A stretch of DNA of 61,984 bases, counting the filler. It is 5 parts of 5 records of this genome, joined end to end, with 100 filler letters (N's around TTAATTAATTAA, not from the genome) between each part and the next. Parts side by side here need not be neighbours in the genome. Positions count along the whole stretch, not along the records: positions 38,266 to 51,051 come from DRR723986_8793; 4 more parts are not named here. One strand, 5' to 3'. Shown here in pieces: positions 1 through 61,984 of this stretch. Below the pieces are notes generated by a model. That model saw only the letters and a list, made by a program, of their open reading frames with translations, was not told the origin of the DNA and searched no databases. Each line of letters opens with the position of its first letter. The first letter of the stretch is position 1. Position numbers and translations under genes: made by a program.

Positions 1-649
1 TTTCAAGGCGCTTCACGGCATTCGGGCTGAGGATCAGCATGCCGTGGGCCGCCTCCCCGCCGAGGATTTTCTGCCAGGAATAGGTCACCACATCGAGTTT
101 CTCCCACTCGATGTCCTGCGCGAAGGCAGCCGAGGTCGCATCGCAGATAACGACGCGGTCCGGGTTCGGCTTGATCCAGTCGGCATTCGGGACACGCACG
201 CCCGAGGTCGTGCCGTTCCAGGTGAAGATGATGTCGGCGTCGTCGCGCGCCTTTTCGAAGGGCGGCAGTTCGCCATAGTCGCCGACATAGGTGTTGCAGT
301 CAGCCAGCTTCAGCTGCTTGGTCGCGTCGGTCACCCAGTCCTGGCCAAAGCTTTCCCAGGCAAAGACATCGACGGGCTTCGCGCCCAGCATGGACCACAT
401 GCACATCTCGACAGCGCCGGTGTCGGACGCAGGCACGATCGCCACGCGATAGCCTTCCGGCAGGCCGAGAATGGTCTTGGTCCGCTCAATGGCCGCTTTC
501 AGCTTCTTCTTCGCATCACCGGAGCGGTGCGAGCGGCCGAGCGCGGCAGTGTTCAGTTTTTCAAGAGAAAATCCTGGGCGCTTGGCAGTCGGGCCCGAGG
601 AAAAATGCGGGCATGCTGGCAGCACGCCGGGTTTGGCGACGGTCGTCAT
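1..649 (-). CDS. serC: Phosphoserine aminotransferase, 5' part (runs off window start)
   Basis: Not in the ORF track. Minus-strand translation from ATG at 649 gives [26 protein letters not shown]...[51 protein letters not shown] and SWQK (PLP lysine) match the alphaproteobacterial SerC type. Confidence 0.9.
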
Positions 650-818
650 CTGTTTGTACTCCTATCCTTACAGATAGGCTGGCATCCGTTGGGGGATGCT
701 GGCCCGCCGCGTCTGTCTCATATTTCGGGGGGCCGCGCAAATGGCTTTTCTGTGACTTGTTATACGCGTGACCTGATGCCGCGACCTGCTAAGCTGCGCG
801 AAAAGTTGGAGGACCCCC

Positions 819-1655
819 ATGAGCATGACGATCCAGCCCCTGACAGGTACGCTCGGCGCAGAGATCCACGGTGTGAACCTGAAACAGGATCTGTCGAACG
901 CCGAGTTCGACGCGGTCCACCAAGCATTCCTCGACTACAAGGTGATCGTCCTGCGCGGCCAGCAGGGTATGACGCCGGACCAGCACAAGGCCTTCGCCCG
1001 CCGCTTCGGTACGCTGAACATCCATCCCTATGTGAAGGGCATGGAGGGTCACCCGGAACTGCTCGAGATCATCAAGGAGCCGGAAGAGAAAACCAATTTT
1101 GGCGGCGGCTGGCATTCCGACATGAGCTTCCTGGAGGAACCGGCCCTCGGCTCCATCCTGCATGCCCTCGAAGTGCCGCCCTTTGGCGGAGACACGCTGT
1201 TCGCAGACCAGCAGGCCGCCTATGACCGCCTCTCGCCGGGCCTGAAGAAAACGCTGGAGGGCATGACCGCCATCCACACCGCCAGCAAGGAATATGGCGC
1301 GGACGGCTATTCCGCCGCTGTACGCCAGTCCATGGATGCCAAGACCGCCCCCGATGCGCCGGAATATGAACACCCAGTGATCCGCACCCATCCTGAAACG
1401 GGCCGCAAAGGCCTGTTCATCAACCCCGCCTTCACGCTGCGCTTTGCCGGGTGGAGCCGGAAGGAAAGCCGTCCGCTGCTGAATTACCTCTTCGACCTCT
1501 CACGCGAGGAGCGTAACACCTGCCGCGTCCGCTGGCAGGCAGGCGACGTCACCATGTGGGACAATCGCTGTGTCTGGCACTATGCCCTCAACGATTACCA
1601 TGGTCACCGCCGCCACATGCGCCGTGCCACGATCAATGGCGACCGTCCGCGCTAA
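819..1655 (+). CDS. TauD/TfdA family Fe(II)/2-oxoglutarate dioxygenase
   Basis: WHSD (HxD), GGDTLFAD, HPVIRTHPETGRK and WDNRCVWHYA...HMRR motifs; GGAGG RBS upstream. Confidence 0.92.
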   Translation: MSMTIQPLTGTLGAEIHGVNLKQDLSNAEFDAVHQAFLDYKVIVLRGQQGMTPDQHKAFARRFGTLNIHPYVKGMEGHPELLEIIKEPEEKTNFGGGWHSDMSFLEEPALGSILHALEVPPFGGDTLFADQQAAYDRLSPGLKKTLEGMTAIHTASKEYGADGYSAAVRQSMDAKTAPDAPEYEHPVIRTHPETGRKGLFINPAFTLRFAGWSRKESRPLLNYLFDLSREERNTCRVRWQAGDVTMWDNRCVWHYALNDYHGHRRHMRRATINGDRPR

Positions 1656-2323
1656 GCCGATGTCGGCAGGAACGGATAGACCCCGCCACAGGCGATCAGG
1701 GCCTGGCCGAAGAAATAGAGCCCCCAAACCGCAAGGGACGGCCCTAGCCGCTTAGGCGCACCTGCCGGGCGGGTGAACAGCTGCAGCGACAGGATCATGT
1801 CGGAGGCGACAAACATCACAGCCCCCAGCGTCACCAGCAGGAAGGGCGGCGGCAACCGCAGTGCCGCAGCTCCCATCACAAGGATGATCGCCGTATAGGC
1901 AAAGACCGGGATCCGCATCGGCCCAAGGGATGGTGCGAGCCAGCGCACGAACACCACCCCGCCCAGCACCAGCACGATCTGGGCGGTGAGGTTAAGCAGC
2001 GTCCGGTCCGCCTGTGGCAGGGCCCAGAACAGGGCAACATAGGCGACGTGCGCCAGGAAGAAGGCCGCCATGCCGGGTTTCAGCCATTTGTCCTCGCCGG
2101 GCTTGTCTATCGCGAGGAAAGCATCCCCTGCCGACGACAGGGCTAGCCCCGCAACCAGCAGCCATGGCCCATCTGCCATGAAGGCAAACAGGGCCAGCAG
2201 TGCGGTCGACCCGGTCTTCACCAGCAGGCCGGGCAGTCCCCCGCCCTCTCGCCAGCACCAGCCGGCCCAATACATCACGCCCAGCACGATCGCGCCCGCA
2301 AGCACGGCGGTTTCCCCAGCCAT
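1652..2323 (-). CDS. YhhN / lysoplasmalogenase family membrane protein
   Basis: Multi-TM protein with GLALSSAGDAFL, FFLAHVAY, FVASD and YFFGQ motifs. Confidence 0.85.
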   Translation of the reverse strand: MAGETAVLAGAIVLGVMYWAGWCWREGGGLPGLLVKTGSTALLALFAFMADGPWLLVAGLALSSAGDAFLAIDKPGEDKWLKPGMAAFFLAHVAYVALFWALPQADRTLLNLTAQIVLVLGGVVFVRWLAPSLGPMRIPVFAYTAIILVMGAAALRLPPPFLLVTLGAVMFVASDMILSLQLFTRPAGAPKRLGPSLAVWGLYFFGQALIACGGVYPFLPTSA

Positions 2324-2350
2324 CCGGCGGCCTCCCTCTGTTTTCTTCTT

Positions 2351-2749
2351 CTAGTCTTCCTTGACCGCTTCCGGCACGCGTAACAGGCGCCGGGCCGCGG
2401 CCCGGTGTGTTTCTTTCACATGCATGCCCACCAGTCCAAGGGCTGTGGCGAGCACGGTTGCGTCGTCGGTAAACCCAAGACCGGTGATGAAGTCCGGCAG
2501 CATGTCCATCGGTGTGACAAAATAGGCGACGGCGGCAAACAGGACGGCCTTCGCCCGCATCGGTGTATGCGGGTCGCGTGCAGCATACCAGGCCGCCACA
2601 AGGTCGTCCGCGAAGGGGATTTTGCCCACCATTCGCATCAGCTTCGGGATCAGCCCGCGAGAGGTACGCTCGTCGCGCTCGATCGACTTCGGGATATAGC
2701 GTCCGTCCTCGTTGAGAACGGTGTTGATAACTTCCGCTGCGTCAGACAT
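2351..2749 (-). CDS. YkvA / DUF1232 family protein
   Basis: DPHTPMRAKAVL...AYFVTPMDMLPDFITGLGFTDD signature. Confidence 0.88.
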   Translation of the reverse strand: MSDAAEVINTVLNEDGRYIPKSIERDERTSRGLIPKLMRMVGKIPFADDLVAAWYAARDPHTPMRAKAVLFAAVAYFVTPMDMLPDFITGLGFTDDATVLATALGLVGMHVKETHRAAARRLLRVPEAVKED

Positions 2750-2815
2750 TGCGTCCTCCTGTGAGACCTATAGATCATCTGAAAAGTTGTCAGAAACAAG
2801 GGAGGGCCACGGCCC

Positions 2816-3595
2816 ATGGAACTCAATTCGAATATTTCGGCTGTCATCACCGGTGGCGCTTCCGGTCTCGGCGCCGCGACCGCCACGAAACTGGCCAGCT
2901 ATGGCGTCAAGGTCGCCTTGTTCGACCTGAACGTGGAAAAAGGCGAAGCCCTCGCCAAGGAACTCGGCGGTGTGTTCTGCGAGTGTAACGTGACCGACGA
3001 CGCGAGCGTCGATGCCGCTTTCGCAAAATCCCGCGCCGCCATCGGCCAGGAGCGTATCCTGATCAACTGCGCTGGCACCGGCAACGCCATCAAGACGGCC
3101 AGCCGCAACAAGGAAACCGGCGAAATCAGCCACTTCCCGCTGGATAAGTTCAACCTGATCATCCAGATCAACCTGGTCGGCACCTTCCGCTGCATCGCGA
3201 AATCGGCCGCCGGCATGATGACGCTCGACCCGATCGACGGCGAGCGCGGCGCAATCGTCAACACCGCTTCTGTCGCGGCTGAAGACGGCCAGATCGGCCA
3301 GGCCGCCTACTCCGCTTCCAAAGGCGGCGTTGTCGGCATGACCCTGCCGATCGCCCGCGACCTGTCGCGCGAACTGATCCGCGTCAACACGATCCTGCCG
3401 GGCATCTTCAACACACCGCTGCTGCAAGGCGCTCCGGAACCGGTCAAGCAGGCCCTCGGCGCGCAGGTGCCGCACCCGGCCCGCCTCGGCAACCCGGAAG
3501 AGTATGCCTCGCTCGCCACCGAAATGTGCCGCAACGGCTATTTCAACGGCGAAGACGTCCGCCTCGACGGTGCCATCCGCATGGCGCCGAGATAA
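2816..3595 (+). CDS. SDR family 3-hydroxyacyl-CoA dehydrogenase (HSD10-like)
   Basis: TGGASGLG, NTASVAAEDGQIGQAAYSASKGG (YxxxK), C-terminal RLDGAIRMAPR. Confidence 0.92.
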   Translation: MELNSNISAVITGGASGLGAATATKLASYGVKVALFDLNVEKGEALAKELGGVFCECNVTDDASVDAAFAKSRAAIGQERILINCAGTGNAIKTASRNKETGEISHFPLDKFNLIIQINLVGTFRCIAKSAAGMMTLDPIDGERGAIVNTASVAAEDGQIGQAAYSASKGGVVGMTLPIARDLSRELIRVNTILPGIFNTPLLQGAPEPVKQALGAQVPHPARLGNPEEYASLATEMCRNGYFNGEDVRLDGAIRMAPR

Positions 3596-3694
3596 GGATT
3601 GCTCGCGGCGATTTCCGCGCCTTTGGCGCGCGAAGCCGCTGCGCCGTCACCTTGCTCGTGCTGGTCCTCCAGAACCAGCATCAAGCACCCGATC

Positions 3695-3728
3695 TAACCC
3701 GCACCTCCGGTGCGGGTTATTTCTTTTC
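3695..3728 (+). terminator. Rho-independent terminator after the SDR gene
   Basis: TAACCCGCACC-TCC-GGTGCGGGTTA hairpin followed by a T-rich tract. Confidence 0.75.
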
Positions 3729-3800
3729 CGCAACGGCAGGGGATGTCAGGCGCAGCGGGTGCGCTACAAGGGTGCCGATAAGAGATTGGGAGGTCCAACC

Positions 3801-4478
3801 GTGGAATATGATGACGTTGTCCGCAGCCGGCGCAGTATCCGGGGCTTCCTGAAGAAGCCTGTCCCGAAAGCGCTCGTCCGCGAGATCCTTGAAATCGCCA
3901 TGCGCGCACCGACTTCGCTCAACTCCCAGCCATGGAATTTCTATGTCGTCTCCGGCGACGTACTGGACCGGATCCGCAAGGGCAATGTCGAGCGCAATGT
4001 GGCGGGCGTGCCCGACAGCCGCGAATTCCGCATGGGCCCGCCCTATGAAGGTGTCCACCGCGAACGCCAGGTCGAGATCGCCATCCAGCTGTTCCAGGCC
4101 ATGGGCATCGAACGCCACGACAAGGAAGCGCGGATGGACTGGGTGCTGCGCGGCTTCCGCCAGTTTGATGCGCCCGTCTCCATCGTCGTCACCTATGACA
4201 AGGCGCTGGCCGGCGGCGACATCCCGCCCTTCGACTGCGGCGGCGTCGTCAATGGCATCGTCAATGCCGCCTGGAACCGGGGCATCGGCTGCGTGATCAA
4301 TTCGCAAGGCATCATGCAGAGCCCGGTCGTGCGCGAGGAGGCGGGCATCCCGGACGATCAGGTGATCCAGACCTGCGTCGCCATGGGCTGGCCGGATGAG
4401 ACTTTCCTCGCGAACGCTGTCGTGTCAAAACGGAAGTCCGTAGACGAAGCGGCCACATTCCTCGGCTTCGAGGACTGA
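3801..4478 (+). CDS. Nitroreductase family protein
   Basis: GTG start at 3801 after GGGAGG (ORF-track start 3504 is too early); RRSIRGF, APTSLNSQPW and FDAPV motifs. Confidence 0.9.
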   Translation: MEYDDVVRSRRSIRGFLKKPVPKALVREILEIAMRAPTSLNSQPWNFYVVSGDVLDRIRKGNVERNVAGVPDSREFRMGPPYEGVHRERQVEIAIQLFQAMGIERHDKEARMDWVLRGFRQFDAPVSIVVTYDKALAGGDIPPFDCGGVVNGIVNAAWNRGIGCVINSQGIMQSPVVREEAGIPDDQVIQTCVAMGWPDETFLANAVVSKRKSVDEAATFLGFED

Positions 4479-4502
4479 TCCTGCAACCCAGGAGACCGGC
4501 AC

Positions 4503-4898
4503 ATGCCTCTCACCGCTGACGCACTGGAAAAACTGGCAGACGGATATACTGCAGCCTGGAATACCGGCTCCGCCGACGCGGTTGCGGGCTTTTACGCAGA
4601 AGACGGACAGATCACGATCAATCGCGGAGATCCCTGGCTCGGCCGCACAGGTGTGCGGGACATGGCCGCGGGTTTCTTCGCGGATGTCCCTGACCTGGTA
4701 CTCACCTGCGATGGCATCCGGGCTGCCGGGGATCATGTGGTCTATCTCTGGACGTTCACCGGGCATGACGCTGGCACCAAAAACCCGCTTGAGATCCATG
4801 GCTGGGAGGAATGGACCCTGGACGATGATGGCAAAGTCCAATCCTCCCTTGGCTGGTACGATGTCGAAAATTATGCCCGGCAGGTGGAAGGCCGCTAG
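4503..4898 (+). CDS. SnoaL/NTF2-like protein
   Basis: YTAAWN...FYAEDG...GRTGVR...FFADVPDL pattern; AGGAG RBS. Confidence 0.8.
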   Translation: MPLTADALEKLADGYTAAWNTGSADAVAGFYAEDGQITINRGDPWLGRTGVRDMAAGFFADVPDLVLTCDGIRAAGDHVVYLWTFTGHDAGTKNPLEIHGWEEWTLDDDGKVQSSLGWYDVENYARQVEGR

Positions 4899-5314
4899 GC
4901 CGCGGCAGCGTCCGGCCCTTCGGGGGCTGGAGACACGGCAACCGCCACGAAGCACGCCGCACCCATGACAAGTTCCAGCAGTGTGATCCACACCATCGCC
5001 TGATCCGGAACCCCGTCCATCATCAGGCTGGCGAGCCGGGCCACGCCGTATGCTGAATAAAATATGGCACTTGCAGTCAGCGCCAGCATCCGCAGCCGGC
5101 GAACAAACAGCCCGGTCAAGGCCAGCAGACCCACAGCAAGAATAGGTCCGCCTGCAGCCCGCATCTCATTCAGCAGCGCAGCATCCCCGGCGCCAAGATG
5201 AATACCGGATGTTGCATGGAATGAGACAGGATCCAGAACGATGGCCGCGCCGATGAGGACGGCGATGACACCGGCAAGGAATAATGCGGCAAAGGGGAAC
5301 AAGGAACGGGACAT
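4895..5314 (-). CDS. Small four-TM membrane protein (DUF4345-like)
   Basis: NEMRAAGG and ARLASLMMDGVP motifs; start MSRSLF at 5314 after an AAGGAG RBS. Confidence 0.7.
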   Translation of the reverse strand: MSRSLFPFAALFLAGVIAVLIGAAIVLDPVSFHATSGIHLGAGDAALLNEMRAAGGPILAVGLLALTGLFVRRLRMLALTASAIFYSAYGVARLASLMMDGVPDQAMVWITLLELVMGAACFVAVAVSPAPEGPDAAAA

Positions 5315-5348
5315 GGGAATCTCCTTTTGAAAGATCTGTGAATGAAGG

Positions 5349-5837
5349 TCAGGCCAGTTCGACAACGGCCATCAGCATGAAGATGGCAGCCGCAGCAGAG
5401 GCGAGCGTGCGGACGGTGTTCCAGAAACTCCAGGCCGGGACGTAGCGGTGCCAGTAGGCCGCGGCGACGGTGCTGTCGTGCGCCATCCGGTCGAGGCGTT
5501 CATTCATGGGCACATTGAACACCACGGTCACGCCGAATGTGCCGATCACATAGGTGACGGCTGCCGAGATGATCCAGGCGGTTGCCGGTCCGCTCCCCTG
5601 CCAGAGGGCGAAGGCAGCCATTATCGGTGAAACGACGGCCATGCCGATCAACAGGACCATGAAAAGCGTCCGGAACACTTTGCGGTTGATCTGCTGCATC
5701 GCTTCAATCCCGCCAGCGGGCTGCGTCGCGGCCAGCGATCGCATCACGAAATCTGAAAAGGTCAGGAACACGCCGGCCACGAGGGCATAGGCGATCACGG
5801 AAAACTCGCTGGCAAGCAGCATCCATTGAGGGGTCAT
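5349..5837 (-). CDS. DUF1772 / anthrone oxygenase family membrane protein
   Basis: AGVFLTFSDFVM, MQQINR, NVPMNERL and WSFWNTVRT motifs. Confidence 0.85.
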   Translation of the reverse strand: MTPQWMLLASEFSVIAYALVAGVFLTFSDFVMRSLAATQPAGGIEAMQQINRKVFRTLFMVLLIGMAVVSPIMAAFALWQGSGPATAWIISAAVTYVIGTFGVTVVFNVPMNERLDRMAHDSTVAAAYWHRYVPAWSFWNTVRTLASAAAAIFMLMAVVELA

Positions 5838-5869
5838 ATCAGTCTCCTTTGCGGGATTGGGTGATCCGG

Positions 5870-6505
5870 TCAGCTGGTCAGCCAGGCCGGTTTGTGCAGG
5901 TAAGTATCGTCCGAAAGCTGACGGATCAGGAAATCCGCAACGTCGGCGCGGTTGACGTGGAACTTCATTTTCCGGTCAGGTGCGAGGCTGCTGGGCCCGT
6001 GCGCATAGGCGCCGGTGCGGTCGCCGTCCCGGTAAGGGCCTGGCCGCGCGATGATCCAGTCGAGGCCGGAGGCGGCAATCTCTGCTTCCTGTGCCTCATG
6101 ATCGGCGAACATGTGCTCCATCATCAGTGGCCCAAGCAGGTATTTGTAGTGTGCCGGGATCAGCTTGTAGCTGTCCCCTGCCCCAATGGAGGACAGGCAG
6201 ACCAGCCGGTCGACGCAGGCATCTTTCATGGCCCGGATGATGCTGGCTGTCCCGGTGGCCCTGATACCGCTCTTGTCCTGTAGCGGCGCGCCAAGCGCGC
6301 AGACCACCGCATCCGCTCCGGCGACTGTGTAATAGACCGCCTCTTCATCCGACATATCGCCTGGCACCAGTGTCAGGCCCTCAGGCAGGTCCGCCAGTTT
6401 GCCGGGTGACCTGACGAGCGCCGTGACCGTCATCCCCTTTTCCAGGGCCTGGTTCACGAAATGGCGGCCCACACCGCCAGTTGATCCAAAAACGGCAATT
6501 CGCAT
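5870..6505 (-). CDS. NAD(P)H-binding oxidoreductase (flavin reductase / BVR-B-like atypical SDR)
   Basis: GSTGGVG, DHEAQE, LDWIIARP and NRADVADF motifs. Confidence 0.85.
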   Translation of the reverse strand: MRIAVFGSTGGVGRHFVNQALEKGMTVTALVRSPGKLADLPEGLTLVPGDMSDEEAVYYTVAGADAVVCALGAPLQDKSGIRATGTASIIRAMKDACVDRLVCLSSIGAGDSYKLIPAHYKYLLGPLMMEHMFADHEAQEAEIAASGLDWIIARPGPYRDGDRTGAYAHGPSSLAPDRKMKFHVNRADVADFLIRQLSDDTYLHKPAWLTS

Positions 6506-6521
6506 GATTACCTCCTTCTTC

Positions 6522-6580
6522 TTGACACGATGTCAATTGACACGGCGTCAAATAAGTGATCACTTGACACTATGTCAAGT
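6522..6580. promoter_or_regulatory. Three TTGACA-N3-TGTCAA palindromes, probable TetR operators
   Basis: 6522-6536 TTGACACGATGTCAA; 6537-6551 TTGACACGGCGTCAA (one mismatch); 6562-6580 ACTTGACACTATGTCAAGT, which overlaps the tetR ATG. Confidence 0.8.
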
Positions 6581-7162
6581 CCGAATCCCGATACCCGCAA
6601 AAGAATCCTGCAGGCCACCGCTGACCTCCTGACAGAAGGGGGCGGCGCAGGCGTGCGCATGTCAGACATTGCAAAGCGCGCCGGCATAAGCCGGCAGGCG
6701 GTCTATTTGCACTTCGCCAATCGGGCGGACCTGCTGATCGCAGCGACGTTCTATGTTGATGAACTGAAGGATAGCGCGGCACGCCTCGCGCCTAGTCGCG
6801 CCGCAAAAACAGGCCGGGAACGCCTAGATGCCTATATCGAGGCCTGGGCCGGTTACCTGCCGGAGATCTATCCCATCGGGCGAGCGCTTATAGATATGAG
6901 CCCCACGGACGAAGAAGCCCGCAGCGCCTGGGCCCAGCGCATGCAGGACATGCGGGAGGGCTGTGAAGCCGCCATTAATGCCCTGAAACGCGATGGCGAC
7001 CTCGCCCCCGGTATGCCGGCACCGCAGGCAACGGACCTCCTCTGGACGCTCTTGCTGCTGCCCAACTGGGAACACCTGACGCAGGTCTGCGGCTGGTCAC
7101 AGAAGCAGTATCTGAAACACATCACCGCCACCGCCCGCCGCCTGTTTGTCATGGGCGCTTGA
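6572..7162 (+). CDS. TetR/AcrR family transcriptional regulator
   Basis: N-terminal HTH RMSDIAKRAGISRQAVYLHF; divergent from the reductase cluster. Confidence 0.92.
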   Translation: MSSPNPDTRKRILQATADLLTEGGGAGVRMSDIAKRAGISRQAVYLHFANRADLLIAATFYVDELKDSAARLAPSRAAKTGRERLDAYIEAWAGYLPEIYPIGRALIDMSPTDEEARSAWAQRMQDMREGCEAAINALKRDGDLAPGMPAPQATDLLWTLLLLPNWEHLTQVCGWSQKQYLKHITATARRLFVMGA

Positions 7163-7236
7163 GTCCGCCAGTTTTTTGGCAGATGATGCAACTATTGACA
7201 TTTCAAGTGCCGTTATAAGCGGCCGGGGAGGGCATC

Positions 7237-8325
7237 ATGCTGAAGGTCTACGGGCTCAAGGTTTCCTATTTCACGGGCAAGCTGGAAGCCTATCTGCGCT
7301 ACAAGGAAATTCCCTACGAGTTCTGCCCGATGACCGCTCGGGAGTTCATGCATACGATTCCGGAGCAGACCGGCGCCATGCAGATGCCGGCCGCCGAACT
7401 GCCGGACGGGCGCTGGATGACCGACACCAGCCCGATGATCGACTGGTTTGAAACCGAATACCCAGACTCGCCGATCCTGCCGGAAGACCCGGCACAAGCC
7501 TTCCTCTGCCGCCTGATCGAAGACTATGCAGACGAATGGCTCTGGCGCCCGGCCATGCATTACCGCTGGAGCTATCCTCTCTCCTCGAAACTCCTCGCCC
7601 GGCAGATCTCTGATGCGATGGGCCGGGATATCAAGGCGCCCGGCTTCCTTAAGCGGCGGCGAACGGAGCGGCGCCAGAAGCATAATTTCGTCGACCGCGA
7701 CGGCGTCACCCCGGACACCCGCGCGCATGTGGAAGGCAGCTACCTCAAACTGCTCGATCTGCTGGAACCCATCTTTCAGGCGCGGCCTTTCCTGCTGGGC
7801 GACCGGCCGACGCTGGCCGACATCGGTCTGATGGGGCCGCTCTTCCGCCACTTCGCGATGGACCCCGTGCCGGGCATCATCATGCGGGAAAACGCCTCCG
7901 GCGTGATGGCCTGGGTCTACCGTGTCTGGAATGCCCGCGGCTCCCTTACCCACGGTGGCCTCGTCAGCGGCATCCCGGACGATCTGTTACCCCTGCTCCG
8001 TGAACTGGCTGAAACGCATCTCGAAGCGCTAAACGCCAACGCCCTCGCCTGGCAGGCAGGCGGTGAGCGCCATGGCATGACCATTCAGGGCACCGCCTAT
8101 CGTGATCTGCAAACATCCCAGTACCGGGTCTGGTGTCTTGAAAAACTGCAGGCGCACTATCGCGCGCTGGATGACGCGGCCCGCGCTGGCCTCGACCCGG
8201 TCCTGCAATCCAGCGGCGTGGTCGATCCGTTATTACGCCTGCCGGAGGTGGACAGCGGCTACACCAATGCAGCCACTGCGCCCTTCGGCCAGTCGCTGCC
8301 GGTGTTTGCAGAGATCGACAACTGA
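7237..8325 (+). CDS. Glutathione S-transferase family protein (long form)
   Basis: SYFTGKLEAYLRYK, QMP...TDTSPMI and FLLGDRPTLADIG motifs. Confidence 0.85.
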   Translation: MLKVYGLKVSYFTGKLEAYLRYKEIPYEFCPMTAREFMHTIPEQTGAMQMPAAELPDGRWMTDTSPMIDWFETEYPDSPILPEDPAQAFLCRLIEDYADEWLWRPAMHYRWSYPLSSKLLARQISDAMGRDIKAPGFLKRRRTERRQKHNFVDRDGVTPDTRAHVEGSYLKLLDLLEPIFQARPFLLGDRPTLADIGLMGPLFRHFAMDPVPGIIMRENASGVMAWVYRVWNARGSLTHGGLVSGIPDDLLPLLRELAETHLEALNANALAWQAGGERHGMTIQGTAYRDLQTSQYRVWCLEKLQAHYRALDDAARAGLDPVLQSSGVVDPLLRLPEVDSGYTNAATAPFGQSLPVFAEIDN

Positions 8326-8421
8326 CAGTCTCGTTGCGGCAGGTGCCGTTGGGAGAGTGCTGGCGTAGCCGAAACCCGCGCGTATAAATGCCCCTACAAT
8401 ATTGGAAGAGGAACGCGTGAC

Positions 8422-9597
8422 ATGGCAGACGCATATATCGTAGCAGCAAAACGTACCGCCGGCGGCCGCCGCGGCGGCGCCCTCGCCGAATGGCATCCGG
8501 GCGATCTTGGCGCGCAAGTGCTGAACGCGCTCGTGGACGAAACCGGTGTCGACCCGGCGGCCATCGAGGACGTGATCATGGGATGCGTCTCGCAGGCCGG
8601 TGAGCAGGCCGCCCAGATCGGCCGGACCGCTGTCCTGGCCTCGAAACTTCCCCAGAGCGTTCCCGCCGTGACGATCGACCGCCAGTGCGGTTCCTCGCAG
8701 CAGAGCCTCCAGTTTGCGGCCCAGGCCGTGATGTCGGGGACGCAGGATCTCGTCATCGCCGCCGGCGTTGAAAGCATGACCCGCTGCCCGATGGGCATCA
8801 ACGCCCGCGCCGGCAAGCTGTTCGAAGTGCCGACGGACCCGACCCCGCAATCGGTGAAGGACAAATTCGGCATCAAGCAGTTCAGCCAGTTCGTTGGTGC
8901 CGAGATGATCGCCAAGAAGCATGGCCACACCAAGGAAGAGCTCGACGCTTTCTCGGTGGAAAGCCACAAGCGCGGCGCTGAAGCCACCAAGGCCGGTGCC
9001 TTCAAGGACGAGATCGTCGCCCTCAAGGGCCGCGACCCGGAAGGCAACGAAGTGATGCACGACAAGGACGAAGGTATTCGCTATGACGCCTCCATGGAAG
9101 GCATGGCGAAGCTGAAGATCCTCATGGATGACGGCATCATGACCGCCGCCAATGCCAGCCAGATCTGCGACGGCTCGTCCGGCGTGATGGTCGCTTCCGA
9201 AGCGGCCATCAAGGCGCACAACCTCACGCCGCTGGCCCGCATCCACAACCTCACCGTCACCGCAGGCGACCCGGTAATCATGCTGGAAGAGCCGCTGTTC
9301 GCCACCGACCGCGCCCTGCAGCGCGCCGGCATGAAGATCGACGACATTGACCTCTACGAAGTGAACGAAGCCTTCGCGCCGGTTCCGATCGCATGGCTGA
9401 AGCATCACGGCGCAGACCCGGCGAAGCTGAACGTCAATGGCGGCGCCATTGCGCTCGGCCACCCGCTTGGCGCTTCGGGTACAAAGCTGATGACCACGCT
9501 GATCTACGCCCTGCGCGCCCGGGGCAAGAAGTATGGCCTGCAGACCATGTGTGAAGGCGGCGGCATCGCAAACGTCACCATCATCGAAGCCCTGTAA
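8422..9597 (+). CDS. Acetyl-CoA C-acyltransferase (thiolase)
   Basis: DRQCGSSQQ, EVNEAFA, GHPLGASG and MCEGGG catalytic motifs. Confidence 0.95.
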   Translation: MADAYIVAAKRTAGGRRGGALAEWHPGDLGAQVLNALVDETGVDPAAIEDVIMGCVSQAGEQAAQIGRTAVLASKLPQSVPAVTIDRQCGSSQQSLQFAAQAVMSGTQDLVIAAGVESMTRCPMGINARAGKLFEVPTDPTPQSVKDKFGIKQFSQFVGAEMIAKKHGHTKEELDAFSVESHKRGAEATKAGAFKDEIVALKGRDPEGNEVMHDKDEGIRYDASMEGMAKLKILMDDGIMTAANASQICDGSSGVMVASEAAIKAHNLTPLARIHNLTVTAGDPVIMLEEPLFATDRALQRAGMKIDDIDLYEVNEAFAPVPIAWLKHHGADPAKLNVNGGAIALGHPLGASGTKLMTTLIYALRARGKKYGLQTMCEGGGIANVTIIEAL

Positions 9598-9619
9598 GCC
9601 AGGCCTTCAGCGAAATTGG

Positions 9620-9656
9620 AAACGCCGGACCTTTGCGGGTCCGGCGTTTTTCTTTG
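9620..9656. terminator. Terminator between convergent thiolase and asd
   Basis: AAACGCCGGACC ... GGTCCGGCGTTT inverted repeat followed by a T tract. Confidence 0.8.
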
Positions 9657-9659
9657 AGC

Positions 9660-10380
<721 letters not shown>

Positions 10381-10480
10381 NNNNNNNNNNNNNNNNNNNN
10401 NNNNNNNNNNNNNNNNNNNNNNNNTTAATTAATTAANNNNNNNNNNNNNNNNNNNNNNNNNNNNNNNNNNNNNNNNNNNN
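10381..10480. other. Artificial contig linker
   Basis: N run + TTAATTAATTAA (stops in all six frames) + N run; genes are cut on both sides. Confidence 0.98.
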
Positions 10481-10701
10481 GTGTTCTGGTGATCGACGAT
10501 CTGGTCGACACCGGCAAGACCCTGAAAGTGGTTCGTGAAATGCTGCCGAAGGCACACTATGCGACTGTTTACGCAAAGCCGGTTGGCGTGCCTATGGTCG
10601 ATACCTTCATCACCGAAGTATCCCAGGACACCTGGATCTATTTCCCCTGGGACATGGGCTGGCAGTTCCAGCCGCCGCTTTCGAAAGAAACCGCGGGCTG
10701 A
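10481..10701 (+). CDS. gpt: Xanthine phosphoribosyltransferase, 3' part
   Basis: [17 protein letters not shown] motif and [11 protein letters not shown]. Confidence 0.9.
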
Positions 10702-10948
10702 TCCAGACGTCGCGAACTTTTGAAGGTCCTGCCACGTTTCGGCTGGAACCCCGTTTGTAAATCGACAATCGACCGGTCAGACATGGTGTTTGGCCGGTCT
10801 TTTTGCGTCTGCCGTCAAGTCATTCCGCCCAGATCTCTCGGCTCGCCGAAACAAAAATTCGGCAAATCAGAACTTTGTCGCCTGTCATGCGTTTCCTCTC
10901 CGAAAACATGGTCGTTACACGCTACGAAAGCCTATTTCGGAAAACGGA

Positions 10949-11629
10949 ATGCTCAACAGACGTTTGTTCCTCGCCTCCGCTGCTGCCGCTCTTGTGACCG
11001 GTTGCGCATCCAGCCAAAGAACCGGACAACTTGCAGGACCTGGCTACCCAGCCGATGGTCTGGGAAGAGCTGTGCGCATCTCGCCCGAGTACCTTCAGAT
11101 GTACCGGGCAATGCCGGAAGAGCCCTACCCTATACCGGCAGTGGATCTGTCGAAGATCGATCCGGTCTACTACCGCCAACTGGTCACCTATGCCGCTCCC
11201 GAACCTGCGGGCACGATCATCGTCGATACGCCCAACCGGTTTCTCTACTTGACCATGGAGGGCGGCCAGGCAATGCGGTATGGCGTCGGGATCGGCCGGG
11301 AAGGATTCGCCTGGGGTGGCCGTGCACGCATCGCACGCAAGGCAGCCTGGCCCAAGTGGACGCCGCCGGCTGAAATGATCGACCGTCAGCCGGAACTGGA
11401 GAAATACAGGAACGGCATGCCGCCGGGTCTCGACAACCCGCTGGGTGCGCGAGCACTTTATATTTTTGAAGGCAATCGCGACACGCTCTACCGCCTGCAC
11501 GGCACGTCGGAAACCTTGTCCATTGGCAAGGCCGTGTCGTCCGGCTGCGTGCGCCTGCTCCAACAGGACATTATCGATCTTTATAACCGTGTGCCAAACG
11601 GCACGCCGATTGTCGTGCGGCAGGCGTAA
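10949..11629 (+). CDS. L,D-transpeptidase (ErfK/YkuD family) with Tat/lipoprotein signal
   Basis: MLNRRLFL...LVTGC signal from ATG 10949; NPLGARALY and RLHGT...SSGCVRL catalytic motif. Confidence 0.92.
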   Translation: MLNRRLFLASAAAALVTGCASSQRTGQLAGPGYPADGLGRAVRISPEYLQMYRAMPEEPYPIPAVDLSKIDPVYYRQLVTYAAPEPAGTIIVDTPNRFLYLTMEGGQAMRYGVGIGREGFAWGGRARIARKAAWPKWTPPAEMIDRQPELEKYRNGMPPGLDNPLGARALYIFEGNRDTLYRLHGTSETLSIGKAVSSGCVRLLQQDIIDLYNRVPNGTPIVVRQA

Positions 11630-11644
11630 CAGCTGCCGATCAAT

Positions 11645-11676
11645 TTGGCTTGACTTGGCTTGGTTTGGCTTGACTT
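11645..11676. repeat. Short imperfect tandem repeat (TTGGCTTGAC-like, about 3 copies) between convergent genes
   Basis: ttggcttgac ttggcttggt ttggcttgac tt. Confidence 0.6.
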
Positions 11677-11679
11677 CGC

Positions 11680-12384
11680 TCAGGCGATGATTTCGACCGG
11701 CTTGACTGCATCTATGCCGTCCAGCCGGACATCGCAGCCGATTGCAAAGGCTTCCACTCCGGCACGTCTGGCCTCGGCAAAGGCGGCTGCATAGGCAGGG
11801 TCGATGTCGTCCGCAAGGCTCATCCGGCTGCAATCGGGCCGCTGGACCAGAAACACCATTGCCGCGCGGTGACCCTCGGCCACCATGTCGCCAAGTTCCA
11901 CAAGATGCTTGGCCCCGCGGGCAGTGACACTGTCCGGAAATTCAGCAAGTCCTGCTTTACGCATCAGGTGGACGTTCTTCACTTCCACGTAGGTCTTCGC
12001 GCCGTCTGCACCTTCCAGCAGAATGTCGATACGTGAGTTCTTGCCGTATTTCACTTCACGGCGCAGCGTCTGGTAGCCTGTAAGTCCGGCAATACGCCCT
12101 GCCTCCAGCGCTTCTTCCACCAGCTTGTTGGGGTGTGCCGTGTTGATGCCGACCAGAGCCCCGTCCGTCTCGATCACTTCCCAGGAATACTTGAGCTTGC
12201 GTTTCGGGTTGTCCGACGCAGACAGCCAGACACGAGATCCCGGCTCCTTCAAGCCGAGCATCGAGCCCGGGTTGGCGCAATGGGCCGTGATCGCACCGCC
12301 ATTGTCGTCCAGAAGAACATCGGCAAGGAAACGCTTGTAGCGCTTGACCAGACGGCCACTGACAAGGGGCGCGGAAAACTTCAT
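11680..12384 (-). CDS. sfsA: SfsA family nuclease
   Basis: KRYKRFLAD, HCANPGSM, SRIDILL, YVEVKNV and FPDSVTARGAKHL motifs. Confidence 0.95.
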   Translation of the reverse strand: MKFSAPLVSGRLVKRYKRFLADVLLDDNGGAITAHCANPGSMLGLKEPGSRVWLSASDNPKRKLKYSWEVIETDGALVGINTAHPNKLVEEALEAGRIAGLTGYQTLRREVKYGKNSRIDILLEGADGAKTYVEVKNVHLMRKAGLAEFPDSVTARGAKHLVELGDMVAEGHRAAMVFLVQRPDCSRMSLADDIDPAYAAAFAEARRAGVEAFAIGCDVRLDGIDAVKPVEIIA

Positions 12385-12446
12385 GGCAGATCTCTCTCGT
12401 GCAGATCAGGGCCGGACGGCCCCGTTCGTTCAGGTGAGCTTAAAGG

Positions 12447-13892
12447 TCACTTTGACCAGAAATCCGGATCAAGAAGAACCAGGATTGTGAACAGCTCAAG
12501 GCGGCCGACCAGCATGGCAAAGGACAACAGCCACTTGGCGCCATCCGGCAGCGGAGCAAAATGCCCTGCCGGGCCGATGACCGGCCCCAGGCCAGGACCG
12601 ACGTTGCCCACGGATGTTGCCGCGGCGGAGATGGCGGTAACCAGATCCAGATCGAAGAAGGACAAGGCAACGGTGATGATGCCCACCGACCCCATGTAGA
12701 CAACAAGGAAGGCCAGAACCGAGAAGGACAGTTCAGGCGTCAGTCTTGTTCCGCCGTACTCTTCCGACATGATCCGGTGCGGCCGCACCATGCGGCGCAG
12801 ATGCGCGCGGACGGTACCGAAGAAGACCAGGAAGCGGAAAATCTTGATGCCGCCGGTCGTTGAACCGGTACACCCGCCAACGAACATCAGCAGCAACGCG
12901 ATCCCGACGACCGGCGCGCCCCATTGCGAATAGTCGCCCAGCGCATAACCGGTTCCTGTCACGATGGAAACCACGTTGAAGGTGGCCCTCAACAGCGCTT
13001 CATCGAAAGGAAAGTGCATGTTGAGGCCGAGATAGACGGTCAGCGTCAAAGCCACGACAGCCAGAAACCCCAGCAACGCCCTCACCTGCGGATCTCGCCA
13101 GAGCTGCAGCGGATGACCGCGCAAGGCCTGGACGATCAGCACGAACGGCAAGGCACCGATGATCATGAAAACGATCGCAACCCAACCCGAGGCCGGATTG
13201 GTGAAATAGCCGAAGGATTGATCATGAGTGGAAAAACCGCCCGTCGCGATCGTGGTCAGGGCGTGATTGAAGGCATCGAACAGCTCAATCCCCGTGACCA
13301 GATAGGCGACGATGCACAGAAATGTCAGGAACAGGTAGGCAAGGCCGATCAGCCGGATCAGTTCAACCGACCGGCTGACAATCTTCTCGGACCGGTCGGA
13401 GTTCTCGCTCTGGAAAAGCTGCATACCGCCGATCCTCAGAAACGGCAGCAGCACGATGGCCATAACGATGATACCGACACCGCCCATCCACTGCATCAGC
13501 GACCGCCAGACCAAGAGGCCCGGCGGCAGACTGTCGATGCCGGTCAGAACGGTGGATCCCGTGGTGGTGAAACCGGATACCGCCTCGAACACCGCATCCG
13601 CGTAACCGATGCCAAGCCACAAGAACGGCAGCGCGCCGAAGGCCGGCAACGTCGTCCAGGCAAGCGTCGTGAGAACGAAGGTCTGCCGTGTGTCCAGTCC
13701 CTCGCGCAGCGATCCGCCGACGGCAAGAGACAACAGCATGCCGATCATGCCGGTCAGAAGTGCGGAAAAGACAAAGGCCTGCCAGTCGGCATTTTTCTGG
13801 GCAACGTCCACGATAGCGGGAATGAGCATGGCAGTTGCCAGGCCGACATACAGAAATCCGAGAACATTCAAAACTGGTCTGAGAGAAATCAA
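12447..13892 (-). CDS. trkH: TrkH family potassium uptake membrane protein
   Basis: FEAVSGFTTTG, TIATGGFS, GGCTGSTTGGIK, NVGPG and GRLE motifs; TTG start. Confidence 0.95.
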   Translation of the reverse strand: MISLRPVLNVLGFLYVGLATAMLIPAIVDVAQKNADWQAFVFSALLTGMIGMLLSLAVGGSLREGLDTRQTFVLTTLAWTTLPAFGALPFLWLGIGYADAVFEAVSGFTTTGSTVLTGIDSLPPGLLVWRSLMQWMGGVGIIVMAIVLLPFLRIGGMQLFQSENSDRSEKIVSRSVELIRLIGLAYLFLTFLCIVAYLVTGIELFDAFNHALTTIATGGFSTHDQSFGYFTNPASGWVAIVFMIIGALPFVLIVQALRGHPLQLWRDPQVRALLGFLAVVALTLTVYLGLNMHFPFDEALLRATFNVVSIVTGTGYALGDYSQWGAPVVGIALLLMFVGGCTGSTTGGIKIFRFLVFFGTVRAHLRRMVRPHRIMSEEYGGTRLTPELSFSVLAFLVVYMGSVGIITVALSFFDLDLVTAISAAATSVGNVGPGLGPVIGPAGHFAPLPDGAKWLLSFAMLVGRLELFTILVLLDPDFWSK

Positions 13893-14318
13893 GTATCAGT
13901 CTTCCCGAAAAACGCTGTGTCGGTCGGCCGATCCGCGAATTGCCGCACCAACCACTCGTCCTAACGCCTTTCTGCCGATTTTCCAATGGCTTTGGCGCGC
14001 GTTCCCCGGAAGATGACGGGGATGACCATCCGGGTCTCGGTCAACAAAAGGCATGTCTCACACCGCCAATGGAGCTTGTCCTTCCAATTCTGGAACCGCC
14101 TGGCGAAGTTGATTGGCGTCTGTGCACAGGCACGTTACGCAGGAACAGCGCGGGAAACTGCCAATTTTTTTAGCCCTGTTCAGGATTTCGTAGCGAATAA
14201 GAATTACTTTTACGTGCTAATTTCCAATCCAGCTTCCTATACGTGAAATTGACAAGGATTTGGTGCAATAGAACGGCTCGGACTACATTCGCTTGTATTC
14301 AGGATCAGCCTCACCCTG

Positions 14319-16466
14319 GTGGTGATGGTGCTTTGCAGCATCGGGCTGGTCTCAGGGCTTGCCTATCTCGATTTGTCCAGAAGCACTCAGGAAAATGCCA
14401 CCATCAGGCTGGACCGGGCCGCACGTGCCGCTGCTTCAATGCTGCATTACGGCACGAATGAAAGCTTCAATCCGGTTTTCGCTGATAGTGGTGAGCCGAT
14501 CGTCATTCGCGTTTCCGAAGCTTCTGCCAAACAATTGCTCCAGCCGAGCGAAAAGCTGGACGGCTTGATCGAAACCATAGGCAAGACCAATCAGGGCGCG
14601 GCGAATTTGTTCAGCTGGTCGAGCGAGACCAGATCCTTCGACCGCTTCGCCACAACCTTCAGCCACCCCAAGGGTGAGCGTCCGCCGGCTTTTTCCATCA
14701 GTGAAGGACACCCCGCATTTGCCAGTCTTTCTGCAGGCCAGCCATATGCGGGCAATGTTCCGGTTCAGGGCAGGTTCCGCCTCGCCTATCTGACGCCGAT
14801 TGTCACCGATGGCGGTAAGCTTGTCGGTGCAATCGCAGTTGATGTCGGCTGGGCAGACGACCTGACATTGGCAGAAAACCGACTGAAGACACGCATGGCC
14901 TCTGCAGCCATTGTCATCCTGTTTGCTGTCATCCTTGTGGGGGGATTGTTCCTGCGTTTCGAATTGCGGCCATTGCGCCGCCTGGCAAAGACAGCGGATG
15001 AACTGGCCACCGGCACCCAGCCAAAACGCATTCCCTTCACGGACCGGCGGGACGAGATCGGTGATCTGGCGCATGGTCTGGAGAGGGTCACCGACCTGCA
15101 GGACAAACTTCACAAGCTTGCCTATACGGACCCCGTAACAACCGCAGGCAACCGTGCCAGATACTTCTCGGATCTGAGCGAAGCCTTGCAACGGGCAAGG
15201 TCCGGCACCTATTCGGCCTCACTGATCCATCTGGATTTCAATGGCTTTGCCAAGGTGAACGACACTTTCGGCCAGCAGGCAGGTAACCGGGTCCTGTTAC
15301 AGGCCTACGCACGACTTGCAAATATCTTCGGTCCGAGCGCGCAGATTGCTCGAATTTCGGCAGACGATTTCTGCATTCTCCTGCCCTTTGACAGCAAGGG
15401 CGCGATTGCAGAAGACTACGCGGTGCAGGCAATCGACATGCTGTCCGTCCCCTTCCAGCTGGAAGAAGGCGAAATCCGTGTAGAACCAAGCATCGGCATA
15501 GCCCTTTTGCCGCAAGATGCAGAGGACGCGGAAACGGCTCACCGTATGGCAGGACTTGCCTTGCGGGCAGCAAAGCGGAACGCAGGCGCACGATACGAAT
15601 TCTTCTCTCCGCCCCTGAACGACCGCGTCCAGAGTGAAATGCTCACGGAGACGCTGCTGCGGGCCGCACTTCAGACCCGCCAGCTTGTCTTGCATTATCA
15701 GCCCCAGGTTTGCCCTGCCGACGGCCGTCTCATTGGCCTGGAAGCCCTGCTCCGTTGGCCACACGAAAAACGTGGCCTCATCCCGCCGGGAGAGTTCATT
15801 CCGATTGCGGAAAAGACCGGCCTTATCCTGGACCTTGGCCAATACGTGCTGGAATCGGCGTGCAAGCAGGCCGCAGAGTGGCTGCAGGCCGGTTTCGAAT
15901 TCGGCCAGGTTTCCATCAACGTATCACCGCTTCAATTCCGCCAGTCCAATTTTGCCGACACGGTTCGCCAGACCCTGAACGACTATGGCCTGCCTGCAAG
16001 CTACCTGTGTCTTGAAGTGACGGAAAACGTCTTTGTCGACACCAGGGAACAGCTTGTTCTGAACATCCTTTCAGAACTTCAGCAGATTGGCGTCCAGCTC
16101 TCCCTGGACGATTTCGGCTCGGGTTACTCTTCCCTGAATTATCTGCACCGGCTGCCATTCCAGGAGCTGAAAATCGACCGTGCCTTCATTTCCGGGGCGG
16201 ATACGCACCCGCAACGCGAACAGCTGTTTGAGGCGATCGTTCGGCTTGGACGCAGCCTGGGTTTGCGTGTGATAGCGGAAGGTGCCGAGACTGCAGGAGA
16301 ATTCGCGCTGACAGTGACCCATCACTGCGACGGCCTTCAGGGTTATTATTGCTCCCCGGCCGTACCGGCAAACCTCATTCAATCGCAACTGCAGAGCTTC
16401 AGGGCGACCTTGAAAGCTTCCGGCATCATGAACGACTCCGACCAGTCCTCCAAGAAACGAGCCTGA
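14319..16466 (+). CDS. Membrane sensor (Cache-like)-HAMP-GGDEF(degenerate)-EAL protein, probable c-di-GMP phosphodiesterase
   Basis: Two TM helices, RRDEIGDLA HAMP, SADDF in place of GGDEF, intact EALLRW/DDFGSGYSS/QGYY. Start may lie at about 14268. Confidence 0.88.
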   Translation: MVMVLCSIGLVSGLAYLDLSRSTQENATIRLDRAARAAASMLHYGTNESFNPVFADSGEPIVIRVSEASAKQLLQPSEKLDGLIETIGKTNQGAANLFSWSSETRSFDRFATTFSHPKGERPPAFSISEGHPAFASLSAGQPYAGNVPVQGRFRLAYLTPIVTDGGKLVGAIAVDVGWADDLTLAENRLKTRMASAAIVILFAVILVGGLFLRFELRPLRRLAKTADELATGTQPKRIPFTDRRDEIGDLAHGLERVTDLQDKLHKLAYTDPVTTAGNRARYFSDLSEALQRARSGTYSASLIHLDFNGFAKVNDTFGQQAGNRVLLQAYARLANIFGPSAQIARISADDFCILLPFDSKGAIAEDYAVQAIDMLSVPFQLEEGEIRVEPSIGIALLPQDAEDAETAHRMAGLALRAAKRNAGARYEFFSPPLNDRVQSEMLTETLLRAALQTRQLVLHYQPQVCPADGRLIGLEALLRWPHEKRGLIPPGEFIPIAEKTGLILDLGQYVLESACKQAAEWLQAGFEFGQVSINVSPLQFRQSNFADTVRQTLNDYGLPASYLCLEVTENVFVDTREQLVLNILSELQQIGVQLSLDDFGSGYSSLNYLHRLPFQELKIDRAFISGADTHPQREQLFEAIVRLGRSLGLRVIAEGAETAGEFALTVTHHCDGLQGYYCSPAVPANLIQSQLQSFRATLKASGIMNDSDQSSKKRA

Positions 16467-16481
16467 TCTTGCCCGGGTATC

Positions 16482-16958
16482 TTACCCCGAGAGCTTTCCC
16501 GTCATCAGGATGGGTGCCGCATCCAGCTTGTGCGCGTTCATCATTTCGGCAATCTGCTCGATAGAAGAAACGAGGTGCGTCCTGTCCTCGGCATTCAGAT
16601 CATCGAACTTTCGCACGAACTCTTCATGCAGAAGGCCAGGCAGGTTTGAGGCAACCTCTTTTCCACTTTTCGTCAGCTTGGCATGGACGATTCGCCGGTC
16701 CGAGACGGATCTGTACCGCTCGACAAGACCCTTTTCTTCCAGCTTGTCGAGAATGGTTACCACGGTCGCCGAGCTCAGGTCAGCGTTGTCCGAAAGGGCC
16801 TTGGTCGTCACCTCACCCAGATCCCGAATCCCTTGCAAAACAACGATTTGCGGGATTGTGAGCCCGGTCAGTCTGGACACTTCTCTGGAGCGCAAGTCAA
16901 TGGCCCGGACGATCTTCCGGATAGCCTTGACCACTTGCGATGCCTGCATCGCCTGCAT
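16482..16958 (-). CDS. MarR family regulator, EctR/CosR-like
   Basis: C-terminal part of ORF 16482..18002: AIRKIVRAIDLRSR...GLTIPQ...LSSATVVTILDKLE...RSVSDRR; start MQAMQ at 16958. Confidence 0.88.
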   Translation of the reverse strand: MQAMQASQVVKAIRKIVRAIDLRSREVSRLTGLTIPQIVVLQGIRDLGEVTTKALSDNADLSSATVVTILDKLEEKGLVERYRSVSDRRIVHAKLTKSGKEVASNLPGLLHEEFVRKFDDLNAEDRTHLVSSIEQIAEMMNAHKLDAAPILMTGKLSG

Positions 16959-16959
16959 T

Positions 16960-17004
16960 ATTACACCTCTATTAATTTGAACTCTAATGATTAGACCTCT
17001 ATAT
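16960..17004. promoter_or_regulatory. Three tandem ATTAGA-NN-TCTAAT-like pseudo-palindromes at 15-bp period, probable MarR operators
   Basis: ATTACA-CC-TCTATT (16960), ATTTGA-AC-TCTAAT (16975), ATTAGA-CC-TCTATA (16990). Confidence 0.72.
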
Positions 17005-17042
17005 AGTGCACGTCCAGTTACAAAACGGAGATTTTTTTCAAT

Positions 17043-18818
17043 ATGTGCGGCATTTGCGGCGAAGTAGTTTTCAATGGCAGTCAGGCAGATGTTGTCCGGG
17101 TCAGCCGGATGGCGGACGCCATGGCGGCGCGCGGCCCCGACGGTATGGGTGTAACGCAGCGCGGCCGGGTCGCCTTTGGCCACAGGCGCCTGAAGATTAT
17201 TGACCTGAGCGAACGTGGTACGCAGCCAATGACCGACATGGCGCTTGGCCTGTCCCTGGTCTTCAACGGCTGCATCTACAATTATCAGGAGCTGCGATCC
17301 GAGCTGATTGGCCGCGGCTATTCGTTCTTCTCCACCAGCGACACCGAGGTTATCCTCAAGGCCTGGGCCGAGTGGGGCAAGGATTGCTTTTCCAGGTTCC
17401 ACGGCATGTTCGCCATCGCCATTCACGAGCATGACAGCGGCCGCATTCACCTTGCCCGCGACAGGTTCGGCATCAAGCCGCTTTACCTGAGCGAAGCGAA
17501 CGGGCGTCTTGCCTTCGCCTCCTCCCTGCCTGCACTTCTGGCAGGCGGTGGCATCGACAAGTCGATCGACCGGGTGGCGCTGCATCACTACATGAGCTGG
17601 CACGCTGTCGTTCCCGCGCCGCGCACAATCCTGAACGGCGTGCGCAAGCTGCCCGCGGCCACGGTGCGGACGCTTGAAGCTGATGGCACCTCTTCCGAGT
17701 ACACCTATTGGGAACCGCGTTTTGAAAAGACGGCGGAAGATCTTGCCCGCAGCGCCGACGACTGGCGCGATGAAGTCCTGGAGAGCCTGCGCACAGCCGT
17801 TCGCCGCCGAATGGTGGCCGACGTGCCTGTCGGCGTTCTCCTGTCCGGTGGCGTCGATTCCAGCCTGATCGTCGGTCTGCTGGCCGAGGAAGGCCAGAAG
17901 GGTCTTGCAACCTTCTCCATCGGCTTTGAAGAAGCACATGGCGAAAAGGGCGACGAATTCCAGTATTCGGACCTGATTGCCGAACACTACGGAACAAATC
18001 ACCAGCAGATCTTCATCTCCTCCTCCGAGCTTCAGGAAAACCTGCCCGGAGCGATCAAGGCGATGTCCGAGCCGATGGTCTCCTATGACAATATCGGCTT
18101 CTATCTGCTGTCACGTGAGGTTTCCAAGCACATCACCGTGGTCCAGTCCGGCCAGGGTGCCGACGAAGTCTTTGCCGGTTACCACTGGTATCCGAAGCTC
18201 AGCGGCTCAAACAGTCCGGTTTCCGATTATGCCACGGCCTTCTTCGACCGGACCGAAGCACAGATGACAGAGGCTGTTTCTCCCGCCTACCACTGTGCCA
18301 GGGATGAAAGCCTTGCCTTCGTCGAAGAGCATTTCGCCCGCTCCGGCGCTGCCGATCCGGTCGACAAGGCCCTGCGGCTCGATACCAACGTCATGTTGGT
18401 GGATGACCCGGTCAAGCGTGTCGACAACCACTCCATGGCCTGGGGCCTTGAGGCGCGCGTTCCGTTCCTCGATCACGAACTGGTCGAGCTCGCCGGACGC
18501 ATTCCTGCCGAGTTCAAGCTCGCACAGGAAGGCAAGGGCGTCCTGAAGGAAGCTGCGCGCAAGGTCATTCCAAGTGCCGTCATCGACCGTCCGAAGGGCT
18601 ATTTCCCGGTGCCTGCGCTGAAATACATCCAAGGTGACTACCTCGACATGGTGCGCGACACGCTTTCCAGTCAGGCCGCCAGGGAACGAGGCCTCTTCAA
18701 CGAGGTTTACCTGCAGAAACTGTATGCCGACCCGACCAAATACATCACGCCTTTGCGTGGTTCCGAGCTTTGGCAGGTCGCGCTTCTGGAAATGTGGCTG
18801 CAGGCACAGGAGGTCTGA
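17043..18818 (+). CDS. asnO: N-acetylglutaminylglutamine amidotransferase (AsnB-like, NAGGN synthesis)
   Basis: MCGICG N-terminal nucleophile, HRRLKIID, LSGGVDSS, SGQGADE and LVDDPVKRVDN; directly upstream of ngg. Confidence 0.93.
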   Translation: MCGICGEVVFNGSQADVVRVSRMADAMAARGPDGMGVTQRGRVAFGHRRLKIIDLSERGTQPMTDMALGLSLVFNGCIYNYQELRSELIGRGYSFFSTSDTEVILKAWAEWGKDCFSRFHGMFAIAIHEHDSGRIHLARDRFGIKPLYLSEANGRLAFASSLPALLAGGGIDKSIDRVALHHYMSWHAVVPAPRTILNGVRKLPAATVRTLEADGTSSEYTYWEPRFEKTAEDLARSADDWRDEVLESLRTAVRRRMVADVPVGVLLSGGVDSSLIVGLLAEEGQKGLATFSIGFEEAHGEKGDEFQYSDLIAEHYGTNHQQIFISSSELQENLPGAIKAMSEPMVSYDNIGFYLLSREVSKHITVVQSGQGADEVFAGYHWYPKLSGSNSPVSDYATAFFDRTEAQMTEAVSPAYHCARDESLAFVEEHFARSGAADPVDKALRLDTNVMLVDDPVKRVDNHSMAWGLEARVPFLDHELVELAGRIPAEFKLAQEGKGVLKEAARKVIPSAVIDRPKGYFPVPALKYIQGDYLDMVRDTLSSQAARERGLFNEVYLQKLYADPTKYITPLRGSELWQVALLEMWLQAQEV

Positions 18819-18820
18819 AC

Positions 18821-20602
18821 ATGGCCGAGAATGAACCTTCGCGACCGAAAGGTGCGTTTGACCACCGCTTGAAGCGAATGCGCCAGCATGGGCTCAAACC
18901 GGAATACCGGCTGGACGAGACGGAAGCCCAGAAGAACCGGTTCATCGATTGCGGCTGGGGACGGCTGGTGTTTGCCAACACCTATGGCGAAACCGAGAAA
19001 CTGGTCGAGGTCCTGCGCAACGAGCGACCGGACAGACGCGACATCGCGTTCTATGTGCGTGATCCACATGTACTGGTCGGCTCGGCCCCGCAGGAGCTGT
19101 TCCTTGACCCCTCGCACACATTCCGCCTGGATCTCGCGACCTACCGGCCGGCGCGCAATCGTCGCAAGGGCTTTACGGTACGGCGCTTGTCTTCCCGCAG
19201 TGATGCGGAGGCGATCAACGAACTCTATCTCACCCGCGGCATGGTGCCGGTGCCGCCGGAGTTCTTCTGGTCGCAACTCGATCCGCGCACCATTACGGTA
19301 CTCGTGGCGGAAGAAGACGAGACCGGGGTCATCGTCGGCACGGCAATGGGCGTCGACCACAGCCGGGCCACCAATGATGCCGATCTCGGCAGTTCGCTCT
19401 GGTGCCTTGCGGTTTCCCCGCAGGCCCGGTTTCCGGGCATAGGGGAAGCCCTGGTCCGGCGCATGGCGGAGGTCTTCAAGGGCAAGGGCGCACCGCATAT
19501 GGACCTGTCGGTGCTTCACGACAACGAACTTGCCATTGGCCTTTACGACAAACTCGGCTTCGAGCGGGTTCCCTATTTCACCATCAAGCGCAAGAACACC
19601 ATCAACGAGGCCCTGTTCGCCGGCCCTGCCGTTGAAGACAAGCTCAACCCTTACGCCACCATTGTCGTGAACGAGGCACGGCGGCGCGGTATCCAGGCGG
19701 AGATCATCGACGCGGAAGGCGGCTTCTTCCGCCTGTCCTATGGTGGCCGCTCGGTCGCCTGCCGGGAATCCTTGAGCGAATTCACCAGCGCCGTCGCCAT
19801 GTCCATCTGCGACGACAAGGCCACCACGCGCCGGATCGTCGAAAGGGCCGGTGTAAACGTGCCTGACCAGATCCTGGCAGGATCCGCTGATGAGGTCGCC
19901 GCGTTTCTGGACCAGCACGGTTCGGTTGTGGTCAAGCCTGCGCGCGGTGAACAGGGCAAGGGCATCGCCATCGGACTGACAACGACCGAAGACGTCATGG
20001 CTGCGGTGGAAGTTGCCCGTACCTACTCCAACGATGTTCTGGTGGAGGAATTCGTGACCGGTCAGGATCTGCGGCTTGTAGTGATCGACTACAAGGTAGT
20101 GGCGACCGCCCTGCGCAAACCGGCCGAGGTCACCGGAAACGGCAAGGCCACGGTTGGAGAACTGATCGAAATACAGTCCCGCCGCCGGTCTGCGGCAACA
20201 GGCGGGGAATCCAGGATCGAAGTGGATGACGAGGTTCTGCGCTGCCTCACAGCCAATGGCTTTCAGCTGGAAGATATCCTGCCCGAAGGCAAGACCTTGC
20301 CGGTCCGCCGTACGGCCAACCTTCATACAGGCGGCACCATTCATGATGTGACTGGTGAAACCCATCACACTCTGATCGAAGCCGCGATCAAGGCAGCGCG
20401 CGCAATTGAAATTCCGGTGACAGGCATTGACTTGATGGTCAAAGACCCGCGACAACCGGAGTACCGCTTTATCGAGGCGAACGAGCGGCCGGGGCTCGCC
20501 AACCACGAACCTCAGCCAACCGCAGAGCGCTTCGTGGACTTCCTGTTTCCCCTGTCGGTGCCTCAACCCGTCAGGACGACCTTGAACCGGGCCGGAACAT
20601 GA
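18821..20602 (+). CDS. ngg: N-acetylglutaminylglutamine synthetase (GNAT + ATP-grasp)
   Basis: IDCGWGRLVF, DPSHTFRL, GNAT core SLWCLAV...GIGEALV, ATP-grasp VVKPARGEQG and IEANERPGLANHEPQPTAERF. Confidence 0.93.
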   Translation: MAENEPSRPKGAFDHRLKRMRQHGLKPEYRLDETEAQKNRFIDCGWGRLVFANTYGETEKLVEVLRNERPDRRDIAFYVRDPHVLVGSAPQELFLDPSHTFRLDLATYRPARNRRKGFTVRRLSSRSDAEAINELYLTRGMVPVPPEFFWSQLDPRTITVLVAEEDETGVIVGTAMGVDHSRATNDADLGSSLWCLAVSPQARFPGIGEALVRRMAEVFKGKGAPHMDLSVLHDNELAIGLYDKLGFERVPYFTIKRKNTINEALFAGPAVEDKLNPYATIVVNEARRRGIQAEIIDAEGGFFRLSYGGRSVACRESLSEFTSAVAMSICDDKATTRRIVERAGVNVPDQILAGSADEVAAFLDQHGSVVVKPARGEQGKGIAIGLTTTEDVMAAVEVARTYSNDVLVEEFVTGQDLRLVVIDYKVVATALRKPAEVTGNGKATVGELIEIQSRRRSAATGGESRIEVDDEVLRCLTANGFQLEDILPEGKTLPVRRTANLHTGGTIHDVTGETHHTLIEAAIKAARAIEIPVTGIDLMVKDPRQPEYRFIEANERPGLANHEPQPTAERFVDFLFPLSVPQPVRTTLNRAGT

Positions 20603-21771
20603 CCTTGCTGAATATCGATATTTCCTATTTGAACGATCGACTGAAGGAACTTCTGAAAATTCCCAGCCCGACGGGCTATACGGACGAAATTGTCCGTCAC
20701 GTTTCCAAGGAACTGGAGGCGCTGGGGGTATTTTACGAAATCACCCGCCGTGGCGGTGTTCGGGCGAGAGTGTCCGGCAAGTCGCGCCGTCCCGCGCGGG
20801 CTTTCGTATCGCATCTCGATACGCTTGGGGCTCAGGTAAAATCGCTGAAAGACAACGGTCGGCTGGAGCTGGTTTCTATCGGCCACTGGTCCGCCCGCTT
20901 CGCGGAAGGCGCCCGCACGACGATCTTTTCCGAAAGCGGCGCCTACACCGGCACCATCTTGCCGCTGAAGGCGTCGGGGCACACCTACAACACCGGCGTG
21001 GATGAACTTCCGGTCGGCTGGCCCTACGTCGAACTTCGCGTAGACGCCTATTCCAAGTCGGTAGACGACCTGCACCGGCTTGGTATCGACGTCGGCGATT
21101 TTGTTTCCATAGACCCGGCGCCGGAGTTCCTGGAAAACGGCTTCATCGTTTCCCGCCACCTGGACAACAAGGCAGGTGTTGCGGTGATGCTGGCAGCGAT
21201 CAAGGCGCTGGTAGAGTCCGACATCGAACCGACGGTCGACGTGTTCTGGCTGTTCACGATTGCAGAGGAAACCGGCCATGGCGCCCAGTCCATCCTGACG
21301 CCAGACATCGCGTCGCTGGTTGCCATCGATAACGGCACCACTGCCCCAGGGCAGAATTCGGACGAATTCGGCGTCACGATCGCCATGGCGGACCAGACCG
21401 GACCGTTCGACTATCATCTCACCCGCAAGATGGTCCAACTCTGCCGGGACAACGACATCAAGTTCCAGAAGGATGTCTTCCGCTTCTATCGCTCGGATGC
21501 GGCAACCGCCATCGAGGCGGGGGCGGACGTGCGCACGGCGCTGATCACATTTGGTGTTGATGCCAGCCACGGCTATGAGCGCATTCACATGCACGCGCTG
21601 CGCTCGCTCGCCGAACTGGCGACCGGCTATGCTCTCAGCCCGGTGGAAATCCAGCGGGACGCCCGCGAGTTTGCGGACCTCAGGGGCTTTACCCGTCAGC
21701 CGACCGCCGATGCCGACCAGACACTCAATCCGGAGACGGACGAACCGCTGCCGGAACCGGCGGGCGAATAA
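20599..21771 (+). CDS. NAGGN-system M42 family peptidase
   Basis: IPSPTG, SHLDTLG, RHLDNKAG, AEETG and SHGYER motifs; third gene of the operon with an ATGA overlap. Confidence 0.9.
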   Translation: MTLLNIDISYLNDRLKELLKIPSPTGYTDEIVRHVSKELEALGVFYEITRRGGVRARVSGKSRRPARAFVSHLDTLGAQVKSLKDNGRLELVSIGHWSARFAEGARTTIFSESGAYTGTILPLKASGHTYNTGVDELPVGWPYVELRVDAYSKSVDDLHRLGIDVGDFVSIDPAPEFLENGFIVSRHLDNKAGVAVMLAAIKALVESDIEPTVDVFWLFTIAEETGHGAQSILTPDIASLVAIDNGTTAPGQNSDEFGVTIAMADQTGPFDYHLTRKMVQLCRDNDIKFQKDVFRFYRSDAATAIEAGADVRTALITFGVDASHGYERIHMHALRSLAELATGYALSPVEIQRDAREFADLRGFTRQPTADADQTLNPETDEPLPEPAGE

Positions 21772-21795
21772 CACCCGCCGCCGAGACCGGCTCGT

Positions 21796-22470
21796 TCAGC
21801 GGTTGAGTTCCGCGATCATGTGCCAGTGCCACGACCCGGGCTTCGAGTGCACCTTGTCTTCCAGGTAGCTCAGCTCAAACCGGTCGAAAAGCGAAACCAG
21901 CTCACCCGCATTGCAATAGAAATGCGGGTGATCCTTGTCGTCGTCGCCCTCACGAACCCACGTGTCCGCGGCAATTTCCGTCCCGATCCCGAAGTTCGCG
22001 TTGCGCTTTGACAGCATGGTTCCCTGGTAGATCCCGCCAGGTTTCAGTACCCGGGCAATCTCCGAAATGGCTGTACGGACGATCGACGGATCACCGTGAT
22101 AGATCACGTTGAAGGACAGGACATAGTCGAAACTGTCGTCCTCAAAGGGCAGCGACGTCATCGGCGCCAGATGCGTCGCAATCTGCATGCTTTCCAGTGC
22201 CGCGCTCTTTTTCAGCTCGGCCAGCCCGGCTTCGGAAAGATCCATCGCGTGGGTCTCGAACCCGGCGCGGGCAAAGGAAAGCGCATGTCGGCCGACCCCG
22301 CAGCCCAGATCCAGGGCCTTCACCGGCCCCTGCTTCTGAAGTCTTTCGATCAGACCGGCAACGTCCGCCTCCGGACGCAGCCAATCCGCGCGGCCTTCTT
22401 CTGTCTGCCAGCGCTTGTCCCACGCGAGATGGGCGGTATCGGTTTTTTCCAGAGTGTGCGTGTCGCTCAT
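21796..22470 (-). CDS. Class I SAM-dependent methyltransferase
   Basis: LDLGCGVGRH, FDYVLSFNVIYH and RVLKPGG motifs; ATGA overlap with upstream phnE. Confidence 0.9.
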   Translation of the reverse strand: MSDTHTLEKTDTAHLAWDKRWQTEEGRADWLRPEADVAGLIERLQKQGPVKALDLGCGVGRHALSFARAGFETHAMDLSEAGLAELKKSAALESMQIATHLAPMTSLPFEDDSFDYVLSFNVIYHGDPSIVRTAISEIARVLKPGGIYQGTMLSKRNANFGIGTEIAADTWVREGDDDKDHPHFYCNAGELVSLFDRFELSYLEDKVHSKPGSWHWHMIAELNR

Positions 22471-23300
22471 TGAGACGATCCTTCCAGTATCCGGCTGCGG
22501 GCGATTGTGCCAAGCCGCTCAACACAAAGAACCAGCACGAAGATCATCAGGATGATGGTCATAGCGAGCTGGTAGTCGAAAAAGTCCATGGCCACCTTGA
22601 GTTCGATGCCGATGCCCCCTGCCCCGACAAGACCAAGCACGACTGAGGATCGCGTGGCCTTTTCAAGCGCGAACAGCGAGGTGGTGATAAAGGAGGGCAT
22701 CGCGGCAGGTACCACTGCACAGAAGATCGTGTCGAAACGCCCTGCACCGGCCGCTGTCAGCGCCTCGGTTGGTCCTTTCTCCACATCCTCCATGGCTTCA
22801 GCGAAGAAGCGTCCGCAAAAACCGATGGTGTCGACGGCAATCGCAAGCGTGCCCGCGAATGGGCCAAGTCCAACCGAAATGACAAAGACCAATGCCCAGA
22901 CCAGATCCGGCACCGTCCTGAAGAGGGCAACCAGCAAGCGGGCACAGGTATAGACAGCCCGGGACAACATCGACGGCCGCGTCAGGCCTTTTGCGGCCAG
23001 GATCGCCAACGGCAGGCTGAGGACGATGCCGATAAGTGTGCCCGCGAGCGCCATCTGAAACGTTTCCAGCAACGCCTTTGACAGTTGCGGCAACCTTTCC
23101 AGCGAAGGCGGCCAGGCCCTCGACAGGAAGTCGACCAGCGCCGGACCACCAGAAACCAGCGCGGAAAACGACCAGCCTGCCCCCTGAAACGACCAGACAA
23201 CGAAGGCCAGCAGCGCGACATAGGCGACAAAATGAAATGCACCCGGGCGTTCGAACCGACCCGGCATGCGGGAGCGTTTCAATGTCAGGAGATCAGCCAT
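22467..23300 (-). CDS. phnE: Phosphonate-type ABC transporter permease
   Basis: RTVPDLVWAL, GLGPFAGTLA and GLVGAGGIG motifs. Confidence 0.88.
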   Translation of the reverse strand: MADLLTLKRSRMPGRFERPGAFHFVAYVALLAFVVWSFQGAGWSFSALVSGGPALVDFLSRAWPPSLERLPQLSKALLETFQMALAGTLIGIVLSLPLAILAAKGLTRPSMLSRAVYTCARLLVALFRTVPDLVWALVFVISVGLGPFAGTLAIAVDTIGFCGRFFAEAMEDVEKGPTEALTAAGAGRFDTIFCAVVPAAMPSFITTSLFALEKATRSSVVLGLVGAGGIGIELKVAMDFFDYQLAMTIILMIFVLVLCVERLGTIARSRILEGSSQ

Positions 23301-24108
23301 AATGCCTTCCCAGATCCGCAACACTCAGGTTGCTGCTCTTCTCGTCCAGAACGACTTCCCCTTGCCGGATTGCAAGGACCCGATCGGAGTAGGCGAGCGC
23401 CTGCTGCACGTTGTGCGAGGTGAACAGGAGCGTGATCCCCTCCTCCCGGGTGAGTTGGCGGAAAAGGTCCATCACTTCCTGGCCGGCAACCGGATCAAGG
23501 CTGGCAACGGGCTCGTCCGCGACGATCATTCTGGGCTGCTGCATCAAGGCTCTGGCGATCGCAACCCGCTGGGACTGACCGCCCGAGAGCTGGTCCGCCC
23601 GTTTCAGTGCATGGTCCGCGAGCCCTACCCTTTCGAGGCAAGATATTGCCCGATCACGCAATGCCGTTTTGGCCAGGAACTGCGACCAGCCGCGCATGCC
23701 ACCGGTGCGGCCAAGGTTGCCATGGATTACGTTGGTCAACGCCGAAACACGAGGCACCAGGTTGTGCTTTTGAAAGACAAAACCGACCTCGGCGCGAACC
23801 CGCCTGAGCTGGCGCTGTCGCGCGGAGGAAATGTCTTCACCGAACAACACAACCGAACCGGCTTCCGGCTCGATCAGGCGCAGCGCGCAGCGCAATGCGG
23901 TCGATTTTCCAGCACCGTTTGAACCGATCAAGGCAACAGCTTCCTCACGGCCCACGGAGAAGGAAACTTCGCGCAGCACGCTCCGGTCCTTGCCGAAAGT
24001 CTTGCAAAGGCCTTCGACCTTCAGGTCACACGGCGTCTCCGTCACGGGCTGTCGGGCTGGGACCGCCGGCGCAATTGCGCCGGCGGACTGGAGCAGAGGC
24101 TGCGCCAT
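23293..24108 (-). CDS. phnC: Phosphonate-type ABC transporter ATPase
   Basis: GSNGAGKS, LSGGQSQRVAIAR and ADEPVASLDP motifs. Confidence 0.9.
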   Translation of the reverse strand: MAQPLLQSAGAIAPAVPARQPVTETPCDLKVEGLCKTFGKDRSVLREVSFSVGREEAVALIGSNGAGKSTALRCALRLIEPEAGSVVLFGEDISSARQRQLRRVRAEVGFVFQKHNLVPRVSALTNVIHGNLGRTGGMRGWSQFLAKTALRDRAISCLERVGLADHALKRADQLSGGQSQRVAIARALMQQPRMIVADEPVASLDPVAGQEVMDLFRQLTREEGITLLFTSHNVQQALAYSDRVLAIRQGEVVLDEKSSNLSVADLGRHYG

Positions 24109-24980
24109 TATTCGCCGATGAACTTGTCGTATTGCGGGAAACCGGCGGAGGTGTACATGGACCGCACCAGGTCATAGGCACCATCTTCGATCGCCACCAG
24201 ATCCATGCCCGAATACTTGTCGTTTTCCTCGTGCTGCAGGATCGCGGCGATGATCGACTTCTTGTTGTCGAGGATCGCCTGACGCAGGCTCTGCGCTGTC
24301 GCGGGATCGACATGGGCTCCGGCCATGATCATGTCGTTCGGCAGATCGCCGGAACGGGCGATCACCCGGAAAAAGCCGTTCGGGACGCTGTCATCCTTGT
24401 TGCGGGTGCCAATCCACGAATTGTGATTGATCCCGATGGCGGCAACATCACCCTTCTTCAAGGCTTCATGCGCAATGTTGCGCGAAGTATGCAGCTTCTC
24501 GATGTCCTTGACCGGATCGACGCCATAATCGGCCATCAGCTGCATTGGGCACAGCATGTTCGAGGTGGAACCGATATCACCGAAGGCTACCTTCTTGCCC
24601 TTGAGATCGGCCGGCCGCGTCAAACCGCTGTCGGCTCGTACGACGACGGCACAGAAGTAATCCGGACGGCCAAGACCTATGAGGGGACGGGCTTCGGTCA
24701 GTTTGTTGATCACGATGTACTCAGCAGGACCGGTTACGACAAAGTCGACGCGTTTGGCGCGCAAGGCTTCAGCCGCCGCGGTCCGGCTGGTAACCGGGAA
24801 AAACTCGAAGGTGTGGTCTGTTGCATTGTCAAGGGCGTTTTTGAACGGCCCCCATTCAACCTGCAGCCGCTCCAGGCCCTCCACGTCGGTAACGGCCAGT
24901 TTGAACGTGTCGGCCAGGGAAGAAGACAGGGAAACGGCAAGAACGGCAGCCGCGAGTGCGACGGATTTCAAAAAGCGCAT
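24108..24980 (-). CDS. phnD: PhnD-family substrate-binding protein
   Basis: Signal peptide; TGPAEY, LKGKKVAFGDIGSTS and LPND motifs. Confidence 0.85.
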   Translation of the reverse strand: MRFLKSVALAAAVLAVSLSSSLADTFKLAVTDVEGLERLQVEWGPFKNALDNATDHTFEFFPVTSRTAAAEALRAKRVDFVVTGPAEYIVINKLTEARPLIGLGRPDYFCAVVVRADSGLTRPADLKGKKVAFGDIGSTSNMLCPMQLMADYGVDPVKDIEKLHTSRNIAHEALKKGDVAAIGINHNSWIGTRNKDDSVPNGFFRVIARSGDLPNDMIMAGAHVDPATAQSLRQAILDNKKSIIAAILQHEENDKYSGMDLVAIEDGAYDLVRSMYTSAGFPQYDKFIGE

Positions 24981-25054
24981 GACAGGAACTCCTCAGACAG
25001 CCGAAACAAAGCCGGCAAGGCATAAGGAGCGTAACGACAAGCACGCCGCGGAAC

Positions 25055-25217
25055 GTGACTGTATTATGTAAATTTTACGAAATTTACATCAGAGAAAGAC
25101 GGATCTACGAAGCAGAAAATTTCTTTATCTTCGAACCTCCAGACAAAACTTGATCTTATTTGTTTTCCGGCAAATTTTCTCGATGCTCCTGTCGTAAAAC
25201 TTCATAAAAGTATAATC
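25055..25217. promoter_or_regulatory. Divergent phn promoter region: Pho-box-like repeats and a 10-bp perfect inverted repeat
   Basis: Minus strand reads TTTCGT-AAAA-TTTACAT-AATA-CAGTCAC at 11-bp period. ATGTAAATTT-TACG-AAATTTACAT lies at 25066-25089. Plus strand has the weaker CTGTCGTAAAACTTCATAAAA at 25189. Confidence 0.5.
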
Positions 25218-25278
25218 GTATAGACATCTGTTCTCGGCACATGTCTGCTAGTTCGCTCTCCGTTTTTCGGAGGGCCCG

Positions 25279-26100
25279 ATGCTGGTCATTGAGCAATTAT
25301 CTAAAGTCTTTGGAGACCTGACCGCGGTGGACAGTGTCTCCCTTGCCATTCCCAAGGGACAGATGGTCGGCGTGATCGGCCGGTCCGGTGCCGGCAAGTC
25401 CACGTTCCTGCGCATGATCAACCGGCTGGCCGACCCCAGCCGGGGGACGATCCTCAACGAGGGACAGAACATCACGGCCCTGAAGGGTCGCGATCTGCGG
25501 CTTTGGCGCGCGTCCTGCGCCATGATCTTTCAGCAGTTCAATCTCGTCGAGCGCATGGATGTGCTGACCAATGTCATGGTTGGCCGCATCGCCCACACTG
25601 GGTTCCTGCGCTCCATGACACGATCCTTTACTGACGAGGACCGCGCCCGCGCCATCGAAGCCCTGGACCGGCTGGACCTTGTACCCCAGGCGCTGCAACG
25701 CGCGGGAACCCTTTCCGGCGGACAGCAGCAGCGCGTCGCCATCGCCAAGGCGCTGGTGCAGAACCCGCGCATCATGCTGGCCGACGAACCGATTGCTTCA
25801 CTTGATCCGGCCAACGCCAGCCGTGTGATGGACGCCTTGCGCGAAATCAACCGGACGGACGGTCTTACGGTGTTGGTCAACCTGCATACGCTCGACACCG
25901 CCCGTGCCTACTGCGACCGGATCATCGCAATGAAGGACGGGCGGGTTCAGTTCGACGGCACGCCGGACGCCCTGACCAGTGAAAGGGTTCGGCAGATTTA
26001 CGGATCCGACGATCTTTCCGGTGACATCAACGAAGCAGTCACCTCCACCTCCCTTTCGACAACTACTTCCCGGCCGCCGATGAAGGCTGTCGGGGCCTGA
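25279..26100 (+). CDS. phnC: Phosphonate ABC transporter ATPase
   Basis: [29 protein letters not shown] and [10 protein letters not shown] motifs. Confidence 0.93.
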
Positions 26101-26189
26101 CCTTCGCGAAGCGGATCATCCGCTCTCGCTCTTGAAGCGGCCTTTGCCGCGCAAATCGCCGGATCTGCCGGCACCAAAGGAGACTTGAG

Positions 26190-27101
26190 ATGAAGGCCAT
26201 TTTTGCAGCAGCCGTTTCCGCTGCCGTTCTTGCAGCCTCCCCGGCCCTGGCGGACAGCTGGAAGGACCAGTACAAGACAATCAAGTTCGGCATTCTTTCC
26301 GGTGAAAACGAAAAGGACCGGATTGCCCGTTACACGCCTTTCGAAAAGTACCTGGAGAACGAACTCGGCGTTGATGTCGAAATCTTCACCGCCGGATCCT
26401 ATGACGGCGTGATCCAGGCCATGGCGGCCGACCAGATCGAATTCGCCTTCTTCGGTTCGTCTTCCTATGTCGCTGCCTACACCGAAACCAACGGCGGTGT
26501 CGTTCCGCTTGTCTCCCGCCTGCAGAAGGACGGTTCCACCGGTTATTTCTCGGTCGTCGCCGTGCGTTGCGACAGCGGATACAAGACCCTTGACGACCTG
26601 AAGGGCAAGACACTGGCTTTTGCCGATCCGGACAGCACGTCCGGTTACGCCGTGCCTTACTTCAACCTCAGCAAACAGGGCTACGAGCCGAAAACCTATT
26701 TCGGTGCCATTCCCTTCTCCGGGGCCCATGAAACCGGTGTGCTTGGTGTCTACAACAAGCAGTATGACGCTGCCGCTACCTACATCACCAACGAGGAAGA
26801 CGGCATTCCGCAGCGCATGGTCACCAAGGGCATGATCGAGAAAGACGCGATCTGCACCATCTGGAAATCACCGGAAATCACTTCCGGTCCGCTGGCTGCC
26901 CGCAGCAACCTGCCCCAGGGCCTGATCGATGCCATGCGGACCGCGGTCATCGAAATCCCGGAAAAGGATACTCTGGCCTTCATCGAAATGACCGGCGGCG
27001 AAGACAGCACCCAGGAAGCGTGGATCGAGGTTGATCACGACCGTTACCAGTGGATCGTCGAAATGCGCGACTGGCTGAAGAAACAGCGCCGCGGCGGCTG
27101 A
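26190..27101 (+). CDS. phnD: Phosphonate ABC transporter substrate-binding protein
   Basis: Signal peptide; GILSGEN, YDGVIQA, FADPDSTSGY and FSGAHE motifs. Confidence 0.92.
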   Translation: MKAIFAAAVSAAVLAASPALADSWKDQYKTIKFGILSGENEKDRIARYTPFEKYLENELGVDVEIFTAGSYDGVIQAMAADQIEFAFFGSSSYVAAYTETNGGVVPLVSRLQKDGSTGYFSVVAVRCDSGYKTLDDLKGKTLAFADPDSTSGYAVPYFNLSKQGYEPKTYFGAIPFSGAHETGVLGVYNKQYDAAATYITNEEDGIPQRMVTKGMIEKDAICTIWKSPEITSGPLAARSNLPQGLIDAMRTAVIEIPEKDTLAFIEMTGGEDSTQEAWIEVDHDRYQWIVEMRDWLKKQRRGG

Positions 27102-27160
27102 CTTTGCAGAGCGAGGGAGGAGACCGTCTGATCCAGGTTTCTCCCGACGACCCGACCATT

Positions 27161-27197
27161 GTCATCCCGGGCGGCACTTCGCGTCTCCCGGGATGAC
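27161..27197. repeat. REP-like inverted repeat between phnD and phnE
   Basis: GTCATCCCGGG ... CCCGGGATGAC perfect 11-bp arms. Confidence 0.75.
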
Positions 27198-27269
27198 GCC
27201 AGGAAAAATTTGTTGCGCAGAAAGCTGCTGCGTCAGCGCTTCCTGCCCAAAATCATTGGAACTAGAGGC

Positions 27270-28184
27270 ATGACAGCGCTCTCCCCTGCCATTGACCGGT
27301 TCGAAATCGATTATGCTGCCGCCCGCCGGTCAGCCCTCCGGGTAAACCTCGTCTCGACCACGGTCTTCGCACTCTGCTTCTTCGCAACGGCGTGGTTAGG
27401 CGGTTTCTTCGACATGACCGACGTCACCCTGCCCGATGGCGACCGTGTGTCCATGTGGAAGATCTGGGCAGGTTTGCCACGGCTTGGAGAGTATCTCTAC
27501 AAGACCTTGCCGGAGCTTCACCGCGAGACAATCGGGGCGGATCTTGCCGGTTGGTTCTGGCGCTGGAAGGTCTGGCTCTGGCTGCTCCTGGAAACGATCC
27601 TGATCGCCTATATGGCAACATTGCTTGGCATCGTCGGTGCGTTTCTCCTCAGTTTCCCGGCGTCACGGAACCTCTCCCCCAACAGACTGGTCCTGAACGT
27701 CACCCGCCGGTTCCTGGAAATCATCCGAACGGTTCCGGATCTCGTCTGGGCCCTCATTTTCGTTTTCTGTTTTGGCGTCGGCCCGCTGGCCGGTGTTCTC
27801 GCCATCGGTCTTCATGCCACCGGCGCTCTCGGCAAGCTCTATTCCGAAGCCAACGAAAATGCCGACATGCGCCCGCTCGAAGGCATCAAGGCGTCGGGCG
27901 GCACCTGGTTCGACCAGATCCGCTACGGCATCGTGCCCCAGGTTGTCCCTAACATCATCAGCTACACGCTGCTGCGGTTCGAGATCAACGTTCGGTCCTC
28001 CTCCATCATCGGCTTCGTCGGCGCAGGTGGCCTGGGCCAGGAGATCCGCGTGGCAATGTCCCTGCAGGAATACACCGATCTTTCGGCGCTGTTCCTGATC
28101 GTCTTCCTCACCGTGATCGTCATCGACATGCTGAGCGAAAAGGTGCGTCACCGCATCATCGGCCTGACCGGAAAAGGCATCTGA
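27270..28184 (+). CDS. phnE: Phosphonate ABC transporter permease
   Basis: RTVPDLVWAL, GKLYSEANE and FEINVRSSSIIGFVGAGG motifs; ATG at 27270. Confidence 0.92.
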   Translation: MTALSPAIDRFEIDYAAARRSALRVNLVSTTVFALCFFATAWLGGFFDMTDVTLPDGDRVSMWKIWAGLPRLGEYLYKTLPELHRETIGADLAGWFWRWKVWLWLLLETILIAYMATLLGIVGAFLLSFPASRNLSPNRLVLNVTRRFLEIIRTVPDLVWALIFVFCFGVGPLAGVLAIGLHATGALGKLYSEANENADMRPLEGIKASGGTWFDQIRYGIVPQVVPNIISYTLLRFEINVRSSSIIGFVGAGGLGQEIRVAMSLQEYTDLSALFLIVFLTVIVIDMLSEKVRHRIIGLTGKGI

Positions 28185-28186
28185 TC

Positions 28187-29044
28187 ATGACCGCACAACG
28201 TCCAGATATCGCCCGCGCCAGAACGCTCGTACCAGGCGCCTTTTCAACGCCGCTCCGGACGCGCCTGATCCGTCTCGCCGGCTGGTCGGCTTTCCTTCTT
28301 TTGACCGGCTGGTGCCTGTGGGATTTCGGCTTTGCGCCTGAAAAACTTCTTCACGGGGCGACCCGCTTTGGCGATGTGTTTGCCTTCATGTTTCCACCCC
28401 ACATCTGGACAAGCTGGGCGGAATGGCAGGAAGTTCTGAAAGGCCTCGGGGAAACTGTTGCCATGGCGTTCATGGGCACGCTTCTGGGAGCCCTGGTTGC
28501 GTTTCCACTGGCATTCCTGGGCGCCAAGAACATCCTGCCACTGTCCTGGCTCCGGCTCGGTGTCAGGCGCGGTTTCGACGCCCTGCGGGCGATCGAACAG
28601 CTGATCCTCGCACTCGTCTTCATCCGCGCCTTCGGCCTCGGGCCGCTGGCCGGCATTCTGGCCATTGCGGTTTCGGAAGTCGGCACGTTTTCGAAGCTCT
28701 TTTCGGAAGCCATAGAGAACACCAGTCAAAAGCCGGTTGAAGGCGTGCGCGCTTCCGGCGGCGGCAGCCTGCAGACAATCCGCTTTGCGGTTCTGCCGCA
28801 GGCCCTGCCAGTGATCCTGTCGATCATCCTCTACAATTTTGAATCCAACACCCGCACCGGCACCATCTTGGGCATTGTCGGCGCCGGAGGCATCGGCTTC
28901 CTCCTCGCCGATCGCATCCATGCCTACCGCTGGCCGGAAGCCTGGACGATCATTTTCCTGATCATCTTTATGGTCTACCTGATCGACGGCTTCTCCGGCT
29001 TCCTGCGGCGGCGGATCATCGGCGCTGAAACGGGGCGAAAGTAA
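28187..29044 (+). CDS. phnE: Phosphonate ABC transporter permease (second)
   Basis: GLGPLAGILA, KLFSEAIE and FESNTRTGTILGIVGAGGIG motifs. Confidence 0.92.
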   Translation: MTAQRPDIARARTLVPGAFSTPLRTRLIRLAGWSAFLLLTGWCLWDFGFAPEKLLHGATRFGDVFAFMFPPHIWTSWAEWQEVLKGLGETVAMAFMGTLLGALVAFPLAFLGAKNILPLSWLRLGVRRGFDALRAIEQLILALVFIRAFGLGPLAGILAIAVSEVGTFSKLFSEAIENTSQKPVEGVRASGGGSLQTIRFAVLPQALPVILSIILYNFESNTRTGTILGIVGAGGIGFLLADRIHAYRWPEAWTIIFLIIFMVYLIDGFSGFLRRRIIGAETGRK

Positions 29045-29170
29045 TTTTCACCTGGGGGAGCGCCGAGATTTTCCATGATCGGCACTGCTACTACGCAACT
29101 TTGTGTTCGTGCGCGACAAACTTCCCATAAAACGAACAGTGTCAGCTCGTGGGTACCGGCATTGGCATGG

Positions 29171-29193
29171 ATGCCATGGTCAAGCCATGGCAT
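29171..29193. repeat. REP/RIME-like palindrome at contig end
   Basis: ATGCCATGG-TCAAG-CCATGGCAT; related copies at 34900 and 61959. Confidence 0.8.
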
Positions 29194-29293
29194 NNNNNNN
29201 NNNNNNNNNNNNNNNNNNNNNNNNNNNNNNNNNNNNNTTAATTAATTAANNNNNNNNNNNNNNNNNNNNNNNNNNNNNNNNNNNNNNNNNNNN
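29194..29293. other. Artificial contig linker
   Basis: N run + TTAATTAATTAA + N run. Confidence 0.98.
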
Positions 29294-29294
29294 A

Positions 29295-29322
29295 CTGGAT
29301 CCCCGCCTTCGCGGGGATGACA
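29295..29322. repeat. REP/RIME-like arm at contig start
   Basis: CTGG-ATCCCCGC-CTTC-GCGGGGAT-GACA; shares the GATGAC end with the 27161 element. Confidence 0.65.
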
Positions 29323-29418
29323 ACTGAGGAGGGCGGAAGTTCGTTACACGAACCACGTCAACTGCGCCCTCTGACACTTTCAGTCCAGACGTCCAGTTTG
29401 AACCGGAGTTTGTCGTGG

Positions 29419-30348
29419 TCAGTCCGACAAACTTCTCATATCCTTGATCCTCCCTTCCCCCGCTTCGCCGCCAAGTTCCCGGAACATCCAGTCGCAAAAG
29501 ATCTGGGCGTCGGGGCCGAGTGCCTGACGGGAGCCGTCGGTGACGAGATAGTAGCTGTGCCGGCTCTTTATCTTCTTGTCCGATGAACGGATCAGCCGGC
29601 CGCTGTCGAGATACGGTTGGGCCAGCGTTTCCAGAACCAGAGCGTGTCCATGGCCGAGAGCAGCCAGTTCCAGGGCAGAGAGGGTCTGGTCGACCTGCAG
29701 GCCGTTGCGTTTTGGAACCGCATGACCGTGGCTGCGGAAGAAGCTCTCCCAGGTGTCGATCACGCCCATGATGTCGAGCCGGGTTGCTTCCGCCAGCGCC
29801 TCGATTTCACGCTCGCCTGGGTCAAGTGCCAGATCCGGATGACAGACCGGGATGATCGGGTCGTTCAACAGAAACGCCACCACTCCGTCTGTCCAGCTGC
29901 CGTCGCCGAAGCGGATATCGATGTCGAACAGTTCCGGGCTGAGAGTTTCCGCCCAGGAGGCCGAGATCATCTGCAGGTCGATGCCCGGATTTGCCTCCTG
30001 AAATGCGCGCAGACGCGGGATCATCCAGAGCTGGCCGAAGCTGTTGAGGCAGCGAAAACGGACCGGCTGCCTGTCCCGCTCGCCAAAAACCGAGACGGTG
30101 GCGATGGAAAGATCCGAAAACGCCTTCTCGACCGTCGGCAGGTAAGTCTGCCCCAGTCTGGTCAGGGCCAGTTCCCTGTGAACACGGTCGAACAGCGGGT
30201 AGCCGAGAAGTTGTTCCAGCTGGCGAACCTGGTAGCTGACAGCAGCCGGAGTGATCAGCAGCTCCTCCGCCGCCCGGGTGAAGTTCCCCAGGCGCGCAGC
30301 CGCCTCGAAGGCGCGCAGCCATATGAGTGGTGGCAGGCTGTAGGCCAT
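29419..30348 (-). CDS. LysR family regulator (GcvA-like)
   Basis: LPPLIWLRAFEAAARLGNFTRAAEEL...AVSYQVRQLE and DIDIRFGDG. Confidence 0.93.
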   Translation of the reverse strand: MAYSLPPLIWLRAFEAAARLGNFTRAAEELLITPAAVSYQVRQLEQLLGYPLFDRVHRELALTRLGQTYLPTVEKAFSDLSIATVSVFGERDRQPVRFRCLNSFGQLWMIPRLRAFQEANPGIDLQMISASWAETLSPELFDIDIRFGDGSWTDGVVAFLLNDPIIPVCHPDLALDPGEREIEALAEATRLDIMGVIDTWESFFRSHGHAVPKRNGLQVDQTLSALELAALGHGHALVLETLAQPYLDSGRLIRSSDKKIKSRHSYYLVTDGSRQALGPDAQIFCDWMFRELGGEAGEGRIKDMRSLSD

Positions 30349-30527
30349 TTCGTCTTCCTTCCATCATCAGATGCGGAAACTGTTTTCATTTTCTGAAACG
30401 AATTCGCACCTGTGCAACAAGCGTCTCCTTCAAATTTTTTCAAAGCTATACCAAATATTTTTTCGTTTCAGGAATTTTCCATCCTCGCAGACACTTCTCC
30501 GAAACAGCGGTCAACCGGCAGTGCATC

Positions 30528-32144
30528 ATGGACAAGGTCGATTACATCATCGTGGGAGCCGGCTCGTCCGGATGTATCCTGGCGGAACGCCTGAGCGCAG
30601 ATCCGCAGACGCGTGTTCTGCTGCTGGAGGCCGGTGGGTCCGATGCCTCACCCTGGGTGTCGCTGCCACTCGGCTATGGCAAGCTGAATTCCGACCCAAA
30701 ACGCACGTGGCGCTTCATGACCGAACCAGACGAAGGCCTCGGCGGGCGCAGTGTCTACTGGCCCCGCGGTCGATTGCTGGGTGGCTCTGGCTCGATCAAC
30801 GCCATGGTCTATTGCCGAGGTCTGCCTGGCGATTTCGAAGACTGGGAGGCCTCCGGCGCGGCAGGTTGGGGCTGGGCGAATGTAAAGGCAACTTACGAGC
30901 GCCTTGAAACCCGGGTGACCTGCGAGGGTGTGAAGCAAGGCGAGGGACCGATCCATATCCAGAATGTGTCCGACCAGATCCACAGGGTGAACCGGCACTT
31001 CTTTGCCGCGATCCGTGAAGTGGGCCTGCCCTGGAGTGACGACTTCAACGGTGATGCTCCCGAAGGTGGCGGCATTTACCAGATCAACACGCAAGATGGC
31101 CGCCGGTGTTCGTCCGCACGCGCCTATCTCCATCCTGCCCTAACCCGCAAGAACCTAAGCGTCCGGACACAGGCCCAGGTTGCCCGCATCCTGTTTGAAG
31201 GAAGAACGGCTGTCGGCGTCGAACTCCTGAGCGGGGAAACCCTGCTTGCCAGCCGAGAGGTCATCCTGGCGGCAGGCGCAATCGGTTCGCCGCAACTGCT
31301 TCAGGTTTCCGGCATCGGCCCGGGAAGGTTGCTGAGTGAGCTCGGCATTCCGGTGATCCGGGCCAATGACAATGTCGGCGGCAATCTGCAGGATCATCTG
31401 GCTGCGAATTTCACCTTCCGGGCCAGGGAACCGACACTCAATGCTATCCTGCGCCCCTTGCTGGGCCAGGCCCTGTCCGCCATGCAATACGCAGCAACCC
31501 GCAAGGGGCCTCTGGCTCTATCCGTCAACCAGTGCGGCGGTTTCGTGCGCTCGCGTCCCGAGCTGAGCCGGCCAGACCAGCAGCTCTATTTCAATCCGAT
31601 CAGCTATCGCCTGAGGCCTTACAAGGACAAGACACGGCTGAGCATCGATCCGTTCAACGGCTTCATCATTTGCGCACAGCCGGCCCGCCCGACGAGCCGC
31701 GGCCGCATCGACATCAAAAGTGCTGATGCCAGTGCGGCGCCTTCGATCCAGCCCAATTCGCTGGCGACCGAGGAAGACCGCCAGACCGTGATCGATGGCG
31801 GCAAGCTCTGCCAGAAGCTGATGGCAAGCCAGGCCTTGAGCGCGCTTGTCGAGCACCCCATCGCTCCGAACCTCGGAGACCTTGACGGCGACGGCATCCT
31901 GGCGGACTTCCGCGCCCGGGCCAGCACCGTCTTCCATCCGGTATCGACTTGCCGCATGGGCGAGAACCGCGAGACAACCGTCGTCAACAGCCGGCTGCAG
32001 GTGCACGGAATTGAAGGGCTTCGCGTTGCCGACGCCTCCGCCTTTCCGAACATAACCTCCGGCAACACCAACGCCCCGACCATGATGCTGGCTCTCAAGG
32101 GAGCCGATCTCATTCTAGAAGACCAGAAGCGAGCCCTCTCATGA
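30528..32144 (+). CDS. GMC family oxidoreductase (choline dehydrogenase-like)
   Basis: DYIIVGAGSSG, GGSGSINAM, VGGNLQDH, FHPVSTCRMG and GNTNAP motifs; ATG at 30528. Confidence 0.93.
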   Translation: MDKVDYIIVGAGSSGCILAERLSADPQTRVLLLEAGGSDASPWVSLPLGYGKLNSDPKRTWRFMTEPDEGLGGRSVYWPRGRLLGGSGSINAMVYCRGLPGDFEDWEASGAAGWGWANVKATYERLETRVTCEGVKQGEGPIHIQNVSDQIHRVNRHFFAAIREVGLPWSDDFNGDAPEGGGIYQINTQDGRRCSSARAYLHPALTRKNLSVRTQAQVARILFEGRTAVGVELLSGETLLASREVILAAGAIGSPQLLQVSGIGPGRLLSELGIPVIRANDNVGGNLQDHLAANFTFRAREPTLNAILRPLLGQALSAMQYAATRKGPLALSVNQCGGFVRSRPELSRPDQQLYFNPISYRLRPYKDKTRLSIDPFNGFIICAQPARPTSRGRIDIKSADASAAPSIQPNSLATEEDRQTVIDGGKLCQKLMASQALSALVEHPIAPNLGDLDGDGILADFRARASTVFHPVSTCRMGENRETTVVNSRLQVHGIEGLRVADASAFPNITSGNTNAPTMMLALKGADLILEDQKRALS

Positions 32145-33628
32145 CCGTTCAGGACATCGCCCAAGACTATCTGACCACCGGCAAGCTGGATGCCTTGCCC
32201 GACGGGCATTTCATTGCCGGCAAACGCACTCCGGCCTCGAACAAGAAGATGGAAAGCTTCGATCCGGGCCGGGCAGAAGCCTTTGCCGAATTTTCTCTCG
32301 GGTCCGACACCGATATGGATAACGCCATCGACGCTGCCGAGAAAGCAGCCCTGCATTGGCGGCAAGTCTCACCGGCAGAGCGCTGCCGTATCCTCAACAA
32401 TGTTGCCCGGGTCTTCCGCGACAACGCAGACCGGTTGGCCGTGATAGAGGTGGTCGACAGCGGCAAGACGCTGGCCGAGGCCCAGGGTGACGTTCAGTCC
32501 TCCGTACGCCTTTTCGAATATTACGCCGGCGCTGCCGACAAGCTCGATGGCCGATCGGTCAATCTTGGTCCGGCCTATACCGCCTTCACCGTGCGCGAAC
32601 CGGTCGGCGTTACAGGACACATCATTCCCTGGAACTATCCCACCTCGACCTTCGCGCGCGGTGTCGCCCCTGCCCTTGCCGCGGGCTGTTCCGTTGTTGC
32701 CAAGCCGGCCGAGACCACGCCCTTTACCGCGCTGGTCATGGCGGAACTGCTTTGCGAGGCCGGGGTGCCGGAAGGGCTGGTAAATGTGGTCACCGGCCTG
32801 GGCAGTGATGTCGGCGCGCAGATGGCGCGCGATCCGCGCATCAAGCAGCTGACCTTCACTGGCTCCGTCACCACTGGTATCAATGTTGCCCAGATGACTG
32901 CCCCGAATGTGACCCGCCTGACGTTGGAACTTGGCGGCAAGTCACCACTGATCGCCTTTGCCGACGCCGATCCGGAAAAGGTCGCCGACGGAGCCTACTG
33001 GGCAATCTTCTCGAACGCCGGTCAGATCTGTTCGGCCGGATCCAGGCTGATCCTGCATAAATCGATCCGCGACGAAGTGCTTTCCATCCTTGCGGAACGA
33101 GCCGCCAAGATCAGGACCGGTCACGGACTGACGGCTCCGGACATGGGGGCCATCAATTCCGAGCTGCACCTGACCCGCATCAAGGCCCATGTGGATGCCG
33201 CAAAGGCGCGCGGTGCCAACATCCTGACCGGAGGCGACGCTACCGACGACGCGGAGACGGGCAAAGGCTGGTTCTTCCAGCCAACGGTAATTGCGGACCT
33301 TGCACCGAACGATCCGGCGGTTCAGGAAGAGATTTTCGGCCCGGTCCTGTCGGTGCAACTGTTCGAAAGCGAAGAAGAAGCCGTCGCCCTTGCAAACGGT
33401 ACAGACTTCGGCCTGATTGCCAGCGTCTATACCAATGATGTCGGGCGGGCGATGCGGGTTGCCGGCGCAATGGATTGCGGCCAGGTGTCGGTCAACGATT
33501 ACTGGGCCGGGGGGCTTGAGCTGCCTTTCGGCGGCAACAAGAAATCAGGTTACGGCCGCGAAAAAGGCTGGGAAGGCCTCGATGCCTATACCAAGGTAAA
33601 GTCCATCACGATCAGCAACGCGAGCTAA
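32141..33628 (+). CDS. Aldehyde dehydrogenase
   Basis: PWNYP, FTGS, LELGGKSP, GQICSAG and EEIFGPV motifs. Confidence 0.95.
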   Translation: MTVQDIAQDYLTTGKLDALPDGHFIAGKRTPASNKKMESFDPGRAEAFAEFSLGSDTDMDNAIDAAEKAALHWRQVSPAERCRILNNVARVFRDNADRLAVIEVVDSGKTLAEAQGDVQSSVRLFEYYAGAADKLDGRSVNLGPAYTAFTVREPVGVTGHIIPWNYPTSTFARGVAPALAAGCSVVAKPAETTPFTALVMAELLCEAGVPEGLVNVVTGLGSDVGAQMARDPRIKQLTFTGSVTTGINVAQMTAPNVTRLTLELGGKSPLIAFADADPEKVADGAYWAIFSNAGQICSAGSRLILHKSIRDEVLSILAERAAKIRTGHGLTAPDMGAINSELHLTRIKAHVDAAKARGANILTGGDATDDAETGKGWFFQPTVIADLAPNDPAVQEEIFGPVLSVQLFESEEEAVALANGTDFGLIASVYTNDVGRAMRVAGAMDCGQVSVNDYWAGGLELPFGGNKKSGYGREKGWEGLDAYTKVKSITISNAS

Positions 33629-33638
33629 GCGGACCAAC

Positions 33639-34850
33639 ATGAAACTCGACCAAATCGAGACCTTCGTCGTCGAAAACGCCCCGCCGCGCCATGGCGGGCG
33701 CTACTTCATCTTCGTCAAGCTGGTGACCGCTTGCGGCATCACAGGCTATGGCGAGATCTACAACGCCACCTTCGGCCCGCACCTGGTGGCCGAGATGGCG
33801 AAGGACGTGTTCCAGCGCCAGTTCGAGGGCGAAGATCCGCATCATATCGAGAAGCTGTGGCACAAGACCTATGGTGCCGGATATACGCAACGACCTGATG
33901 TGACCGTGATGGGCGTTTTGTCAGGTCTGGAAATGGCTTGCTGGGACATCATCGGCAAAGCCGCCGGCAAGCCGGCCTATCAGCTTCTGGGCGGTAGGGT
34001 GCATGAGCGCCTGCGCTCCTACACCTACCTTTATCCCTCCGATGGCGATGTCTATCCGGACCCGTCGAAACCCAATGTCTACAACGATCCGGACATGGCG
34101 GCCGAAGCGGCGGTCAAGGCCGTCGACCAGGGTTTCACGGCGGTGAAGTTCGACCCGGCCGGTGCCTATACGATCTACGATGGTCACCAGCCGAGCCTTG
34201 ACGATCTGGAACGCTCGGAAGCCTTCTGCCGGCAGATCCGCAATGCCGTCGGCACGAGGGCCGACCTTCTTTTCGGCACCCACGGACAGTTCACCGTTTC
34301 CGGGGCCAAGCGGCTTGCACGCCGGATCGAAGGATATGATCCGCTCTGGTTCGAAGAGCCGATCCCGCCCGAAAAGCCGGAAGACATGGCCGAGGTTGCA
34401 CGGTTTACCTCCATGCCAATTGCGACGGGTGAGCGTCTGTGCACGAAGTATGAATTCGCCCGCGTGCTTGAAACCGGTGCGGCCAGTATCCTGCAGATGA
34501 ACCTCGGCCGCGTCGGCGGCCTTCTGGAAGCCAAGAAGATTGCCGCCATGGCGGAATGCCGGTCAGCGCAGATAGCCCCTCACCTTTATTGCGGACCGCT
34601 GGTGGCGCTCGCAAACATCCAGCTGGCAGCCTGCAGCCCGAATTTCCTGGTGCTGGAATCCATCCGGACCTTTGACGGGTTCTATGCCGACCTCTTGAAG
34701 ACGCCTATTCGATGGGAAGACGGCTATGTCATTCCTTCAAGCGAACCGGGCCTCGGTCATGATCTGAACGAAGACGTCGCGCGGGCCCATCCCTATACCG
34801 GCAACGAACTGCATCTCGGGTTTCAGGAAAGCCCGGCTTTGCCGCTATAA
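33639..34850 (+). CDS. Mandelate racemase/muconate lactonizing enzyme (enolase superfamily) protein
   Basis: WDIIGK...LLGG, KFDP, GTHGQF, WFEEP, TGERL, APHLY and EPGLG motifs. Confidence 0.92.
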   Translation: MKLDQIETFVVENAPPRHGGRYFIFVKLVTACGITGYGEIYNATFGPHLVAEMAKDVFQRQFEGEDPHHIEKLWHKTYGAGYTQRPDVTVMGVLSGLEMACWDIIGKAAGKPAYQLLGGRVHERLRSYTYLYPSDGDVYPDPSKPNVYNDPDMAAEAAVKAVDQGFTAVKFDPAGAYTIYDGHQPSLDDLERSEAFCRQIRNAVGTRADLLFGTHGQFTVSGAKRLARRIEGYDPLWFEEPIPPEKPEDMAEVARFTSMPIATGERLCTKYEFARVLETGAASILQMNLGRVGGLLEAKKIAAMAECRSAQIAPHLYCGPLVALANIQLAACSPNFLVLESIRTFDGFYADLLKTPIRWEDGYVIPSSEPGLGHDLNEDVARAHPYTGNELHLGFQESPALPL

Positions 34851-34899
34851 GGGGATCAGGGCCGGCAAGGCGGTATTCCTTTGCCCGGCCCTTGTCCTT

Positions 34900-34928
34900 G
34901 TCATGCCATGGTCAAACCAAGGGGTGAC
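34900..34928. repeat. Degenerate copy of the ATGCCATGG REP-like element, next to a GC hairpin at 34859-34891
   Basis: GTCATGCCATGGTCAAACCAAGGGGTGAC. Confidence 0.65.
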
Positions 34929-34944
34929 GGGAAAGAAGGTTGCC

Positions 34945-37065
34945 TCAGGCCACCTTGCTGATCAGGGTCATGTCCTGCGCGGGCTCAGCGGGCGGAACCG
35001 GTTCTTCGACCCGGATGGCGGTTGATGCCATTAAGGCACGGCGGACGTCGGCGACCGGCATGGGCCTGCCAAACAGGAAGCCCTGAACCTCGTTGCACCC
35101 TTGCGAAGCAAGAAAGCCGAGATGGTCTTCCGTTTCCACACCTTCGGCCAGCACCGGAATATTGAGACTTTCACCCAGAATGATCGTTGCCTTGATGATC
35201 GCTTCTGACTGCTTGTTGCCCCCGAGATCCTTGACGAACTCCCGGTCGATCTTGATCTTGTCGAACGGAAAGGCCTGCAGTGTGGCAAGCGACGAATAGC
35301 CGGTGCCGAAGTCGTCCATGGCGATGCGAATGCCGAGACGTTTCAGCTGGTGGATGATCTGAAGCGCATGCGATGTGTCGGCGATGATGCCGGTCTCGGT
35401 GATCTCCAGTTCGAGACGCTCCGGTGACAGGCCGCTTTCCTTCAAGGCGTGGGCAACGATATCCGGAAAGCTGCTGTCAGCAAGCTGCACTGGCGCCACA
35501 TTGACCGCGATCTTGACCCGGTTGTCCCAGGACGCTGCCTCACGGCAGGCGGTACGGATGATCCAGGCGCCGATTTCACGGATCTGGCCGGTCTCTTCCG
35601 CAATCGGGATGAACTCGAACGGCGGGATCATGCCGCGCTGCGGGTGGTTCCAGCGCAGCAGAACTTCCGTGCCGGTGACTTCCCGGGTCATGACATCGTT
35701 CTGAAGCTGATAATAAAGCTCGAACTCGCCATTCTTCAGGGCATTGCGCAAGTCCATGGCAAGGGCGCTGCGCTCGCGGGTCTGTTGATCCAGCTCGACG
35801 TCATAACAAAGCGCGGCATTGCCGCCGGCAGCCTTGGCACGGTGCATGGCCCGCTCCGCGGCTTCGATCAGCTGCGCACCCGACGACGCGTGATCGGGAT
35901 AGTTCGCGTAGCCGACACTGCAACTGACGCGGATTTCTTCGCCCTGCCATAGCAGTGGCTGAGCGACCAGCTTCTGGATGCGCTTGCAAAGGTCAAGGAT
36001 GTAGCCCCGGTAGTAGACCGGCTTGCCGACGATCACGAATTCGACGCCGCCGTTCCTGGCGATGTATTCGTCGGCCTCCAGGTTCTCCGACAGATGCTTG
36101 GCAACGTGCCGCAGCAGAGCATCTCCGCACGCATGGCCATGAACTTCGTTGACTTCCTTGAACCGGCTCAGACTGCAGTTGAGCACGACGACCCGGGCAT
36201 TGTCGGCAGCATACCTTGTCAGGAAACTATCGAGATGGCGGTCGAGTGCCCGGCGATTCGGCAGACCGGTCAGCGGGTCGTGATGGGTAATGTGGTTGAC
36301 CCTGCTTTCGGCAACCTGGGAGTTTGCACTGTCGATCGAATAGGTGATCATCGCCGACAGCAACAGGACGCTCATGGTGAAGACCACCGAGATGCCGATC
36401 AACTGGTTGGAGACAAGGTCCTTGACGCTGCCATCCAGTCGCAGGGGCAGAATTTCGACACCAGCCATCGCAACAAAGTGCAGGCTGGCCACAGCCAGGA
36501 TCAGGCTGAGTACAGCCCCGTATTTGCAGTAGCGTGTCACCGGGCGGGCGACACGGCTTGTGGCAATGAGGCAGAAGACGCAGGCCAAAACGACGGAAAC
36601 CACCACGAAAGGCGTCGACAACATCATGATGCCGGATATCTGAAGCGCCTTGATTCCGATGAAATGCATCGCCGCAATAGAGGCGCCAAAGATGACACCC
36701 CCGACCTCGATAAGTGCCGAGCGCTGGGAGATGCTACTGACGAGAAGTCCCGCCGTCGTGCCGGCAATGGCGATAACCAGCGAGAAGGCCGTCAGTTTGA
36801 GATCGTAACCCAGAATGAACGGGCTCTTGTAGGCGATCATGGCAACGAAGTGCGTGCTCCAGATCGTACCGCCGGCGATCAGGCCGGACAACAGCAGCCA
36901 GAGATACTTGAGATCGCCCTGCGTCCGCCGAACACGGGCGAACAGCCGCATAGTCAAAACGGCACCGACCGTCAGGATTATTACCGCCAGGGCAACAAAC
37001 AACGGGTCATGCTCGAAAGCTATGCAAGACAGGACGGTTAGCATCATCAACTCCAGATGATGCAA
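34945..37065 (-). CDS. MHYT-GGDEF(degenerate)-EAL protein
   Basis: Membrane MHYT repeats (THFVAM, MHFIG, LHFVAM), GGVEF, EVLLRW and DDFGTGYSSL. Start may be a Met a few codons later. Confidence 0.9.
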   Translation of the reverse strand: MHHLELMMLTVLSCIAFEHDPLFVALAVIILTVGAVLTMRLFARVRRTQGDLKYLWLLLSGLIAGGTIWSTHFVAMIAYKSPFILGYDLKLTAFSLVIAIAGTTAGLLVSSISQRSALIEVGGVIFGASIAAMHFIGIKALQISGIMMLSTPFVVVSVVLACVFCLIATSRVARPVTRYCKYGAVLSLILAVASLHFVAMAGVEILPLRLDGSVKDLVSNQLIGISVVFTMSVLLLSAMITYSIDSANSQVAESRVNHITHHDPLTGLPNRRALDRHLDSFLTRYAADNARVVVLNCSLSRFKEVNEVHGHACGDALLRHVAKHLSENLEADEYIARNGGVEFVIVGKPVYYRGYILDLCKRIQKLVAQPLLWQGEEIRVSCSVGYANYPDHASSGAQLIEAAERAMHRAKAAGGNAALCYDVELDQQTRERSALAMDLRNALKNGEFELYYQLQNDVMTREVTGTEVLLRWNHPQRGMIPPFEFIPIAEETGQIREIGAWIIRTACREAASWDNRVKIAVNVAPVQLADSSFPDIVAHALKESGLSPERLELEITETGIIADTSHALQIIHQLKRLGIRIAMDDFGTGYSSLATLQAFPFDKIKIDREFVKDLGGNKQSEAIIKATIILGESLNIPVLAEGVETEDHLGFLASQGCNEVQGFLFGRPMPVADVRRALMASTAIRVEEPVPPAEPAQDMTLISKVA

Positions 37066-37345
37066 GATAGCGTTTTTCTGCTCTAAAGTAGTAAAAACAC
37101 CTATATCCCATGCAACATGGATAACAGTTGGTAAATTGTTTTAACTGATTGTAAATGCGAGAGTATTTTCCGGAAACTGTACGCTTTCGATCCAAGACAG
37201 TTTGCTTCGATTTTTACCCGTTTACCATTCCCGTATTGCGCAGCACAAAACGAAGCAACACGCCATGCGGGAACAGGGGATCATAACGATTTCGGCCGCC
37301 GGGATCGCTCCCAGCGGCCGAAACTTCAAGACCTGGTGACAAATG

Positions 37346-38165
37346 TCAGGCTGCGGTTTTCGCCTTGAACTCGATCCTGCGGCGATGCAGCACCGGCTCG
37401 GTGTAACCATTTGGCTGGCTGGTGCCTTCGAACACCAGTTCGCAAGCTGCCTGGAAGGCGACCGAGCCGTCGAAATCCGCCGCCATCGGCCGGTAGAGCG
37501 GGTCACCTTCATTCTGGCCGTCAACGACAGCGGCCATTCGTTTCATGGTCTCCAGAACCTGCTCTCGGCCGACAACGCCATAGTGCAACCAGTTGGCGAT
37601 GTGCTGCGAAGAAATGCGCAGCGTTGCGCGGTCTTCCATCAGGCCGACATCGTTGATGTCCGGCACCTTCGAACAGCCAACGCCCTGTTCAACCCAGCGG
37701 ACGACGTAGCCCAGAATACCCTGGGCGTTGTTGTCGAGTTCTGCCTGAATGTCTGCCGGAGCCCAGTTGGGACGTTCGGCAACAGGAATGGAGAGAATGT
37801 CCTCCAGCTTGGCGGAAGCGCGGCTCTTCAGCTCGTTCTGACGATCCTTCACGGCGACCTTGTGATAATGCAGCGCGTGGAGCGTTGCGGCGGTCGGTGA
37901 CGGAACCCAGGCCGTATTCGCTCCGGACATCGGATGGCCGATCTTCTGCTCCAGCATGGCATGCATCAGGTCCGGCATCGCCCACATGCCCTTGCCGATC
38001 TGCGCATGGCCCGGCAGGCCGCAGGCAAGTCCGACATCGACGTTGTTGTTCTCGTAGGCGCTAATCCAGGTCGCGGCCTTCATGTCGCCCTTGCGGATCA
38101 TCGGGCCGGCTTCCATGGACGTGTGCATTTCATCGCCGGTCCGGTCGAGGAAGCCGGTGTTGATG
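37346..38165 (-). CDS. glcB: Malate synthase G, 3' part
   Basis: [53 protein letters not shown] and QPNGYTEP motifs. Confidence 0.95.
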
Positions 38166-38265
38166 NNNNNNNNNNNNNNNNNNNNNNNNNNNNNNNNNNN
38201 NNNNNNNNNTTAATTAATTAANNNNNNNNNNNNNNNNNNNNNNNNNNNNNNNNNNNNNNNNNNNN
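38166..38265. other. Artificial contig linker
   Basis: N run + TTAATTAATTAA + N run. Confidence 0.98.
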
Positions 38266-38637
38266 CCCATACGGGCAGACGCTGAAACCGGTTTCTTGGT
38301 AAATTCTGGATGGCATAGGTAGGAACGTCAATGGCTTTGGGGGAAATAGGTGATCTTTACCGCCGCAAACTCCCCTTAAGGCGAAGACCACACCCGCAAA
38401 GGGGTGGTTATATAGGAAGGCGGTTCGGCAAACGGCGACGAGTATTTGTTTCGACGGTAGAGTGAGGCTGCGCTTTGAGCAGTGCGCACAAGGGCTAATT
38501 GATGCATGAAAGTCGTAGGACGCTCCGCCGTACCGCTTGCGCGAGTAGATGTGACACGGTGGTCCCGCCTTGAATCAGGCAGGTTGCAATGCAACTGCAC
38601 CGCATACCCCAGAATGGTCGCAGGATATCCCAGAATG

Positions 38638-39031
38638 GTTGCAGGCAGGCTGCGTGCACTACGGTGTGGCAGGGCTAGGGCTCACGGTTACTGGTGACGG
38701 CGCGATAGGTGCAGTAAATGGGACACCAGCCGGCGAGGCCGGTTAGGAGCATTTCGATTTGTAGGGTAAGCGCGAGAATGGGCTTCCAGTCAAATCGCTC
38801 TGTTAGCCCCCAAATCGTCAGCGTCATCAGCGCTAGGCTGAAGATGAGTCGTTGAGTGCGATCTGGAAAGGATATCCGTCCAAGCGCCGACAACGAACTG
38901 GGAGAGCTGGATGTGCGAGATTCTCCCGCGTGCATTGGCGGCTGTCCTTTGTCGGTAAGATGCAGGTTTGTGTGTTGCAGGCAGGCTGCCTGCACTACGA
39001 TGTTGGTTGCAGGCAGGCTGCCTGCACTACG
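38638..39031 (-). repeat. Three GTAG-type REP elements (38638-38663, 38974-38999, 39006-39031)
   Basis: Minus strand CGTAG-TGCAGGCAG-C-CTGCCTGCA-AC: GTAG followed by a palindrome. Two copies are identical; one has a single change. Confidence 0.82.
38675..38935 (-). CDS. Small membrane protein, DUF2892/YgaP-like
   Basis: Start MHAGES at 38935 after AAAGGA; DR..R, two TM helices and LLTGLAGWCPIY. Confidence 0.7.
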   Translation of the reverse strand: MHAGESRTSSSPSSLSALGRISFPDRTQRLIFSLALMTLTIWGLTERFDWKPILALTLQIEMLLTGLAGWCPIYCTYRAVTSNREP

Positions 39032-39047
39032 GCTTTTTTTTGCTAAG

Positions 39048-39806
39048 CTACGATGCTTCGGCGAATTCAAGCACCATAAACGTGACATCATCATGGGTTA
39101 GCTGGCCGCCGGTAAATGTGAGCAAGGCGTCAACAACGGTCTGCCGAACTGTTGTCAAATCTTGGTCAATGGTCTTGTTCAGGAGCTCGATCAATCGCTC
39201 TGTTCCGAACAGCTCGTCGTCTGAATTCATCGCTTCAATAACGCCATCGGTGTACAAAAACAAGCGATCACCGAAACTGGCCACTGCATCTTGCTGGACG
39301 AACTTACACTTCTCATCAACACCCAGCGGAAGGCCCGCAATCTCATCACTGGCCGCAAGATTCAGAGCCTTCCACTCTTGGCTTCCTCGCTTATGGTGTA
39401 ACAGTTCGTGATGCCCAGCGTAAGAGAAATAGAGATGTTCGTTGGCTCGATAGAAGGCGGCCACTGTCGCAGTCGACATCGCGTCGAACCCACGATCAGT
39501 TGAGGCCTTGTTCAAATCCGCTAACACTTCGTTGCTATCGGCAGAATTCATCCGCTGAGCAAGTGAATCGTAAAGCCAAGAGCTTGTATCCGAGACTGCC
39601 TGACCGTGCCCCACTACATCGACGATCGCGATGCGAGTCAGTAAGTCGCTTCCGCAGACGCTGAAATAGTAGATATCGCCACCTTTGCCACCGTCGCAAG
39701 CCCGCGAAAACAGGCACGCCTTCACACCGCTCGTCTCGACGAAAAGCTCGTCACCACGGTTGCCACCCCAAATCTCTGAACAACGAATTCGGTGAACGCT
39801 AGCCAT
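39048..39806 (-). CDS. Stand-alone PP2C/SpoIIE family phosphatase
   Basis: GGDIY, DVVGHG, AGHH, PLG, LYTDGVIEA and HDDVT motifs. Confidence 0.9.
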   Translation of the reverse strand: MASVHRIRCSEIWGGNRGDELFVETSGVKACLFSRACDGGKGGDIYYFSVCGSDLLTRIAIVDVVGHGQAVSDTSSWLYDSLAQRMNSADSNEVLADLNKASTDRGFDAMSTATVAAFYRANEHLYFSYAGHHELLHHKRGSQEWKALNLAASDEIAGLPLGVDEKCKFVQQDAVASFGDRLFLYTDGVIEAMNSDDELFGTERLIELLNKTIDQDLTTVRQTVVDALLTFTGGQLTHDDVTFMVLEFAEAS

Positions 39807-39888
39807 TGTTCCATCTTTCAAGGTTTGAGATCAATCAACGCTGGCCGTGAACGGAAACTGCACAGCCCAACGAGAATATTGACGCAGC

Positions 39889-41184
39889 TCAGTTGGATTT
39901 ACTTACGTCGGATGTCGTCGCGGCGCGAACAATGCGAGGATGCCGCAAGGGGAACACCTCTGATTCTTCATGTTCACAGCCGTCGCGGCAATCGTCAGCA
40001 TTGATGATTCGCGCATACCAATTCGAACCTGGAACGGCGGTCAGTCCATGTGCAACGATACTCAATGTGGCTGTGAGCATGGCAATGGTAAAAATTTCGT
40101 TCCCGTGCAGAAAAGTATGCTCACGGGTAACAAGCAGCGCGAAAATGAGTGACGCCAGCCCTCTTGGACCGAACCAGCCGATGAACACCGAAGTAGAAAA
40201 GTGCATTTTGGCACCGATCATTGACAAAGCAACCGGCAGCATTCGAACTACCGTTAATGAGCCACCAGCATAGAGCCAGTGAACAGGTGTTGCATCTCGC
40301 AGAGTGGGTAGCACGAAGAAAGCTCCGAAGAGCAAGAATGAGACTAGCGAAAACAATTGCCCCTCGATTTCACCAAACTCTTGGATGGCAGGCTTGACGC
40401 ATATCGTAGACGCACCGAGCGATAAACCGCATACAAATGCGGCAATAAAGCCGTTACCGCCAATGGCGATTGCTCCCGCCCAAGCGAAAACAGCGAGCCC
40501 AACCGCAGAGAGCTTCTGGAAACTAGGCGCAACCCAGCCTCTATCAGCCGCTTTCTCAATTGCCCACCCACCGATGCATCCCGTCGCAATGCCGGCAAGT
40601 GGTCCAAAAACGACTTGCTTAGCTACAAACTGCAACCACGGCGTTGACGCTTCTGATTCGGAGTGAGTGGCGGCCAAGGCGGCAAAGAGCATTACGAACG
40701 GTACAACGATGCCATCGTTCAAGCCACTTTCCACATTCAGGGACTGTCTGATCCGAGAAGGAACATTCTTGCTGCTGACAACCGCCTGACCAAGTGCTGC
40801 ATCAGTGGGTGCCAGTATTGCAGCCAGTAAGGCGATCTCCCACCACGAGAACTCTGGCAAAAGAAGACACCCGAGGACGATTCCGGCAACAATCGTGAGC
40901 GGAAGACCGATCGAGAGCAAACGTAGTGGCAATCCAAACTGCTTAAACAGCCTTCGCGCATTTATCCGGGTTGCATCAGTGAATAGCAGGATAACGAGCG
41001 TCAATTCCGCAACTACTTCGAGCAGCTCAGCAGCGTCGCGCTGGATCCCGGTGTGGGTCGCCGCCAAGATGACACCGATACACACGAAGACGATCGGCGC
41101 CGTCAGCACCGTCCTCGGCACAAGAGCCGAGACGACCGCGTAGCCCAGAATCGATGCTGCGATTAGCAGGAGGAGATGTTCCAT
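39889..41184 (-). CDS. CPA1 cation:proton antiporter (NhaP-like)
   Basis: LFTDA, RLLSIGLP, APTDAALG, ESGLNDG and GWFGPRGLAS motifs. Confidence 0.92.
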   Translation of the reverse strand: MEHLLLLIAASILGYAVVSALVPRTVLTAPIVFVCIGVILAATHTGIQRDAAELLEVVAELTLVILLFTDATRINARRLFKQFGLPLRLLSIGLPLTIVAGIVLGCLLLPEFSWWEIALLAAILAPTDAALGQAVVSSKNVPSRIRQSLNVESGLNDGIVVPFVMLFAALAATHSESEASTPWLQFVAKQVVFGPLAGIATGCIGGWAIEKAADRGWVAPSFQKLSAVGLAVFAWAGAIAIGGNGFIAAFVCGLSLGASTICVKPAIQEFGEIEGQLFSLVSFLLFGAFFVLPTLRDATPVHWLYAGGSLTVVRMLPVALSMIGAKMHFSTSVFIGWFGPRGLASLIFALLVTREHTFLHGNEIFTIAMLTATLSIVAHGLTAVPGSNWYARIINADDCRDGCEHEESEVFPLRHPRIVRAATTSDVSKSN

Positions 41185-41279
41185 GAGCTAGAGCGTTCCG
41201 AGCTACAGTGCAGCGATTAATCGCCTAGTCTATTGGTCGTTTGATTAGTGGCGAGCGACGCTAGCCTGCACGAATTGTA

Positions 41280-41717
41280 CTAGCCCAGAAAGCTCTTGAG
41301 CATCCAAACTGTTTTTTCGTGCACTTGAATTCTCGCAATCATGAGATCTTCCGTTTCGGAATCTTCGTCCTCACCAGCTTGGTTACGGGCGGCACGCAAG
41401 TCCGCCAGCAGAGTTTCATTGACAGCGATCAAGTGCCGAACCATTTCGTCGGCGGAGGCATCTTCGGCAATTTCGTCGATCGAAGCGAGCTTTGCCAAAT
41501 TGGAAAGCCCACCTGGGGCAAAGCCTCCTTTGGCTCGAATTCGCTCGGCCACTTCGTCAACAGCGACGAACAATTCGTTGTACTGCTGCTCAAATGCATC
41601 GTGCAAGGAGAAGAACGACGGCCCACGGACGTTCCAGTGGCAGATATGTGTTTGGCCAATCAATGCATACTTGTCGGCGACTACTTTTCGCAATAAGTCG
41701 ATAAGTTTGCTGCTCAT
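41280..41717 (-). CDS. dps: Dps family DNA-protection / ferritin-like protein
   Basis: HWNVRGPSFFSLHDAFE, DEVAERIR and HEKTVWML motifs. Confidence 0.95.
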   Translation of the reverse strand: MSSKLIDLLRKVVADKYALIGQTHICHWNVRGPSFFSLHDAFEQQYNELFVAVDEVAERIRAKGGFAPGGLSNLAKLASIDEIAEDASADEMVRHLIAVNETLLADLRAARNQAGEDEDSETEDLMIARIQVHEKTVWMLKSFLG

Positions 41718-41837
41718 AGCAAAAGTCCTCTTTTCTCTTTGAATTCTGCCCGTGCGGGGCGTCGTTGGGTCAGGTATGTGACGAGATTACGTGACTGTCC
41801 ATTACAGGAACGCTCTCGAATCGGGATTCCAATTAAG

Positions 41838-43787
41838 TTAGATGAGTTCGGCGTCGGACATGATCTCAACCAGTGCGGGGCCTTCGTGGGCAAGTGCTTT
41901 TTTGAAGGCCTCAGCAAGTTGATCAGCGGATTCGACACGAATTCCAAGACCACCACAGATATTGGCGTACTCGGCGAAGCTTGGGTTGTGCAAGGAGGTT
42001 TGCCAGACTTCCCAACTACCGGCTCGCTGTTCTTTGGTGATTTTCCCAAGTTCATGATTGTGTAATAGAACGTGGGTGATATTCATGTTGTATTTTACCG
42101 CCGTTGTAAACTCGGCAAGGTACTGCCCAAATCCGCCGTCGCCCGATACCGAAACGACCTGCCGACCGCTGTAGGGCGTACCCTCTTCTTGCGTTGCAGC
42201 CCAAGCTCCCATGGCGGCCGGGAATGAGAAACCAATCGATCCCAGGTAACCGGACATCAACACCGCTTGCTGCCGACACTCGAAGTAGCGACCAAACGAG
42301 TAGGTATTGTTGCCGACATCAACCGCCATGATTGCATCGTGATCCACGGCTGAGCTAAGCTGATCGAAGATTGACGCAGAATTGACGCCTTGGCCGCGAT
42401 CATCGGCCCGACGGTGCGACTTCTCAGCGCGCCAAATCTGCCAGCGGTCAGAAATTTCATTCTTATGATCGACACTTTGGTTCTGCTGCAAGTCGTCGCA
42501 AAGCATACTAGCAACGATACCAACGTCACCGGTCACCATGCAATCCACTTTATGAAACTTCGCCAGGGCCATCGGATCCAAGTCAACTTGAATGATCGGC
42601 TTCTTGGGAGTTATCCCGGTGTGATTTGAGAACGAAGCCCCAAAGACCAGCAGCACGTCTGCCTCATTCATGAAGTGCGATGCAATCGGCGTACCGCTCC
42701 GTCCAAGCACTCCGCAGGCCAGCGGGTGATCGTCGGCGATTTGCCCCTTGGCTTTGAAAGTGGTTAACACGGGGCAACGCAATTGATCAGCGAGACGCGT
42801 TATCTCGCTCATGCAAAACCGTGCTCCGTGGCCGACAACGATTGCTGGCCGTTTTGAATCGGCCAATATCGCCCGAGCCTGCTCGTAAGACTCAGCGGGC
42901 GGCGGATTCTTGCGGGACGCCATCCGTCCATCCGGCGTCCCAGCGGCAACATCCGGCTTTTCGTAGCCAGCGATTTCGTCAGGGAAGACGAGATGCGAAA
43001 CGGACTGATTGACCAACGCTGACTTGCAGGCCAACGACATCAATTCCGCGTGATTCGAGTTGCCCAACACAGACTGGGAATACTCAGCAACTTGTCCGAA
43101 CGCCTTTTCCAATGGGACCTCTTGGAAATTGTGGCGGCCGAGAACTTGCGTCGAAACTTGACCGGTCAATGCGAGCAGTGGAGCGCGGTCGACATTGGCG
43201 TCCCACATTCCAGTAAGCAAGTTAGTTGCACCAGGCCCAGCAATCGCCAAACAGGATGCCGGACGGCCAGTCAGCTTGCCATATGCAGAACATGCAAAGG
43301 AGGCTGCACCTTCGTGTCGAATGCCAATGTACTTCAGCTCACCGGATTGTTCTTTGTTGCGAAGGGCCTCTGCGATGTGTAGGTTGGAATGCCCCACCAT
43401 GCCAAAACACCACTTTACACCCCAATTGACCATTGTCTCGACCATGACGTCCGACACAGTTCGCTGGGCAGGTTCTGGTTCGACGATTCTGACGTAGACG
43501 CCATCATCGCGAACGTCAGTATCGAACGTTTCGACCCCGTCGTCGAATTCTTCCCCGGGCGGTTTTCCCGTCAGTGGGCAATAGTCCCAACCGTGCCATG
43601 GGCAGCGCAACAGTCCGTTTTCAATAGAGCCTTCGCCCAACGGGCCACCTTGGTGGGGGCAGCGGTTGTCGAGTGCTGAGTATTGCCCGTCGTAGTGCGT
43701 TAGGCAGAGCGACGTTGTTCCGATGGTGACCGTTTTGACTCGACCTTCGGGAAGTTCGTCGGGCGTCAGTGCCTTGTGCCAAGTCAT
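41838..43787 (-). CDS. Rieske [2Fe-2S] domain fused to a pyruvate oxidase/AHAS-like ThDP enzyme
   Basis: CPHQGGPL...CPWHGW, then RHEGAASF, GPGATN and the GDGGFG...HNHELG ThDP motif. Confidence 0.9.
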   Translation of the reverse strand: MTWHKALTPDELPEGRVKTVTIGTTSLCLTHYDGQYSALDNRCPHQGGPLGEGSIENGLLRCPWHGWDYCPLTGKPPGEEFDDGVETFDTDVRDDGVYVRIVEPEPAQRTVSDVMVETMVNWGVKWCFGMVGHSNLHIAEALRNKEQSGELKYIGIRHEGAASFACSAYGKLTGRPASCLAIAGPGATNLLTGMWDANVDRAPLLALTGQVSTQVLGRHNFQEVPLEKAFGQVAEYSQSVLGNSNHAELMSLACKSALVNQSVSHLVFPDEIAGYEKPDVAAGTPDGRMASRKNPPPAESYEQARAILADSKRPAIVVGHGARFCMSEITRLADQLRCPVLTTFKAKGQIADDHPLACGVLGRSGTPIASHFMNEADVLLVFGASFSNHTGITPKKPIIQVDLDPMALAKFHKVDCMVTGDVGIVASMLCDDLQQNQSVDHKNEISDRWQIWRAEKSHRRADDRGQGVNSASIFDQLSSAVDHDAIMAVDVGNNTYSFGRYFECRQQAVLMSGYLGSIGFSFPAAMGAWAATQEEGTPYSGRQVVSVSGDGGFGQYLAEFTTAVKYNMNITHVLLHNHELGKITKEQRAGSWEVWQTSLHNPSFAEYANICGGLGIRVESADQLAEAFKKALAHEGPALVEIMSDAELI

Positions 43788-44170
43788 ATCGTGAGTCCTT
43801 ACAAAAAGTTGGAATCAACAGCGGACGATTGAAGAACCGATCGATACCATCGCATCTAACGGCATCGGCATCGATGGAAGTGGGGAACCCCAGGTGAGAA
43901 GAGGGCAATCTGTCACCCTGCTTTCGCGATTTACGCTCGACAGGATGCTGAGATCCGAGCGCCAATGCATCACGAATATTCGCTTGGCCATTTCGCTCGA
44001 GAGCTCCACAGCCAGGGGCTTAGCATTCGGGGTACGTTAAACGACCGAGCCACACACCCAACGCTGGTGCAATGATAAATCAAGGCCCAGTAGCGCTACG
44101 ATGTGTGGCTGGAAAACACAAGCGATCCTTGGGTGCCATTTGTGAGGCCCCGGAATCGATTTCAACCAAC

Positions 44171-44566
44171 TTAGGCTGGCGGGTTGTAATAATACGTGTT
44201 GTTGGTGATCTTCCCGTTCTTCCACGTGATGATCTGGACCTGCGACAACTTGGTGGTTTTGCCGTCGTTGGTGTCGTACTTGAAATCGTACTCAGCCAAT
44301 GTGACGCCATTTCCATTGCCATCGTCAGAAGCAACACCGATCGAGCCGATGTTACCGCCGTGGTACGCCGTCACGCTCTTAAGGAATTCGGTTTCGTAGT
44401 CAACAACAGCTTGCTTGCTGTCGAACGTACGACCGTCGCCTTCGAGCTGCGTGTACTCATTGTCGTCGAAGTACTCATTCATGACTTCAACGAACTCACC
44501 CTTTTCAACAACGCGTGAAACGAATTCTTTGGTTTGGTCTAGTAGTTTGCTCTCTGGTGCACTCAT
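44171..44566 (-). CDS. SnoaL/NTF2-like protein
   Basis: Start MSAPES at 44566; EYFDD...QLE and QIITWKNGKI...YYY pattern; strongly biased codon usage. Confidence 0.72.
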   Translation of the reverse strand: MSAPESKLLDQTKEFVSRVVEKGEFVEVMNEYFDDNEYTQLEGDGRTFDSKQAVVDYETEFLKSVTAYHGGNIGSIGVASDDGNGNGVTLAEYDFKYDTNDGKTTKLSQVQIITWKNGKITNNTYYYNPPA

Positions 44567-45257
44567 TTGACTGTCTCTGAAAAAGTGGTTAACAAAACTT
44601 TGCAAAAGATCCAACGCCGCAGCACACTGCATTGAGGCTGGAACAATTGGGGATAACCCCGCCTTACTGATCAGTTGGCTCTGAAAGAACGGACGAAGTT
44701 GTATTCGCAAGTCTTACGTTCGGAAGTCCACGAACACGAAAATTTGGTAGGTTTGCCGCAAAAACCGCGGGAAGCCGCAGCGAGAAGCTCAAAAACATCG
44801 ACCTTTGGGTGGCACGGAAACGTTAACAGTGCGGTCCAGCGTTAGGTCAATTCCATGACGCTGAGTCGGTGCTGCGACTGAAGGCGGTTGCCTCCCTCGT
44901 ATATCTGAGTTGCTCACCAACTGATCTTGGGAATTGCAGACCACCAGTGACGATGTCCATCGCGCTAACGCCTCATCTAGTGTGTCGGCGAATGCTGGCG
45001 CAGCGTGTTCCTATTCCGCTGGGCATGCGTCTTCGTTCAATTCTCCACGAGTTCTCTGCTTCGGGCTCGACTTCCCCAAGGCCGACGTTCGTGAGCAAAA
45101 TAAAGCGTAAAACTTGATGCCAATTGGCGCATTGATCGCAACTGACCGGCATCTACTGGGGTAGAACGATGAATTCTGCAAGCGACGCAACCTGCCTTCG
45201 CCTCACGACCAACCTGCCACGCAATCTTCCACAATTTCTCCCCAGGCTGATTTAACC

Positions 45258-48200
45258 ATGCCCGCTCAGCACACCCAATTGTTGCCCTTGATCATGTTCG
45301 CAGCGGTTCTCGTTTCCGCATCGCCGACGTCTGGCCAGGAGGTGACGGAGACTCAGTACTCGAACCTGGCGCCCGTCAAGGGTCCTATCGTCGATGCAAA
45401 ATCGACATTGGCTGTCGGCAAGCTCAAATTGCCGGCCGATGGCAATTGGGAAGTCAAAAGCAGCTCCCACGAAACGTCCGAACTTTACTTGACGCCACAA
45501 ACGACGCTGGCCGTGAAGCGGATTGGTCGCCGAATGCTCCGCGCGGAAAAAGACAAGCAGACTCAGCAGGGGCAGTGGATTCTGAACACCGTCTATTGGG
45601 AAGCCCGAAAATATGCTCGGGACCATCAGGGCAGGGGCCCGGCCAAAATCGATGATCTGAAGAATTCCAACGAGTATCTCATCAAGAACTGGGGGCGGTC
45701 GCCCTACAGTTCACGCCAATTGGCCGCTTATCGCGATGGACAACTCGACGGCCCGTTTAGGTTCTTGATTCCGAACGTAGAGTTTGATTTCGTGACCGAG
45801 GAGGGCAACCGCCGAGCAGATTTTCAAGTCTTGGAGGCCAACCGCAAACCACTGGCCATTGAACTGAGACCGTACGTTGAGGACGGAAAGCACTGGGTCA
45901 TCTATACCGACGGTCAACGCGAACGCCGTGAGCCTGATCCAGCACTCCTTGAGAAGTATGACTTGGCAATTCGCCCAGTCCTCACCAAGGATATGATTGC
46001 CGCGGAGAACGCTCCAGTAATCGAGCATCATGTTGTCATGGTTTGCAGCGAGTTGCCCGACGAGCCGATCAAAATCACCTTGCACAACCCGATTCTCCGT
46101 GAAGAGCGCAAGGTGTCGTGGAACCTCCGAAACGCACAAGTGCTCCCCACTGGCGATGATGATCTTCAGAAAAGCCTGCTGAATAGTAGGAAGTATGCTT
46201 GGCGTCCGATGATCGAGACCGGCGGCGGTGCAATCCTAGAGACATGGTTGAGCGCCAAACCAGAGGCTCGAAACAATCAACCACGCAGAACGACGTCCGC
46301 ATTTTCGGTACTCGGCGGCCGAGCGGCCATTGAAGAGACTCTGCAAATGCAGAACCTCATTGCAGCTACCGCCCAGGGAGAGGCGAAGGTTGCAATCGCA
46401 GACATTGCGGGCGTTGAAGTCAAGTCGCACCCCTTTGAAAAGATGTTGCGTGGCAACCCAGGTGGCAGGCTGCCGCTGGCCAACTTTACGCCTCACGATC
46501 GTTTCTTTCTGTACGTCGGACAGCCAAGTGCAATCGTACCGCTGATGGATTCAGGAGCTGGATTCATTGCCGATGCAGGTGCGATCGCTACCGGCAACCG
46601 TCTCGAGTACCAACTGGCAAAACGCTATCTCGGACGACTGGGACTGGACCAAAATCTAGTCAGAACTCTCCTGCAATCCGAGGTGATGGAAGAATTCACC
46701 GTCTCGGCACCAGATCTTTTGTTGATCGACGGAACTGACATTACGATCGTCGCCCGTGTCAGGCAGGCAGGCTTGCTAAGCACACTAATTGGCCTAAGTG
46801 AAGGAGCGGTGCACAAACGCGGAACAGCCAACGGCGATGCGTACTGGTCACTGCAAGGAGACGTGCTAATTGCCAGCACCGCTGAGTCTGAACTTAAGAG
46901 CGTGCTCGACTTGATCGAGAACGACGGCGAAGGCTCGTTGGGGCAGAGTGCCGAGTTTCGATATATGCTGACGAAGTTGCCTGTGGAGAGGGATACGCAG
47001 TTCTACGCATATTTTTCGGATCCCTTTATCCGCCGCCTTGTTGGTCCCGAAGTCAAACTGAAGCAGCGGCGCCGCTTGATCGCAAAAGCGCAGCTTGAAC
47101 GCACCACTGCACTAGGACTACTGAGCAAGCTACAAGATGGCGATGCGACGTCGATTGACTACCTTGCGAAAGCGGACCTGATTCCGAAGACCTGGGCGGA
47201 TGATCTGAGCATCGACTCTGACGGACGCGTGGCGAGTGAACAATGGGGTACTCTGGAGCGGATGCGAACGCTGCAACAAGTCGAATTGACGCACGTCACC
47301 GAGAGCGAACACCAGGCCTACCAGAACTACGTGAATAACTACTCGCGTTTCTGGCGGCAGTTCTTTGACCCGATTGCTATTCGCTTGTCCAAATCTGAAG
47401 ATCAAGAGTACGAGCTTACCACTTTCATACTGCCGCTGATCGACAGTTCCATTTATGAAGGGCTTCGCTCGTTTGTCGCCCATGCCGATGGTGGAAAGAC
47501 ACTGCGAGTGCCTACCATTGAGCCGCGGCCCGTGATGAACCTTTCCCTAAACTTGCGTGAAGACGCGTGGACCAATATAGCAGCCGAATTCTCGACTTTC
47601 TTCTCGACGTACTCAGGTGTAAGCCCCGCAATACTAGACGACCTGGGCAATGGAGTGCACCTGGCGATCCACGATGCCGATCCTGTGCTCGTCGTCGGCA
47701 GCGGCGATGTCTTAGGGGCTTTCGGCAGCGACCTTACAACTGCTAATGAGATGATGGCGCTCCCGGTCATCATGTCTGTCCTGACACGCCCTTGCACCAT
47801 CTTGATTGAGACTCAGAATCCCGAGCAGACGGCTCGCTATCTGAGATTATCAGCCTCCGGCGGTGGTGGGACACGAGATTCACGGTGGTTTCAATCGGCC
47901 TTCTACCAGATCGAAGATCGTGATCAATGGGCATGGACCGTTGACATGTTGGGTATGGCAAAGCTCCGCTTCGGTGTTGAGGTCAAAGGCGACTTTCTGG
48001 TCATTCGAAACATTCCATGGAATAAGGATGAAGAGATCGTTTCGGCAGAAAAGGCACAGCTCAATGGCGCGGAACTTGTAGTTCACCCAGGCGCATGCGA
48101 TCTGCAGCTTCCCAGCCTATACGCTGCAGCAGCCGACACGAATCGCCAAAGCGTGCTTAGCAGCCTAGCCAGGCTGTACCCTATCCTCCTTGCTCATCCT

Positions 48201-48482
48201 GAATTGTCCGTAGAGCAAGCCATCGAAAAGCACCGTCAGTTGTTTGGTTTCGCACCGAAGAAACACGCTACTGACGCTTGGCACTGGGATGGGCAGGTTG
48301 TCCGAAGTCGCGATTTTGGCATCGCAAATCAGCCTAAGCAACCTGCCTACAATCCGGAGAAGCCATTCGGGCTGTTGCAACGCATTGATTCCGCGAAACT
48401 CAACATGCAGTTTGAAGACGATGGGCTTCGCAGCCAAATCATGTGGACAGTTCGTCCGAAGCAAGACACAACTAGCAATTAA
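45258..48482 (+). CDS. Large exported hypothetical protein (1074 aa)
   Basis: Long uninterrupted ORF with a Sec-type signal peptide; no catalytic motif recognised. Confidence 0.85.
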   Translation: MPAQHTQLLPLIMFAAVLVSASPTSGQEVTETQYSNLAPVKGPIVDAKSTLAVGKLKLPADGNWEVKSSSHETSELYLTPQTTLAVKRIGRRMLRAEKDKQTQQGQWILNTVYWEARKYARDHQGRGPAKIDDLKNSNEYLIKNWGRSPYSSRQLAAYRDGQLDGPFRFLIPNVEFDFVTEEGNRRADFQVLEANRKPLAIELRPYVEDGKHWVIYTDGQRERREPDPALLEKYDLAIRPVLTKDMIAAENAPVIEHHVVMVCSELPDEPIKITLHNPILREERKVSWNLRNAQVLPTGDDDLQKSLLNSRKYAWRPMIETGGGAILETWLSAKPEARNNQPRRTTSAFSVLGGRAAIEETLQMQNLIAATAQGEAKVAIADIAGVEVKSHPFEKMLRGNPGGRLPLANFTPHDRFFLYVGQPSAIVPLMDSGAGFIADAGAIATGNRLEYQLAKRYLGRLGLDQNLVRTLLQSEVMEEFTVSAPDLLLIDGTDITIVARVRQAGLLSTLIGLSEGAVHKRGTANGDAYWSLQGDVLIASTAESELKSVLDLIENDGEGSLGQSAEFRYMLTKLPVERDTQFYAYFSDPFIRRLVGPEVKLKQRRRLIAKAQLERTTALGLLSKLQDGDATSIDYLAKADLIPKTWADDLSIDSDGRVASEQWGTLERMRTLQQVELTHVTESEHQAYQNYVNNYSRFWRQFFDPIAIRLSKSEDQEYELTTFILPLIDSSIYEGLRSFVAHADGGKTLRVPTIEPRPVMNLSLNLREDAWTNIAAEFSTFFSTYSGVSPAILDDLGNGVHLAIHDADPVLVVGSGDVLGAFGSDLTTANEMMALPVIMSVLTRPCTILIETQNPEQTARYLRLSASGGGGTRDSRWFQSAFYQIEDRDQWAWTVDMLGMAKLRFGVEVKGDFLVIRNIPWNKDEEIVSAEKAQLNGAELVVHPGACDLQLPSLYAAAADTNRQSVLSSLARLYPILLAHPELSVEQAIEKHRQLFGFAPKKHATDAWHWDGQVVRSRDFGIANQPKQPAYNPEKPFGLLQRIDSAKLNMQFEDDGLRSQIMWTVRPKQDTTSN

Positions 48483-48512
48483 ATGCTAGCGGGTTGCGTT
48501 ACGCCAGCAGCG

Positions 48513-50357
48513 TCATTTGCGATGCACATAAACGTAATAAGCTCCGGCAATCTCATCACCGTTGGAATCTAGGAACGTTGCCTTCATTTCGATCGGGCCG
48601 TTGGATAGTGGCACGGTCGTTATGAAGGATTCTTGATCCGCTTCAGGCTCTAGCGTCAAACTATGCTGCACGCCAGGACTTTCTAGTTCGACTCGAGCAG
48701 CCTTGATCGGGAACGCCTTCCCTGCGGGAAAAGTGCCATCGGTGACTTTTGCGATCGGTAGGCTGGCGTCCAATTTGAGGCCTGACTCGCGCGGCCAACG
48801 CCGCAACTCCAACTCGTAATCACCGGCCCGATCAACGGAAAGATGCCACACTCCATTATTCTTCGTTCCATAGCGAACTTGAATCTGCTGATCGACAAAG
48901 ACATCCAGCCATTCGCAGGCGGTCAGCATCATGGGGTTCTCCGAGTCGTTACCAATGACCACCCTTTCCGGAACGTTGACTGTATCTTCGACGGAATCCC
49001 ACCACTGTTGTAAGTGATTGCGCAATTTCGCAACTACAGCAGGATGGTCAGCAGCGATATCGTGCTCTTGGTGCGGGTCCTCAGCGACATTGTATAGTTC
49101 GCGATTCTCCAGGAATCTCCAGTGCTTCCAAAGAACGCCAGCACCGTCACGGCTAGGAATTGCAGGATTGCCGTCAGTGTACTTTACTTTGAACATGGGC
49201 ATGCGACTGTAGTTGATAACCAACATGCGGTCGTCAAAGGCTTGCGTCTCGCCAGCGAAAAGTGGCACTAGGCTATTGCCATCCAACTGCTGAGGCACGT
49301 TGGCGATGCCTGCCATGTCAGTAAGAGTCGGCATGAGATCTTGCACTTGAGTAAGTTGACTGATGGCTCTTGGCTGGCTTACTGCCTCAGGTCCGGCAGG
49401 CCAGCGGATGAAACACGGCACACGATGACCGCCCTCCCAAAGCTGAGTTTTCTTGCCTCGCATTCCAGCGTTGAAGTAGTCATGCCCCATCGTGCTACCG
49501 TTGTCGGTTAGAAAAACTACGATAGTGTTCTCAAACAACCCCGAGTCCCGGAGAAACTCATCCAACTTGCCTACGTTTTCGTCGATGTTGGCTCCCATGG
49601 CAAGAAAGCTGACCAGATCGTCAACCTTCTGTTGCTTCAGGTGGCGGACCACGTCTGGATTTGCGTCAATTGCATCTCGAATGCCAGCCCGATACTTGTC
49701 AGGTACAAACCATGGCCAGTGAGCCGCATTGAGTGCGATGTAGGTAAAGAACGGTCGCTGATCATCCTGCTGCATCCAACGGTTTGCTTCGCGAAAGAAG
49801 ACATCCGTGCAGTAACCTCCTTCATACTTCTGCCGACGGTCGTTGTGGATGTAAGTATCGTCAAAATAGTCGTTATCCCAGAAGTCCGGGACGCTGTTTA
49901 TGTGCGACGACGGAAACCAAAGTGTTTCCTCGAACCCGCGATCAGAGGGACGGTAAGGGTAGTTGTCGCCCAAGTGCCACTTACCGAACAAACCCGTGCG
50001 ATAGCCAGCTTGCTGAAACACGTCCGCAAGCGTCTTCATGTCCGCCTTGAGCAGCGTTCTTCCGCTACTCACATTGCTGGCCCGATTGCGAAATGCATCA
50101 ACACCCGTCATCAGTTGCCCACGCGTAGGAGTACACATTGGTGCAACGTGAAAATCGGTCAAACGGATTGCCTGTGCCGCGAGCGCATCAATGTTGGGCG
50201 TGTTGGTGATGGGATTGCCATTACAGGAGAACTCGCCGTACCCCTGGTCGTCGGTCATGACCACCACAATATTCGGCCTGTCCGCGGCTCGGGCTTGGCC
50301 GAATAAGAACACGAAAAAGCACCCGATTGAAAGAAGTCTACTGAGTCGATTCACCAT
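48513..50357 (-). CDS. Arylsulfatase (formylglycine-dependent), exported
   Basis: RPNIVVVMTDDQGYG, CTPTR (CxPxR), GKWHLG and WEGGHRVP motifs; signal peptide. Confidence 0.95.
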   Translation of the reverse strand: MVNRLSRLLSIGCFFVFLFGQARAADRPNIVVVMTDDQGYGEFSCNGNPITNTPNIDALAAQAIRLTDFHVAPMCTPTRGQLMTGVDAFRNRASNVSSGRTLLKADMKTLADVFQQAGYRTGLFGKWHLGDNYPYRPSDRGFEETLWFPSSHINSVPDFWDNDYFDDTYIHNDRRQKYEGGYCTDVFFREANRWMQQDDQRPFFTYIALNAAHWPWFVPDKYRAGIRDAIDANPDVVRHLKQQKVDDLVSFLAMGANIDENVGKLDEFLRDSGLFENTIVVFLTDNGSTMGHDYFNAGMRGKKTQLWEGGHRVPCFIRWPAGPEAVSQPRAISQLTQVQDLMPTLTDMAGIANVPQQLDGNSLVPLFAGETQAFDDRMLVINYSRMPMFKVKYTDGNPAIPSRDGAGVLWKHWRFLENRELYNVAEDPHQEHDIAADHPAVVAKLRNHLQQWWDSVEDTVNVPERVVIGNDSENPMMLTACEWLDVFVDQQIQVRYGTKNNGVWHLSVDRAGDYELELRRWPRESGLKLDASLPIAKVTDGTFPAGKAFPIKAARVELESPGVQHSLTLEPEADQESFITTVPLSNGPIEMKATFLDSNGDEIAGAYYVYVHRK

Positions 50358-50464
50358 TGTCCCCTGCGCTTATCTTCGTTGATCCATCGGCAAGCGGAAC
50401 ATTCTAACGCGTGAGCGATCAACGCGGTTGCATCGCAAGGAGTGTTGTCGTGCCACCAACGCGC

Positions 50465-50500
50465 AAAAAACGGCCCTGGAAAATCGGATTCCCAGGGCCG
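50465..50500 (-). terminator. Rho-independent terminator for the minus-strand HMA gene
   Basis: CGGCCCTGG...CCAGGGCCG stem with A6 on its left, which is a U tract on the minus strand. Confidence 0.8.
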
Positions 50501-50547
50501 CTGATGTTTTGAACGACGGTTAGTCGTTTGAAATATGCTACGTCTAA

Positions 50548-50901
50548 CTACTCAAACGAGTAGTCCGCTAGGTGAGAATTGGTCTCCGCATATTTGGCAA
50601 TCTCTGCCTTGTAGTCAACGCTTGGATCAGTCACCTTGAAAGTACACCGCAGATTAGCTGGGTCTGCATTAATCTCTTTGAGACCAGCAATCTTGGACAA
50701 ATCGCCTCGGACCGAGACGACACAGGACGCTCAGTGCATGTTCGGAACTTTGAGGCTCACAAAGGTGCCTTCGACTTCGCTATCAGGATTGTCTGGGGAA
50801 GCCGAGGAAGTGGGCATGCTGGCAGGTTCACCGCACCCAACAAATCCGCAGCTCATCAGCGCGACCGCTCCGGCGGCCACAAAGCGTGTGCTTCGTTTCA
50901 T
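50548..50901 (-). CDS. HMA-like lipoprotein with in-frame UGA (MH-U-AS-C), probable selenoprotein, 117 aa
   Basis: GGAG RBS, lipobox FVGC, then TFVSLKVPNMH-TGA-ASCVVSVRGDLSKIAGLKEINADPANLRCTFKV...DYSFE-TAG. The UGA sits at the first Cys of the HMA MxCxxC motif. Confidence 0.8.
50701..50721 (-). promoter_or_regulatory. Candidate bacterial SECIS hairpin
   Basis: Minus strand GUCGUCUC-GGUCC-GAGGCGAU, starting 9 nt after the UGA, with a G-initiated apical loop. Confidence 0.68.
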
Positions 50902-51051
50902 GATTCGATCTCCAAGTGTGAAAAAACGTTGACTACAGCAATAGTATTCGTCTTTCAAGCAAGGTTACAAGCACGATTTTGGGCCAATTCCCATCGGTGG
51001 CACATTTCGGGCAGTATTTTGTTGACTAGAGCGTTTCCAGTTCGGATGTAG

Positions 51052-51151
51052 NNNNNNNNNNNNNNNNNNNNNNNNNNNNNNNNNNNNNNNNNNNNTTAAT
51101 TAATTAANNNNNNNNNNNNNNNNNNNNNNNNNNNNNNNNNNNNNNNNNNNN
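51052..51151. other. Artificial contig linker
   Basis: N run + TTAATTAATTAA + N run. Confidence 0.98.
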
Positions 51152-51592
51152 GAAACATTCGATCCCTGGCACCTGCCGCTGCTCAACACCCTGATCCTGC
51201 TGTGCTCCGGCACGACGGTCACTTGGGCACACCATGCGCTGCTGCATAATGACCGTGATGGCCTGAAGTGGGGCCTGACCCTTACGGTTCTGCTGGGTGT
51301 TCTCTTCACCATCTGCCAGGTCTACGAATACATGCACGCTGCGTTCGATTTCGGCGGCAACATCTACGGCGCGACCTTCTTCATGGCGACCGGTTTCCAC
51401 GGTTTCCACGTTATCGTCGGCACCATCTTCCTGGCCGTCTGCCTGTTCCGGGCACTGGCTGGTCAGTTCACCGTCGAGAAGCACTTCGGTTTCGAAGCCG
51501 CCGCATGGTACTGGCACTTCGTTGACGTCGTCTGGCTGTTCCTGTTCGTCTCCATCTACATTTGGGGCGCAGGCACACCGGCCGCTCACTAG
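51152..51592 (+). CDS. coxC: Cytochrome c oxidase subunit III, 3' part
   Basis: [23 protein letters not shown] and [16 protein letters not shown] motifs. Confidence 0.95.
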
Positions 51593-51615
51593 GATCGCGC
51601 CAAACCGGCACGAGC

Positions 51616-51648
51616 AACGCCCGATCCGGCCACCGGATCGGGCGTTTT
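51616..51648 (+). terminator. Terminator after coxC
   Basis: AACGCCCGATCCGG-CCA-CCGGATCGGGCGTT followed by Ts. Confidence 0.8.
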
Positions 51649-51675
51649 CATTTCAGCTGAGGCTTGAGGCACATC

Positions 51676-52068
51676 ATGGAAGACAAGGCGCATTTTCCAC
51701 CGGTCAATCCGGTTTCCGCAGGCCTGTCGGGCAAGTGTCCGCGCTGCGGCCAGGGGAAGCTCTTCGACGGTTTCCTGAGCGTCAAGAAATCCTGCATGGC
51801 CTGCGGGCTCGACTACTCTTTCGCCGACAGTGGTGACGGCCCGGCGGTTTTCGTCATCATGATCGTCGGATTTATCGTGGTCGGTCTGGTGCTCTTCGTC
51901 GAACTCTCCTACCAGCCGCCGATCTGGGTACACCTGGTCCTCTGGCTACCGCTGACGATCCTGCTGGCCGGCGGAGTGCTTCGACCGCTGAAAGGCCTCA
52001 TGATTGCGCTTCAGTTCCGGCACAAGGCTGCCGAAGGTCAACTGGACACCGGCAAGGACGACAATTGA
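51676..52068 (+). CDS. DUF983 family protein
   Basis: CPRCGQGKLF...CMACG...DSGDGPA...PLKG motifs. Confidence 0.9.
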   Translation: MEDKAHFPPVNPVSAGLSGKCPRCGQGKLFDGFLSVKKSCMACGLDYSFADSGDGPAVFVIMIVGFIVVGLVLFVELSYQPPIWVHLVLWLPLTILLAGGVLRPLKGLMIALQFRHKAAEGQLDTGKDDN

Positions 52069-52095
52069 CCGGGCAGGTCCCGGGAAGACAATCTC

Positions 52096-52857
52096 ATGCG
52101 TAAACTCGTTATCCCGACACTCGCCGCCATCGCGGCTCTGGTGGTTCTGCTCAATCTCGGTTTCTGGCAGCTCGACCGCCTGGCCTGGAAAGAAAACCTC
52201 ATCGAACAGGTGGAAGCCGGTGTTTCGACCCCGCCGGAAACAGCACCCGAACCTGGGGCCTGGGGCGACCTTGCCCCCTCTGACGACTATAGCCATGTCA
52301 GGCTCACCGGACGTTTCCTGGAAGGGGCGGTCTTCTATTACACCGCGCTGACTGATCCGGTCGGGCCAGTAAGCGGGCCCGGGGTGATGGTTTATGCACC
52401 TTTCGAAACGGATCAGCAGTGGATCGTTCTGGTCAACCGCGGTTTCCTGCCACAAGGGCTCGACAAGGCTTCGCGCGAAAAGGCAATCACGCCGCCTGAT
52501 GGTGCCTGGGAGCTGACTGGACTTTTGCGGCTGAGTGAAAAACCGAACTGGACAACGCCGGAACCCGGTCGGGAAGATCGTATCTGGTTCGCACGTGATA
52601 CGGATGCCATGGCAGCAGAACTGGGCCTCGATCCCGCCAGGCTGGCTCCCTTCAGCATAGATCTCGACGCTTCCTTCACGCCGCCGTCCGGTCTGCCGCA
52701 GGCGGGGGAGACCATCGTTCATTTCAAGAACGACCACCTCGGCTATGCGCTGACCTGGTTCGGTCTGGCGGCAACGCTGATCGGTGTCTACCTGACTTAC
52801 GCGGCAAGTATCCTTTGGCCGCGCAAACGGCAGGCAGGCGAAACATCGACCAAGTAG
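52096..52857 (+). CDS. surf1: SURF1 family cytochrome c oxidase assembly protein
   Basis: LGFWQLDRLAWK, LVNRGF and NDHLGYALTWFGL motifs. Confidence 0.95.
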   Translation: MRKLVIPTLAAIAALVVLLNLGFWQLDRLAWKENLIEQVEAGVSTPPETAPEPGAWGDLAPSDDYSHVRLTGRFLEGAVFYYTALTDPVGPVSGPGVMVYAPFETDQQWIVLVNRGFLPQGLDKASREKAITPPDGAWELTGLLRLSEKPNWTTPEPGREDRIWFARDTDAMAAELGLDPARLAPFSIDLDASFTPPSGLPQAGETIVHFKNDHLGYALTWFGLAATLIGVYLTYAASILWPRKRQAGETSTK

Positions 52858-53068
52858 GTGGTGCTGGTGGCCTCGTGACACGAAGGAACTTGGCTCCGGA
52901 GAGGCAGGAGAACCAAGGCTCTCGGTCGTCGTCGTGGCCAAGCGAAGCGCGAGCCGGGATCGGGAAGCCACAGCTGTACTTTTGTCGGCAGGTAGGTTGA
53001 AAAGCCCTCGGCTCTCCGGTCACCGATCTCCGCGTTGCTGCGTCCGGGGTGACCTGTTGAGAGGGGGC
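52858..53068 (+). ncRNA. Candidate structured RNA of unknown family (multi-stem with pseudoknot)
   Basis: Nested complementary segments with G-U pairs consistent only on the plus strand; folded by eye, see findings. Confidence 0.45.
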
Positions 53069-53072
53069 GATC

Positions 53073-53096
53073 AAAAAAGGGCCCCGCAGGGCCCTT
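53073..53096 (-). terminator. Terminator for the peroxiredoxin gene, possibly bidirectional
   Basis: AAAAAAGGGCCC-CGCA-GGGCCCTT. Confidence 0.75.
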
Positions 53097-53126
53097 CATC
53101 ATTTCTCTTGCAAGCTTGTAAACAGC

Positions 53127-53615
53127 TTAGCCGAGTGCTTCCAGGATTGCGGCGGCACCGGACTTTACGGCTTCGCCCGGAGCGTCTTCAATCGCCAGGA
53201 AGGTGATCACGCCATCCTTGGCAATCAGCGCGAAACGCTGTGAGCGCAGGTGACCGAAGATCGGTGCCGGCCCAAGGCCGAGGCCTGCGGCTTCGACAAA
53301 GCCGGCAGCCGTGTCGGACAGGAACGTAATGCTGTCGCCGGCGCTGGAGGCTTTCTTCCAGGCGTCCATGACGAAGACATCGTTCACGGACAGGACAGCA
53401 ATGGTGTCGACACCCTTGTTCTTCAGCGTTTCCGCATGCTCGATGAAGCCCGGCAGGTGGTTCATGTGGCAGGTCGGGGTGAAGGCACCCGGCACGCCGA
53501 ACAGCACAACGGTTTTGCCGGATGTCAGCTCGCCGGTCGATATTTCGCCGGGGCCGTCCGCAGTCATGGTGTTGAACGTTGCCTCAGGAAGACGATCCCC
53601 AACAGAAAGTGTCAT
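53127..53615 (-). CDS. Peroxiredoxin (Prx5 type)
   Basis: VPGAFTPTCHMNHLPGF and SVNDVFVMDAW motifs. Confidence 0.95.
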   Translation of the reverse strand: MTLSVGDRLPEATFNTMTADGPGEISTGELTSGKTVVLFGVPGAFTPTCHMNHLPGFIEHAETLKNKGVDTIAVLSVNDVFVMDAWKKASSAGDSITFLSDTAAGFVEAAGLGLGPAPIFGHLRSQRFALIAKDGVITFLAIEDAPGEAVKSGAAAILEALG

Positions 53616-53746
53616 AGTGAATATCCCTTGATTGACCGGCTGCGGCGAAACGGCAGCCCCGCGACACAGATAGGGCTTTGTTGGCCATCCGTCGAGGGAA
53701 GTTGAGGCAAAAGCGGTTCGATGGGCAGAGCGGCAGGAAGCAGTTT

Positions 53747-54568
53747 TTATTTTACCCAGGCCGGATCAATGGGAAACAGCTGCTCGACCGCGCGACCGCC
53801 CGCAGTCAGCACAAGGCGCAGATCTGTGTCGGTCTCGGTTGTTTTCATGCCTTTGAGTGACAAACGCCAGAGCGTCTTTTCACCGCCTTGGCCGGCAGGT
53901 TTAGGCAGGCCGATATAGGAGCCTTCAGGGGCTGCTGCAAAAAGATCCGGCGTGGTGTCTTCAGGTGCCTGGACCTCGATCTCCACTGAATCGCCCGATG
54001 CCGACAGGGCTATCGCACTTATCTTCAGATCCGCGGACGACTGCGTGGCAGGCACGGCCTCGAGGTCTCGTAGGATCAGTGTCTGGGCAAGGCTGTCGGT
54101 CTGGTCATCCGGGGTCAGATCAAGCGTCAGGGAGGCCTCTCCGGGAACGCAGATCTCGTTGCAGATACCAAAGAAAACGTCCAGGGAAAGCGTCACGGCT
54201 TGACCGGGATTTTCAGGTTCGACCCGCAGCGGCAGAACAATGCCATTGTGATAGACGATTGATTCAGAAAAGCCGTCGTCATAGCGCTCCGGCGCAGGAT
54301 AGAGCACCTCGGTGGTCTTGATGTTTGCGCTTCCGGTCGTATCGATCTGGGGCGGAATTCCGGCTTCGCCCGGATAGCGCCAATAGGTGTGCCAGCCCGG
54401 TTCCAGAAGGAACTCCAGACCGGCTTCATAGTGGCCGTCCTTCATGGGCCCCGAGGCGATCAGCCTGACGGCGCCTCCCTGAACTTCCGTCCAGCCGGTC
54501 ATGGCGGCATGGGCGGATGGAGCAAAAACAAAAAGGGTGAGCGCAAGGGCAAGGACAGAGCGTTTCAT
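53747..54568 (-). CDS. DsbD N-terminal-domain-containing exported protein
   Basis: Signal peptide; PGWHTYWRYPGEAGIPP and GICNEICVP motifs. Confidence 0.88.
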   Translation of the reverse strand: MKRSVLALALTLFVFAPSAHAAMTGWTEVQGGAVRLIASGPMKDGHYEAGLEFLLEPGWHTYWRYPGEAGIPPQIDTTGSANIKTTEVLYPAPERYDDGFSESIVYHNGIVLPLRVEPENPGQAVTLSLDVFFGICNEICVPGEASLTLDLTPDDQTDSLAQTLILRDLEAVPATQSSADLKISAIALSASGDSVEIEVQAPEDTTPDLFAAAPEGSYIGLPKPAGQGGEKTLWRLSLKGMKTTETDTDLRLVLTAGGRAVEQLFPIDPAWVK

Positions 54569-54752
54569 GCCTTCTTTGCTACACGAGTTTCAGGCAAGCG
54601 TCATCGGCCAGACTGGGCAATCCAGGTCATATCCTTGTGACGCTGAAGTGAGCCGGTTGCCATTCGGCGAGCACAAACAGACATTAACAAAGCCCGGCAA
54701 AGGGGCTATGCTTTCCCTTGGGCAGAGAGCGTCAACAGAAAACGAGGTACGC

Positions 54753-55349
54753 ATGGCCGGATCCGCAGCAACAGATTCCCTTGAAGGTCAGTTTCTGATT
54801 GCGATGCCGGGCATGTCAGACAGCCGGTTCGAACATTCTGTGATTTATCTGTGCTCTCATTCGGACCAGGGCGCAATGGGCCTCGTGGTGAACCAGGTGG
54901 CCCGCCATCTGTCACTGGAAGAGCTTCTGATTCAACTCGATATCGTCAACGACGATGGTGCCATTCGCCTGCCGTCGAAAGTCCGCGACATGAGCGTCCA
55001 CAAGGGCGGTCCGGTGGAGGTCGAACGCGGCTTCGTGCTGCATAGCGACGATTTCATGCTGAACCAGTCGACCCTTGCCATTGATAACGGCATCTGCCTG
55101 ACGGCAACACTGGAAATCCTGCGGGCGCTTGCGCAAGGGACCGGCCCCACCCAGGCCATGCTAGCCCTCGGTTATGCGGGCTGGGCTCCGGGGCAGCTTG
55201 AAAACGAAATCCAGGCCAATGGGTGGCTGACGGCTCCGGCCGATCCGGACATCCTGTTCGATCAGGCCTCCGACAAGAAATGGCATCGAGCGCTCGCCAG
55301 CATGGGTATCGACCCCGCCATGCTTTATGCCGATGCGGGGCACGCCTGA
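54753..55349 (+). CDS. YqgE/AlgH family protein
   Basis: FLIAMPGMSDSRF, GAMGLVVN, GGPVE..RGFVLHS and GYAGWAPGQLENE motifs. Confidence 0.93.
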   Translation: MAGSAATDSLEGQFLIAMPGMSDSRFEHSVIYLCSHSDQGAMGLVVNQVARHLSLEELLIQLDIVNDDGAIRLPSKVRDMSVHKGGPVEVERGFVLHSDDFMLNQSTLAIDNGICLTATLEILRALAQGTGPTQAMLALGYAGWAPGQLENEIQANGWLTAPADPDILFDQASDKKWHRALASMGIDPAMLYADAGHA

Positions 55350-55578
55350 CGGCGCTGACGTTACGGCCGGTTTCGCAAAACTTGTCTCTCCACGGTCATC
55401 ATTTTAGCCAAAAGCGACTTGCGCTTGAATGTTATGGCGCGTAAGTCGCATCAATGGCATGGTTTGTTTCAAATCTGCCGGAATTCAAGTAGGCTGATCC
55501 TTCTCGCATCAGAGGTCTGGCAAACAGGCAGGGGACGCGGGCGTCCCGCGACAAACAAAGCAAGAGGAACGTTGCGCG

Positions 55579-56985
55579 GTGAAATACATCAGTACGCGTG
55601 GTGAAGCACCAGTTCTGGAATTTTCCGATGTCCTGCTACAGGGGCTCGCACGCGACGGTGGACTTTATTTACCCGAAACCTGGCCGCAATTTGATGCCGA
55701 CACCATCGCGTCTTTCGCCGGTAAACCCTATCAGGATGTTGCCTTCGAGGTTATTTCGCCCTTTGTGGCCGGCGCCATTCCCGAAGACGATCTGAAGTCC
55801 ATGATTGCAGAAGCCTATGATGGCTTCCGCCACCCGGCCGTGACGCCGCTTGTCCAGACCGGACCGAACACTTTCATCCTCGAACTCTTCCACGGCCCGA
55901 CGCTGGCGTTCAAGGACGTCGCGATGCAGCTGCTTGGCCGGATGATGGACTATGTCCTGACCGAGCGCGGCCTGCGCGCGACCATTGTCGGCGCAACTTC
56001 CGGAGACACTGGCGGCGCCGCCATTGAGGCCTTCCGCGGGCGCGAGCGCACCGATATCTTCATCCTGTTTCCCGACGGACGCGTTTCCAGCGTGCAGCGC
56101 CGCCAGATGACGACCCCGGCGGAAAAGAACGTTCATGCCCTGGCACTAAACGGCGACTTTGATGATTGCCAGGCCATCGTCAAGGGCATGTTCAACCATT
56201 TCTCATTCCGCGACAGGGTTGCCCTTTCCGGCGTCAATTCGATCAACTGGGCGCGGATCCTGGCGCAGATCGTCTATTATTTCGTCGCAGGCGCTGCCCT
56301 TGGCGCGCCGCATCGCAAGATCTCCTTCACGGTGCCGACCGGCAACTTCGGTGATATTTTCGCCGGCTATGCCGCCATGCAGATGGGGCTTCCCGTCGAG
56401 AAGCTGGTGGTGGCGACCAATGTCAACGACATCCTGGCGCGGACACTCAAGACCGGGCGTTATGAAAAGCGCGGCGTGACGCCGACCATTTCTCCGTCCA
56501 TGGACATCCAGGTGTCCTCCAATTTCGAGCGACTTCTGGCGGAGGTCTGCGGACGCGATGGCGCGGCAGTCCGGCGCATGATGAACCAGTTGAGCCAGTC
56601 CGGCAGTTTCGAGATCGAGGAAGGCCCGCTCCGCGCCATGCGCGCGGTCTTCGGCGCAGGCCGCTGCAACGAGGAAGAAACGGCATCGACCATTGCCGAA
56701 CTGTGGAACGAGGCAGGCTATTTGCTGGACCCGCACACGGCAATCGGTGTCCATGTGGCGAAAGACCATGATAACGGTGAGACACCGATGGTGGTGTTGG
56801 GCACGGCGCATCCGGCCAAATTCCCGGATGCGGTGGAAAGGGCTTCAGGAAACCGGCCGGAGCTGCCGGAAAACCTGAAGGATATGATGAGTGCGGAGGA
56901 GCGCCAGCAGGTTCTGGCGGCGGATCAGGGCGTGGTGGAGCGATACATCGAAGATCACGCCCGGGCCGTTACTGCTGGGGTGTGA
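55579..56985 (+). CDS. thrC: Threonine synthase
   Basis: YISTRG, ELFHGPTLAFKD, ATSGDTG, NSINWAR and VPTGNFG motifs. Confidence 0.96.
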   Translation: MKYISTRGEAPVLEFSDVLLQGLARDGGLYLPETWPQFDADTIASFAGKPYQDVAFEVISPFVAGAIPEDDLKSMIAEAYDGFRHPAVTPLVQTGPNTFILELFHGPTLAFKDVAMQLLGRMMDYVLTERGLRATIVGATSGDTGGAAIEAFRGRERTDIFILFPDGRVSSVQRRQMTTPAEKNVHALALNGDFDDCQAIVKGMFNHFSFRDRVALSGVNSINWARILAQIVYYFVAGAALGAPHRKISFTVPTGNFGDIFAGYAAMQMGLPVEKLVVATNVNDILARTLKTGRYEKRGVTPTISPSMDIQVSSNFERLLAEVCGRDGAAVRRMMNQLSQSGSFEIEEGPLRAMRAVFGAGRCNEEETASTIAELWNEAGYLLDPHTAIGVHVAKDHDNGETPMVVLGTAHPAKFPDAVERASGNRPELPENLKDMMSAEERQQVLAADQGVVERYIEDHARAVTAGV

Positions 56986-56989
56986 GCAT

Positions 56990-58279
56990 ATGAAAGTACA
57001 AACAACAATCCTCGATAACGGGATGACGGTCGTCACCGACCAGATGCCTCATCTGAAGACGGCGGCTCTTGGCGTGTGGGTGCGAACCGGATCCCGCGCG
57101 GAGAATGTGCACCAGAACGGGATAACCCATCTTCTGGAGCATATGGCCTTCAAGGGCACCAAGACCCGCACGGCGCGTGGCATCGCAGAAGAGATCGAGG
57201 CCGTCGGTGGTGAGCTGAACGCTTCCACAAGCATCGAACACACCAATTACTACGCGCGTATCCTGGCTGAGGACACGCCGCTTGCGGTCGATATTCTCGC
57301 TGACATCCTGCAGAATTCCTCATTCGATGCTCAGGAGCTGACGCGCGAACAACATGTGATCCTTCAGGAAATCGGCGCGGCAAACGACTCCCCCGACGAT
57401 CAGGCTTTCGATCTGTTCCAGGAAACCGCCTGGCCGGACCAGGCCATCGGACGGCCGATCCTCGGAACGCCGGAAACGGTACAGGGGTTCAACCGCGACG
57501 CACTCAACGCCTATCTCGCCGATCGCTACCGGGCACCCGACATGGTGCTGGCCGCTGCCGGCGCGGTTGATCATGAAGAGCTTGTCGCTCTTGCCCGTGA
57601 GAAGTTCGGTGGTTTCAACTCCGAGCCTGCAGCTCCCGAATCCGAAGCACGCTACCGTGGCGGCGAAACCCTTCGGCCGAAGGAACTTATGGAAGCACAG
57701 GTTCTGATCGGTTTCGAAGGCCGTCCCTACAAGTCCAAGGACTATTACGCCATCCAGATCCTGGCATCGGTCCTGGGCGGTGGGATGTCCTCGCGCCTGT
57801 TCCAGGAAATCCGCGAGAAGCACGGCCTTTGCTACGCCATCTACAGCTTCCACTGGGCGTTTTCCGATACCGGATTGTTCGGCCTGCATGCGGCCACCAG
57901 CCAGGAAGACCTGGCTGCGCTGATGCCGATGATCGTGGACGAACTGATCGCCGCCACCCAGACGATCACCGACGAGGAAGTCGCCCGCTCCAGGGCGCAG
58001 ATCCGCGCGGGACTGATGATGGCGCTGGAAAGCCCGGCAGCCCGCGCCGGACAGATTGCCCGTCAAATCCTCGTGCACAACCGCGTGCTCGATCCGGACG
58101 AGATTTCTTCGAAGATCGAAGCGGTGACAGCTGCTGATATCCGCAGGGTCGCGCACGAGACTTTCGTGGGCACGGTGCCGACCCTGACTGCGATCGGGCC
58201 GGTTGACGGTATCATGACTGCGGACGAACTCGCAGGACGGCTTCAGCAAAGCCCGGTCCTGCGGGCCGCATCCATGTAA
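56990..58279 (+). CDS. M16 family zinc peptidase
   Basis: HLLEHMAFKGT (HxxEH) and GGGMSSRLFQEIRE; ATG at 56990. Confidence 0.95.
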   Translation: MKVQTTILDNGMTVVTDQMPHLKTAALGVWVRTGSRAENVHQNGITHLLEHMAFKGTKTRTARGIAEEIEAVGGELNASTSIEHTNYYARILAEDTPLAVDILADILQNSSFDAQELTREQHVILQEIGAANDSPDDQAFDLFQETAWPDQAIGRPILGTPETVQGFNRDALNAYLADRYRAPDMVLAAAGAVDHEELVALAREKFGGFNSEPAAPESEARYRGGETLRPKELMEAQVLIGFEGRPYKSKDYYAIQILASVLGGGMSSRLFQEIREKHGLCYAIYSFHWAFSDTGLFGLHAATSQEDLAALMPMIVDELIAATQTITDEEVARSRAQIRAGLMMALESPAARAGQIARQILVHNRVLDPDEISSKIEAVTAADIRRVAHETFVGTVPTLTAIGPVDGIMTADELAGRLQQSPVLRAASM

Positions 58280-58308
58280 GTCGGACAGAACAAGGCGGAG
58301 AGTGGGGC

Positions 58309-58947
58309 ATGGCGCTGTTACGGCCGGGAGCAACACCTGACGCCGAACTCCTGATCGAGGCCGGCGGTTATTATCTTCGCCCGCCGATCATGTACGACTT
58401 CAAGCCCTGGGCGGAACTTCGCGGCGAAAGCCGGGCGTTCCTGAAGCCCTGGGAACCGCTTTGGCCCTCCGATGATCTCACCCGAACCGGCTTTCGTCGC
58501 CGCTTGCGCCGCTATTCGAAAGACCGCAAGGAAGGGCGCAGCCTGTCGTTCCTGCTGTTTCGCGCGCGCAGCAACGAGATCCTCGGCGGACTGACACTCA
58601 GTAATATCCGCAGGGGTGTCAGCCAGACTGCGACACTTGGCTACTGGATGGGCGAGCGGCACGCTGGAAAAGGACATATGTCCTCGGCTGTCGCCATGAT
58701 CTTGCCGTTTTGTTTCGACGTGTTGAACCTTCATCGTATTGAAGCGGCATGTCTGCCAACGAACATGCCGTCCATCCGTCTGCTCGAAAATGCCGGGTTC
58801 CACCGGGAAGGCTACGCACGCAACTATCTGTTAATTAACGGGACCTGGCAGGATCATCTTCTGTTTGCCTGTTTGGCGGAAGACCATGCGTCGCGACCTG
58901 AAAAGGTGGCACCGAGCGTCGAGGGAATCTTGAAAGAATTCTTGTGA
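58309..58947 (+). CDS. RimJ-like GNAT N-acetyltransferase
   Basis: FLKPWEP, LGYWMG, LHRIEAACLPTN and YLLINGTWQDH motifs. Confidence 0.9.
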   Translation: MALLRPGATPDAELLIEAGGYYLRPPIMYDFKPWAELRGESRAFLKPWEPLWPSDDLTRTGFRRRLRRYSKDRKEGRSLSFLLFRARSNEILGGLTLSNIRRGVSQTATLGYWMGERHAGKGHMSSAVAMILPFCFDVLNLHRIEAACLPTNMPSIRLLENAGFHREGYARNYLLINGTWQDHLLFACLAEDHASRPEKVAPSVEGILKEFL

Positions 58948-58948
58948 C

Positions 58949-61888
58949 ATGCGCCACAACCCGGTACTTCTTCGCCCCATGTCGATTATGATACCGGATC
59001 CGAAAACAAGCGTGATCAGAAACCTTGTCATTGCTCTGACGTTGTTTGCAACGTTGCTTGCCACCCTGCCTGCGCGGGCGCTGGAGCCGATCCCTGTTCC
59101 GATCGACGTCGAAGCACTGGACATCACCAATTCCGTCGACCTGCATCGCGAAGCCGGCACCCGGCTGCAGGTGTCGACCGCACCGGGTGCGGACGGCATC
59201 GTGCGCCGTATCGAGGTTCCCTCCCGCGATGGTACCAACACCAACTGGGCGGTGTTTGCGCTGGCCAACACCAGCGATGAACAGATCGACCGCCTGATCG
59301 TTGCGCCAAATTACAAGCTGGTCGGCTCCGACCTGTTCTGGCCGGATCTCGGTTCCTCGCGCATTCTGGCGATCACGCCAAGCCAGGGCATCGCTCCCGA
59401 ACGTCAGAAAAGCCTTGAGGCAGACGTCTTCCTGGTCACGCTCGATCCGGGGTCGATCGTCACCTTCGTCGCGGAAATGACAACGCCGAACCTGCCGGAA
59501 ATCCGGATCTGGGAACCGGACGTCTACGAGGAAACCGTCAACGCCTACACGCTCTACCGTGGCATCATTCTGGGCATCTCCGGCCTGCTGGCCCTGTTCC
59601 TCACCATCTTGTTCGTGGTCAAGGGCACGGTCATGTTCCCGGCCACCGCGGCACTTGCCTGGTCGGTGCTGGCCTATCTGTGCATCGATTTCGGCTTCTG
59701 GGGCATGGTGTTCAATCTGGAGGGTGGCGGCAGCCAGCTTGCGCGCGCCTGCGCCGAGGTCATGCTCGCGGCCAGCTTGATCATCTTCCTGTACGCCTAC
59801 CTGAACCTCAACCGCTGGAACATTCATTATTCCCATCTGGCGCTGACGACGCTGATCCTGATCCTGGGTCTGCTTGGCGTTGCCGTTTGGGATCCTTCGA
59901 TTGCAGCCGGCATCGCCCGTCTTGCGCTGGCCATCATTGGCTTGCTCGGGTTCGTCACCATCGCGGTGCTGGCCTTCCAGCACTATGACCGCGCCATCCT
60001 GCTGATCCCGACCTGGTGCCTGCTGATGGCCTGGCTGGTCGGGGCGGCGATGACCGTAACCGGCTATCTGTCCAACGACATCGTCCAGCCCGCGCTCGGC
60101 GGTGGTCTGGTTCTCATCGTGCTGCTGATCGGCTTCACGGTGATGCAGCACGCCTTTGCCGGCGGTGCGATTGCGCAGGGGCTTATCTCCGATGTCGAAC
60201 GCAAGGCACTGGCCCTGACCGGTGCCGGTGACATCATCTGGGACTGGGACATCGACCGCGACCGCATCTACACGGGCAACGAGGTTGAAGATCTGCTCAA
60301 CCTGAAGCGTGGCACCCTGGAAGGGCCTGCGCGTGACTGGCTGGACATCCTGCATCCCCAGGACCGTGACCGGTTCCGGGCGACGCTCGACGCGGTCATC
60401 GATCAGCGTCGCGGCAAGGTAACCCAAACCTTCCGTCTGCGCTCAGAAGACGGTCACTTCCGCTGGTTCCGCCTGCGGGCCCGGCCGATCATCGGATCGG
60501 ACGGCGAGGTGATTCGATGCGTGGGCACGCTCCTGGATGTGACCGAGGAACGCACGGCAGAAGAACGCCTTCTGCACGATGCCGTCCACGACAATCTGAC
60601 CGGTCTGCCGAACCGCGAACTCTTCGTCGACCGCTTGCGCACCAGCGTCATCCGGTCGCGTGCGGAAGAAACCTCCAAGCCGACCTTGCTCGTGCTCAAT
60701 CTTGATCGCTTCAAGCAGGTCAACGACAGCATTGGCCTGTCTGCCGGCGACAGCATTCTCTTGACGGTGGCACGTCGTCTCGGCCGACTGATCGGCCAGC
60801 AGGACACGCTGGGACGTCTTTCCGGCGACCAGTACGGCCTTGTTCTCCTGTCCGAGCAGGAGCCGGACCGGATTGTTGCGCTGGCGGATTCGCTGCGCAA
60901 GGCGGTCCGCGCACCGATCACCTTCGGCGACCGGGAGATCTTTCTGACCTGCTCCGTCGGCATTGCCTTCTTCGAAGGTGGCAAACAGGCAGTCGAGGAC
61001 ATGGTCACAAATGCGGAGATCGCCCTTAATCACGCCAAGCGCCTGGGTGGTGACCGCCAGGAAGTGTTCCGTCCGATCTTGCGCCCGCTCGACAAGAACA
61101 TCGTCGATCTGGAAGCCGACCTGCGCGAAGCGATCAAGAAAGAAACGCTGGGTGTCTACTTCCAGCCGATCATCCGGTTGGAAGACCAGGCGGTTGCCGG
61201 CTTCGAAGTACTGGCACGCTGGAACCACGCCAAGCGCGGCAAGATTTCACCTTCGGAATTCATTCCCGTCGCAGAGCAGTCCGGTCTCATCAACGAACTG
61301 GGCATCTACATGCTCGACAAGGGCGCACAGCAGCTGGCGTTCTGGCAACGCGAGTTCCCAATGCAGCAGCCTCTGTTCGCTTCGGTGAATCTCTCGTCCC
61401 GTCAACTGTTGAAACAGGACCTGATCAACGATGTGAAGGCCGTTCTGTCGAGAACATCGCTGGCACCGGGAACCTTGAAGCTGGAACTGACGGAATCACT
61501 CGTCATGTCCAACCCGGAATATTCCGCAAAAGTGCTCGAGCGCCTTCGCGGGCTGGGGGCAGGCCTGTCCCTCGACGACTTCGGCACCGGCCATTCCTCG
61601 TTGTCCTATCTGCAGCGGTTTCCGTTCGACACGATCAAGATCGACCAGTCCTTCGTGAAACCGAACGGGTCTTCCGCCCGGCCGGTCCTGCTCAGGACAA
61701 TCGTTGCCATGGGGCATGACCTTGGCATGTCTGTCGTTGCCGAAGGAGCGGAGAGCGAAAACGATGCGCTGGAGCTCTACCAGCTCGGCTGCGAATACGC
61801 TCAAGGCTTCTACTTCGGCGAGGCCGTCACGGCAGCGGAAGCCACCAAGATCCTGCGCAAGATGCCGGCGGAAGCCGAAACGGCCTGA
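58949..61888 (+). CDS. Multi-TM sensor-PAS-GGDEF(degenerate)-EAL protein
   Basis: Periplasmic region, about 7 TM helices, PAS (WDWD..LHPQDR), SGDQY, EVLARW and DDFGTGHSSL. Start uncertain (58949-58988). Confidence 0.9.
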   Translation: MRHNPVLLRPMSIMIPDPKTSVIRNLVIALTLFATLLATLPARALEPIPVPIDVEALDITNSVDLHREAGTRLQVSTAPGADGIVRRIEVPSRDGTNTNWAVFALANTSDEQIDRLIVAPNYKLVGSDLFWPDLGSSRILAITPSQGIAPERQKSLEADVFLVTLDPGSIVTFVAEMTTPNLPEIRIWEPDVYEETVNAYTLYRGIILGISGLLALFLTILFVVKGTVMFPATAALAWSVLAYLCIDFGFWGMVFNLEGGGSQLARACAEVMLAASLIIFLYAYLNLNRWNIHYSHLALTTLILILGLLGVAVWDPSIAAGIARLALAIIGLLGFVTIAVLAFQHYDRAILLIPTWCLLMAWLVGAAMTVTGYLSNDIVQPALGGGLVLIVLLIGFTVMQHAFAGGAIAQGLISDVERKALALTGAGDIIWDWDIDRDRIYTGNEVEDLLNLKRGTLEGPARDWLDILHPQDRDRFRATLDAVIDQRRGKVTQTFRLRSEDGHFRWFRLRARPIIGSDGEVIRCVGTLLDVTEERTAEERLLHDAVHDNLTGLPNRELFVDRLRTSVIRSRAEETSKPTLLVLNLDRFKQVNDSIGLSAGDSILLTVARRLGRLIGQQDTLGRLSGDQYGLVLLSEQEPDRIVALADSLRKAVRAPITFGDREIFLTCSVGIAFFEGGKQAVEDMVTNAEIALNHAKRLGGDRQEVFRPILRPLDKNIVDLEADLREAIKKETLGVYFQPIIRLEDQAVAGFEVLARWNHAKRGKISPSEFIPVAEQSGLINELGIYMLDKGAQQLAFWQREFPMQQPLFASVNLSSRQLLKQDLINDVKAVLSRTSLAPGTLKLELTESLVMSNPEYSAKVLERLRGLGAGLSLDDFGTGHSSLSYLQRFPFDTIKIDQSFVKPNGSSARPVLLRTIVAMGHDLGMSVVAEGAESENDALELYQLGCEYAQGFYFGEAVTAAEATKILRKMPAEAETA

Positions 61889-61958
61889 CATTGGCCGGCA
61901 TCTTTCGTGCCGGCTGATCTTGCGTCAGGGGCTCTGACAGCAGTTTCCCACACCCTTC

Positions 61959-61984
61959 GTCATGCCATGGCTCGACCATGGCAT
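61959..61984. repeat. REP/RIME-like palindrome at window end
   Basis: GTC-ATGCCATGG-CTCGA-CCATGGCAT; near reverse complement of the 29171 copy. Confidence 0.8.

Follow-up and report, generated by a model that had tools for sequence, protein, structure and literature searches.

The HMA fold is used by metal-binding proteins that include the copper chaperones of the CopZ/Atx1 type and MerP (TIGR02052; PDB 1osd, 1afi), a soluble periplasmic protein that binds Hg(II). CopZ is cytoplasmic and uses Cys, and the Sec of the cation-transporting P-type ATPase selenoprotein belongs to the HMA domain at the N-terminus of that pump. Selenoproteins of the HMA type with a UxxC or UxxU motif are already catalogued. 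Rows of the GOS 2008 table (PMC2398784) list this ATPase, with a UxxC motif, and a 'Mercuric transport protein MerP' selenoprotein represented by two sequences; rows for the ATPase also stand in review tables of 2022 and 2026. Within NCBIfam, NF041115 ('UxxU_metal_bind') covers a metal-binding (seleno)protein, a small HMA-type domain with Sec in the CxxC metal loop, and NF045683 covers a MerT/CopZ fusion-like heavy metal transport selenoprotein, whose HMA-like module also carries Sec. The gene described here is a further member of this rare known kind; the entries in NCBIfam and in these rows of the published tables lower its novelty; the preliminary description had cautioned that Sec-containing MerP-like proteins might be known in other lineages. 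The decoding signal of such genes in bacteria, the SECIS, is in general a stem-loop that directly follows the UGA within the CDS (PMC9312934).

The stretch of DNA analysed (the window; 61,984 nucleotides) was at first treated as one contig, which is wrong: it consists of five contigs joined by N44-TTAATTAATTAA-N44 spacers. The gene lies on the contig at 38266-51051 (12.8 kb), with only 150 bases upstream of it before the contig end. On the minus strand, an ORF starts at the ATG 50901-50899 and reaches a TGA at 50733-50731 after ...SLKVPNMH. Past this TGA, the frame stays open as initially proposed, with 60 further sense codons (ASCVVSVRGDL...ADYSFE) before the TAG at 50550-50548; the read-through product is thus 117 residues long, U being residue 57. 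For the ribosome-binding site and lipobox claimed for the N-terminus, candidate motifs are present: a GGAG 8 nt before the ATG, and FVGC at residues 20-23. A terminator had also been proposed 3' of the TAG, and folding bears it out: the hairpin formed by 50469-50502, with a U-run after it, reaches -26.5 kcal/mol (z -4.98; 0/200 shuffles as good). The consensus scan called no terminator 3' of the gene and found no promoter; on our reading, the alternative 8-9-bp stem has a 12-nt loop, and the scan is limited to loops of 3-8. The features are collected in Table 1.

Table 1. Features of the predicted selenoprotein gene, in window coordinates.
Feature	Position	Strand	Basis
GGAG, Shine-Dalgarno-like motif, 8 nt 5' of ATG	50910..50913	(-)	read from sequence
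Full CDS, predicted 117-aa selenoprotein precursor	50548..50901, stop included	(-)	frame; Pfam HMA across the TGA; full-length homologues of 108-156 aa
Lipoprotein signal peptide (predicted), residues 1-23: MKRSTR n-region, hydrophobic core, FVGC lipobox, Cys23	50833..50901	(-)	sequence motifs
Pro/Ser/Asp-rich linker, residues 24-45	50767..50832	(-)	low pLDDT; homologues differ in its length and sequence
HMA-fold domain, residues 46-117, beta-alpha-beta-beta-alpha-beta	50551..50766	(-)	AlphaFold2 and Foldseek
UGA codon 57, predicted Sec, first position of M-x-U-x-x-C	50731..50733	(-)	aligns with Cys in Cys forms
Cys60 codon, predicted second ligand of the UxxC motif	50722..50724	(-)	invariant in alignments A2 and A4
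SECIS-type hairpin (putative): 9-bp stem 50721-50713 with 50709-50701, GUC loop 50712-50710	50701..50721	(-)	fold and covariation
Family-conserved 7-bp core of the hairpin	50719-50713 with 50709-50703	(-)	begins 11 nt after UGA
Cys86 codon, third conserved Cys, start of strand beta-3	50644..50646	(-)	invariant in alignment A2
Intrinsic-terminator-like hairpin and U-run, 46 nt 3' of TAG	50465..50502	(-)	folding

The predicted protein consists of a signal peptide, a linker and a compact C-terminal domain. In the predicted signal peptide, alignments A2 and A4 show no variation at G22 and C23, and a loose pattern finds a lipobox-like motif upstream in 43/54 TGA forms. Phe at position -3 falls outside the classical lipobox consensus, and FVGC has Phe there. 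The AlphaFold2 model gives block pLDDT values of 52-55 for residues 1-40, 87 for the 41-50 block and 96-98 from residue 51, and places no secondary structure before residue 46; the elements that follow are strand 46-51, helix 58-69, strands 74-80 and 85-90, and helix 97-107. An HMA domain had been claimed, and Pfam HMA (PF00403) recognizes it above threshold when C stands in for U57 (36.6 bits, E 5.9e-9, cut-off 24.8), in a match over residues 50-98 that spans the TGA. Specifically, the metal loop M55-H-U57-A-S-C60 sits at the beta-1/alpha-1 junction and has the M-x-C-x-x-C layout of the HMA fold, and its Met55 is invariant in alignments A2 and A4. A third Cys, at position 86, is present in 51/52 TGA forms long enough to score. 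Compared against the PDB with Foldseek, the model matches MerP best (1osd_A; E 3e-4, target TM-score 0.77, 74 columns), and the other top matches are HMA domains of Cu/Zn ATPases; target TM-scores for HMA domains range from 0.68 to 0.83.

Homologues carry either Cys or TGA at position 57, and both flanks are conserved in the alignments, which is the pattern that the preliminary description had looked for. A word-indexed protein search at near length found no homologue; an exhaustive HMMER search found them, with 200 protein matches at E<=1e-3. These include full-length lipoprotein homologues with CxxC in place of UxxC, and fragments whose start or end coincides with the Sec site. Two matches (P0005 and P0037) are printed with W at the Sec position, which we take to mean that the gene caller translated TGA as Trp. 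The expectation that standard callers truncate such genes holds in public data: P0021, 61% identical, terminates at ...FVSLKVPNMH, precisely where the ORF of the window stops, and it and P0031 are fragments annotated 'hypothetical protein'. Only Cys forms are named HMA or CopZ, one of them 'copper chaperone CopZ' by its source, and the named Cys-form members are labelled Pirellulaceae. A 7-row alignment pattern that demanded Cys accordingly returned Cys forms only, and 104 metagenome stretches fitted a pattern specific for TGA. Of the 80 loci listed for the latter, 70 are family members in which TGA holds the corresponding position and a tail of about 61 codons is conserved, and ten are chance matches. 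Identity of the TGA relatives to the domain of the window protein is 30-68%, and at least 53 unique metagenome variants of the family were found. The family is sparse in a phylum-wide sample (11/401 planctomycete genomes at E<=1e-8), a count for the sample that does not imply absence elsewhere.

The part of the gene 3' of the TGA is not decaying. Its median dN/dS is 0.173 (317 pairs, 33 sequences), and 0.172 after the first ten codons, which hold the hairpin, are dropped, which denotes purifying selection; between the window and its nearest relatives, pN and pS of the tail are about 0.24 and 0.62. Moreover, UGA is an ordinary stop elsewhere, as originally stated: it ends 2/8 long ORFs on the gene's own contig, those of the antiporter (39889) and the sulfatase (48513), and it is the terminal stop of 10/50 family genes whose end is seen. 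The codon at 50731-50733 is covered by 7 listed contig pieces from 4 runs in 4 studies, with no other letter among the differences listed, 9 further differences lying outside those listed; the contigs of these runs thus speak against a TGC/TGT-to-TGA error, which had been raised as a concern. Bases near the TGA do vary among runs. One change, at 50644 from A to G (+ strand), falls in the Cys86 codon and, read from the codon, is synonymous (TGT to TGC). No RNA dataset is among the sequencing runs listed for the gene.

Next to the TGA, the family conserves a stem-loop that may act as its SECIS. In the fdhF-type SECIS of E. coli, a minimal 17-nt stem-loop stands 11 nt from the UGA, and a G and a U of its loop contact SelB. 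The window hairpin resembles it in the G-U of the apical loop and in a conserved stem that starts 11 nt past the UGA, whereas the two sequences are unrelated. Across 54 unique sequences, 26 cells are changed on both sides of the stem, compared with 6.2 in shuffles, and the covariation score is 0.243 compared with 0.110 (0/500 shuffles reach either value), although these controls overstate the significance because the sequences are related and coding. Sliding the frame by -1 gives 29 both-side-changed cells too, but only 50.7% of its cells are paired. Pair 42-52 is CG in 37 sequences and UA in 17, pair 43-51 is UA in 39, UG in 11 and GC in 4, and neither is ever unpaired. RNAalifold likewise predicts the same core as the sole helix in 90 columns. 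The TGA forms keep on average 6.24 of the seven core pairs (-10.7 kcal/mol) and the window all seven (-11.7 kcal/mol for its hairpin), whereas nine Cys forms keep 1.56 (-3.8 kcal/mol); the hairpin is absent from these nine Cys forms. Support for a SECIS comes only from this family comparison: taken alone, the hairpin of the window lacks significance (z -1.27, 19/200 shuffles as good), as does the 57-nt single-sequence fold of the region after the UGA (z -0.59), and an Rfam search at a permissive E-value returned three chance-level matches and no SECIS family. Together, an in-frame UGA, purifying selection 3' of it and a covarying 3' stem-loop, three features by which bacterial selenoproteins are judged, are all found here, and it is comparative evidence that shows the recoding signals.

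We compared the window protein with each of the described systems. It scores 18.5 bits against NF041115 (cut-off 95), in a weak match over residues 47-77, and it differs in having UxxC and not UxxU, a putative lipoprotein signal and a linker, a distinct C-terminal half (...ETNSHLADY...) and the third conserved Cys. Against NF045683 the score is 18.3 bits (cut-off 375), and the MerT membrane domain was not found in the window protein, in which only the HMA domain was. MerP shares with it an MxCxxC loop and, as predicted for the window protein, an extracytoplasmic location, but is soluble whereas the window protein is predicted to be lipid-anchored; the TIGR02052 score is 24.6 bits (cut-off 92.55). 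The copper chaperones share the fold and the loop (13-21 bits against CopZ models, cut-offs 85-95); unlike CopZ, the window protein is predicted to carry Sec and a signal peptide that ends in a lipobox. Finally, the P-type ATPase carries its domain as the cytoplasmic N-terminus of a membrane pump, in contrast to the free-standing, exported 117-aa lipoprotein predicted here. Three family members were tested, and none reaches any NCBIfam cut-off. The parts of the review tables searched contain no PF00403 or lipoprotein row; tables S8/S9 of PMC4807772, which give selenoprotein candidates of alga-associated planctomycetes, may list members.

The host lineage bears on whether the UGA can be decoded. 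Eight family-carrying planctomycete genomes encode, each above its family cut-off, SelA (8/8), SelD (8/8) and SelB (7/8), together with tRNA-Sec in 7/8 (68-80 bits; ARAGORN: tRNA-SeC, anticodon tca). One MAG (G004) has the TGA form, and tRNA-Sec was not found in it. For the gene's contig, the planctomycete-like source proposed earlier agrees with its planctomycete matches. Its genes include, by Pfam, a SpoIIE phosphatase, a Na/H exchanger, a ferritin-like protein, a Rieske-TPP enzyme and a sulfatase. The nearest genome examined (G001) matches a neighbouring contig of the window (contig 5) at 98% over 10,833 bases, and in this genome, 99% complete, no tRNA-Sec, SelA or SelD was found above cut-off. 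Since the contigs were binned together, the 12.8-kb contig could be a horizontally acquired island in a G001-like bacterium, carrying a true selenoprotein-family gene that is silent or truncated here: lacking Sec machinery, such a host would stop at UGA57 and make a 56-residue lipopeptide. We regard this as very unlikely. The gene's contig has a GC content of 53.5%, compared with 59-62.5% for the other four, and G001 matches it at only 64-65% identity, inside one conserved TPP-enzyme gene. G001 has no counterpart of its 1074-aa protein, which 26/401 planctomycete genomes do have (best 36% identity, E 6e-175), 7/8 long contig ORFs scanned with Pfam contain no integrase or transposase, and both the hairpin, with 7/7 pairs, and the tail are intact. 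The lack of Sec machinery in G001 is discounted because that genome matches the neighbouring contig and not the contig of the gene. Thus, the gene's contig is foreign to the genome that matches its neighbours, with mis-binning as the simpler reading; in practical terms, it does not come from the genome of its window neighbours.

Other explanations place the anomaly in the codon itself. The locus could be a pseudogene in which a nonsense mutation arose recently, or its TGA could be a TGC/TGT that was wrongly sequenced or assembled, and 60 extra sense codons are only mildly unlikely in random sequence of this composition (estimated at about 5%); however, this account is hardly credible given the retention of TGA in the 70 listed relatives, the purifying selection on the tail and the uniform letters at the codon among the listed differences. 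Near-cognate tRNAs can suppress UGA, and the two homologues printed with W might suggest that near-cognate or reassigned decoding inserts Cys, Trp or Gly at the codon in place of Sec. Against this, TGA serves as a normal stop on the contig and in the family genes, which argues against reassignment; the position is that of a metal-ligand Cys and alternates with Cys only; the covarying hairpin lies at SECIS distance and is specific to TGA forms; and the family-carrying genomes possess the Sec machinery. Decoding as another residue is thus highly improbable. A further alternative is compatible with Sec and concerns function: U57-x-x-C60, perhaps with C86, could be the redox centre of a periplasmic selenenylsulfide oxidoreductase. 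Most prokaryotic UxxC selenoproteins in the review tables, as far as their rows go, are redox proteins, and HMA domains do not usually have a third conserved Cys. Metal-resistance genes are not found nearby either: no mer or cop genes occur in the window near the gene or among the recurrent neighbours of family loci, with no merT, merA or merR on the contig or among those neighbours and no metal-resistance operon in the neighbour analysis. Nevertheless, the fold and the M-x-C-x-x-C loop are of the metallochaperone type, every top PDB match is a metal-binding HMA domain with MerP first, Met55 is invariant and the catalogued HMA-type selenoproteins are annotated as metal-binding, which makes a redox role rather unlikely.

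We consider it very probable that the locus is a genuine gene for a Sec-encoding HMA lipoprotein. In such a gene, UGA57 would be decoded as Sec to give an intact 117-residue selenoprotein precursor, with the hairpin, whose apical loop has G-U, acting as a bacterial SECIS that recruits SelB with Sec-tRNA(Sec); SelB binding is proposed here by analogy with the established bacterial mechanism. The predicted signal peptide, with its lipobox FVG-C23, would be expected to direct export, lipidation on Cys23 and tethering to the membrane on the extracytoplasmic side through the disordered linker of about 22 residues, as judged from these motifs. The selenolate and the thiolate of the loop could then bind a soft metal ion, Cu(I) or else Hg(II)/Ag(I)/Cd(II), and the protein might serve as a periplasmic metal buffer or chaperone; this metal and this role we favour by a narrow measure of confidence.

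A broader proposal, which we put forward tentatively and hold to be possible but doubtful, is that the window gene belongs to a distinct, abundant family of extracytoplasmic Sec lipoproteins that curated selenoprotein resources do not model. Members of such a family may use three chalcogen ligands, U57, C60 and C86, and their SECIS may be encoded in the codons of helix alpha-1 and co-evolve with the protein sequence, its 5' arm specifying Ala-Ala-Ser or Val-Val-Ser and its 3' arm Arg-Gly or Arg-Ser. Their function could differ from those of both MerP and CopZ, and could be that of a periplasmic selenolate trap or of a Cu(I) donor to exported enzymes.

Public gene calls split family genes into 'hypothetical protein' fragments, and inventories of metal handling and of selenium use consequently undercount them, an undercount that affects marine and alga-associated planctomycetes. 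With 54 variants and compensatory changes, the family provides an unusually clean natural data set for the bacterial SECIS, in which the same bases would encode both an RNA structure and an alpha-helix. It also enlarges the small group of selenoproteins in which Sec is thought to be a metal ligand and not a redox residue, with a member predicted to be lipid-anchored and extracytoplasmic. As a minor observation on gene order, a sulfatase neighbours 13/70 family loci; this link is weak and is confined to two subclades, in the larger of which the sulfatase lies 1.2-1.3 kb away.

The minus-strand ORF is very probably a genuine but concealed selenoprotein gene, one of a sizeable family whose members are split by annotation. 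Translation bore out the preliminary description, which had the frame open beyond the TGA, and gives a read-through product of 117 residues, the 57th being U. Scored with C in place of U, this product matches the Pfam HMA model (PF00403) at 36.6 bits (E 5.9e-9, cut-off 24.8) over residues 50–98 and thus across the TGA, which takes the place of the first Cys of the M-x-C-x-x-C loop (M55-H-U57-A-S-C60), as had been proposed. The N-terminus consists of MKRSTR, a hydrophobic stretch and FVGC, of which G22 and C23 show no variation in the alignments of homologues; with the upstream GGAG, candidates for both the RBS and the lipobox described earlier are in place. The proposed terminator is supported by folding, which gives a strong hairpin and U-run 46 nt past the TAG (-26.5 kcal/mol, z -4.98, none of 200 shuffles as good), but a consensus terminator scan made no call there.

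Features of the window and of the contig carrying the probable selenoprotein gene
Feature	Position	Strand	Remark
Spacers, N44-TTAATTAATTAA-N44	10381-10480, 29194-29293, 38166-38265, 51052-51151		four
Contig of the gene	38266-51051		12,786 bases, GC 53.5%
ORF start, ATG	50901	minus	8 nt downstream of GGAG
In-frame TGA	50733-50731	minus	directly after ...FVSLKVPNMH
Hairpin after the TGA	50701-50721	minus	7/7 pairs and a further two outside them, -11.7 kcal/mol
End of read-through frame, TAG	50550-50548	minus	60 open codons beyond TGA
Sulfatase	48513-50357	minus	190 nt downstream of selenoprotein gene, same strand
Rieske-TPP enzyme fusion	41838-43787	minus	649-aa ORF
Other genes on the contig			SpoIIE-type phosphatase, Na/H exchanger, ferritin-like (Dps-type) protein, two without Pfam match
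Family loci with sulfatase nearby			L054, L055, L057, L062, L066, L087, L089, L090, L104, L109, L113, L117, L128

An AlphaFold2 run with a 16-row alignment gave a mean pLDDT of 81.5; by ten-residue blocks, the values are 52–55 for residues 1–40 (signal peptide and linker), 87 for residues 41–50 and 96–98 from residue 51. The predicted elements are strands at 46–51, 74–80 and 85–90, helices at 58–69 and 97–107, and a short final strand, with U57 at the N-terminus of helix α1. In a Foldseek search of the PDB the top match is MerP of Ralstonia metallidurans (1osd_A), with E 3e-4 and a target TM-score of 0.77 over 74 columns; HMA domains of copper/zinc ATPases and copper chaperones come next. Against the NCBIfam models the window protein falls far short of the cut-offs, scoring 24.6 bits for MerP (cut-off 92.55), 13–21 for the CopZ models (85–95), 18.5 for NF041115 UxxU (95) and 18.3 for NF045683 (375); two Cys-form relatives likewise score far under the cut-offs.

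For the TGA, positions 50300–51051 were compared with contigs assembled from four public runs, each of a different study, rather than with raw reads. Seven contig pieces listed span the triplet, and they include both close matches to the window, nearly identical to it, and more diverged relatives; no other letter at 50731–50733 occurs among the differences listed, while 50720, 50728–50730 and 50761 vary nearby. The best-matching run may be the source sample itself.

An exhaustive HMMER search returned 200 matches at E<=1e-3, 12 of which reach E<=1e-10, including full-length lipoprotein homologues of 108–156 aa with CxxC. Two homologues, P0005 (in both domains) and P0037, carry W at the first Cys position, which we take for a TGA that gene calling rendered as Trp. 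That standard callers would truncate such genes is exemplified by P0021, an N-terminal fragment, 61% identical, that ends ...FVSLKVPNMH exactly like the window ORF; eight C-terminal fragments start just past the motif. P0005 (197 aa) contains two tandem HMA domains, each reading MTWGGC, and probably represents a double selenoprotein. Searching planctomycete genomes in all six frames revealed a single in-frame TGA at the Cys site alongside Cys paralogues, e.g. loci L029 (G004) and L033 (G003), and also at the first ligand position of more distant HMA lipoproteins (L037 in G272, L039 in G257), one of which has U-x-x-x-C spacing (MTUEDSC) in place of UxxC.

Additionally, metagenomes were scanned with a degenerate pattern in which TGA was fixed at the Cys position. 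It hit 104 stretches, and of the 80 loci listed 70 are clear family members on translation, the other ten being chance matches with short frames. Homologues with either Cys or UGA at position 57 and conservation on both flanks, the check that had been suggested, thus exist in both kinds. Specifically, family members share the sequence ...L-x-[VL]-P-[NE]-M-x-U-x-x-C-A... and, after it, a conserved tail ~61 codons long, in many cases with ...Y-x-I-Q at its end; the metagenome members listed range from 68% (L117, L087) down to 30% (L060) identity to the window domain. Together with the window they yield 54 unique 90-nt segments, in which UGGC is the motif of 40 and the window's UASC is seen once; of the 52 forms long enough to score, 51 have a third Cys equivalent to C86. 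The family genes terminate in TAG (19), TAA (21) or TGA (10), and four run off the contig end; the antiporter and sulfatase genes on the window contig end in TGA as well, in agreement with the preliminary description, and recoding is therefore position-specific. The median dN/dS of the tail is 0.173 (317 unsaturated pairs, 33 sequences of the same tail length), or 0.172 without its first 10 codons, and between the window and its nearest relatives pN is ~0.24 and pS ~0.62; by these substitution estimates, the tail after the TGA is under purifying selection. Relatives notable for a longer frame or a shifted hairpin register are L068, L081, L083, L094, L102, L110, L126, L092, L095 and L033 (G003:C32); in some relatives the Sec-HMA domain sits at the C-terminal end of a far longer open frame, and more than 150 aa lie upstream of it in 8 of the 54 unique forms, often joined via a Lys/Gly-rich linker.

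The 54 segments align without gaps (TGA at columns 25–27), and columns 39–45 pair with 49–55 around a G-U-N loop, the helix starting 11 nt past the UGA. Counted with one extra outer pair and against shuffles that ignore the relatedness of the sequences, 78.2% of cells are paired (70.0% in shuffles), 26 are changed on both sides (6.2) and the covariation score is 0.243 (0.110), with 0/500 shuffles reaching either of the latter two values. A control slid by -1 gives 29 both-side-changed cells, yet only 50.7% pairing. Pair 42–52 is C-G in 37 segments and U-A in 17, and pair 43–51 is U-A in 39, U-G in 11 and G-C in 4, neither being unpaired in any; five sequences of the CARSVKNAL subclade break the register and, by eye, have a 6-bp stem of their own that is offset by one base. 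RNAalifold, given no structure, found columns 40–43 with 51–54 as the sole helix in 90 columns, with compensatory changes at all four pairs. In these compensations a silent substitution in one arm goes together with an amino-acid replacement in the opposite arm, such as GCC->GCU (Ala) with GGC->AGC (Gly->Ser) and UCG->GCC (Ser->Ala) with CGA->CGC (Arg), the pattern expected of RNA structure written into coding sequence. Of the 7 pairs, TGA forms retain 6.24, at a mean of -10.7 kcal/mol over 30 nt, versus 1.56 pairs and -3.8 kcal/mol in nine unique segments of Cys forms taken from genome loci; by this comparison the hairpin belongs specifically to the TGA forms. The window hairpin by itself is not significant (z -1.27; 57-nt fold, z -0.59), and no Rfam family matched the region. 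The 5' arm of the window hairpin reads GUC-GUC (Val-Val) versus the family's GCC-GCC (Ala-Ala), the sole case among the 54 sequences (columns 37–57), with the helix kept through a U-G wobble and a U-A pair added; the sequence of helix α1 appears to evolve in concert with the SECIS.

Sec machinery was sought in eight planctomycete genomes with family members (G002, G003, G004, G005, G116, G133, G257, G272). In seven, tRNA-Sec scored 68–80 bits (cut-off 47) and was called tRNA-SeC with anticodon tca by ARAGORN; the best match in G004 is a tRNA-Ser. SelA and SelD exceed their cut-offs in all eight and SelB in seven, the G003 match being partial (209 bits). For alga-associated planctomycetes, PMC4807772 reports that two out of three genomes have Sec machinery as well as selenoproteins. 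In four of the eight genomes the SelD gene has its own single in-frame TGA (G257:C198, G116:C98, G133:C10, G272:C264), and SelD is probably itself a selenoprotein there.

The spacers show that the window consists of five concatenated contigs, and the other four have a GC content of 59–62.5%. G001, the nearest genome available for comparison (99% complete, 3 contigs), is 98% identical to the neighbouring contig 51152–61984 over all 10,833 bases. It has no DNA match to 48000–51045, matches of only 64–65% to 38266–48000, inside one TPP-enzyme gene, and neither the 1074-aa protein of the gene's contig nor any relative of the selenoprotein gene; tRNA-Sec, SelA and SelD were not found in it. Relatives of the 1074-aa protein occur in 26 of 401 planctomycete genomes sampled (best 36% identity, E 6e-175), the Cys-form relatives in named genomes all belong to Planctomycetota MAGs, and the named database members are labelled Pirellulaceae. 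The planctomycete-like setting first suggested is consistent with these relatives, and we conclude from sequence similarity that the contig is of planctomycete origin and foreign to a G001-like genome. It is most likely mis-binned, so the missing Sec machinery of G001 is uninformative on this gene.

As judged from these comparisons, UGA57 is shown to be a conserved sense position, with a co-evolving hairpin at SECIS distance, in a gene belonging to a lineage with Sec machinery. By the established bacterial mechanism, SelB with Sec-tRNA(Sec) would recognise the hairpin and insert Sec. The motifs suggest that the precursor would be exported, cut before Cys23 and lipidated, holding the HMA domain outside the cytoplasm on a flexible linker, where U57 and C60, perhaps with C86, could bind a soft metal ion. 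The usual strand order of the HMA-type fold is 4-1-3-2, by which C86 should lie near the metal loop. Fold and motif tip the balance modestly toward metal binding by the U57/C60 domain, and we hold a redox role in its stead to be rather improbable.

NCBIfam already has HMA-type selenoproteins, namely NF041115 (UxxU metal-binding) and NF045683 (MerT/CopZ fusion), and the tables of a 2022 and a 2026 review (PMC9312934, PMC13188914) have entries for an ATPase, for the NF041115 protein and for a MerT selenoprotein. "HMA" is absent from the main text of both, the main text of the 2026 review (PMC13188914) has no PF00403 row and no lipoprotein row, and PF00403, "heavy metal" and "HMA" are all absent from the BSepDB paper. 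In the literature searched on selenoproteins and heavy-metal-associated domains, Planctomycetes SECIS and Pirellul-, no account of the family was found. As to the novelty raised earlier, HMA-type selenoproteins as such are already known, and the window gene brings no new principle.

Sulfatase is the commonest neighbour in the 70 family loci (13 loci, two subclades); in 12 of these it follows the gene on the same strand, and in the larger subclade it is 1.2–1.3 kb off. DUF1501 proteins come second (8/70), and no mer or cop genes recur among the neighbours. Planctomycetes are described as rich in sulfatases in passages of PMC4807772, and we therefore treat the association as weak; it may reflect synteny or chance in sulfatase-rich genomes. 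In the Rieske-TPP fusion, a Rieske [2Fe-2S] domain (63 bits) at the N-terminus precedes a thiamine-pyrophosphate enzyme with all three of its domains, an architecture that looks unusual.
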